Assembly: GCF_000020025.1 (NCBI RefSeq)
Contig: NC_010628.1
Location: 3,330,001-3,362,000, forward strand
Direction of reading: 5' to 3'
DNA length: 32,000 nucleotides
Origin: Nostoc punctiforme PCC 73102
GTDB lineage: Bacteria > Cyanobacteriota > Cyanobacteriia > Cyanobacteriales > Nostocaceae
Shown here: positions 1 through 32,000 of the stretch, piece after piece
Position numbering within the stretch: position 1 is the stretch's first letter
Layout of the letters: every line of letters starts with the position of its first letter
The notes under the pieces: model-generated
The model's database searches: none
Seen by the model: the letters and a program-made list of their open reading frames with translations, nothing else
Told to the model about the DNA's origin: nothing
Translations under genes and position numbers: made by a program

Positions 1-129
1 AATAATCCAATGCTCAAAGTACGTTTGCAAAGAGCAGTGACAGCAGCAGGTATTGAGACTGTAAAGATTTTATTTGCTCCTGCTGGTATTGCGATTGAAG
101 CAATTAGGGCTTGGAATGAACCTAGCTAG
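1..129 (+). CDS. 3' end of an unidentified CDS (last 42 codons; starts left of the window)
   Basis: Frame 1 is open from position 1 to TAG at 127-129 ([42 protein letters not shown]). It is too short to assign a family. Confidence 0.3.
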
Positions 130-199
130 ACGTACCCCTCCTATTCCTGTTTCACTTTAAGAGGATGTTTTAAAAGTTCTTTGGTGGGTAGCAAAACAT

Positions 200-360
200 T
201 TTAGATCCCCCTAAATCCCCCGATAAATTGGGGGACTTTGATTCCGGTTCCCCCCTTTTTAAGGCTACAGTATACACACAAGTCAAATTACCCCCCTTAA
301 TCTCCCCTTGGAAAGGGGGGAAACAGGAAATCTAGTTCCCTCCCCTTTCCAAGGGGAGGG
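200..360. repeat. Cluster of small GC-run hairpin repeats (Nostoc short-dispersed-repeat / MITE-like) between convergent genes
   Basis: There is a 41-nt unit at 200-240 (tttagatccccctaaatcccccgataaattgggggactttg) with hairpin tccccc-N8-ggggga at 216-235. A cccctt/aagggg hairpin lies near 304-318. A perfect 10-bp stem ccctcccctt-tcc-aaggggaggg lies at 338-360. A related 41-nt unit recurs inside cas6 (15583-15623). Confidence 0.6.
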
Positions 361-401
361 TTAGGGTGGGGTAAGAGTGACATAAAAACTCAGTGAGTAA
401 A

Positions 402-1121
402 CTATTTCAGACTTGTGTATTTCTTCAATTGCTGCACAAACGCATCATATTCCGGTGACTTCAACCCCAATTGCACTACCTCCAACACTCGCACCATCTG
501 ATTGTTTAACAACGCTTCCACTGCTAACCACAAACCCGGAAACACCTGAGAGCGAATAATTTCATCTGCACTGGGAGATAGCGATCGATAATCGCCATCA
601 ATTAGGCAAAACCATTCAATTTGATTCTCGTAAGATTGCCAGATTACGTATTCCAACACCCCATTACGGCGATAAACCTGCTTTTTGCTCCCTGTATCGA
701 TCGCAACGCTACTTGCTGCAATTTCAACAATCAATTCGGGAGATCCTTCAATGTAACCGTCGCTGCTCAAACGGGTTTGTCCGCCTGCGTTTGGTTTAAT
801 AAACAGCACTACATCTGGCTGGGGTTCATTGTCTAAATCTAGTCTGACGGTTGGGGCATCACTCAAATCAACGCCAGGAGTCAATGATTAGTAGACTCCT
901 AACCAAGTTATGGCCCGACTGTGGGGTTTGCCATGCTGCTCATGTCTTACAGGAGATGCTACGTAAACGATTCCTTCAATCAGTTCTGCTTTCTTGATAT
1001 GGGGTGCAGCCGCATAACGCCGTTCAAATTCAGGGCGAGTTAGGCGATGTCTACGACGGGCTACGCCTACGCCACTTTCAAGCGGAGGCAGATGTCTCTG
1101 GGGTGAGTACTCTCTAACCAT
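402..1121 (-). pseudogene. Uma2-family (DUF820) endonuclease gene interrupted by an in-frame TAA
   Basis: ORFs 888..1163 and 402..884 are in the same frame. They are separated only by TAA (890-888) plus one codon. Joined they read ...[45 protein letters not shown]..., which resembles one contiguous Uma2-type protein. The likely start is ATG 1121-1119, preceded by aagga. Confidence 0.65.
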
Positions 1122-1544
1122 TTGCCCATCCTTGGAGTTGCCGGATACTTCTGACTTTAGCAAACCTCAGTTATCAGTTAGAATTTATTGATTTGCTGCT
1201 TTCCTCAAATTCCAAAAATTATAAAATGTAATGTTAATTGTGATCGTGTGTTCTACTGTGCGATCGCTTACTCGCCCAACTTAGGCATCGCCGACAATTG
1301 ATGCTGCATAACAGAGGCCAACTAGCTATCATTAGCTAAGTGGTATGCCAGATAAATTGACGGCAATACCGTTTAGTTAGCAGTCTTTATCAACTGCTTA
1401 CACTCGCACCCATAAAAATTAGTTTGATCCACCTTCTATTCCCTGCTTTTTATTGTGATACGCATTGGCTCAAAGTACTCTAAATAAGTACGGGGTGCAA
1501 AAAATACAAAAATTTCTTCAAGGATTAAGATTAAGGATACGGCT

Positions 1545-4500
1545 ATGGCAACCGAACAGTTAACTAGAGATAGCGATAATCTAGATTTAAATCAGCTACT
1601 AAGAACGCTGAATGCTGTTAAACAAGGTGACTTCTCGGCTCGGATGCCCATAGACCATACTGGTGTGGCGGGGAAAATAGCTGACACGCTCAATGATATT
1701 ATTGACCAGAATGAGCGGATGGCGGCAGAACTACAACGGATTGGTAATGTTGTCGGCAAAGAAGGCAAAATTGCTGAACGTGCCTCTCTCGGAGATGTTC
1801 GTGGTTCTTGGTCAAATTGTGTTACTTCTGTCAATACTCTAATTACAGATTTAGTTCAACCAACAGCGGAAACTACGCGGGTAATTCGGTCGGTTGCTAA
1901 TGGTGATTTATCCCAAACGATCGCAACAGAAATTGACGGCAGACCTCTTCAAGGTGAGTTTCTCCAAACTGCGAATATCGTCAACACGATGGTAGATCGG
2001 CTTGGTTCTTTTGCATCAGAAGTTACAAGGGTTGCCCGTGAGGTGGGAACCGAAGGGAAGTTGGGCGTTCAAGCCGAAGTGCAAGGTGTGGCTGGCACTT
2101 GGAAAGATTTGACTGATAACGTTAACTTGATGGCTGGTAATCTCACCGGACAAGTTCGCAACATTGCCGAAGTTGCCACTGCGATCGCAAATGGTGACTT
2201 ATCTAAAAAAATCACTGTAAATGTCAAAGGCGAAATTCTGGAACTAAAAAACACCGTCAACACGATGGTGGATCAGCTTAATTCTTTTGCATCGGAAGTA
2301 ACGCGAGTTGCCCGTGAAGTTGGAACTGAAGGTAAGTTGGGCGTACAAGCGGAAGTTAAAGGTGTCGCAGGTACTTGGAAGGATCTGACTGACAACGTTA
2401 ACCTGATGGCTGGAAATTTAACCGCCCAAGTGCGTAATATTGCGGAAGTGACAACGGCAGTAGCAAACGGCGACCTTTCCAAGAAAATCACTGTTGATGT
2501 TAAAGGCGAAATTTTAGAGTTGAAAAACACCGTCAACATCATGGTGGATCAACTGAATTCCTTTGCATCGGAAGTAACAAGGGTTGCGCGTGAAGTGGGT
2601 GCAGAAGGAAAATTAGGCGGTCAAGCAGAAGTGCGCGGGGTAGCGGGTACGTGGAAAGACCTTACCGACAGCGTGAATTTCATGGCGGGAAGCTTGACGG
2701 CACAGGTGCGGAATATTGCCGAAGTGACAACGGCGGTAGCGAATGGTGACTTATCCAAGAAAATCACCGTCGATGTCAAAGGCGAAATTCTGGAGTTGAA
2801 AAACACCATCAACACAATGGTGGATCAACTTAATTCCTTTGCATCAGAAGTAACAAGAGTTGCCCGTGAGGTGGGAACTGAAGGGAAGTTGGGCGTACAA
2901 GCGGAAGTCCGGGGAGTTGCGGGGACTTGGAAAGATCTAACCGACAACGTGAACTTAATGGCGGGTAATCTCACCGGACAGGTGCGAAATATTGCCGAAG
3001 TTGCTACTGCGATCGCAAATGGCGATCTATCTAAGAAAATCACCGTCGATGTTAGAGGTGAAATTTTTGAACTCAAAAATACCATCAATATAATGGTGGA
3101 TCAACTCAGTTCCTTTGCATCAGAAGTAACGCGGGTTGCGCGTGAAGTGGGAAGTGAAGGTAAACTGGGTGTGCAAGCTGATGTGCGCGGTGTCGCGGGT
3201 ACTTGGAAAGATTTAACTGACAGCGTGAACTTCATGGCGGGAAGTTTGACGGCGCAGGTGCGGAATATTGCTGAAGTAACAACGGCGGTTGCAACTGGCG
3301 ACTTATCCAAGAAAATCACTGTCGATGTCAAAGGTGAAATTCTGGAACTCAAAAATACCATCAACACAATGGTGGATCAACTCAATTCCTTTGCATCAGA
3401 AGTAACACGGGTGGCGCGTGAAGTGGGAAGTGAAGGTAAACTTGGCGTGCAAGCAGAAGTGCGCGGCGTGGCTGGCACTTGGAAAGATTTAACTGACAGC
3501 GTGAACTTCATGGCGGGAAGTTTGACGGCGCAGGTGCGGAATATTGCTGAAGTAACAACGGCGGTTGCAACAGGCGACTTATCCAAGAAAATCACTGTCG
3601 ATGTGAAAGGTGAAATTCTGGAGTTGAAAAATACCATTAATACAATGGTGGATCAACTAAGTTCCTTTGCTAGTGAAGTGACGCGAGTCGCCCGTGAGGT
3701 GGGAACTGAAGGTAAATTGGGCGTACAAGCGGAAGTGAAAGACGTTGCAGGAACTTGGAAAGATTTAACCGACAGCGTGAATTTCATGGCGGGAAGCTTG
3801 ACGGCACAGGTGCGGAACATTGCCGAAGTGACAACTGCGATCGCAAATGGTGACTTATCCAAGAAAATTACTGTTGCCGTCAAAGGCGAAATTCTGGAGT
3901 TGAAAAATACCATCAATATAATGGTGGATCAACTCAACTCTTTTGCAAGTGAAGTTACAAGAGTTGCCCGTGAGGTGGGAAGCGAGGGAAAACTGGGTGT
4001 GCAAGCAGATGTGCGCGGCGTAGCTGGCACTTGGAAAGATTTAACTGACAGCGTAAACTTCATGGCGGGAAGCTTAACGGCACAGGTGCGAAACATTGCC
4101 GCCGTTACCACCGCCGTAGCTAATGGCGACTTATCTAAGAAAATCTCCGTTGATGTTAAAGGTGAAATTTTAGAGTTGAAAAACACCGTCAACACAATGG
4201 TGGATCAACTCAACTCCTTTGCAAGTGAAGTGACGCGGGTGGCGCGGGAGGTGGGAACAGAAGGGAAGTTGGGCGTACAAGCAGAAGTTAAAGGTGTAGC
4301 CGGCACTTGGAAAGATTTAACTGACAGCGTAAACTTCATGGCAGGAAGTTTGACGGCACAGGTGCGGAACATTGCCGAAGTTACGACAGCCGTAGCTAAC
4401 GGCGACTTATCCAAGAAAATCACCGTTGATGTGAAAGGTGAAATTCAGGAACTCAAAAACACCATCAACACAATGGTGGATCAGCTAAATTCCTTTGCAT

Positions 4501-7500
4501 CAGAAGTTACAAGGGTTGCCCGTGAGGTGGGAACGGAAGGTAAACTTGGCGTGCAAGCCTACGTCAGGGGAGTTGCTGGCACTTGGAAAGATTTGACGGA
4601 CAACGTGAACTCGATGGCGGGAAACCTCACCGGACAAGTTCGCAACATCGCGGAAGTTACCAAGGCGGTAGCGAATGGCGACTTATCTAAAAAAATTACC
4701 GTCGATGCCAAAGGCGAAATTTTGGACTTGAAGAACACCACTAACACAATGGTGGATCAACTCAGTTCCTTTGCCAGTGAAGTAACGCGGGTGGCGCGGG
4801 AAGTGGGAACTGAAGGGAAGTTGGGCGGACAAGCGCAAGTCCAAGGTGTTGCAGGGACTTGGAAAGATTTAACAGATAACGTTAACTCGATGGCGGGGAA
4901 CTTAACGGCACAAGTACGCGGTATCGCCAGAGTTGTAACGGCAGTTGCTAACGGTGACTTAAAACGAAAACTAATGTTAGATGCCAAGGGAGAAATTGAA
5001 ACCTTGGCAGAGACAATCAACGAGATGATTGATACCCTTGCGACATTTGCCAATCAGGTAACTACAGTAGCGCGAGAAGTGGGAATCGAAGGGAAGTTAG
5101 GCGGACAAGCTAGAGTACCAGGCGCGGCTGGAACTTGGAAAGATTTGACAGATAACGTGAACGAACTGGCTGCTACACTGACAACTCAGTTGCGAGCGAT
5201 CGCAGAAGTTGCTACAGCTGTAACTAAAGGTGATTTAACTCGTTCAATTGCCGTCGAAGCATTAGGGGAAGTAGCAATACTCAAAGACAACATCAACCAG
5301 ATGATTGCCAATCTGCGGGAGACAACGCAGAAAAATACTGAGCAAGATTGGTTGAAAACTAACCTAGCTAAATTTACCCGAATGCTGCAAGGGCAGCGAG
5401 ACTTGGAAACCGTATCTAAATTGATTCTCTCAGAACTAGCGCCCTTGGTAGGAGCGCAACACGGCGTATTCTTCCTGATGGAGTCTGGAGAAAATACACC
5501 GTTTTTAAAACTAATTAGTAGCTACGCTTACCGCGAACGCAGACATTTGGCTAACCGCTTCCACTTGGGTGAAGGTTTGGTGGGACAATGCGCTTTAGAA
5601 AAAGAGCGGATTCTCTTAACTGATGTACCAAGTGATTATGTCAGAATTGCCTCTGGTTTAGGAGAAGCGTCTCCACTTAATGCCGTAGTGTTACCTGTAC
5701 TTTTTGAAGGACAGGTGACAGCAGTTATAGAATTAGCTTCCTTCCGCCGCTTTAGCGAAATACATCTGACATTCTTCGACCAGCTTACCGAAAGTATAGC
5801 GATCGTCCTCAACACGATCGCAGCTTCCATGCGAACTGAAGAATTACTCAAGCAATCCCAATCTTTGGCTGAAGAACTCCAAACCCAGCAAAATGAACTC
5901 CGAGAAACCAACAAGCGCTTAGAACAACAAGCCCAATCACTCAAAACCTCAGAAGATTTACTCAAAGGACAGCAAGAGGAACTGCAACAGACTAACGCTG
6001 AGTTAGAAGAAAAGGCAGAGTTGTTAGCTATGCAGAAAAAAGAAGTCGAGCGCAAAAATCGGGAAATCGAACAAGCAAGAATGTCTTTGGAAGACAAGGC
6101 TGAACAACTCGCCCTTTCTTCAAAATACAAATCAGAGTTTCTCGCCAATATGTCTCATGAACTGCGGACACCGCTAAATAGCTTGTTAATTTTGGCGAAG
6201 TTGTTGGCAGATAATATAGATAACAACCTTACTACCAAGCAAGTTGAATACAGCCAGACAATTTACTCAGCCGGTACTGACTTGTTGGCATTAATCAATG
6301 ACATTCTGGATCTCGCTAAAATTGAATCTGGAACTATGTCAATTGACATGACCCAAATGCCCTTGGTAGAGTTAGGCGAACAAATTGAGCGCACCTTCCG
6401 GCAAGTTGCTCAGAGCAAAGGACTCGCCTTTACAATTGAATTTACTCCCGACTTACCCACAACCATCTATACAGATATTAAACGCTTACAACAAGTGTTA
6501 AAAAATCTCCTCTCCAACGCTTTTAAATTTACAGAGCAAGGGGAAGTCCGCTTGCAGATTGCGGTGGCAAAACAGGGATGGAGCAACGACCAAGTAACTT
6601 TAAATCGCGCTCAAAATGTCATCGCCTTCTCAGTTAGCGATACAGGGATTGGCATTGCACCCGACAAGCAAAAAGTTATTTTCGAGGCATTTCAGCAAGC
6701 CGATGGCTCTACCAGTCGGAGATACGGCGGTACTGGATTAGGCTTATCAATTAGCCGCGAAATCGCCCGTCTCTTTGGCGGCGAAATTAAACTAACAAGT
6801 CAACCGGGTCAAGGTAGCACCTTTACATTCTTTTTCCCACAATTGAATGTTGAGCCTACATCAACACAACTCCCTACTCCCTACTCCCTACTTCCCACTC
6901 TCCACTCCTCAATCAGCACTCAGAACTCAGCACTCCTCAGTGACGATCGCGCTACTATTAGCATGGGTGATCGCGTTTTGTTAATCGTCGAGGACGACGT
7001 GAATTTTGCCCGTATCCTCATAGATATGGCGCAACAGCATGGATTTAAAGTGATAACAGCCCAAAATGGCAGTACAGGTTTAGCATTAGCGCAGCAATTC
7101 TATCCTTCAGCCGTTTTACTAGATATCCGAATGCCAGAAATGGATGGTTGGACGGTATTGGATCGCCTCAAACATGACCCAAATACCCGCCACATTCCCG
7201 TACACATTATGACCGTTGAAGAAGGGCAACAGCGCAGTTTGCAACTAGGTGCGATCGCATATCTGCAAAAGCCCTTAAGCAGCGAGATAATATCCGAGGC
7301 ATTGGTCAAAATTAAGGGTTTTGTTGAACGCCAGGTGAAAAATTTATTGGTAGTCGAAGACGATGACACTCAACGGCATAGCATTGTCGAACTAATTGGC
7401 AACAGCGATGTTCATACTACTGCTGTTGCCACAGGTGCAGAAGCCCTAGAAGCCATCCGCACCAAGCATTTTGATTGCCTGGTTCTCGATTTAGGGCTAC

Positions 7501-8141
7501 CCGACATGACCGGGTTTGAATTGATCGAGCAGATTAAGCTTCTACCTCACGGCAAAACATTGCCCATCATTGTCTACACCGGTAGAGACATTAGCAAAGC
7601 TCAAGAAACTGAATTGAGACGGATTGCCGAAACAATTATCATTAAAGATGTGCGATCGCCCGAACGTCTCCTCGATGAAACAGCATTATTTTTACACCGA
7701 GTCCAAGCAAATTTACCTGCACCCAAACGACAAATACTTGAACAATTGCATTCCATAGATTACTTACTCGCTGGCAAGAAAGCGCTAATTGTAGACGACG
7801 ATGTGCGTAATATTTTCGCGCTGACAAGTATGCTGGAGCGTTATCAAATACAAGTGTTATACGCTGAAAATGGCAGAGAGGGGATTAACGTATTAGAAAA
7901 TACACCAGATATTGATGTCGTTTTGATGGATGTAATGATGCCAGAAATGGACGGTTACGAAACAACAAGCTTAATCCGCCAAAACGAGCAATTTAAATCT
8001 TTGCCGATTATTGCACTGACAGCTAAAGCCATGCAAGGCGATCGCGAGAAGTGTATTGAAGCGGGTGCATCAGACTACATCACCAAACCCGTAGATACTG
8101 AACAACTGCTTTCACTCTTGCGTGTTTGGCTATACCGTTAA
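1545..8141 (+). CDS. Soluble hybrid sensor histidine kinase: poly-HAMP array, GAF, coiled coil, HisKA, HATPase_c and three receiver domains
   Basis: This is a 2198-aa ORF with no N-terminal hydrophobic segments. HAMP-like heptad units repeat from aa ~18 to ~1250. A GAF-like block starts near nt 5346. A Q/E/L-rich coiled coil spans ~5830-6120. The H-box is SHELRTPLN (His codon 6156-6158). The ATP-lid motifs are DTGIGI and GGTGLGLSI. Three REC domains carry conserved Asp contexts: [11 protein letters not shown] (~7122), [11 protein letters not shown] (~7490) and [11 protein letters not shown] (~7927). Confidence 0.95.
1989..5300 (+). repeat. Twelve exactly phased 276-nt (92-codon) tandem units inside the kinase gene, each encoding two HAMP domains
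   Basis: The landmark atggt(g/a)gatc recurs at 1989, 2265, 2541, 2817, 3093, 3369, 3645, 3921, 4197, 4473 and 4749. Diverged copies sit at 5025 and 5301. All are spaced 276 nt apart. Positions 3201-3295 and 3477-3571 are identical over 95 nt. Confidence 0.95.
6870..6911 (+). repeat. Six tandem heptamers (CTCCCTA x3, then CTTCCCA, CTCTCCA, CTCCTCA) inside the kinase CDS linker
   Basis: Read directly from the sequence. The 42 nt equal 14 codons and encode [14 protein letters not shown], between HATPase_c and the first receiver. Confidence 0.85.
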
Positions 8142-8172
8142 TTGGGGCAGGGGGCAGGGAGCCGTTGCAACT

Positions 8173-11100
8173 ATTTCAACCCTAATAGGGATTTTGATGA
8201 ATTGCAATTCCTCCTTCCTCTGGCTCTGCCACCGTTCAGCAACTTGGTTTCAATCCCTGATAGGGATTTTGATGAATTGCAATATATTATTTCACAACTG
8301 GTAAAAACGCTAAAGGTTTAGTTTCAATCCCTGATAGGGATTTTGATGAATTGCAATGTTAAACTGGTCTGCTTTGCCGATACCCAAATATTGCTAGGTT
8401 TCAATCCCTGATAGGGATTTTGATGAATTGCAATGAAATCAGAAACATCTTTGATTTTTTTGACCATGTTTCAATCCCTGATAGGGATTTTGATGAATTG
8501 CAATTTTTTGGGGAAGAGGTAATCTGAAACAGAATTTAGTATTTGTTTCAATCCCTGATAGGGATTTTGATGAATTGCAATGTTGTTACTTAATCCGTCA
8601 AATAGTCCCATTAGATGTTTCAATCCCTGATAGGGATTTTGATGAATTGCAATTTTGTGTTACTTGAATTACTTTGTTGTAATATGCTGGTTTCAATCCC
8701 TGATAGGGATTTTGATGAATTGCAATCAGCAACGTATGCTGTGGGATGCTGGATATGCACGTTTCAATCCCTGATAGGGATTTTGATGAATTGCAATTTG
8801 CATATCTCCATCCAACTGTATTCAGCTGAAAAGTTTCAATCCCTGATAGGGATTTTGATGAATTGCAATCTTCGGCATAACCATTCTTCCACCTCCAGTA
8901 CCAGTTTCAATCCCTGATAGGGATTTTGATGAATTGCAATATAAACTAAATGCCAGAAAAGATTAGGGTCAATCTGTTTCAATCCCTGATAGGGATTTTG
9001 ATGAATTGCAATTTCTGGTTTGACTTTTTCTATTTTCAAGAGTTGCCAAGTTTCAATCCCTGATAGGGATTTTGATGAATTGCAATAAAAGCCTGGGCTA
9101 AATCAATTCCGTGAACAGTTCCAAGTTTCAATCCCTGATAGGGATTTTGATGAATTGCAATTTTATTCCGCCCTGGTTTGAATTCTGATGGCACCGTTGT
9201 TTCAATCCCTGATAGGGATTTTGATGAATTGCAATCTAATCCTGGGCAATGTCCGGCGTATTGGCTTCGCGTTTCAATCCCTGATAGGGATTTTGATGAA
9301 TTGCAATTCTCATGAATGCCCTACTTATACATTTTTTCAGGTTTCAATCCCTGATAGGGATTTTGATGAATTGCAATCTTATAGCTTGTGGCAGGGTAGC
9401 CCATGTAGGCTTGTTTCAATCCCTGATAGGGATTTTGATGAATTGCAATAACCAATAAGCCGGACACTGAGAAGGATTGGCGGGTTTCAATCCCTGATAG
9501 GGATTTTGATGAATTGCAATTCCCTTTGATTGCTGCTGTTCCTTTTGCTTCACAAGTTTCAATCCCTGATAGGGATTTTGATGAATTGCAATGCATTGTG
9601 ATTTCCATGCTTGCAGTACTCCATCTGTTTCAATCCCTGATAGGGATTTTGATGAATTGCAATTTATTGCAGATATGATATGTGCAGTCAGGAATATAAT
9701 TAGTTTCAATCCCTGATAGGGATTTTGATGAATTGCAATTCTATTGTTGTTGTTTCAAAGTCCAAAAAAAGCATTAGTTTCAATCCCTGATAGGGATTTT
9801 GATGAATTGCAATTCGCGCAACTTATCCGCCCAAAGCTTTGCAGCCATTTGTTTCAATCCCTGATAGGGATTTTGATGAATTGCAATACTTACTCGCAGT
9901 TGAGTCTGGGGATTATTTCAGTTTCAATCCCTGATAGGGATTTTGATGAATTGCAATTTTTCCATAATTCTTTTGCAAGTATTCCTTCCCTTGGTTTCAA
10001 TCCCTGATAGGGATTTTGATGAATTGCAATCTGAGTTTGTGGTGCTTCCCCGCGAATCTCGACAAATGTTTCAATCCCTGATAGGGATTTTGATGAATTG
10101 CAATGTAAATATGCTGGTATTTGAAGCAAAACTTGAAGGTTTCAATCCCTGATAGGGATTTTGATGAATTGCAATTCTATCAGATAAACTATCAGGAGTA
10201 GGATAGTCAAACTCGTTTCAATCCCTGATAGGGATTTTGATGAATTGCAATGCTCACGATCTGCTCACGTCTCTACAATAAAAGTTTCAATCCCTGATAG
10301 GGATTTTGATGAATTGCAATCTTTCGCTGAATGGGCAGTTAGTCCAGCAGGAAGTGGTTTCAATCCCTGATAGGGATTTTGATGAATTGCAATCTATATG
10401 TTGCGAGGCTATTGTATTGTAGGTTAGAACAAGTTTCAATCCCTGATAGGGATTTTGATGAATTGCAATTCTTGGTTTGAATAATTCCAATGCTTCCAGT
10501 ACCTGTTTCAATCCCTGATAGGGATTTTGATGAATTGCAATTTGGCACTCCCGTAATGGTTCTAAATGCTTTTGTTGTTTCAATCCCTGATAGGGATTTT
10601 GATGAATTGCAATTTTACCGTGCTGCTGATGGCGATCGCGAGTATTTCGATGAGTTTCAATCCCTGATAGGGATTTTGATGAATTGCAATCCTTTCTAGG
10701 GAGCGCCCCTAGTATTATTGCTTGCGGTTTCAATCCCTGATAGGGATTTTGATGAATTGCAATCCTACCGTCGCCCCGGTGGCAAGCCTCTGCGGCGTGG
10801 TTTCAATCCCTGATAGGGATTTTGATGAATTGCAATCCATTTCTGTGCCTCATTTCGTATCTGTTTCCGTAAAGTTTCAATCCCTGATAGGGATTTTGAT
10901 GAATTGCAATTTGCACCATCAATTGTTTGTGATGTTGTTGTGGCGTTTCAATCCCTGATAGGGATTTTGATGAATTGCAATAAAAGACGACTGGGAACAC
11001 AAGCGGACACAGTACGGTTTCAATCCCTGATAGGGATTTTGATGAATTGCAATATGAATCAACAATGATCCGGCGCCATTGAGTATTAAGTTTCAATCCC

Positions 11101-11197
11101 TGATAGGGATTTTGATGAATTGCAATCCTATTCTTCAATTTTTACGATGTCTTCCAAGCCGTTTCAATCCCTGATAGGGATTTTGATGAATTGCAAT
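8173..11197 (-). CRISPR. CRISPR array with 42 repeats of 37 nt and 41 unique spacers (32-40 nt), read as transcribed on the minus strand
   Basis: The plus-strand repeat is GTTTCAATCCCTGATAGGGATTTTGATGAATTGCAAT. Its reverse complement ATTGCAATTCATCAAAATCCCTATCAGGGATTGAAAC ends in ATTGAAAC and contains a 7-bp stem AATCCCT-ATC-AGGGATT. The repeat at 8173-8208 is degenerate (one deletion, one substitution), marking the leader-distal end. The cas2-proximal end is at 11197. Confidence 0.97.
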
Positions 11198-11303
11198 AGC
11201 GGGAGGCTGAAAGCCAAGCTGTATTTAGTTTTCAAGGTGCGGTTGCGCGATTCAAGGGCAATCATAGCATTAGAGAATTCGTTTGGAAAGAGCGCCAGGA
11301 AAC
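11198..11303 (-). promoter_or_regulatory. Repeat-proximal 106-bp remnant of the CRISPR leader, with a candidate sigma70-type promoter
   Basis: This is the sequence between the first transcribed repeat and the IS end. On the minus strand there is TTTCCA (11289-11284), a 17-nt spacer, then TATGAT (11266-11261), about 60 nt upstream of the first repeat. The promoter call rests on a motif match only. Confidence 0.35.
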
Positions 11304-12702
11304 TTTAACCCTCTTGTGTCACTATCGCGGTAGTATAATAATGTACAAAGCCTAGAACCAAGACATAAAGCATGGTAGAGCCTCGTTCACCCATAAAAAC
11401 CGTCAAGTTTGTGGATGAATATTGCTTATGGTATAAAAACCTGTTTTCAGATGTTAGGAATTTTGAAGCTTTCAAATATCTACATATAGGATGTATTTCC
11501 GATTTAAAACGGAAAAGTCTACCTGAAATAGCGAAAATTGTCGGGCTAGATAACTATCAAGGACTACATCATTTCTTAACTACACCATCATGGTCAGTAG
11601 AACAGTTAAGAGCTTTGCGATTACAACTAATTTTAGAGGTACTAAAAGGAAGACCAATCATTTTAATTATTGATGAAACAGGAGATAAAAAGAAAGGTAA
11701 TACCACAGATTATGTGAAACGTCAGTACATAGGCAATTTAGGAAAAGTAGAGAATGGCGTTGTGGCAGTCACAGCTTACGGTATGTTCTGTGGAATGACA
11801 TTTCCACTGCTGTTTGAAGTATACAAGCCACGAGAAAAATTAAAGCCAGGAGACAAATATCTTACTAAGCCTCAAATCGGGGCAATGCTAATACGCAAGC
11901 TACAGTTAATGGGATTCAAATTCAACTTGGTACTAGCAGATAGCTTATATGGTGAGAGTAGCACAAATTTTATACCCGTATTAGATGAATTAGATTTAAA
12001 TTATCTAGTAGCAATTCGCTCAAACCATTCTGTAGCATTGCTTAAAGGTCAGTATACTCAATATTTAAACTGGCATAAGTTTAAAAGAGTATTCTCTGAC
12101 TTAAGTAGTGAGAATCGGTTTATTAGAGAAATAATACATGGCAAACGTAGCAATCATAGGTATTGGCAAATTACTACAGACACTCTTAACTTACCTGGAA
12201 ACTCTACCTGGTATGTAATGAGTAAATACCCAGACATTACACCAAGAGAAGTTGGGAATTTCTATGGCTTTAGGACATGGGTTGAGTATGGTTTAAAACA
12301 AAGTAAGAATCAGTTAGGTTGGGCAGATTATCGTTTTACTTGCTATGAAGATATTGAACGGTGGTGGGAGATTATTTGTAGCGCCTACTTAATGGTTAGT
12401 CTTCATTCAGAATCTCTGCGCCCTTATCCCCTAGATTCTCAATCAACATTTGCTTCACATCAGAGGTGGGATAATGGTAAAGGTTGGAAGAATATTCTCA
12501 ATAATCTCCGTCTCATCCTTCAACCTTTTACCCTATTTAATTTAATTCAGCCTTGGCTTTCAGTTTTTCCTATTCCTCATTTATCTTTGGGATTTGCTAA
12601 ACTCCAATCTGTTGTTTATTACCTTACCTATCCTACTTTTATATCCCTGACTGACCCTGATTTCTATTTTTCCTCTGCCTAAAGTGACACAACAGGGTTA
12701 AA
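11304..12702 (+). mobile_element. IS701-family-like insertion sequence (~1.4 kb) inserted in the CRISPR leader
   Basis: The terminal inverted repeats are tttaaccctCttgtgtcact (11304-11323) and agtgacacaaCagggttaaa (12683-12702), matching at 19 of 20 positions. They enclose a single transposase ORF. I could not identify a clean target-site duplication. Confidence 0.8.
11372..12682 (+). CDS. DDE transposase, IS701-family-like
   Basis: The 436-aa ORF has the N-terminal layout typical of IS701/ISAs-type transposases (…SLPEIAKIVGL…LIIDETGDKKKG…YIGNLGKVENGVV…LADSLYG…). The stop codon abuts the right inverted repeat. The family assignment is from memory, not a search. Confidence 0.8.
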   Translation: MVEPRSPIKTVKFVDEYCLWYKNLFSDVRNFEAFKYLHIGCISDLKRKSLPEIAKIVGLDNYQGLHHFLTTPSWSVEQLRALRLQLILEVLKGRPIILIIDETGDKKKGNTTDYVKRQYIGNLGKVENGVVAVTAYGMFCGMTFPLLFEVYKPREKLKPGDKYLTKPQIGAMLIRKLQLMGFKFNLVLADSLYGESSTNFIPVLDELDLNYLVAIRSNHSVALLKGQYTQYLNWHKFKRVFSDLSSENRFIREIIHGKRSNHRYWQITTDTLNLPGNSTWYVMSKYPDITPREVGNFYGFRTWVEYGLKQSKNQLGWADYRFTCYEDIERWWEIICSAYLMVSLHSESLRPYPLDSQSTFASHQRWDNGKGWKNILNNLRLILQPFTLFNLIQPWLSVFPIPHLSLGFAKLQSVVYYLTYPTFISLTDPDFYFSSA

Positions 12703-12858
12703 AGCTAAAACCCTATTTTGAAAAGCATTTCAGAAATTGCGCGGATGAGGATTAAGTAACTAATGGGTTGAAAGCCTTAGTGTACTTGGGATAGAAGTAC
12801 TTTTTTATGGCTGTGGAATTTGTACACCTACCCTTCCGCGCATTTGAGATGCAGAAAC

Positions 12859-13146
12859 CTAGCCAGAAGGGGACTCAGCAAAGAAAATTGTTTCGTCTCG
12901 TGGCTGTTCTCCACCAATACGTTCGATTTTTCGCTGACAACAGCCACAGAGAAAATAAAAGCGCACGCTATCGGTGTCGGGTTTAATCAATTTGGCTAAA
13001 CGCGATCGCAGTTTAGCATACTGAGTGGGAGTGACATCGCACTCAAATACACTCAGTTGCATCCATTGTCCATAAGACTTAAGAATCGAATGGATTTTAG
13101 TACGACGCTTATCTTCTGGAATGTCGTAGCTGACAACAATATACAT
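12859..13146 (-). CDS. cas2: CRISPR-associated endoribonuclease Cas2
   Basis: 95 aa, MYIVVSYDIPEDKRRTKI…SVFECDV, the typical Cas2 N-terminal beta-strand/Asp motif. It is the last gene of the cas operon, next to the leader. Confidence 0.93.
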   Translation of the reverse strand: MYIVVSYDIPEDKRRTKIHSILKSYGQWMQLSVFECDVTPTQYAKLRSRLAKLIKPDTDSVRFYFLCGCCQRKIERIGGEQPRDETIFFAESPSG

Positions 13147-13149
13147 GAA

Positions 13150-13176
13150 GGGAATGGGGAATGGGGAATAGGGAAA
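13150..13176. repeat. STRR-like heptamer tract (GGGGAAT-type, about 3.5 units) in the cas1-cas2 intergenic spacer
   Basis: The sequence gggaat ggggaat ggggaat agggaaa is read directly between the cas1 stop (13186) and the cas2 start (13146). Confidence 0.8.
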
Positions 13177-13185
13177 AATGATAAA

Positions 13186-14190
13186 TTATTTGAGAACTAA
13201 GGGGGGATATTTATCGATTTCGTTCATCAGGTATTTAGCCAGTAACCTCGCTTGAATTTCAAAGGATTCTTGGTAGGTGCATTTGTTTCCCATGACTGGA
13301 TGTTTGAACTCCGATAGTTTCTTTTGTTGGTAGGCGCGAAGAAATGTATGCAGTCCTTCTTTAGTTAAAGACACAGCACCACTGAGCGGTTCGGTGGTAA
13401 AGTCAGTTAGGGTTAGCGATCGCTTGTTAATCAGCGACAACACTACAGCATCCACTATTAAAGGACGAAATTCTTCCATCAAGTCCAAAGCTAGGGAAGG
13501 TCTACCATAACGTTCGACGTGTAAGTATCCTAGATAAGGATCGAAGCCAACAATATTTAAAGCACTTTGCACATCATGACGTAGTAATGAATACCCAAAA
13601 CTCAGTAGGGCATTAACCGGATCGGTTGGCGGACGGCGGCGTCTGGCTTCAAATCGGAATTCTGGGGTTTTAATTAACTGTTGAAAGCAACCGAAATAGG
13701 CTGCACTACCAGCACCTTCTAAGCCTCTGAGAGAATCAATACTGCTAGTTTTTTCGATTGGTGCGATCGCGTTTTCCAATCGAGTGATGTTATTATTCAG
13801 GTCAGTATCAGGATGTTCTCGCTGAGTGCGAAGTAAGCTATGGCGGTAATTTTTCAATTTACCCCGTACAAATCCTCTGACTAAATGTATTGCTGGTTGT
13901 GATTCTCCCACAGCTTGCCATTGGGCTTTACGAACAAAGATATTTTTGGTAACTTCTGGTTCTAAACGCCCTAAATATCGTCCGTTTTGTGTGAGAAATG
14001 TTAAGCAGATATGACGTTCTAAAAGTTCACTGACAACGGCGGGAGAAATAGTAGCCCGCCCTAATACTACAATCCCTTCTAGTTTAATTAAAGGGATATC
14101 CATGATAGTTTTTTGTTCAGATTTGACGGTGAGACGTTCATCAACTTTGCCGATAAAAGCATCGGCTTGTGTTACGTAAAGTGTTCCCAT
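13186..14190 (-). CDS. cas1: CRISPR-associated integrase Cas1
   Basis: 334 aa, MGTLYVTQ…GKVDERL… with a C-terminal …LGYLHVERYGRPSLALDLMEEFRP… Cas1 catalytic region. It lies adjacent to cas2 and cas4. Confidence 0.95.
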   Translation of the reverse strand: MGTLYVTQADAFIGKVDERLTVKSEQKTIMDIPLIKLEGIVVLGRATISPAVVSELLERHICLTFLTQNGRYLGRLEPEVTKNIFVRKAQWQAVGESQPAIHLVRGFVRGKLKNYRHSLLRTQREHPDTDLNNNITRLENAIAPIEKTSSIDSLRGLEGAGSAAYFGCFQQLIKTPEFRFEARRRRPPTDPVNALLSFGYSLLRHDVQSALNIVGFDPYLGYLHVERYGRPSLALDLMEEFRPLIVDAVVLSLINKRSLTLTDFTTEPLSGAVSLTKEGLHTFLRAYQQKKLSEFKHPVMGNKCTYQESFEIQARLLAKYLMNEIDKYPPLVLK

Positions 14191-14339
14191 TTTTGATTCT
14201 TCCTAGTAATAATTGGGGCTTCAATGAATAGATTTGTCGGGTATAATTAAATACGGGTTAGCAAGGGTTGTTGGTGTAGATAATTGGTTTTTCAAGGCAC
14301 GATGAATCGCGTCTCTACATGATGGTTTTGGGGTATGGT

Positions 14340-14933
14340 TTAATTTACTTCTTGGTAACTTTTGACTTTATCGGTTGCTTTGGGTAAACATTGCGAATAA
14401 AGACTGCATCCTTGGCAGCGTTTGCTGTAAACTGGTTTTGGCATTGCTCCTGTTTCTAGGAGATTTGTCACAGATTCAATAGTAGCGATCGCACTATTTC
14501 GCAACTCTTGATTAATCTCTACTAATTGCCGTTGATGGGAGTGAGCATAATAGATATATCCAGTAGTAACTGGTTCTCCTGTCATTTCTTCTAAACATAA
14601 GGCTTGGGCACAAACTTGTAACTCATCGTTATCCCATTCGCCTTTGCGTCCCCGTTTGTATTCCACTGGATAAACTTGACCAGATTCTGCTTCAATTAAA
14701 TCAGATTTCCCGATGAGTTTGTATTGCTCAGACTTGAGCCAAATTGCCCGAACTTGCCAAGTTTCTCCTCGCTGTATATCGCTTGTAGTGTGGACGCGAT
14801 CGTGTAAAGTTGTGCCTTCAATTGTGTATTGATTATCAGTAAACTCGCCCGCACAAAACATCCGCCAACAGCGATGCGGACAATAGGCGTATTGATTCAG
14901 CGCCGCAATCGAAATATATTCGGTTTGATTCAT
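14340..14933 (-). CDS. cas4: CRISPR-associated exonuclease Cas4 (RecB-like, Fe-S cluster cysteines)
   Basis: 197 aa with an N-terminal YAYCPHRCW and a C-terminal CQGCSLYSQC. This is the one-plus-three cysteine pattern of Cas4, and a D…EYK nuclease motif is present. Confidence 0.92.
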   Translation of the reverse strand: MNQTEYISIAALNQYAYCPHRCWRMFCAGEFTDNQYTIEGTTLHDRVHTTSDIQRGETWQVRAIWLKSEQYKLIGKSDLIEAESGQVYPVEYKRGRKGEWDNDELQVCAQALCLEEMTGEPVTTGYIYYAHSHQRQLVEINQELRNSAIATIESVTNLLETGAMPKPVYSKRCQGCSLYSQCLPKATDKVKSYQEVN

Positions 14934-14964
14934 AACTTAGGTGGTTTTTAAATGATGATTGAAA

Positions 14965-15810
14965 TTATGGAGAATACATCTGTCGCGTCATTCCCATACC
15001 CATTGTTGTTTTTCTGCCGACACCAGTATATAAAGCAAAGTCAGCTAAAGCGTTAATCTGCTTAATTTGTATTGGTTCAACTGCCCCTAAAATCTTATAG
15101 GTAACTTCGCCAATAATGCCAATAAATTTGCTGCGGGAATCAGCTAATATTTCTGTGTGAATATTGACAAATGAGGGAAAGATTGACTCGATCGCAATCT
15201 GAGAAAATTCTATCCCACTGTATTTATTCCACCGCGAAAGTAGGGAATTAAAGACAGATTCTCTGGTAGGAAGGGTAGTGTCATACTGTCCTTGACGGAA
15301 GGCGGTAGGCGTGGAAAAAGTAAGGTTAATGGAAGAATTACCATCGCTAGCTTCTTCGTATAATTGAGCATAAGTATTAGCATTTGCCCAAGGTTGAATA
15401 GATTGGGGTGTGCCTTGAATGCTGGTAATATACAAGTCAGCCGGGCCAAGATGCCAAGGGCGATTGGGATTAAGATTTAGCCAGAGTTGGGTAAGTTTGC
15501 CAAATAAAGTGTCATCTAATAGAGAGATGCGCCACCAACAAGGAGTTCCGGCGGGAATGGGTTGTTGATGTGAGTATTGCAATTTAGATCCCCCCTTACC
15601 ACCCTTCAAAAGGGGAGAGTTTGTATTACTAATTTGTAGAGGTGAGAGGGTGAAAGCTTTATCAGCAGTGGAATCGTGTAAGCGATCGCCCAATGTGCTA
15701 TCTACAGAACTAACAAGGGTTAAAAATAGGGCGTGGAGATGTCTACCTGTAAGATATTGTGGTGGAATGGGCGATTGAGGTAGCAAATTCAACACTAAAC
15801 TATGAGGCAT
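14965..15810 (-). CDS. cas6: CRISPR repeat endoribonuclease Cas6
   Basis: 281 aa with the C-terminal glycine-rich loop GVGRKTTMGMGM typical of Cas6. Its position in a type I-D operon fits. The ATG overlaps the upstream ORF stop by 11 nt. Confidence 0.9.
   Translation of the reverse strand: MPHSLVLNLLPQSPIPPQYLTGRHLHALFLTLVSSVDSTLGDRLHDSTADKAFTLSPLQISNTNSPLLKGGKGGSKLQYSHQQPIPAGTPCWWRISLLDDTLFGKLTQLWLNLNPNRPWHLGPADLYITSIQGTPQSIQPWANANTYAQLYEEASDGNSSINLTFSTPTAFRQGQYDTTLPTRESVFNSLLSRWNKYSGIEFSQIAIESIFPSFVNIHTEILADSRSKFIGIIGEVTYKILGAVEPIQIKQINALADFALYTGVGRKTTMGMGMTRQMYSP
15583..15623. repeat. 41-nt small dispersed repeat copy embedded in frame in cas6
   Basis: tttagatccccccttaccacccttcaaaaggggagagtttg aligns end to end with the intergenic unit at 200-240. 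On the coding strand it contributes the Gly/Lys-rich segment …NSPLLKGGKGGSKLQ… of Cas6. Confidence 0.65.
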
Positions 15811-16420
15811 ACTTTCTCTTTTTGGTTGTAGACTGAGTGCTTCTTGACTCTACAGTAAACTCAGGGATTTCCTGGAGTTCAGCATCACTCAAACTATACT
15901 GTTCACAAACGAGACTTAGGCGATTTCCTGGGGTTTTGACAGCGTTAACCGAATGGGTTAAATCACCTTGAAAATAAACTAAAGTATTGAATTGGGGCTT
16001 AATTTGCCCAAGTTGGCGCTTGTGCGATCGCAATACCAGTTCTCCCCCTTCCATATCCGCAGGTACGCGCACATAAAGCACGCTGACAACCGCAGGCGGT
16101 TCAATGGTTTTGGAGTAGGAACGTAAGGAGCGATCAATATGCGGATCGACGCGGGAGCCTTCTTTTAGCTGTAAAGGATTGAGGTAAAAAGCATTACAGT
16201 TAGGCTGGAGAGCCAAATCTAGGTAAAGCTTGAAGTAGGGAAACTGCTGTTCTACCTTTGCTAATCCAGAACGCTGAAATACTACAGAAAATCCTTTAGT
16301 GGCGACAAAATCGCGGTTGAGGTTGTTGATAGCAAAGTAAGGACAAGCTTGGATTTCTCCCCACAAGTTGTTTAGGTAATCGCTGGGGAAGGCGTTGGTT
16401 TGTTGTTGATAGTGTTTCAC
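15800..16420 (-). CDS. 2OG-Fe(II) oxygenase superfamily protein (prolyl-4-hydroxylase-like fold) embedded in the cas operon
   Basis: 206 aa with a GTG start. It carries an HxD…H…RxS pattern: DPHIDRS, then EGGELVL, then DLTHSVNAV, then GNRLSLV, at the spacing expected for the double-stranded beta-helix facial triad and the 2OG-binding Arg. The tail is basic (TTKKRKYAS). The stop overlaps the cas6 start (ATGCCTCATAG). Confidence 0.7.
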   Translation of the reverse strand: MKHYQQQTNAFPSDYLNNLWGEIQACPYFAINNLNRDFVATKGFSVVFQRSGLAKVEQQFPYFKLYLDLALQPNCNAFYLNPLQLKEGSRVDPHIDRSLRSYSKTIEPPAVVSVLYVRVPADMEGGELVLRSHKRQLGQIKPQFNTLVYFQGDLTHSVNAVKTPGNRLSLVCEQYSLSDAELQEIPEFTVESRSTQSTTKKRKYAS

Positions 16421-16461
16421 TGGGGATGTGAAAGAAATATACTTATAAATCGATGTTCTAC

Positions 16462-16490
16462 AAATTCTCGCACCAATGGCGCGAGAATTT
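16462..16490 (-). other. Intercistronic stem-loop between cas3' and the oxygenase gene
   Basis: A perfect 10-bp stem aaattctcgc / gcgagaattt with a 9-nt loop. It lies 7 nt downstream of the cas3' stop and 42 nt upstream of the GTG start. It has no strong U-tract. Confidence 0.6.
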
Positions 16491-16496
16491 AATTAC

Positions 16497-18776
16497 TTAT
16501 CCTGCAATAAAAACCTCATCATCTGGAAGACGTAATTGTTTAAACTTCATTGCCATTGTTAAAATTCCCGACAAGCCTGTAAAAAATCTATATTCTTTCT
16601 CCATATCATTACAAACAATGGTTATTGGATAAGAAATAATTCCTTGCTTGTTTAATTGGAAAATAACAGCAGCATTTGTTCTGGGGCAAATAATCACTCC
16701 TGGTAACAGATGTTTATTTAAAGCTTGTATTAAAGGTGTTGGTCGTATTGCTCCTCCAGCAGTGCGAATAATTTGGCAATTCTTAAAAGCTGTTAGTTTA
16801 TTCAGTTCTGTACTGATAAATTCTTGCCAGTTATCAGTATAACGTAATCGAAAACTCAATTGATAAGTTTCAGTAGCGCGACTGGTGACTTCAATGTAAT
16901 CACCATTTTGAACAAATTCGTAATAGCGTAATAGGTGAAAAGGATCTAGTTTTGTTTCTTCAGATTCATCTATAATAAAACCATGAGGGTCACGAATGGA
17001 AAGACTTTCAAACAGACTAGAGCGAAAACTAAATAAAGGTGCATAGCTTGTACTAAAAACTTCAGCAAATTCTTTTAACTCAGCTAGTACATCTTCATCT
17101 TTTTGAAATAAATCTACGTATTCGTCTAAAGTTGTACGTCCTGCTTGTAAGTCATCCCAATCTTCAGGAAATTTAGCTTTGATAAAAGTTCTGACAAAAG
17201 CCTGACCACCTTTGATATACTTCCAATCCTTTTTGATTTCTTTGGGAGTTTTTTTTGCAATAGTTTCAGCACCTCGCAAAAGTTTCATTCTATAGCGATA
17301 ATCATCCCAAGTTCTATTTCCTTCAAAAATAGATTTTAGAGTATTGAATAACTCCAAAATCAATTTTTCCTCAGCTAAACCTTCAAGCATTTCTTCCAAT
17401 TCCAATAAGGGACGGGCAATTTCTAGAAATGCTTCTGAACGCCAGTAAGCTTTTAAAAAAGGCTTATTTAAAGAGGGAAGTGTTTCAAGTAAGTCTTTTA
17501 GCGCTGTACGTCCCTCAATAGTATCTAGAGAAGTTAAACCTTCATTCCAGGTGTTAGCAGGTAAGTAAGCAATGGCTTCTGAATCAATATTAGTTTCAGA
17601 TTTACCCAAAACACGCCCTACTCTACCAATTCTCTGCCAAAATGCGGCGCGATCGCGTGCTGAAAAAATCAACCAATCTAAATTTTGCCGTTTCGGTTCA
17701 GGATGTCTTTCAAAGTTAAATCCTACATCTACTGTGCTAGTAGCCAAGATGATTTGACATTGCATAGCCCTTTGTCTATCTTGTTTCGGTGCAGGGCCTG
17801 TAATGCGTCCGATGTAATTACTAAGTCCTTGCTGTCGCAATAAATCTGATAGACGATTAATATTATCAAGAGAATCAAGAATTACAGCACCATTTTCATC
17901 AGGTTTTTCTAGAAAACGTTGGATAACTTCTGCTGCTAACTCTGCTAACCACTCTTCCTTACTATCTGGTTTTGGTCTTAATTCCAGATTAACTGCTGTT
18001 TGTGACGGTAAAAGATTAGTATTACCTGATTCTCCATCAATTATTGCTATTTTTACACCAGCTTGTTTTAAATTCTGCAATGCTAATTCACAAGCTGGTT
18101 CTGGTGTTGCTGTGAGTAAAACTACCTTGCGTCCATTTTCAAAAAACCGAAAAATATGAGAATAGGCAAGATAAAACAGCATTCCTACTAACTGTTTAGC
18201 ATCGTAGAGGTGAAATTCATCAAAAATGACTGTCGAAAATTTGGTGTAAAAACCAGCAGCAATATTACCTCTATCCAGATTATTATATGCAAAGAAAGTT
18301 GCATAGTAAAAAATATAAGGATTTGTTACCAATAGAATTGGTGTATTCGCCCCAACATCATCGAAAACTGTAGCAGGATTTCGCAAAACATTATATAGCT
18401 TTTCTCCTGAACGACGACCAACTTTATCGTCAGGCCAGCTTTTAATATCTTTAGCTGAGGCTGATTTCACAACATGAGGTAAGTTAGCATCACGAACAAA
18501 CTGTTTTGCTGCTTCTGTTTGCTGTTCAATTAAAGCATTAGTGGGAGCAATGTAAACAGCACTGTTATTCGGCTGATGTTTTAATACTGCTAATCCTGCT
18601 TTAGTTTTACCTGTGCCAGTTGGTGCTAAATCAAGGATAATATCTGCATCCTTAGATTGTTCAAATACATCTAGTTGGTGTTGAAGTGCATTCTTTATGA
18701 AAGATATTTTATCTGGTGATGCACAAGCTGAAATACTACGGGGTTCTAATCTGATAACTAAGTTTTGATTACTCAT
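16497..18776 (-). CDS. cas3: Cas3' helicase (DEAD/DEAH-box SF2, no HD domain)
   Basis: Walker A is LAPTGTGKTKAG and motif II is VIFDEFHLYD. The helicase C-terminal region reads …QRIGRVGR…. The preferred start is ATG 18776-18774 (MSNQNLVIRLEP…), which overlaps the csc1 stop as ATGAGTAA. The ORF-track start at 18818 lies inside csc1. Confidence 0.9.
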   Translation of the reverse strand: MSNQNLVIRLEPRSISACASPDKISFIKNALQHQLDVFEQSKDADIILDLAPTGTGKTKAGLAVLKHQPNNSAVYIAPTNALIEQQTEAAKQFVRDANLPHVVKSASAKDIKSWPDDKVGRRSGEKLYNVLRNPATVFDDVGANTPILLVTNPYIFYYATFFAYNNLDRGNIAAGFYTKFSTVIFDEFHLYDAKQLVGMLFYLAYSHIFRFFENGRKVVLLTATPEPACELALQNLKQAGVKIAIIDGESGNTNLLPSQTAVNLELRPKPDSKEEWLAELAAEVIQRFLEKPDENGAVILDSLDNINRLSDLLRQQGLSNYIGRITGPAPKQDRQRAMQCQIILATSTVDVGFNFERHPEPKRQNLDWLIFSARDRAAFWQRIGRVGRVLGKSETNIDSEAIAYLPANTWNEGLTSLDTIEGRTALKDLLETLPSLNKPFLKAYWRSEAFLEIARPLLELEEMLEGLAEEKLILELFNTLKSIFEGNRTWDDYRYRMKLLRGAETIAKKTPKEIKKDWKYIKGGQAFVRTFIKAKFPEDWDDLQAGRTTLDEYVDLFQKDEDVLAELKEFAEVFSTSYAPLFSFRSSLFESLSIRDPHGFIIDESEETKLDPFHLLRYYEFVQNGDYIEVTSRATETYQLSFRLRYTDNWQEFISTELNKLTAFKNCQIIRTAGGAIRPTPLIQALNKHLLPGVIICPRTNAAVIFQLNKQGIISYPITIVCNDMEKEYRFFTGLSGILTMAMKFKQLRLPDDEVFIAG

Positions 18777-19527
18777 TGCTACTTTCTCTACCGCAAAAAT
18801 GTAAACCTGCTGGCACAATCATTTCTCCAATTTGCCAAGCAGCACCCCGAAAATGAAGATTTTTAATGATGGGTGCAGGAGGAATAGAAATTAAATCGAA
18901 CGCTAAAGCCTCTATTTGCTGTGGTAAATCAGCAGCATTTAGGTAATGTTGACTTTGATATTCACCTTCTGGTAGTAAAGTCACAGGGAATTCATTCAGC
19001 ACATTCACTTGAACTTTACTCATGAATTTACCAAGGCGAATATAAGTTGGTAATTGGTGATTTCCAAATACCAAAGTTTGAAATTTGTTTCTGCGTTCAA
19101 TCATCCGCAGTCTTCCAGTTTGGGGAAAATTACTTGGTCTAAATGAACTTGGTTTTTTACCTTGGCGTTGTAATGGTAAATCTTCCCGCGCCGTAGCAAC
19201 ACGGTTATTAGTCATTGCATACCAGTAAGCATCAGAAAGAGCATTGAAACGTTCAAATCTGAATGTTACTCTACCTACTGGTGAAGCTGGTAAGATATAA
19301 AAATCTTGCGCTATTGGTTGGAAATCTTCTTTGTAGGTTGGTCGTCCTGTAGCCTGACCTTGGAGGCGATAGGGGGAATTTACTCTACCTAAAGCATAAG
19401 TAAGAGCATAATTCCCAATTACCCCCTCAGTGTAATAGGTATCAGACAACTCCCTAGAGGCAAAAAAGACTGGTTCAAGACAGTATAATTCAACAAGTTT
19501 TGCCTGCTGAAAAGGAATTGTTGACAT
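18769..19527 (-). CDS. csc1: Type I-D Cas5d (Csc1)
   Basis: 252 aa, sited between csc2 and cas3' with tight spacing. The N-terminus …LYCLEPVFFASRELSDTYYTEGVIGNYALTYALG… resembles the Csc1/Cas5 family. The assignment rests on context plus recollection of the family. Confidence 0.8.
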   Translation of the reverse strand: MSTIPFQQAKLVELYCLEPVFFASRELSDTYYTEGVIGNYALTYALGRVNSPYRLQGQATGRPTYKEDFQPIAQDFYILPASPVGRVTFRFERFNALSDAYWYAMTNNRVATAREDLPLQRQGKKPSSFRPSNFPQTGRLRMIERRNKFQTLVFGNHQLPTYIRLGKFMSKVQVNVLNEFPVTLLPEGEYQSQHYLNAADLPQQIEALAFDLISIPPAPIIKNLHFRGAAWQIGEMIVPAGLHFCGRESSNE

Positions 19528-19529
19528 AT

Positions 19530-20558
19530 TTAACTCTCTACTTCAACTGGTGTATTTTTCCCTTTAGCCTTAGCCTTTTTCTTTTCAGTTGCGACGTGAC
19601 GGAAGGGTTCATAAGATTGGGTTAAACGCTTAAGAAAATTATCACGTTCGGCTTCTGACCAATTAGTTTCTACATCAGTCAGTAAATTTGCTAATTCTTC
19701 TTCAGATAGCTGCACAGAAACCCCTCTCTTATTTTTCCAATTAGCAATTACTTGTTTGCTTGCTGTAATTAATTGATTAATATTCAAAGGATGTTCTAAA
19801 GGTTTACCTAATACATCATAAGTAGCTTGTACAAGTTCTAGAGAACTAGGAAGTTCAGTAATACTACCAAATACACCTAATATCTCGTTTTCCATTCGTC
19901 CAACACGACTTGAAACCGCACCATAACGACTTGTGAAAAGAATATTACCGATGATATATCTCAGTTCATCAGCAGTTACATCTTTTAGGGTGACGACATC
20001 CAAAAAATGCACACCTGGTTTAATGTATTCGCTGGTATTCAAGGCTGTTGAGGCGTTACCTTTTTCATCGCGCATTGTGCCATTTTCGTAGATGGCGTTT
20101 ATGGTGCGATCGCCTACAACATCACTAGCAGGTAAAATACTAAAAGCGTCTTCAGTCCAAATACGACTTTTTTGTGCGCCACCTCCACCAGCAGCGAAGC
20201 CGTAAAGGAAACAATCTACACACATTTCACAAGGTGCATTAGTATTTAAAGAACAAAGAGAGCCATCTTTAATATTGGTATATAAAAGTTCATGCGCTCT
20301 TAAATGTTCACGTCCGTAGCGTCTTTCTGGTGCTACTTGTTTGCGCTTAGTCATTACCAAGCGTTGAATTATAGTTTTTTGATTTTCACCCTCTAAACCA
20401 GCTTGTACAAATTCGCTACACATTGGCTCACCTGAACCTTCTGTGCGGAAGATAGTTTCAGAATGGGTTGTTCTTAAAACAACTAAAGTAATAAAACGCC
20501 CTTTAGGGAAGTTTTCATAACTTGCTGCTAGTACTGTAGAAAGTTTTGAAATTGACAT
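19530..20558 (-). CDS. csc2: Type I-D Cas7d (Csc2) backbone subunit
   Basis: 342 aa, directly downstream of cas10d. It has a cysteine cluster CEMCVDCFLYGFAAGGGG and RAMP-like glycine-rich segments. The size and position are typical of Csc2. Confidence 0.82.
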   Translation of the reverse strand: MSISKLSTVLAASYENFPKGRFITLVVLRTTHSETIFRTEGSGEPMCSEFVQAGLEGENQKTIIQRLVMTKRKQVAPERRYGREHLRAHELLYTNIKDGSLCSLNTNAPCEMCVDCFLYGFAAGGGGAQKSRIWTEDAFSILPASDVVGDRTINAIYENGTMRDEKGNASTALNTSEYIKPGVHFLDVVTLKDVTADELRYIIGNILFTSRYGAVSSRVGRMENEILGVFGSITELPSSLELVQATYDVLGKPLEHPLNINQLITASKQVIANWKNKRGVSVQLSEEELANLLTDVETNWSEAERDNFLKRLTQSYEPFRHVATEKKKAKAKGKNTPVEVES

Positions 20559-20575
20559 GATAAACTCCTAATTAT

Positions 20576-21010
20576 TTAAACGGTTGCAGTTGTTTCGACA
20601 GAATCATTTTCAGATTGGCTTTTAAGCTGTTTACGCGCTTCTTCAAGGAAGAATAAATAAGCAGCTTCTAAAGTTTTTTGGTCAGATAAAAACTTTTCAG
20701 GACGTGCTGAATAAACCTCCTCATATAGTTTTCGTAATAGCTCGTAATAACGCTTGACCTGTTCATACTTTGTTGCACCTACGCCATGCTCACGGATACG
20801 GTCTAAGCGAGTATGATATTGCTGTACTAAAGCAGCAAAAATTACATCTAAACCCAAATAAGACTTTTGAGAACGAATAGCAGCTATAAAGGCTGTAAAC
20901 GGTTCTGCTTGAGCAGTTCGTTTAAAAGAACTTCCCCAAATTTTTCCCTCTGCTGCAACTTGAGCAGCTTCTCTAAGATATTTAGTTAAGAGTAAGTTTT
21001 CATCAGGCAT
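20576..21010 (-). CDS. Candidate internally translated small subunit (Cas11d-like), nested in frame in the cas10d 3' end
   Basis: An in-frame ATG at 21010-21008 is preceded by GGAGAGcttt (Shine-Dalgarno-like, ~6 nt spacing). It would give a 144-aa helical C-terminal product (MPDENLLLTKYLREAAQ…). It is called by analogy to reported internal translation of Cas11d. Confidence 0.4.
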   Translation of the reverse strand: MPDENLLLTKYLREAAQVAAEGKIWGSSFKRTAQAEPFTAFIAAIRSQKSYLGLDVIFAALVQQYHTRLDRIREHGVGATKYEQVKRYYELLRKLYEEVYSARPEKFLSDQKTLEAAYLFFLEEARKQLKSQSENDSVETTATV

Positions 21011-23317
21011 AAAGCTCTCCAACAAAGTATTTAACGGTTCACAAATGCGACTCCAAATAACGCTCAAATTTGGTTCGTCTTGTTCTCGCAGAGTCCAACG
21101 TAGCAAGACATAATAAAGTTCAATTGGTCTGACACAAGCACGAGCCAAATCATACAAACAATCATCAGCTTTCTGAATACTTGCAACAGATGTTGCTAGT
21201 TTGCTAATACATTGCAGTCGCTCAATAATTCTTTCTGCACTTAGAGTCTCTCTATTTTCCTTAATTTCTTCTTTCTTAAAACGTTTATACTGACCACTTC
21301 CAAGTAGACGTATAAGTGCAGATGGAATTCCTTCTACTCTTCCAAAAATCCTATCGTCAACTGTATGAGTTGATATTTCTACCTCTAAGTTTCCACTGAG
21401 AGTAAAAGGAAAGCCAATATCTAAAGACAAGGAAATTTCTAAAGCAAGTCTCAGTGATTTTAGTAAAGCTAAAGAATTATTAACATCTCCCCAAAGTAAA
21501 GGAATAATGACAGATGTATGAACAAAATCAGGACGTTTTGGTAATGCTAAACCGACTACTTTGTTAGCTTTAAATTCAAGCTGGTTATCTTTATATAATT
21601 TCAATTCATCAACTGTGACAGTACCTCCCTCAGCATTTGTCGCTGCGAGTTGTTTTAAAAGTTCACGCCAAATTCTCAACAGTTCTGGAGCAGAACCTTT
21701 AGGTAATGCTAAGTGCAAATAAAGGGGGTCTTGTTTTTTAACAGCAGGAAAATTCGCCCCAACTGCCATTAATTGGTAAGCTAAAGCTGCAATTGAATCT
21801 GCTTGCCTTTTCGGTTCAGCACTAATACCACCCGGTAAGCGGTTAGAAAAAGCTTGTACTTTTGTACCAGGAGGCATATTATCTGAAATTAGCTCATCTA
21901 TATCAGTAGAAGTAGAACCTAAAGAGCATCTTTGTCTGGGATTAGCTTCTACATAAGCATTTAAATCATTGCCTCCATTTAACCGAATAGCAAAAGGTAA
22001 ATTTACCATTCGGCTAACGGCTGCAATCATTTCTTCAGATACTTCTGTTTCTTCAGATATTTGTGTACTTTCCTTTCTTAGCTGGAAAGATTCTTGTAGA
22101 GCTTCTTTAATACCCTCAATTCCTTTAACAGCAGCCTTAGCAGCAAATAAAGGTCGCCCATATTGACCATTAAATGGCTCAATAGCAGTGCGCTGAAGTT
22201 CAGAGATACCCGTATGATGAGCGATTTTATCCCAAACTTCTTTAGGGGTTAATCCGGCTTCTCTATAACTGAGGTAAGCTGCCTTTAAACCTTCAGATAT
22301 GGCAAATTCTTCTGCATTACTTACAGGTAATAACTGAAGTTCAGCCGCTTTTATTAGTGCATCTGCACCAGCCGCTTCACCCCACTTAGTTACATCTTTA
22401 GCAATCTTGTCTGATTTATAACCAGCTTTTTTCCTTTCTAAAAGAGCCTCAACATTTACCAATACTTCCTCAATATTTTGTTGGATAGCTTGATGAGAAA
22501 CTTTAATACCATCTTTGGTAGCTCTGACAAGTCTTTCGATATTATTACCAAAAACTTGGTCAATTTTACTTTGCCAAACAGCAGCTATTTCTTTTGTAAA
22601 ATCTATATTTGCTAAAGCTTCCCCTTCAAAAAGTTCGCCATCAGGGAAAATTGCTAAAGGATTTAACCCATATTTTTGTAAAACTTCTTCGCAAGCACCC
22701 AGCAATAGGGCTGTAATATAGCCTTTGTCTTCAGAAATGCTGATTCTAAAAAGGTTACAGCTTCGTCCAAAAGCAACGGTTAATTCTTTTTCCAGTTTGC
22801 GAAAACGTTGTGCATCTGGAATTCCTAAATCAAACAAGTCCGCAGCTGTCAGCATCGCCGCCCAACGTTCAATATTTGGGTCTTCTGGTAAAAACCTTGA
22901 ACCATCGCTGATATTATGGCCTGAATGACGCTCAATTAGCTTTCTAACTAACTCCAAATCATCTTCTGAAACGACAAATGTAAGTACACAAGCTTTTTCA
23001 AGTTGTTCTCGTAAAAATTCCTGATTTCTAGCCAGGGTTTTAACATTGCGTTTTTGGGTATCTAATTTATTCAGGTCATGAACAGCAGTCGCAGCTAGTA
23101 GCAAAGGTCTTTTATCTTCTGGAACTTCTGCTATACGGCTGACTGTCAAAATGAACTGACACGCAGAATCGAGGTGTTCTGCAAGAGTTGTACCCGTTCT
23201 CACACCAGTTTGATGACGATGTGCATGATTTTCGTAAAGCTGGGGGCGAATTTCACTAAAATAAATCTCCTCCAAGGTTTTGGGAGGAGCATTTAAAAGC
23301 CGACTGCGCTTAATCAT
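20576..23317 (-). CDS. cas10d: Type I-D large subunit Cas10d with N-terminal HD nuclease domain
   Basis: 913 aa. The N-terminal HD motifs are …HAHRH…LAEHLDS…AATAVHDLNKLD. An HD domain here, together with an HD-less Cas3' helicase, is the type I-D signature. Confidence 0.88.
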   Translation of the reverse strand: MIKRSRLLNAPPKTLEEIYFSEIRPQLYENHAHRHQTGVRTGTTLAEHLDSACQFILTVSRIAEVPEDKRPLLLAATAVHDLNKLDTQKRNVKTLARNQEFLREQLEKACVLTFVVSEDDLELVRKLIERHSGHNISDGSRFLPEDPNIERWAAMLTAADLFDLGIPDAQRFRKLEKELTVAFGRSCNLFRISISEDKGYITALLLGACEEVLQKYGLNPLAIFPDGELFEGEALANIDFTKEIAAVWQSKIDQVFGNNIERLVRATKDGIKVSHQAIQQNIEEVLVNVEALLERKKAGYKSDKIAKDVTKWGEAAGADALIKAAELQLLPVSNAEEFAISEGLKAAYLSYREAGLTPKEVWDKIAHHTGISELQRTAIEPFNGQYGRPLFAAKAAVKGIEGIKEALQESFQLRKESTQISEETEVSEEMIAAVSRMVNLPFAIRLNGGNDLNAYVEANPRQRCSLGSTSTDIDELISDNMPPGTKVQAFSNRLPGGISAEPKRQADSIAALAYQLMAVGANFPAVKKQDPLYLHLALPKGSAPELLRIWRELLKQLAATNAEGGTVTVDELKLYKDNQLEFKANKVVGLALPKRPDFVHTSVIIPLLWGDVNNSLALLKSLRLALEISLSLDIGFPFTLSGNLEVEISTHTVDDRIFGRVEGIPSALIRLLGSGQYKRFKKEEIKENRETLSAERIIERLQCISKLATSVASIQKADDCLYDLARACVRPIELYYVLLRWTLREQDEPNLSVIWSRICEPLNTLLESFMPDENLLLTKYLREAAQVAAEGKIWGSSFKRTAQAEPFTAFIAAIRSQKSYLGLDVIFAALVQQYHTRLDRIREHGVGATKYEQVKRYYELLRKLYEEVYSARPEKFLSDQKTLEAAYLFFLEEARKQLKSQSENDSVETTATV

Positions 23318-23428
23318 GTTGAAAGATATAAATTTAATACCAAACTCAGTCTCACAAAGTGGTCAACAAACACCATAGTCTGTCTTAATTTATTGCGCCA
23401 CTAGTACGAGTTTTTACTGAATAAATTT

Positions 23429-23788
23429 TCAAGCCCTATTTTCAGGTGGGCGAATTCTGACTCTATCTAATTCAGCAGTTACAATTGCACCAGAGAATAA
23501 TTCGTCTCTGTAAAGCTGGAGTACCTGCAAACAAACTATTGATTGTTCTTTGGTTGAGAGATTAACTAAGCGCAAGATACCACAGTGAGGATTTCCCCGC
23601 AGAATTGCTAACTCTCCAAAATCTTTATCAAGGGTGACTAAAATCCTACCTTCACGATAGGCGGTTGCTAAAATTTCCTCGTCACCTGGGTCTTTTGGCC
23701 AATCTCCAGACCAAACCACATCATACCCAGTCGTTTGTAAATCGTTACGCACCCTAGCATTAATGCAAGTATCTAGTAGTATTTTCAC
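23429..23788 (-). CDS. DUF5615-family PIN-like (Mut7-C-like) putative toxin
   Basis: 119 aa, MKILLDTCIN…DEEILATAYREGRILVTLDKDFGELA…GILRL. It overlaps the upstream DUF433 gene by 4 nt (ATGA). Confidence 0.8.
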   Translation of the reverse strand: MKILLDTCINARVRNDLQTTGYDVVWSGDWPKDPGDEEILATAYREGRILVTLDKDFGELAILRGNPHCGILRLVNLSTKEQSIVCLQVLQLYRDELFSGAIVTAELDRVRIRPPENRA

Positions 23789-24036
23789 CTTGGAGATTCT
23801 ATCAATAAAGGTTCAATTCGTTCATGACCAACTAACCTTCGTGCATAGATTAAACAAGCTTGCACATCTTCCCGTTCTAACCAGGGATAAGCTTCTAGCA
23901 AAGTTTCAATAGTATCTCCTACTGCTAACATTCCTAAAATATGTTCAACAGCTAGGCGACGACCTCGAATTATCGGTTTACCACCAAAGATTTGGGGGTT
24001 AAATGTGATTCTTTCTAGTAACGTTTGTTCGTTCAT
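23785..24036 (-). CDS. DUF433-domain putative antitoxin
   Basis: 83 aa, …ITFNPQIFGGKPIIRGRRLAVEHILGMLAVGDTIETLLEAYPWLEREDVQACLIYA…, a canonical DUF433 pattern. It is translationally coupled to the DUF5615 gene. Confidence 0.82.
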   Translation of the reverse strand: MNEQTLLERITFNPQIFGGKPIIRGRRLAVEHILGMLAVGDTIETLLEAYPWLEREDVQACLIYARRLVGHERIEPLLIESPR

Positions 24037-24038
24037 GG

Positions 24039-24124
24039 TTTATGCAATGACCTCTAATACAAGGTTTACCGAAACAAATATTGGAGTCAAGGGAAATTCT
24101 GGACAGCAAACGATCATCGGTCAT
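24039..24124 (-). pseudogene. 5' fragment of a second DUF433 gene, paralogous to the one at 26196-26456
   Basis: It reads MTDDRLLSRISLDSNICFGKPCIRGHCIN…, compared with MSDNDLLSRISIDPNICFGKPCIRGHRIW… at 26456. A 17-nt run ggtttaccgaaacaaat is identical in both copies. The fragment runs out of frame into the intact DUF433 gene and terminates shortly after. Confidence 0.7.
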
Positions 24125-24223
24125 GGTCGTTGACCTCACTAGCTGCTTTTTCAAGAAATGGGAGTAGTAGTAACTACCCCCGATAGGTGAAAAATACTGT
24201 TTATACGATCGCTTTTGACTCTA

Positions 24224-24406
24224 CTACCAACCGCCACTTTCGTCGTTGGCCTTGAATACGACGATCTTCAAAGATATAACCTCTTTTCTCAGAACATACA
24301 TAGTTGCAGAGAATAGATAGCTAATTTTCTTGACCAATTCCTCGGTAGAGTACCAGGAAGCATCTGACATAAGCCGAAGCATACGATCTGGAAGGTTGTC
24401 TTTCAA
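24224..24406 (-). CDS. Small ORF resembling an HTH_11/YafY-type winged-helix N-terminal domain; possibly a truncated regulator remnant
   Basis: 60 aa with a TTG start preceded by GAGGTGAT. The segment …RMLRLMSDASWYSTEELVKKIS…VLRKEV…ESGGW* resembles the HTH plus GGY end of YafY-like HTH-WYL regulators but stops where the WYL domain would begin. The similarity was judged by eye only. Confidence 0.3.
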   Translation of the reverse strand: MKDNLPDRMLRLMSDASWYSTEELVKKISYLFSATMYVLRKEVISLKIVVFKANDESGGW

Positions 24407-24559
24407 AGTAGATCACCTCAATAGGTTTGCGCCGAAAAAGCCGTGTTAGTGCTAACCTATGAGATAGGACTCAACATAGGTGAACTGAAACGACTTTGTT
24501 TCGGTTCTCCTGAATATAACATATTCCTGTCTGTAGTAAAGAAGTGTCTTGTTAGGCTT

Positions 24560-24664
24560 GCGAACAAAAAAATGTTCCGCGAGATTTTTGAGATAGGTCA
24601 CATTGAGTTTATGAAAATTGTCAAATCAGCGAGCAAAAAAAATGTTCACCGAGATTTTTGAGAT
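24560..24664. repeat. Two ~35-bp direct repeats, ~69 bp apart, immediately upstream of the mini-CRISPR
   Basis: gcgaacaaaaaaatgttccgcgagatttttgagat (24560-24594) versus gcgagcaaaaaaaatgttcaccgagatttttgagat (24629-24664). They differ by 3 substitutions and 1 indel. Each contains CAAAAA…TTTTTG inverted ends. Confidence 0.85.
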
Positions 24665-24671
24665 GTATACT
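24643..24671 (+). promoter_or_regulatory. Candidate promoter for the mini-CRISPR RNA
   Basis: A near-consensus -10 TATACT lies at 24666-24671, right after direct repeat 2. The -35 is weak (TGTTCA with a 17-nt spacer, or TTCACC with a 15-nt spacer). Motif-level evidence only. Confidence 0.25.
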
Positions 24672-24680
24672 AAAGAAGCC

Positions 24681-24779
24681 TTGAGAATACACTCTAATCC
24701 CTAGCAGGGATTGAAATTGTAGGAAAGATGTGATCAAGGCATTAACATAACTTCATGAATCCCTATCAGGGATTGTAAG
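24681..24779 (+). ncRNA. Degenerate two-repeat mini-CRISPR (psiR1, ~25-40 nt psi-spacer, psiR2): a crRNA-like RNA candidate or a decayed array remnant
   Basis: psiR1 (24681-24717) ttgagaatacactctAATCCCTAgCAGGGATTGAAAt matches the transcribed-orientation repeat at 20 of its last 22 nt. psiR2 (24743-24779) …TTCATgAATCCCTATCAGGGATTGtAAg matches about 26 nt with 1 substitution and 1 deletion. Both keep the 7-bp Cas6-type stem. The orientation is opposite to the main array. Confidence 0.6.
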
Positions 24780-24802
24780 CCAGAGTGTAGCTCTGGCTTT
24801 TT
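24778..24802 (+). terminator. Rho-independent terminator directly after psiR2
   Basis: An 8-bp stem agccagag / ctctggct with a 5-nt loop tgtag, followed by a T-run (ttttt). The stem starts within the last 2 nt of psiR2. Confidence 0.65.
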
Positions 24803-24921
24803 CCGTATTTGCCTAGCGAGTAACATTGTGTCTTTTGGTATTCAAATTATTGATTAACTTAGTATACATATAAAATAGCTAGAAATACCATTAATGTCAA
24901 TAGTGTAACTGCAAATTATAG

Positions 24922-25791
24922 ATGCCGAGAAAAAAAGAAACGATTACACTGTCAATTCCGCCGGGAACCAAGGATCAACTAGAAGCGATCGCTCGCCAAC
25001 TCAATATCACTTGGGGCAAAGAACCAAGTATTTCGGGCTTAATAGTAGCGATCGCACAACAATCTGTAGAGGTCGGAAAGCCTTTCACCCTTGACTCAAA
25101 CCAAGTTAACGCTTTACACAAAGCTATCAAAGCCCTGAGTGATGCAGGTCAGATAGGGGAAGCTCAAACTGTACTTACACTTTTGTTAGAGCGTAGTAAT
25201 CTTGAAGCTCCCTTGCGTCAATCGCTGATGAAACAACTGAGTCAACCTGCTCCTGCATGGCGAATTCAAATTGAAGAGTTAATCAAGAAACAACAGCCTT
25301 TCTACCTTGTTTATCAAAACTCTCAAGGTGATGAATTAGCATATACAGTTCGCTATGCTGAAGTTCGTTTCTTTGAGAGACGTTTTTACTTAATGATGTG
25401 GTGTGAAGAAACTCAAGATGTAGAAAACGATATTCCTGATTTACCAGAGTTATGGCACAATCGCTGCTTGCGCCTAGACCGCATTGAATCAATGGCAACT
25501 ATACCCGCCAGTGGAAATTGGCGTGGAGAACTAGGTTATCTAGAAGTGTACTTGCATTTTCGCCAAGGCTTAGTTAAAGCCTATCAACCTAAAGAAGATG
25601 ACATTAAAGATGAAGTTATTGGAGATGTTCGCCAAGTCGTGCGGAGAGTAGTTAATGATTTTTGGTTGATTCGAGAAGTATCACGGTATTGGGAAGATTG
25701 CGTGATTGTATCACCAGAGAGTCTGCGCGATCGCCTCAAACAAAAACTCGTCACCCTTTGCCAGTTATACGATATCGAAACCAGGAGTTAA
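24922..25791 (+). CDS. WYL-domain transcriptional regulator with an N-terminal ribbon-helix-helix-like segment (CRISPR-associated regulator candidate)
   Basis: 289 aa. The N-terminus ETITLSIPPGTKDQLEAIARQLN…SISGLIVAIAQ has an RHH-like strand-helix-helix pattern. The central block PFYLVYQNSQGDELAYTVRYAEVRFFERRFYLMMWCEE…RCLRLDRIESM fits the WYL-domain consensus. It is transcribed divergently from the cas operon. Confidence 0.8.
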   Translation: MPRKKETITLSIPPGTKDQLEAIARQLNITWGKEPSISGLIVAIAQQSVEVGKPFTLDSNQVNALHKAIKALSDAGQIGEAQTVLTLLLERSNLEAPLRQSLMKQLSQPAPAWRIQIEELIKKQQPFYLVYQNSQGDELAYTVRYAEVRFFERRFYLMMWCEETQDVENDIPDLPELWHNRCLRLDRIESMATIPASGNWRGELGYLEVYLHFRQGLVKAYQPKEDDIKDEVIGDVRQVVRRVVNDFWLIREVSRYWEDCVIVSPESLRDRLKQKLVTLCQLYDIETRS

Positions 25792-26199
25792 GTGTGTTCG
25801 GGGAGACTGAAAAGCCTTCCCTCCTAATACATCTGGCTCAATCGGTCGATATTCCTGAATGCTTCCCCTCTGAATAATCCACAACTTCCCAGTTACTTCT
25901 GCGGCATTTAGCCCCTGAATCAGTGTCTCTATTGCTTCTTGCCAAAATGCACAATTAGGACGAGAGGGTAAGCGAATAATCACAATTCCTGGATAATCAG
26001 AAGGATTGTATTTTAGACGATTTCCAAATCCGCGATCGCAAGTAACTAAACATCTACCTTCACACCTACAAACATCAATAACTTCAGTATCTGGTGCACA
26101 ACTTAAACCTTGTCCTGGGACTGTTGCAATATCATGTCCTGCTAATTGCAATAAAGTTACAACGCGCAAGTCGATATTTTCATCTAGCTTTAATTTCAC
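25765..26199 (-). CDS. DUF5615-family PIN-like putative toxin (second copy)
   Basis: VKLKLDENIDLRVV…GHDIATV…DTEVIDVCRCEGRCLVTCDRGFGN…GIVIIRL. The preferred start is GTG 26199-26197, overlapping the DUF433 stop as GTGA. The ORF-track start at 26277 lies inside the antitoxin gene. The 3' end overlaps the convergent WYL gene by 27 nt. Confidence 0.75.
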   Translation of the reverse strand: MKLKLDENIDLRVVTLLQLAGHDIATVPGQGLSCAPDTEVIDVCRCEGRCLVTCDRGFGNRLKYNPSDYPGIVIIRLPSRPNCAFWQEAIETLIQGLNAAEVTGKLWIIQRGSIQEYRPIEPDVLGGKAFQSPRTHLTPGFDIV

Positions 26200-26456
26200 G
26201 CACTTGCTTCCTTCTTCTTTGTCAAAGGAAGTTCCACAAAAACATCCCGCACCATCTCTGCACCATAGGCGATACAAGCCAGCACATCTTCTCTTTCTAT
26301 ACTTGGATAAGCTTCAAGAACTTCTTCGATTGTTGTACCACCAGCTAAATAGTCCAAAATTAGTGATACCCAAATCCGATGTCCGCGAATGCACGGTTTA
26401 CCGAAACAAATGTTCGGGTCGATAGAAATTCGAGACAGCAAATCATTGTCACTCAT
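26196..26456 (-). CDS. DUF433-domain putative antitoxin (second copy)
   Basis: 86 aa, …ISIDPNICFGKPCIRGHRIWVSLILDYLAGGTTIEEVLEAYPSIEREDVLACIAYGA…. Confidence 0.82.
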   Translation of the reverse strand: MSDNDLLSRISIDPNICFGKPCIRGHRIWVSLILDYLAGGTTIEEVLEAYPSIEREDVLACIAYGAEMVRDVFVELPLTKKKEASA

Positions 26457-26507
26457 ACTGCTTTACCTTTAATAGCGTCTAGTTCTAAGATATCCCCTCT
26501 AACTCTT

Positions 26508-26550
26508 TCCCTCTCCGAGTCGGAGAGGGACGGTTTTACATAGTAAAACC
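26508..26550. repeat. Two adjacent perfect hairpins (small dispersed repeat type)
   Basis: tccctctccg-agt-cggagaggga (26508-26530, 10-bp stem) and ggttttac-ata-gtaaaacc (26532-26550, 8-bp stem). Confidence 0.7.
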
Positions 26551-27158
26551 AGGGAGAGGTCTTAACATCCTTGACAAAAGTACACTTCCATAAGATGCAC
26601 TCATGTAACCGTTATTTGCGATCGCCTCTAACCATCTACACTACGTAAGTAAGACAAATGACGTAATAACAAGGCTTACAGACATAAATTCTGAAAATTA
26701 AAGAAAAAAATAATTACTAATTGCCTAAAAATTCCGGTTTTTTTGGCTTTGGGGTGATAAATAAAAATAATAGCGCTGAATGTCATGCTTCCTACCACGG
26801 AGGATTACTGAAATTCTTCGCTGCCTTCAGGATGACTACTGAACATCAAATAACATCTGCCGCCAATCAGTTTTTTGTTGGAGATGCTGTTACATCAAAA
26901 GGCTCTACCACAAAACTTGCTCTAGATGTATCTAAGTAACTATGCTGAGAAAGTGTAAAGATGTCACCGTATCTAGGAGTGAATTTTAAAGCAATTGTAA
27001 AGGAATTTGTACCATTTTGGCAGGTTTTGATCGGAAAGATGGGATATTAGTAGATTGTACAAATCTTTATTGTTATTCACTATCTACCGATAACTGCTAA
27101 GTACAGCAAATACCGACAGAGATAAATTTAAGTAATTTAGCGAAGTAGGAAATAATAC

Positions 27159-28400
27159 ATGGTATTATCACTGTCTTCTCATAACGTTATCCAGTATCTG
27201 CAAGAAGCGGGGCTGTGTAGCTCAGAAGATGACGCATCAGATAAATCTGAGTTGCCAGGAAGTAGTAAGAACAATTCCGATTTACTCGTGACTCTAGCAG
27301 ATAATCGTAAACTGCTCGTTAAACAAGAACATAACGTTAAAAACAATGACGTAGCTCCTCGTGAATTGTTTCAGGAGTGGCTATTTCATCAGTTGCTCCA
27401 GCAGTTTCCTGTTCTCGGCAATATTTCCGCGATCGCACCGTTGGTAGTTCATTTTGATGAAGAAAATTCCATCCTTGTCCGCAACTACTTAAGTGAATAT
27501 CTTAAGCTTGCGACATTCTACCACAACAATGAGATTTTTCCACAAGAAATTGCCACTGCGATCGGTACTACTTTGGCAGGACTCCATCGCGCAACCTACA
27601 ATCGCCGAGAATATCGGGATTTTATGGCAACTGCTCCCCAAGGAGAGTTTCGCTATGGCTTTTACAATCCGGCGCAAGGGGTAGAGTCAATTGGGCCGGA
27701 GATTTTTGGGACGGTTCCCACGGAGGCGCTGAAATTCTATCTACTCTACCAGCAATCGGAGAGTTTGGAATCTGCGATCGCAGATTTGGCGTATGACTGG
27801 AATCCTTGCTGCTTGACTCATAATGACCTGAAATTGAACAATATCTTGGTTCATTCCAGGTGGAAAAAACTAGACAATTGCCTAGTAAGACTAATTAATT
27901 GGGAAGCTTGTTCTTGGGGAGATCCAGCTTTTGATTTAGGAACTTTACTAGCAAGCTATTTACGAATTTGGCTCAATAGCCTCGTCGTAGATCCCACCAT
28001 TGAGTTACAAGAATCTCTACATCTGGCTTTGACACCCTTGGAGAGTTTACAACCCTCAATTATTGCCCTCATTAGAGCTTATCTAAATGCTTTCCCAATG
28101 ATTTTGGAATACCGCAGTGACTTTATTGTGCGCGTTATCCAGTTTGCAGGGCTGGCACTAATTCATCAAATTCAGGATATGATTACCTGCCGGAAATCTT
28201 TTAATAATACTGATATTTGTATGCTCCAAGTGGCTAAAAGTTTACTCACTATGCCGCAGCAAGGTGTACTGACTATTTTCGGAATATCAGAGTCAGAAAT
28301 CCTTAACCCTGTGGGGAAAGTTCATAAACTTCCTCAGCCTGTAAAAGAGCCACAGCTACTTCGTCTTTATTACGAAAAAACTCGGCTTCGTGGTTGTTAA
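27159..28400 (+). CDS. Aminoglycoside-phosphotransferase/choline-kinase-fold protein kinase-like enzyme
   Basis: 413 aa. It has the catalytic loop THNDLKLNNILV (HxDxxxxN) and a downstream …INWEACSWGDPAFDLG… (D-x-x-D/G activation-segment-like motif of the APH family). The RBS aggaaa lies 8 nt upstream of the ATG. Confidence 0.8.
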   Translation: MVLSLSSHNVIQYLQEAGLCSSEDDASDKSELPGSSKNNSDLLVTLADNRKLLVKQEHNVKNNDVAPRELFQEWLFHQLLQQFPVLGNISAIAPLVVHFDEENSILVRNYLSEYLKLATFYHNNEIFPQEIATAIGTTLAGLHRATYNRREYRDFMATAPQGEFRYGFYNPAQGVESIGPEIFGTVPTEALKFYLLYQQSESLESAIADLAYDWNPCCLTHNDLKLNNILVHSRWKKLDNCLVRLINWEACSWGDPAFDLGTLLASYLRIWLNSLVVDPTIELQESLHLALTPLESLQPSIIALIRAYLNAFPMILEYRSDFIVRVIQFAGLALIHQIQDMITCRKSFNNTDICMLQVAKSLLTMPQQGVLTIFGISESEILNPVGKVHKLPQPVKEPQLLRLYYEKTRLRGC

Positions 28401-28430
28401 TAGCAGGGAGCAGAAAAATTATGAATTCTG

Positions 28431-28451
28431 ACTCCTAACTCCTACTCCTGA
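28431..28451. repeat. STRR-like heptamers (ACTCCTA ACTCCTA CTCCTGA) flanked by gaattctg direct repeats
   Basis: Read directly in the 86-bp spacer between the kinase-like and HopA1-like genes. Confidence 0.75.
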
Positions 28452-28486
28452 ATTCTGTTTTTAAAGTTTGAGTTCTAAATGGATTA

Positions 28487-29575
28487 ATGCTAAATTACTC
28501 TATCAATCAACCGCTAAATTCTCTATTTGATATTGCTAAGAATATTCAGATTGAGCCAAATTTTTGTATTTATCATCCCAATTATCAACCCTTTGCTCTG
28601 CCGACTAAAGTAGCCGAGAGATTTCAGCAAAATTCTGTAGATTTACAACAGAAATATCTAACTCTACTGCTGCGAAACTTTCTTTATGGTATCTATTACA
28701 ATGGCTCTCTACAAAGTACTTTAGCAGTCAATACTGATATTAGTAATTGCCCATCAAAGCATAATTTAGCAGATAATTCCATCTTAGAAATTGATTGGAA
28801 CTTTTACGAGCATCTACACGCCAGTAATCACGGCATAGGTTACTTTGACCCTCGATGGCAGGTGTTGCGAAAAGAACCTGATGGGACTATGGCTGTAACT
28901 AAAGGCGGTTTAACACTTTATGTTGAGCCAGACTGCCATCTCAAATCCAGCAAAAAATCTACCAAAGTGGGCGACATGGTAGCAATTTGGATGCCCAAAA
29001 ATCGATTGCAAAATGGCTCTTACTTGGCAGTTAGTAATGTCGGACAGGAACGGCAAAGCAACCCCGATACTGATTTGGGAGCAGGGCGAATTTACTTTAA
29101 CTTTACGCCATCTGGTGCGATCACTCTCATGGAAAGTCTGACAATGCAATTGAATGCAGCTTCCATTCCCTTTAGCTTTCAGGTTCTTCACAACCCTTCT
29201 GCATACGGACGCTATGATTCGGGGCTACTCTACTTTGAACTCCCCGACTATCCAGCAATCCGTACAATCCTTCAGGCTGTTTATATAGAAAATCAATCTC
29301 ATTTCCAGCCCGAAATCCCCTTATTTACCAAATTTTTAGCCCCAGGTTTAGGTTTAGCTGAGGAACCAACCCAAAAATTTGCCGCACAAGAAAGTTTTGG
29401 GATGAACCGTTGCCAAATTGTCGCCAATGCTTTGTTGGAAGCTTGGCAGAAAGGTAAGAATGCGATGGAGGAACGGATGGGGGTTATTGACCAACACTTT
29501 GCACGACACCTAATAGATTTGCAGCGTCCTTATCTCAATCCCAGTTCTGAGGATATATATAAGCCGTTAAATTGA
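28487..29575 (+). CDS. HopA1-family-like protein (putative phospho-Ser/Thr lyase fold partner of the upstream kinase)
   Basis: 362 aa, on the same strand, 86 nt downstream of the APH-like gene. The family assignment comes from my recollection of how such cyanobacterial proteins (…LLLRNFLYGIYYNG…GYFDPRW…YFNFTPSGA…GRYDSGLLYF…) are annotated. It was not verified by a search. Confidence 0.5.
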   Translation: MLNYSINQPLNSLFDIAKNIQIEPNFCIYHPNYQPFALPTKVAERFQQNSVDLQQKYLTLLLRNFLYGIYYNGSLQSTLAVNTDISNCPSKHNLADNSILEIDWNFYEHLHASNHGIGYFDPRWQVLRKEPDGTMAVTKGGLTLYVEPDCHLKSSKKSTKVGDMVAIWMPKNRLQNGSYLAVSNVGQERQSNPDTDLGAGRIYFNFTPSGAITLMESLTMQLNAASIPFSFQVLHNPSAYGRYDSGLLYFELPDYPAIRTILQAVYIENQSHFQPEIPLFTKFLAPGLGLAEEPTQKFAAQESFGMNRCQIVANALLEAWQKGKNAMEERMGVIDQHFARHLIDLQRPYLNPSSEDIYKPLN

Positions 29576-29587
29576 TTAATTGAGCAT

Positions 29588-29693
29588 GGGGGCGGGCAGG
29601 GAAAGCAGGGGAGGCAGGAAGACAAGGGGGACAAGGGGGAATTATTGAACAAGTCTCTCTCTTGTCTCCCCCCTCTTCCTTGTCTCCCTTGTC
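29588..29693. terminator. Long imperfect G-rich/C-rich palindrome between convergent genes (candidate bidirectional terminator)
   Basis: gacaagggggacaagg (29621-29636) pairs with ccttgtctcccttgtc (29678-29693) at 15 of 16 positions. There are nested inner pairings (acaag…cttgt, ggggga…tccccc). The G-tracts gggggcgggcagggaaagcagggg lie at 29588-29611. Confidence 0.5.
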
Positions 29694-29732
29694 TCTTCTT
29701 CATGTTCAATGCCCAATTCCCAATTCCCAAAT

Positions 29733-30515
29733 TCAAAATTCCACAATTACCGGCGTATGGTCGCTGGGTTGGGTTGATTTTCTGGGTTCGGCATCAATAA
29801 TACAACTTGTAGCACGCTCATACAGCACGGGTGTGAGATAGTGATGGTCAATCCGCCAACCTAAGTTGCGACGAAAGGCGGCGGCGCGATAATCCCACCA
29901 GCTATAATTTCCGCCTTCTGTGGTGAATTTGCGAAAAGCATCAGCAAACCCTAGTTGCAGAATCTCGCGTAAGGCTTGACGCTCGGTTTCTGTTGCCATA
30001 ATGTGATTTTCTGTACTCACTTGTTCGTGAATATCCTTGTCTTCTAGGGCGATGTTGAAGTCACCGCACACACAAATTGCAGGTTCCGACAGCGCAAGCA
30101 CTCGCAAATACTCGTGTAGCGCTGTTAACCAGCGCAGTTTGTATTCATATTTCTCAGTTCCTACTGCTGCACCATTGGGAACATATAAGTTAACAATCCG
30201 AACACCATCAATTACACCTGTTATTACACGCTTTTGCTCATCCCATTCGTGATGTAAATCTGGCAAAATCGCCCTAAACCCGCTACTTACGTTTAAAAGT
30301 GGCTGGCGGCTAATCAGGGCTACGCCATTATAAGATTTTTGTCCTGATATATAAAGGTTATAGCCCAACTGCTCAAAAGGCGATCGCGGAAACTCGGCAT
30401 CCGCAACTTTGGTTTCTTGTAAGCAGAGAACATCAACGGGATTGTTAGTTAACCAATCAGTAACCTGTTCGAGGCGAGTGCGAATTGAGTTGACGTTCCA
30501 AGTAGCGATTTTCAT
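29733..30515 (-). CDS. xth: Exodeoxyribonuclease III (AP endonuclease, EEP fold)
   Basis: 260 aa, MKIATWNVNSIRTRL…LCLQETK…GDFNIA…WWDYR…DHHY…SDHTPV. All hallmark ExoIII/Ape1 motifs are present. Confidence 0.95.
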   Translation of the reverse strand: MKIATWNVNSIRTRLEQVTDWLTNNPVDVLCLQETKVADAEFPRSPFEQLGYNLYISGQKSYNGVALISRQPLLNVSSGFRAILPDLHHEWDEQKRVITGVIDGVRIVNLYVPNGAAVGTEKYEYKLRWLTALHEYLRVLALSEPAICVCGDFNIALEDKDIHEQVSTENHIMATETERQALREILQLGFADAFRKFTTEGGNYSWWDYRAAAFRRNLGWRIDHHYLTPVLYERATSCIIDAEPRKSTQPSDHTPVIVEF

Positions 30516-30971
30516 TAGTTATCAGAATTTTTTGAAACTTAATAATTACAAATTGTGTAATTATTGTACAATTACTTAATATTTATAATTTCTTTTCCAT
30601 TTCCCAATTACGTTTAAACAAACCTTTAATCATTTGATCCCATTGAATATTTTAGTATTGTCAGCTACCAAATATTCAATTTTGTAAGTTCTGCTACAAA
30701 ATATTCTACTTCATTATGATCCTCAAGACAGATGCAACAACTAATTGATTAGTTATACGTTAGAAATGTAACTCAGGGCTGACTTTTGCCGAATAGTCCT
30801 TTATATTTGTAGACAGAAAATTTGCGGGACGGTTAATCGGTATTGCACTTTTGGTAGCCTGTTAGGTTAATTTAAATGTCAAAATAGTAAGTACAAATGC
30901 TCTGTTCTCATACAATAATGATGCAACTCATTATATTGAGGACAATTTCATAGACTGAACCAAAAAAACTT

Positions 30972-32000
30972 ATGAAAATCGCTCAAGTTGCCCCCTTATG
31001 GGAAAGGGTTCCACCTCCTACTTATGGAGGAATAGAACTGGTGGTGAGTCGCTTGACTGATGAACTTGTTCGTCGCGGTCATGAGGTAACATTATTTGCC
31101 TCTGGCGATTCTCAAACTTTGGCTAATTTAGAAGCAGTTTATCCACGTGCATTACGCTTAGACCCGAATGTTAAAGAGTATGCAGTGTACGAAATGCTAG
31201 AACTGAGCAAAGTTTACCAACGTGCTAAAGAATTCGATCTTATCCATTCTCATGTAGGGATTTCGGCATTACCTTTAGCGAGTTTCATAACAGCAACTTC
31301 TACAGTGCATACCCTGCACAATAATTTTACAAACGACACCCGTCACGCATTTAGCTACTACCAGAAGCAACCATACGTCAGCATTAGTAACTCGCAGCGT
31401 CAAGTCGATCTAAATTATGTTGGCACTGTTTATAACGGAATTGAGCTAGCAGATTATCCTTTCGTAGCCCAACCGTCAGAACCTCTATATTTAGCATTTT
31501 TAGGTCGTTTTTCGCCAGAAAAAGGGCCACACCATGCGATCGCTATTGCAAAGCAGAGTGGTTGGCGCTTGAAGATGGCAGGAAAGGTTGATGTCGGCGA
31601 CTCTAAGTTTTTTGAACAAGAGATTGCCCCCCACATTGATGGTCAGCAAATTGAATATCTCGGCGAAATTAACCACGCCGAAAAAACTGAACTTCTGGGC
31701 AATGCTGCCATAACTCTTTTTCCCATTAACTGGCAAGAACCTTTTGGTTTAGTGATGACTGAATCAATGGCAACTGGTACACCAGTAATTGCCATGAATT
31801 TCGGCTCAGTACCTGAAGTAATTGCCCACGGTAAAACAGGTTTTATCTGCAAAAGCTATGCAGAAATGACGGCAATGATTCCCCTAGCTTTGGAACTCAA
31901 TCGTCAAACCTGTCGAAAACATGTAGAAAGCAACTTTAGTGTTAACCAAATGGTTAACGGATATGAAGCTATTTACAGACAAATTATTAAAGACCGTATA
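30972..32000 (+). CDS. GT4-family glycosyltransferase (5' partial; runs off the right edge)
   Basis: It is absent from the ORF track because no stop is reached. My translation is MKIAQVAPLWERVPPPTYGGIELVVSRLTDELVRRGHEVTLFASGDS…GRFSPEKGPHHAI…EPFGLVMTESMATGTPVIA…GKTGF, with the typical GT-B N-terminus and EX7E motif. Confidence 0.9.
   Translation, partial: MKIAQVAPLWERVPPPTYGGIELVVSRLTDELVRRGHEVTLFASGDSQTLANLEAVYPRALRLDPNVKEYAVYEMLELSKVYQRAKEFDLIHSHVGISALPLASFITATSTVHTLHNNFTNDTRHAFSYYQKQPYVSISNSQRQVDLNYVGTVYNGIELADYPFVAQPSEPLYLAFLGRFSPEKGPHHAIAIAKQSGWRLKMAGKVDVGDSKFFEQEIAPHIDGQQIEYLGEINHAEKTELLGNAAITLFPINWQEPFGLVMTESMATGTPVIAMNFGSVPEVIAHGKTGFICKSYAEMTAMIPLALELNRQTCRKHVESNFSVNQMVNGYEAIYRQIIKDRI

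Follow-up and report, generated by a model that had tools for sequence, protein, structure and literature searches.

Type I-D CRISPR-Cas loci represented by Microcystis TiD, Synechocystis pSYSA, a plasmid of Nostoc UHCC 0302 and plasmid pANA02 of Anabaena sp. 90 share the genes for Cas10d, Csc2, Csc1, Cas3′, Cas6, Cas4, Cas1 and Cas2. The window, that is, the whole stretch of 32,000 nt from Nostoc punctiforme PCC 73102 analysed here (NC_010628.1, positions 3,330,001 to 3,362,000), carries the same set and, unlike these four systems, an additional gene for a predicted oxygenase. The gene order of the window, DUF433-DUF5615-cas10d-csc2-csc1-cas3′-oxygenase-cas6-cas4-cas1, is also that of Anabaena PCC 7120, in which the oxygenase (alr1565, a tag assigned by position only) is 83–84 % identical to that of the window. 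The PCC 7120 locus differs in a 30 nt gap to cas6 (alr1566), compared with an 11 nt overlap in the window, and in a weaker hairpin after cas3′. A literature search found no mention of alr1565.

The family has likewise been catalogued before. PADLOC-DB profile PDLC01587, entered as ‘2OG’ (CAS-I ... CAS-VI; associated), aligns residues 1–194 of the window protein with its 195 positions (E=1.2e-85, 283.8 bits), and the gene of the window is thus a cas-linked member of this family. The first-pass annotation had put the gene forward as a candidate for an undescribed CRISPR accessory function; the family is in fact already catalogued, and PCC 7120 has the operon too. No functional study of the PADLOC ‘2OG’ family was found in the literature search. 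The profile presumably derives from the Shmakov 2018 and Makarova 2020 works.

The features of the locus in the window are as follows.

8466–10910, minus strand: CRISPR array detected with TRF, 37 nt repeat GTTTCAATCCCTGATAGGGATTTTGATGAATTGCAAT as read on the plus strand
11372–12682, plus strand: IS701 transposase gene, between the array and cas2 (NF033540, E=8.5e-73)
12859–13146, minus strand: cas2 (PF09827, E=5e-28)
13186–14190, minus strand: cas1d (TIGR04093, E=8e-137)
14340–14933, minus strand: cas4 (TIGR00372, E=7e-52)
14965–15810, minus strand: cas6, type I-D crRNA endoribonuclease (TIGR01877, E=3e-22)
15800–16420, minus strand: predicted 2OG-Fe(II) oxygenase gene, 206 aa, GTG start, catalytic residues H94, D96, H156, R167 and S169
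16424–16449, minus strand: conserved proximal motif TTTATAAGTATATTTCTTTCACATCC, directly before the GTG start
16461–16491, minus strand: 14 bp stem-loop between cas3′ and the oxygenase gene, starting 6 nt past the cas3′ stop
16497–18818, minus strand: cas3′, type I-D helicase (TIGR03158, E=3e-130)
18769–19527, minus strand: csc1 (cas5d) (TIGR03159, E=6e-85)
19530–20558, minus strand: csc2 (cas7d) (TIGR03157, E=9e-118)
20576–23317, minus strand: cas10d (csc3), weak TIGR03174 match under the cut-off (E=5e-7)

The cas10d call also draws on position and on 90–94 % identity to the equivalent gene of related Nostoc loci; the syntenic gene of the UHCC 0302 plasmid is annotated as Csc3. Translation of cas3′ probably begins with M15 of the listed ORF, at the ATG at 18776, since the alignment with the plasmid homologue begins there.

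The oxygenase gene is tightly joined to cas6 inside the type I-D locus. Its extent on the minus strand, its GTG start and its place between cas3′ and cas6 were all recovered as originally described, and the 11 nt overlap follows from the coordinates of the oxygenase stop TAG (15800–15802) and the cas6 ATG (15808–15810). NCBIfam profiles identify the neighbours as type I-D Cas3′ upstream and Cas6 downstream, followed by Cas4 and Cas1d; beyond Cas3′ the upstream order is Csc1, Csc2 and Cas10d. No Shine-Dalgarno sequence is obvious before the oxygenase start.

A mis-called ORF or a functionless, decaying passenger would accord with the non-ATG start and the inconspicuous ribosome-binding site. 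However, GTG and TTG starts are themselves kept in most of the family. More than 2000 homologue clusters exist, the ORF is intact in 80/80 Nostoc species, cas-less ones included, and dN/dS is ~0.07–0.08, which together indicate a real gene and not a chance ORF. With ~0.07 for dN/dS, invariant catalytic residues and a confidently predicted fold, conservation effectively refutes decay, and the chance that the gene is functionless is negligible.

The enzyme class proposed at first reading is well supported: the protein falls among the prolyl-hydroxylase-like 2OG-Fe(II) oxygenases. Residues 86–171 match Pfam PF13640 (2OG-FeII_Oxy_3) at 38.7 bits, compared with a gathering cut-off of 27 (E=2e-9). 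The predicted HxD...H...RxS and GGEL motifs are present as H94-x-D96, H156, R167-x-S169 and residues 125–128. In 19 homologues down to 30 % identity H94, D96, H156 and R167 are invariant and S169 is kept in at least 90 %; across 68 homologues all five are invariant, and the catalytic residues are retained in 80/80 Nostoc orthologues. The two alignments also reveal an invariant motif of the family's own, SLVCEQY, following R167. An AF2 model built from the 68-sequence alignment has a pLDDT of 93.2 and a pTM of 0.89. Profile search and structure prediction therefore both return an oxygenase fold in which the facial triad aligns, H94/D96 and H156 falling on the HxD and distal His of 3dkq and PiuC. 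The basic C-terminal tail pointed out in the first-pass annotation does exist; residues 197–206 are, however, predicted to be disordered (pLDDT <50) and the tail is unconserved outside the Nostocales.

Foldseek returned 526 PDB matches at E<=0.001, the best 50 of which are all 2OG oxygenases, pointing to a double-stranded beta-helix. The best matches are the Pseudomonas putida P4H, the Dictyostelium PHD, PHD2, Tpa1, PiuC and 3dkq (TM 0.55–0.6); among these the P. putida PPHD (EF-Tu), Dictyostelium PhyA, human PHD2 and yeast Tpa1, all protein prolyl-4-hydroxylases, score E 1e-9 to 1e-7. The P. putida P4H has been crystallized with EF-Tu. These prolyl-4-hydroxylases and the window protein have in common an HxD...H triad, an RxS motif for 2OG binding and a core built as a double-stranded beta-helix, at an identity of 12–21 %; the SLVCEQY motif is a feature of the window protein's own family. 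By sequence profile the nearest solved structures are those of PKHD YbiX/PiuC (3dkq, 9ghl, 9qn0-4; E=2e-7 and ~3e-5), whose TonB-receptor neighbourhood is missing at the window gene. Membership of the YbiX/PiuC equivalogs was rejected, with 18.7 bits against 180 required for NF003975 and 18.0 against 143 for NF003974. Many orthologues are labelled ‘YbiX’ by JGI, and some NCBI records read ‘iron-regulated protein’.

The product would thus be an active hydroxylase dependent on Fe(II) and 2-oxoglutarate, with a double-stranded beta-helix like that of prolyl-4-hydroxylases and PHD enzymes. The term ‘protein hydroxylase’ is borrowed from fold neighbours at 13–21 % identity; by analogy with the nearest structural relatives, the substrate would most likely be a conserved cellular protein or peptide. 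An oxidase of the AlkB/TET/JBP type acting on crRNA, target DNA or phage DNA, as was also suggested, is very improbable. General superfamily membership is compatible with such chemistry, as are the fold neighbours PolD and PasI, which act on nucleoside-derived small molecules. However, the only Pfam matches at E<=10 are Oxy_3, Oxy_4 and Oxy_5, with nothing of AlkB type or any other nucleic-acid oxygenase profile. The best 50 Foldseek PDB matches consist mainly of protein prolyl hydroxylases and PiuC and include no AlkB, TET or JBP structure, and a search for phage homologues found none.

Linkage to cas genes divides the family. An oxygenase gene directly 5′ of cas6 is found in at least 63 Nostoc species and several Nostocales genera, with two effector-module architectures, and most Nostoc loci that still have cas6 also show the 11 nt overlap. 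Many Nostocales share the arrangement, among them Anabaena PCC 7120 and Calothrix PCC 7507, the latter having an equivalent operon in different chromosomal surroundings. The genome-collection scan used a single protein as query and recovered Nostoc loci at 96–99 % identity only; wider contexts come from look-ups and a metagenome scan. Linkage to cas genes was seen in 63/76 Nostoc species and in 11/13 metagenome loci of the Nostocales clade. Orthologues 63–76 % identical occur in Gloeothece, Lyngbya, Leptolyngbya, Prochlorothrix, Pseudanabaena, Microcoleus and others. Among metagenome loci at <=81 % identity, which fall outside the Nostocales clade, cas6 was present in 0/49 and any cas gene in 0/30, and cas genes were absent from seven further genome, MAG or public-run assembly contexts outside the I-D-linked clades. 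Enrichment next to cas genes, for which the first-pass annotation proposed a survey, holds within the Nostocales and fails for most orthologues beyond them. Cas-free homologues, which that annotation named as evidence against its proposal, are largely what was found, in the non-Nostocales loci and in 13/76 Nostoc species, and no consistent cas linkage extends across the family.

PDLC01587 matches 18/18 tested non-Nostocales orthologues as well as it does the window protein (E ~1e-86). Several of these orthologues were verified to be stand-alone, so that ‘Cas-associated’ fits only part of the family. Stand-alone copies were also considered as relics of I-D loci, but no remnants of a cas6 N-terminus were found downstream of the non-Nostocales orthologues.

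Two cases run the other way. In a Microcoleaceae MAG an oxygenase (71 % identity) adjoins cas6 (58 %), accompanied by cas4/cas1 at 38–39 % and effector genes at 25–33 %. Its sister orthologue in Elainella is followed, at a distance of 290 nt, by a CRISPR array; this is the only array found beside a stand-alone copy, as the repeat matches at loci L093 and L150 turned out not to be arrays. Recurring adjacency of the oxygenase to cas6 or CRISPR exceeds what would be expected from one accident, and counts against a role independent of cas genes.

Thirteen of the 76 Nostoc species with enough flank (of 80) lack cas6 and the other neighbouring cas genes, reflecting at least seven independent events of cas loss beside the oxygenase. 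Purifying selection on the gene is much the same with or without these neighbours, with a dN/dS of 0.067 for cas-less pairs compared with 0.075 for cas-bearing pairs. Within Nostoc its margin over the Cas proteins is modest (dN/dS 0.083 compared with 0.10–0.12), where a much stronger conservation of the oxygenase had been expected, and it lends no weight to independence from cas genes.

These genomic contexts bear on whether the family might act in trans on any CRISPR-Cas locus across the cyanobacteria, with stand-alone and left-behind copies still serving immunity. Cas-less Nostoc genomes may hold other CRISPR-Cas loci open to the oxygenase, and adjacency to CRISPR or cas genes does occur occasionally beyond the Nostocales. 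Marine picocyanobacterial lineages are not known to carry CRISPR-Cas, and no homologue from them appears among the named matches listed. However, this gap holds only among those matches, and picocyanobacteria have lost many genes. The domains fused to distant homologues are an FkbM methyltransferase, JmjC, DUF952 or a second oxygenase domain, with no Cas domain among them; some distant homologues belong to a lanthipeptide cluster. A trans-acting CRISPR factor is improbable.

Type I-D systems also function without the oxygenase. The UHCC 0302 plasmid has the order csc3-cas7d-cas5d-cas3′-cas6-cas4-cas1-cas2 with a 176 nt spacer at the oxygenase position, its Cas3′ being 80 % and its Cas6 65 % identical to those of the window. 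In Anabaena sp. 90, pANA02 reads cas5d-(-)orf139-cas6, compared with csc1-(-)orf136-oxygenase-cas6 in Nostoc chromosomes. On inspection these two cas6 plasmids thus match the two chromosomal architectures; the oxygenase is absent from all listed cyanobacterial plasmids with a related cas6 (11 at 54–66 % identity, others at ~30 %). Recombinant Alr1566, the Cas6 of PCC 7120, cleaves its repeats alone in vitro and in a cell-free system (bioRxiv 10.1101/2020.04.14.041012), and five Cas proteins suffice for the Microcystis I-D system to work in plant and mammalian cells (PMC7648086). Taken together, the matched loci, the activity of Alr1566 and the five-protein Microcystis system suggest that the oxygenase is not required for type I-D. 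Absent from matched loci and dispensable in reconstitutions, it is neither a core nor an obligatory component, and CRISPR probably does not depend on it.

The region upstream of the oxygenase gene has features of a separate transcription unit. The stem-loop after cas3′ folds at -24.1 kcal/mol (z=-4.2), with 0/200 shuffles equally stable, and looks like an intrinsic terminator whose U tail (UUUGUAG) is weak; a simple terminator scan did not call it, since the tail has only 4 T. It is kept in Nostoc loci of the window type and in Calothrix PCC 7507, and is weakened in PCC 7120. The motif TTTATAAGTATATTTCTTTCACATCC is a candidate -10 region and short leader for the oxygenase gene. Cas-less loci L041, L054, L058 and L059 have it beside the oxygenase too, with unrelated sequence farther upstream. 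A promoter and terminator scan near the oxygenase gene gave nothing above chance. In a common Nostoc arrangement, shown for locus L001, a gene on the opposite strand lies between csc1 and the oxygenase. The hairpin, the motif in cas-less loci and the opposite-strand gene together suggest that the oxygenase probably heads a cas6-cas4-cas1-cas2 unit rather than belonging to the effector operon, and make it doubtful that the gene is an operon member without regulation of its own, as the first-pass annotation had it.

On balance, and with slightly better than even confidence, the gene is best explained as a cas-independent cyanobacterial hydroxylase that has been kept in the Nostocales I-D locus by descent and heads the cas6 unit. 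The oxygenase would be the Nostoc orthologue of a protein of ~200 aa conserved across cyanobacterial orders, with a main job independent of the adjoining cas genes. Independence of this kind is suggested by the cas-free contexts of orthologues and by a gene that remains intact and equally selected after cas loss in Nostoc. In the Nostocales, and occasionally elsewhere, the gene would have become fixed in the chromosomal I-D locus between an exchangeable effector module and cas6-cas4-cas1-cas2, probably as the first, promoter-proximal cistron of the cas6/adaptation unit. Descent and the tight cas6 junction may have maintained the arrangement, while type I-D crRNA processing and interference would proceed without the oxygenase.

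A less likely, though still credible, explanation is a type I-D accessory or regulator, at least in the Nostocales. Such an enzyme might tune crRNA processing or adaptation by hydroxylating a host factor or a Cas subunit such as Cas6, or might, as lead cistron, tie expression of cas6-cas4-cas1-cas2 to O2, Fe or 2-oxoglutarate status. The conserved oxygenase-cas6 junction, which persists through both effector architectures, speaks for it, as do the Calothrix operon, the distant Microcoleaceae and Elainella cases and the judgement of the PADLOC curators that the family is Cas-associated. Against it stand the mostly stand-alone orthologues outside the Nostocales, selection unchanged by cas loss, the matched I-D loci without the gene, and the Cas6 and heterologous I-D systems that work in its absence. 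A 2023 review devoted to type I-D also leaves an oxygenase unmentioned (PMC10212523). The fuller version, in which the Nostocales oxygenase was recruited as a lead cistron translationally joined to cas6, and by hydroxylating a partner or coupling expression would let crRNA processing and spacer acquisition respond to O2, iron or 2-oxoglutarate, is unlikely. In cyanobacteria 2-oxoglutarate signals the balance of carbon and nitrogen.

Of the original interpretation, then, the enzyme class, the I-D locus and the cas6 junction stand, while novelty does not, expression as part of the operon is doubtful, a role dedicated to cas is the less likely reading and AlkB/TET/JBP chemistry finds no support. 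Were the oxygenase nevertheless to modulate type I-D, it would be the first enzyme linked to CRISPR that modifies proteins in a manner dependent on O2 and 2-oxoglutarate, and as a Nostocales accessory it would provide a previously undescribed metabolic input to CRISPR immunity, for which Anabaena PCC 7120, a tractable model, would allow an immediate test. What the evidence favours is the opposite, a conserved host gene that became fixed in a defence operon and was then catalogued as ‘Cas-associated’. A label drawn from neighbourhood statistics in which a single well-sampled clade prevails calls for caution in guilt-by-association screens. The family merits attention as a strongly conserved, uncharacterized cyanobacterial hydroxylase with a distinctive SLVCEQY motif.

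The 206 aa 2OG-Fe(II) oxygenase ORF is located at 15800–16420 on the minus strand and has a GTG start, as the first-pass annotation placed it, and the reported 11 nt overlap with cas6 is borne out (oxygenase TAG at 15800–15802, cas6 ATG at 15808–15810). NCBIfam profiles identify a complete type I-D system in the window, all on the minus strand, with a DUF433/DUF5615 pair and a divergent WYL regulator upstream of cas10d:

23429–24036, minus strand: DUF433/DUF5615 pair, toxin–antitoxin-like, just upstream of cas10d
20576–23317, minus strand: cas10d (NCBIfam, weak profile match)
19530–20558, minus strand: csc2 (NCBIfam)
18769–19527, minus strand: csc1 (NCBIfam)
16497–18818, minus strand: cas3′ (NCBIfam)
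14965–15810, minus strand: cas6 (NCBIfam)
14340–14933, minus strand: cas4 (NCBIfam)
13186–14190, minus strand: cas1d (NCBIfam)
12859–13146, minus strand: cas2 (profile match)
11372–12682, plus strand: IS701-family transposase gene, between cas2 and the CRISPR array
~8466–10910: CRISPR array with a 37 nt repeat, beyond the IS701 transposase gene

The transposase gene probably separates the array or array leader from the adaptation genes; in Anabaena sp. PCC 7120 an IS likewise lies between cas1 and cas2 (L081 13620–14513). DUF5615 weakly resembles Mut7-C RNase. A DUF433/DUF5615 pair is found just upstream of cas10d in PCC 7120 as well, and a similar pair adjoins the stand-alone oxygenase (a copy away from cas genes) of Gloeothece PCC 7424 (L091 7223–7894); its presence in both contexts may be coincidence, such pairs being common in cyanobacteria. 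The cas3′ ORF as listed has a TTG start, but alignment with a plasmid homologue opens at M15, so the true start is probably the ATG at 18776, with a shorter csc1 overlap than the ORF list implies. Elsewhere in the window, an APH-like kinase is succeeded by a HopA1-family protein (27159–29575, plus strand; Pfam E=1e-60 for the latter), a pair conserved beside the locus in many Nostoc species, CRISPR-Cas losers included. A 2198 aa hybrid sensor kinase (1545–8141, plus strand) has 12–13 tandem HAMP domains, their region being a 276 nt unit repeated ~10.6 times, and beyond them GAF, HisKA and HATPase domains and three receivers.

The enzyme class proposed from the sequence was right, as judged from the Pfam score, catalytic residues, AlphaFold model and Foldseek matches. 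Pfam 2OG-FeII_Oxy_3 scores 38.7 bits, above its gathering score of 27. H94, D96, H156 and R167 are invariant among 19 homologues down to 30 % identity, with S169 in at least 90 %; none of the five varies among 68 homologues, and 80/80 Nostoc orthologues retain them. The SLVCEQY motif after R167 is specific to the family. In the AlphaFold model from the 68-sequence alignment (pLDDT 93.2, pTM 0.89) the basic C-terminal tail is the sole disordered part. The best 50 Foldseek matches in the PDB are exclusively 2OG oxygenases, led by Pseudomonas putida prolyl-4-hydroxylase (which has a structure with EF-Tu too), Dictyostelium PHD, 3dkq, PiuC, PolD, human PHD2 and Tpa1 (TM 0.55–0.6, identity 12–21 %), and a profile search of PDB sequences returned the PKHD-type hydroxylases 3dkq and PiuC. 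On sequence and modelled fold, the nearest relatives are protein hydroxylases and PiuC-like enzymes. YbiX/PiuC membership itself was rejected, the equivalog models scoring far under cut-off. The profile and structure searches give no pointer to AlkB, TET or JBP, and a nucleic-acid oxidase is given little weight.

The genome scan yielded 80 Nostoc species-level loci (96–99 % identity, sorted by tblastn), 76 with sufficient downstream sequence. Full-length cas6 is directly downstream in 63 of the 76, and nearly all of these share the overlap; 7 carry an N-terminal cas6 remnant alone and 6 no cas gene whatever. Upstream, the cas10d-csc2-csc1-cas3′ order of the window is seen in 14 loci, ~40 have another I-D effector module, canonical in gene order and with csc1 last (Csc2 ~36 % and Csc1 ~28 % identical to the window's), and the remainder neither. 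Two I-D effector modules thus occupy, in different Nostoc species, one site upstream of a common oxygenase-cas6-cas4-cas1 block. Modules are swapped around a constant oxygenase-cas6 junction, a pattern that resembles the exchange of interference genes as modules at a fixed anchor. In Calothrix PCC 7507 the window-type operon occurs in another chromosomal setting. Non-ATG starts are also conserved in the family (GTG in 79/80 Nostoc orthologues; GTG or TTG in 4/5 stand-alone orthologues checked from other orders, Lyngbya PCC 8106 having ATG), which suggests selection for low translation initiation.

A 14 bp hairpin at 16461–16491, 6 nt past the cas3′ stop (−24.1 kcal/mol, z=−4.2; 0/200 shuffles fold equally well), is conserved across window-type loci, Calothrix PCC 7507 among them, but weaker in PCC 7120. 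The 26 nt preceding the oxygenase GTG, TTTATAAGTATATTTCTTTCACATCC, stay with the oxygenase in Nostoc loci without adjacent cas genes, where sequence further upstream is unrelated. In the arrangement typified by Nostoc locus L001, a gene on the opposite strand separates csc1 from the oxygenase, leaving a ~105 nt divergent intergenic region, and this upstream sequence recurs in many canonical-order loci. A simple consensus scan near the oxygenase gave nothing above chance. Because of the hairpin, the retained 26 nt and the opposite-strand gene together, the oxygenase more likely heads a cas6-cas4-cas1-cas2 transcription unit than forms the tail of the effector operon.

Type I-D does not need the oxygenase. 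It is absent from all 11 cyanobacterial plasmids listed with a cas6 54–66 % identical to the window's, two of which serve as matched controls. The Nostoc sp. UHCC 0302 plasmid (regulator-csc3-cas7d-cas5d-cas3′-cas6-cas4-cas1d-cas2; Cas3′ 80 % and Cas6 65 % identical to the window's) has an AT-rich 176 nt spacer at the expected place. Anabaena sp. 90 pANA02 reads cas5d-(−)orf139-cas6, whereas its Nostoc chromosomal equivalent, read in L001, is csc1-(−)orf136-oxygenase-cas6:

L001 9485–9895, minus strand: orf136, 136 aa, between csc1 and the oxygenase
L175 (pANA02) 8477–8896, minus strand: orf139, 139 aa, between cas5d and cas6

The two opposite-strand proteins are 53 % identical and have no match in a Pfam search; they represent a protein conserved at this position in canonical-order I-D loci, which may itself be I-D-linked. 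Published work agrees: recombinant Alr1566, the PCC 7120 Cas6, acts on its repeats both in vitro and in a cell-free system from E. coli, processing them there (bioRxiv 10.1101/2020.04.14.041012), and five Cas proteins from the eight-cas-gene Microcystis I-D locus sufficed for DNA targeting in plant and mammalian cells (PMC7648086).

In the cas-less Nostoc loci the oxygenase adjoins the same genes (27159–30515) that border the window's whole CRISPR-Cas locus, and a search of these loci found no CRISPR array. Judging by the sequence downstream and the nearest neighbours, cas genes were deleted at least seven times independently. The ORF is nonetheless intact at 206 aa in 80/80 Nostoc loci, with pairwise dN/dS of 0.067 in cas-less against 0.075 in cas-bearing loci, and in two clades whose divergence postdates the loss just 2–6 of 12–18 nucleotide differences are protein-changing. 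Selection on the oxygenase is therefore independent of adjacent cas genes, with the caveat that the cas-less genomes may have further CRISPR-Cas loci at other sites.

Outside the Nostocales, profile searches list among their matches orthologues 63–76 % identical in Gloeothece, Lyngbya, Leptolyngbya, Microcoleus, Prochlorothrix, Pseudanabaena, Pantanalinema and others. Cas genes are absent around the oxygenase in Gloeothece PCC 7424 and PCC 7822, Lyngbya PCC 8106, Phormidium ambiguum, Floridanema, a Sericytochromatia-labelled MAG and a public sequencing run contig, as well as in Kalymmatonema, itself a member of the Nostocales. A metagenome scan returned 80 loci, grouped by identity to the window protein. 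At ≥83 % (Nostocales clade) cas6 is downstream in 11/13 and any cas gene present in 10/12 with ≥3 kb of flank on either side; at ≤81 % the counts are 0/49 and 0/30. No cas6 remnants were found beside stand-alone copies. The neighbourhoods surveyed outside the Nostocales show no link to cas genes or a CRISPR array, two MAGs excepted. A Microcoleaceae MAG has WYL-cas3′-x-cas10d-csc2-csc1-oxygenase-cas6-cas4-cas1-cas2, in which oxygenase (71 %) and cas6 (58 %) are the pair best conserved with the window, against 38–39 % for cas4/cas1 and 25–33 % for effector genes. Its sister orthologue, in an Elainella MAG, has no cas gene in the 9 kb upstream and an array ~290 nt downstream:

L178 9875–10345: Elainella CRISPR array, at least 7 repeats, up to the contig end, repeat GTTCAAATTGCCTCGAAACCCTTTCAGGGATTGAAAC

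In Cyanobacterium aponinum a 50 %-identical homologue within a LanM/Nif11 lanthipeptide cluster (L092 1–12212) hints that this branch may hydroxylate peptides. The cluster has six Nif11-type precursor genes, and the homologue directly precedes a 570 aa protein bearing another 2OG oxygenase domain.

Public resources already record the family and its association with cas genes, and novelty is low. The PADLOC-DB model ‘2OG’ (‘CAS-I ... CAS-VI; associated’) aligns with the window protein over 194/195 positions (E=1.2e-85) and matches 18/18 non-Nostocales orthologues as strongly. The window operon is present gene for gene in PCC 7120; since its cas6 is alr1566 (bioRxiv 10.1101/2020.04.14.041012), the oxygenase is by position alr1565, of which no mention was found in the literature searched. 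A 2023 type I-D review names no oxygenase (PMC10212523).

Several independent lines weaken the proposal that the operon incorporates a new CRISPR accessory function. A hydroxylase independent of cas genes and fixed in the I-D locus by descent is somewhat favoured: outside the Nostocales the gene stands alone, it is kept under the same constraint once cas genes are lost, matched I-D loci lack it, and Cas proteins alone suffice biochemically. A Nostocales-level accessory or regulatory role in type I-D is less likely; a functional link draws on the junction stubbornly conserved through module swaps, the best-conserved oxygenase and cas6 pair of the Microcoleaceae MAG and the array beside the Elainella oxygenase; a trans-acting CRISPR factor is much less probable still. 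Evolutionary rate alone does not decide between the readings, dN/dS within Nostoc being only somewhat lower for the oxygenase (0.083) than for Cas6, Cas4 and Cas1 (0.10–0.12). What keeps its interest is a cyanobacterial hydroxylase that is strongly conserved yet uncharacterised, and that is curiously anchored beside cas6; both points are directly testable in Anabaena PCC 7120.

Follow-up and report, generated by a model that had tools for sequence, protein, structure and literature searches.

The type I-D cas locus of Nostoc punctiforme PCC 73102 contains a degenerate mini-CRISPR that probably encodes a crRNA-like regulator of the CreA/CreR type, with which Cascade would repress a promoter-like site at positions 24513-24540. 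Positions are those of the window, the whole stretch of 32,000 nucleotides analysed (NC_010628.1, 3,330,001 to 3,362,000), and its features are listed in Table 1. A sequence-only reading of the same DNA had proposed a crRNA-like regulatory RNA here; that proposal gains support from a PAM-flanked target lying over a predicted promoter and from at least five independent psi-spacer/target pairs in related genomes.

Table 1. Features of the mini-array, its predicted target and the surrounding cas locus
Feature	Positions	Strand	Details
Main CRISPR array	8164-11183	-	~42 repeats; source of the canonical repeat
Type I-D cas operon	12859-23317	-	cas10d, csc2, csc1, cas3', 2OG-Fe(II) oxygenase gene, cas6, cas4, cas1, cas2
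cas6	14965-15810	-	
cas10d	20576-23317	-	
Toxin-antitoxin cargo region	23429-24154	-	DUF433 remnant, intact DUF433 and DUF5615/PIN-like genes
DUF5615/PIN-like gene	23429-23788	-	Member of toxin-antitoxin cargo pair
Intact DUF433 gene	23785-24036	-	Member of toxin-antitoxin cargo pair
DUF433 gene remnant	about 24042-24136	-	
Terminator-like hairpin after winged-helix gene	24160-24181	-	Weak U tract (ATTTCTTG)
Small winged-helix gene, degenerate in this strain	24224-24406	-	Assigned from structure model and fold matches
5' UTR, ~100 nt	24407-24506	-	Hairpins GAACCGAAAC/GTTTCAGTTC and CCTATG/CATAGG; strong Shine-Dalgarno GAGGTGATC
Leftward promoter-like site	24513-24540	-	TTTACT-16-(TGt)TATATT; scan: 9/12 plus extended -10
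Predicted target	24529-24546	+	PAM GTC (24529-24531), protospacer TGTAGtAAAGAaGTG (24532-24546)
Candidate promoter of mini-array	24643-24671	+	Conserved block TGTTCACCGAGATTTTTGAGAT (24643-24664), -10-like TATACT (24666-24671)
psiR1	24681-24717	+	Degenerate repeat; perfect hairpin AATCCCT-AGC-AGGGATT; handle ATTGAAAT
psi-spacer	24718-24742	+	TGTAGGAAAGATGTGATCAAGGCAT; guide may extend to 24757, the start of the psiR2 hairpin
psiR2	24743-24779	+	More degenerate; intact hairpin AATCCCT-ATC-AGGGATT; handle ATTGTAAG merged into terminator stem
Intrinsic terminator	24778-24803	+	AGCCAGAG-TGTAG-CTCTGGCT-TTTT; fold -15 kcal/mol, z = -5.1
WYL/WCX transcription regulator gene	24922-25791	+	Directly downstream of mini-array terminator

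A search of the window for the motif AATCCCT-N3-AGGGATTG finds it on the plus strand only at 24696-24713 and 24758-24775 (chance expectation 0.01), the remaining copies being main-array repeats on the minus strand; this search and the two handles bear out the earlier description of two plus-strand repeat-like units in which the Cas6 hairpin is preserved and the handle largely so. Aligned in the register of the 37-nt canonical repeat ATTGCAATTCATCAAAATCCCTATCAGGGATTGAAAC, psiR1 is identical at 26 of 37 positions and psiR2 at 21 of 37 without gaps, with a 1-nt deletion present in the latter. The Rfam family CRISPR-DR5 matches both on the plus strand at 28.8 and 24.2 bits respectively, each below the gathering score of 40; the Rfam search of 23300-25000 otherwise returned sub-threshold CRISPR-DR matches and noise (Ysr49, SNORD25). 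The decay is uneven: psiR1 retains the handle, as Cascade requires, and would supply the 8-nt 5' handle of a crRNA-like RNA, and psiR2 retains only the hairpin, as Cas6 requires. From the end of the handle to the start of the psiR2 hairpin, the guide region measures ~40 nt, compared with ~47-55 nt in canonical units, and the assembly of a shortened I-D Cascade on it, which is assumed here, counts against the repression model.

The terminator, too, is where the sequence-only reading had placed it, starting inside the last 2 nt of psiR2; a simple terminator scanner did not call it, because the longest stem takes in some of the T run. Folding of the predicted transcript yields the two repeat hairpins and the terminator (z = -3.8). 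A 5' stem pairing 24678-24684 with 24734-24740 appears in the minimum free energy fold and in several other psi-spacer families, yet its combined P over eight families is only 0.03, and it is therefore not relied on. Upstream, the TATACT hexamer noted earlier ends 9 nt ahead of psiR1, and the -35 is as poor as had been said: no canonical -35 box was found for the mini-array promoter and the sigma-70 scanner made no call there, which counts against the repression model. Alignment of the family-A relatives (below) shows the region of the conserved block TGTTCACCGAGATTTTTGAGAT to be nearly invariant, and the block recurs at 24573-24594. It includes a conserved GAGAT-N4-GAGAT motif at 24652-24664. 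A duplicated main-array leader was considered as the source of the block and rejected, the main-array leader having no such block.

The placement of the unit between the cas10d side and a WYL regulator gene stands as first described. Assignment of the locus to type I-D is based on matches to Csc1, Csc2, Cas3' (cyano) and Cas1d and a weak match to Cas10d; within the window, cas6 and the genes for Cascade are all intact. As in the CreA/CreR class, two repeat-like units surround one spacer-like segment at a cas locus of the matching subtype. The main array would compete with the mini-array for Cas6 and Cascade.

The sequence-only reading had found only chance-level partial targets in the window. 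This does not hold, since a highly significant GTC-flanked site exists at 24529-24546. The psi-spacer matches its protospacer at 13 of 15 positions (1-5, 7-11 and 13-15), and the mismatches fall only at 6 and 12, the bases that type I Cascade flips out and never pairs. The seed run at this site is 15, compared with at most 10 among the 40 real main-array spacers and likewise among 300 shuffled psi-spacers; everything else in the window is at chance level (seed run at most 9). The site is thus a PAM-flanked, seed-anchored partial match of the sort that characterizes the CreA/CreR class, and, also as in that class, it lies within a promoter, here a predicted one: protospacer positions 4-9 coincide with the -35 box of the predicted leftward promoter, and the PAM sits in the promoter spacer. 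The mini-array and the targeted promoter are 186 bp apart in the same intergenic region. The PAM agrees with the GTN/GTH motif of type I-D systems, in which the crRNA 5' handle is 8 nt long (PMC10212523).

Leftward from the targeted promoter come the winged-helix gene, the terminator-like hairpin, the DUF433/DUF5615 pair and cas10d; the promoter faces cas10d across ~1.2 kb of cargo. Because the terminator-like hairpin follows the winged-helix gene, the repressed transcript may end before the toxin-antitoxin pair and cas10d. The window copy of the winged-helix gene bears three lesions (a TTG start, ATG in relatives; YL where the SHRFSAT motif has its conserved HR; and the loss of 1 nt after codon 41), and the degeneracy of the first gene behind the promoter counts against the repression model. 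Pfam and NCBIfam gave no match to the winged-helix protein, and Foldseek gave generic winged-helix matches alone, at E > 0.1, with no similarity to toxins. The RNAalifold consensus for the 5' UTR of the winged-helix gene is poor (-4.85 kcal/mol), a result of bad alignment between the two sequence groups.

Comparison with related genomes carries much of the argument. Mini-arrays lie at the homologous place in 20 of 80 related loci, in the same orientation; Dolichospermum contigs have the same layout. Almost all the mini-arrays sit immediately upstream of the WYL gene; that of L064 sits beside the winged-helix gene. All related mini-arrays have the psiR2-terminator fusion, and in all of them the first seven handle bases persist, L044 and L075 deviating by a single substitution each. 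Evidence against a regulatory RNA, as named beforehand, would have been an ordinary multi-spacer array at the corresponding site in relatives; none of the related loci has one. The psi-spacers and their targets form at least five unrelated pairs: family A (the window, L020, L006, L012 and L082), family C (L007, L011, L016, L034, L035 and L044), family D (L052), family G (L055 and L078) and family H (L064). In all five families the target has a GTC or GTT PAM, lies 85-186 nt upstream on the same strand and overlaps a leftward promoter-like site, so that the architecture is conserved across psi-spacer families; each target is the top-scoring site of its 12-kb locus, except that of L052, which has the longest seed run and ranks third by match count. 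Across the five families, positions 1-12 hold eight mismatches, every one at position 6 or 12 (P about 1e-7), and the first 21 nt of the psi-spacer vary among family-A relatives only at those same two positions. Such co-varying pairs, with a PAM, sixth-position mismatches and promoter overlap, argue for function. Two loci (L015 and L028) have a mini-array and no recognisable target, which counts against the repression model. Family B (L002, L019, L021 and L026) was set aside: a GTC-flanked near-copy of its psi-spacer lies nearby with the register off by 1 nt after position 6, and the ungapped target model therefore fails for it.

The genes behind the targeted promoter differ among relatives. 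At four family-C loci (L011, L016, L035 and L044) the promoter is followed by a 55-aa ORF and, ~30 nt on, by cas10d; at L012 it directly abuts the DUF433 toxin-antitoxin pair; and in Dolichospermum the winged-helix gene, followed by the same hairpin as in the window, is tightly packed with MNT/HepT and cas10d, which overlaps the HepT stop codon. The toxin-antitoxin pair and cas10d are retained at four other loci (L001, L003, L033 and L065) that have no functional mini-array or target; cas10d is therefore not dependent on the targeted promoter, which counts against the repression model.

We infer the following course of events. A transcript of ~125 nt would run from ~24678 to the terminator at 24803, and Cas6d would cleave it at both retained hairpins to leave an RNA in which the psi-spacer follows the 8-nt 5' handle (AUUGAAAU) and precedes the psiR2 hairpin. 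The resulting RNA would enter type I-D Cascade, which would read the GTC PAM and pair with 13 of the 15 nucleotides that follow, positions 6 and 12 staying unpaired. Base pairing would end past position 15, too short for DNA cleavage to be licensed, so that Cascade would remain on the DNA and, by masking the -35 box, repress the leftward promoter. As this promoter heads the string of cargo genes and cas10d, the CRISPR effector would restrain genes heading its own locus. Repression would be relieved when the cell loses Cascade, or when Cascade is inhibited or taken up by other crRNAs.

Type I-D systems are common in cyanobacteria. To our knowledge, their regulation is known only through the WYL repressor of Synechocystis, and crRNA-like regulators in I-D systems have been predicted computationally, none having been tested experimentally. 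The locus offers a clean, falsifiable case, with one PAM, 13 pairing bases and one promoter, and relatives supply natural controls in the form of other psi-spacer/target pairs, deletions and empty sites. If the model is confirmed, I-D Cascade would be a programmable repressor in its native host, and CRISPR effectors would oversee neighbouring regulators and toxin-antitoxin cargo in cyanobacteria, with a bearing on the control of cas expression, the stability of cas loci and responses to anti-CRISPRs.

The sequence-only reading had thought this layout undescribed for type I-D, a view overtaken by computational predictions in two studies: Shmakov et al. 2023 (PMC10120712) found that 15% of 128 I-D loci contain mini-arrays, the targets lying in cas10d and 'cargo' promoters, and the CreR preprint (10.1101/2023.03.10.532045, Fig. 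S7) also includes I-D elements. Because the present unit matches the I-D 'cargo-regulating mini-arrays' predicted in 2023, its kind is not new for I-D. As in the mini-arrays of Shmakov et al. (Figs 4 and 6), it consists of two repeats in an I-D locus, the seed-adjacent one better preserved, and would be transcribed opposite to cas; its target lies, next to a canonical PAM, in a promoter ahead of cargo (toxin-antitoxin genes, regulators) and cas10d, with sixth-position mismatches; and the surroundings are a gene-shuffling hotspot with 'empty' relatives. The place of the mini-array, upstream of toxin-antitoxin or regulator cargo and cas10d, is conserved and its spacers are variable. Beyond what the text of that paper describes, the locus has a WYL neighbour, a fixed psiR2-terminator fusion and two small gene families directly behind the target. 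Experimental demonstration of CreR has been confined to types I-B, I-E and V-A (10.1101/2023.03.10.532045; PMC12737573). The window shares with those elements a degenerate mini-CRISPR within the cas locus and a partial, PAM-flanked match to a promoter directed toward effector genes, with cleavage not expected, and the family-C promoter leads almost directly into cas10d. The window, in contrast, has ~1.2 kb of cargo and a terminator-like hairpin between target and cas10d, and because relatives keep cas10d without a mini-array, autoregulation of cas10d is only a possibility at this locus.

The same molecular mechanism would also operate in a self-contained guard cassette resembling CreTA/CrePA, a possibility that we regard as distinctly less likely than the broader model. 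The sole task of the psi-RNA would then be to silence the adjacent winged-helix gene, whose derepression would harm the cell or serve as an alarm. The transcript of that gene would stop at the hairpin at 24160-24181, and, since the winged-helix gene is dead in this strain, as its three lesions suggest, what is left here would be a relic of a circuit orphaned not long ago. Like CreTA/CrePA (PMC12737573; 10.1101/2024.01.05.574328), the pair is compact and divergent, with a crRNA-like gene that targets the promoter of its small partner by partial complementarity, and the pattern of co-deletion and the cas linkage fit an addiction module. Mini-array and winged-helix gene each have a terminator-like hairpin of their own, and they travel together beside differing cargo, DUF433/DUF5615 in Nostoc and MNT/HepT in Dolichospermum. 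Winged-helix genes with an intact promoter and target all have a mini-array (the window, L006, L020, L052, L055, L078, L064, L081 and L082-L088), and five independent deletions took the mini-array together with the promoter or 5' end of the winged-helix gene (L027/L033, L030/L031, L032, L054 and L056); at L027, L030 and L031, cas10d is absent within 6 kb upstream of the WYL gene. The converse case also occurs, with L012, L015 and L028 keeping the mini-array and no winged-helix gene. However, the numbers of co-deletions are small, and co-deletion may be due to chance, because the elements are only about 190 bp apart. At L079 a winged-helix gene lies 85 bp from the WYL gene with the mini-array absent; the hairpin at 24160-24181 has a poor U tract; and the same kind of promoter runs straight to cas10d in other psi-spacer families. 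The protein itself appears from its structure model to be an ordinary winged helix, similar to transcription regulators and lacking any known toxin fold, whereas CreTA/CrePA payloads are a tRNA-sequestering RNA or a known toxic protein, and the conventional toxin-antitoxin pair sits further downstream here. It is conceivable, if rather unlikely, that mini-array and winged-helix gene form a CRISPR-repressed cassette with a DNA-binding payload, which on loss of Cascade or its block by an anti-CRISPR would be derepressed and either harm the cell or, as an alarm regulator, turn on the adjacent toxin-antitoxin or cas genes, the WYL regulator providing a second input. Such a cassette would be a new class of CreTA/CrePA guard payload, and the circuit the first of its kind worked out for type I-D and for cyanobacteria.

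It is improbable that the unit is a relic with no present role, left by the decay of an earlier array down to its end or by a stray duplication of repeats, and that its target match is left over from shared ancestry. The 5' halves of both psi-repeats are indeed degenerate, the region is a rearrangement hotspot in which some genes survive as remnants, a promoter is partly duplicated and relatives have many deletions, and type III mini-arrays were seen as degraded repeats by Shmakov et al. (PMC10120712). Against this, no relative has a longer array at the site, the decay is selective in sparing the hairpins and the psiR1 handle, and the five unrelated pairs, with the correct PAM and mismatches confined to positions 6 and 12, have targets that are all equally placed relative to their promoters. 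Least probable of all, to the point of being barely credible, is a role that involves no DNA target, either as a decoy for Cas6 or Cascade or as a structured leader or insulator of the WYL gene. RNA anti-CRISPRs, the phage 'Racr' RNAs (PMC10651486), are a known case of solitary units that mimic repeats, and the mini-array resembles them in having repeat-like hairpins outside an array. Racr RNAs, however, are decoys borne on phages and mobile elements and have no promoter target in a host cas locus, whereas the mini-array is encoded on the host chromosome, inside the cas locus, and is conserved with a matching, co-varying, PAM-flanked target. A leader or insulator would accord with the mini-array being directly upstream of the WYL gene, co-oriented with it and ending in a terminator; but the region proximally upstream of the WYL gene is preserved, and the gene persists both in loci from which the mini-array was deleted and in many that never had one.

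The window contains the whole of a cyanobacterial type I-D CRISPR-cas locus, and outside its main array the hairpin and handle AATCCCT-N3-AGGGATTG recurs in a motif search only at 24696-24713 and 24758-24775, both times on the plus strand, opposite the main array (chance expectation 0.01 hits). The copies sit in two degenerate repeats, psiR1 and psiR2, that match the 37-nt repeat in register at 26/37 and 21/37 positions, with decay concentrated in the 5' halves; the Rfam CRISPR-DR5 model picks up both below threshold. The terminator stem AGCCAGAG/CTCTGGCT begins within psiR2 (folding -15 kcal/mol, z = -5.1), the predicted transcript 24678-24806 forms both repeat hairpins and the terminator when folded (z = -3.8), and a -10-like TATACT (24666-24671) has no convincing -35 box. 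The sequence-only reading had described the hairpin-keeping repeats with decayed 5' halves opposite the main array, the terminator starting at the end of psiR2 and the TATACT with its weak -35, and was accurate on all of them.

Features of the window and psi-spacer/target families of related loci (L-numbers, related cyanobacterial loci or contigs; letters, groups of mutually unrelated psi-spacers)
Feature	Position or loci	Strand	Details
2198-codon ORF	1545-8141	+	twelve tandem 276-nt (92-residue) repeats; end just precedes distal CRISPR array end
Main CRISPR array	8164-11183	-	repeat ATTGCAATTCATCAAAATCCCTATCAGGGATTGAAAC
IS701-family transposase gene	11372-12682	+	interrupts stretch between main-array leader and cas2
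cas genes	23317 down to 12859	-	cas10d, csc2, csc1, cas3', 2OG-Fe(II) oxygenase gene, cas6, cas4, cas1, cas2
2OG-Fe(II) oxygenase-family gene	15800-16420	-	inside cas operon, between cas3' and cas6
DUF433/DUF5615 toxin-antitoxin pair	23429-24036	-	upstream of cas10d
DUF433 remnant	24042-24136	-	upstream of first DUF433/DUF5615 pair
60-codon ORF (winged-helix gene)	24224-24406	-	upstream of cas10d
Promoter-like site under protospacer	24540-24513	-	TTTACT (24540-24535), 16-nt spacer, TGt-TATATT (24518-24513)
psiR1	24681-24717	+
psiR2	24743-24779	+
WYL/WCX regulator gene	24922-25791	+
Second DUF433/DUF5615-like pair	25765-26456	-	convergent with WYL gene
Second small ORF family	L011 5396-5563, L002 5411-5623		homologues in L007, L016, L019, L021, L026, L034, L035, L044, L045, L063, L075
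Family A	window, L020, L006, L012, L081, Dolichospermum L082-L088		target as in window: GTC-TGTAGtAAAGAaGTG
Family C	L007, L011, L016, L034, L035, L044		psi-spacer TAGTGACATATATACAT, target GTC-TAGTGtCATATAaACAT
Family D	L052		psi-spacer TGTGTAAATGGA, target GTC-TGTGTcAATGGA
Family G	L055, L078		psi-spacer AGTACCGCGATCGAG, target GTT-AGTACaGCGATaaAG
Family H	L064		psi-spacer AGTGCCGCAATTGATA, target GTT-AGTGCgGCAATgGATA

The psi-spacer was compared with every position on both strands, each sixth position being left free, and the scan yielded a single outlier, on the plus strand: GTC (24529-24531) followed by TGTAGtAAAGAaGTG (24532-24546), which pairs with psi-spacer positions 1-5, 7-11 and 13-15 and is mismatched solely at 6 and 12. 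Its GTN-flanked seed run is 15, against a maximum of 10 for 40 genuine main-array spacers and likewise for 300 shuffles of the psi-spacer; the earlier statement that the window holds only chance-level partial targets thus does not stand. Published work on type I-D gives GTN/GTH as the interference PAM and 8 nt as the length of the 5' handle after Cas6d cleavage (PMC10212523). The protospacer covers the -35 hexamer TTTACT of a leftward promoter-like site, with the PAM inside the promoter spacer. The mini-array RNA probably guides Cascade to repress that promoter.

Among 80 genome loci around WYL homologues, 20 carry a two-repeat mini-array at the homologous position. In nearly all, it immediately precedes the WYL gene; in L064 it is next to the winged-helix gene. 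All 20 lie on the WYL strand and end in a fusion of psiR2 with a GCCAGAG...CTCTGGCTTTTT terminator, and none has more than two repeats; the normal multi-spacer array that the sequence-only reading had named as the opposing case is found at none of these sites. In the relatives, psiR1 retains the ATTGAAA handle, with one base substituted in each of L044 and L075; the psiR2 handle varies freely. Almost all mini-arrays have T, A or G as the psiR1 handle base adjoining the psi-spacer; C, with which the canonical repeat ends, occurs there only in L021 and the Dolichospermum loci. In other loci of the 80, only ~180 bp separate the cas10d start from the WYL gene, and both cargo and mini-array are absent.

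The psi-spacers fall into unrelated families. In five of them, the psi-spacer has a cognate target on its own strand, 85-186 nt upstream. These targets are the top-scoring sites of their 12-kb loci; the exception is that of L052, first by seed run but third by match count. Pooled over the five families, all eight mismatches in positions 1-12 fall at 6 or 12 (P about 1e-7), and among family A relatives psi-spacer variation in the first 21 nt is confined to the same two positions. In each family, a leftward promoter-like site overlaps the PAM-proximal portion of the target; a promoter scanner called it as ATGACA-18-TATACT in L011 and as TTGACA-18-TAGATT in L052, and made no call over the target of the Dolichospermum locus L082. 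That guide and target co-vary, and do so with the pairing signature of type I systems, is the strongest argument for a working Cascade guide, and it lends support to the original proposal of a CreA/CreR-type crRNA-like regulatory RNA. Family B (L002, L019, L021, L026) has a GTC-flanked near-copy of its psi-spacer at ~5713-5735, the psi-spacer itself lying at 5802; the near-copy TTACAG-ATATAGATTA runs 1 nt out of register with psi-spacer TTACAGGATATAGATTA after position 6, which points either to tolerance of a bulge or to decay of the pair.

Leftward from the targeted promoter of the window, a structured leader of ~100 nt and a very strong Shine-Dalgarno sequence (GAGGTGATC) precede the 60-codon ORF. 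Behind the ORF follow a hairpin (24181-24160) that resembles a terminator but has a weak U tract, the DUF433 remnant, the DUF433/DUF5615 pair and, after a 111-nt gap in which a terminator scan predicted none, cas10d. The ORF belongs to a family of 63-76-residue proteins (248 representatives at E <= 1e-3; consensus MKDNLPDRMLRLMSDGxWHSTEELVEKISHRFSATMHVLKKRGYxFEKRRxxGQxHEYRL), for which an AlphaFold model (pLDDT 85) gives a winged helix of three helices and two strands, with only generic likeness to the DNA-binding domains of Zalpha, Stf76, ArsR/MarR and BirA type. The window gene starts with TTG rather than the ATG of its relatives, has YL in place of HR in the conserved SHRFSAT motif (H invariant and R nearly invariant in the family), and carries a 1-nt deletion after codon 41, beyond which the -1 frame (24195-24281, minus strand) restores the family C-terminus GYIFEDRRIQGQRRKWRLVVESKAIV*. 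Judged by these changes, the window copy is degenerate; the Logan contig L081 has the same frameshift.

A winged-helix gene also stands behind the targeted promoter in the rest of the window family, L052, L055/L078, L064 and Dolichospermum. In the Dolichospermum metagenome contigs (L082-L088) it is followed by a hairpin as in the window, an MNT/HepT pair and cas10d, the HepT stop codon and cas10d start overlapping by 8 nt; mini-array, target and winged-helix cassette are thus as in the window, yet the toxin-antitoxin pair is different. L012 has a DUF433/DUF5615 pair directly behind the targeted promoter. In families B and C and some others, the promoter precedes a 55-70-residue ORF with cas10d within ~30 nt, an order that resembles the autoregulatory layout of CreR. 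These ORFs (e.g. MNYSVEHIAHKIAECLVLIDKYQREILRLRRVIADL...), between target promoter and cas10d, form a second family that is confined to mini-array loci and has no match in Pfam or NCBIfam. In all these gene orders the targeted promoter points towards the cas10d operon, and what lies between them, small genes and toxin-antitoxin cargo, varies. L001, L003, L033 and L065 lack a functional mini-array yet retain the toxin-antitoxin pair and cas10d, so cas10d has another promoter too. The 95-nt DUF433 remnant is 73% identical to the 5' end of the second DUF433/DUF5615-like pair and lies upstream of the first, which shows that toxin-antitoxin cargo has turned over repeatedly around the WYL regulator. 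The closest named relative of the window WYL/WCX protein is that of Nostoc cf. commune SO-36 (98% identity). Of the 80 genome loci compared, L001 (Nostoc sp. DedQUE08) has the WYL protein closest to that of the window (98%). The mini-array of L001 at this site (5780-5860) is a different, truncated one of family C, reduced to psiR2, the terminator and part of the psi-spacer, which shows that regulator and mini-array types have recombined.

The main rival, or refinement, of promoter repression as such is that mini-array and winged-helix gene form an addiction (guard) module of CreTA/CrePA type. Every locus whose winged-helix gene has an intact promoter and target has a mini-array, whereas L012, L015 and L028 have the mini-array without the gene, an asymmetry expected of such a module. 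Five independent deletions with differing end points (L027/L033, L030/L031, L032, L054, L056) removed the mini-array together with the winged-helix promoter or 5' end, and in L027, L030 and L031 cas10d is also missing from the 6-kb stretch ahead of the WYL gene. However, the two elements lie close together, the numbers are small, L079 may be an exception to the co-occurrence, and the winged-helix protein resembles a regulator. Supervision of cas and toxin-antitoxin genes, a guard cassette and, in this particular strain, a relic are the candidate biological roles.

The sequence-only reading was not aware of such a layout in type I-D; it has already been described. Of 128 I-D loci, 15% have mini-arrays, with targets predicted in the cas10d promoter, and two I-D clades are described whose mini-arrays target the promoters of cargo (toxin-antitoxin pairs, transcription regulators) located ahead of cas10d, in a hotspot of gene shuffling that is empty in some relatives (Shmakov et al. 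2023, PMC10120712); Fig. S7 of the CreR preprint (10.1101/2023.03.10.532045) also includes I-D elements. A review (PMC12737573) sets out the classes CreTA, CreR and CrePA. Experimental proof of crRNA-like regulators exists for I-B, I-E, I-F and V-A, and none was found in the literature for I-D. The window element has every sequence-level feature of this class of regulators and is best filed with the cargo-regulating I-D mini-arrays, as a new, well-resolved addition to a known class and not a new kind.

Several further elements surround the mini-array. The leader of the winged-helix gene (24407-24506, minus strand; ~100 nt) has conserved hairpins, with homologous regions in L052, L055, L056, L064 and L082, and its arms fall into two different sequence groups, CCGAAA/TTTCGG and CCAGAC/GTCTGG, each self-complementary. 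The predicted transcript start GCCUUGA (24678-24684) complements psi-spacer positions 17-23, UCAAGGC (24734-24740), in a stem that would enclose psiR1; similar complementarity of 6-8 bp occurs in several other psi-spacer families, with a combined P of only 0.03. The block TGTTCnCCGAGATTTTTGAGAT, which includes the direct repeat GAGAT-N4-GAGAT, is present at 24573-24594 and at 24643-24664, the latter copy directly preceding the mini-array -10 box and being nearly invariant among relatives; in 'empty' loci, a related TTTTGAGATG...TATACT sequence precedes the WYL gene. The block may be a regulator-binding site. The best-scoring promoter-like site of the region (24872-24900, minus strand; TTGACA-17-TATTTT, 10/12) lies within the WYL upstream region and aims antisense into the mini-array, and its TGTCAATAGTG motif is kept upstream of many WYL genes.
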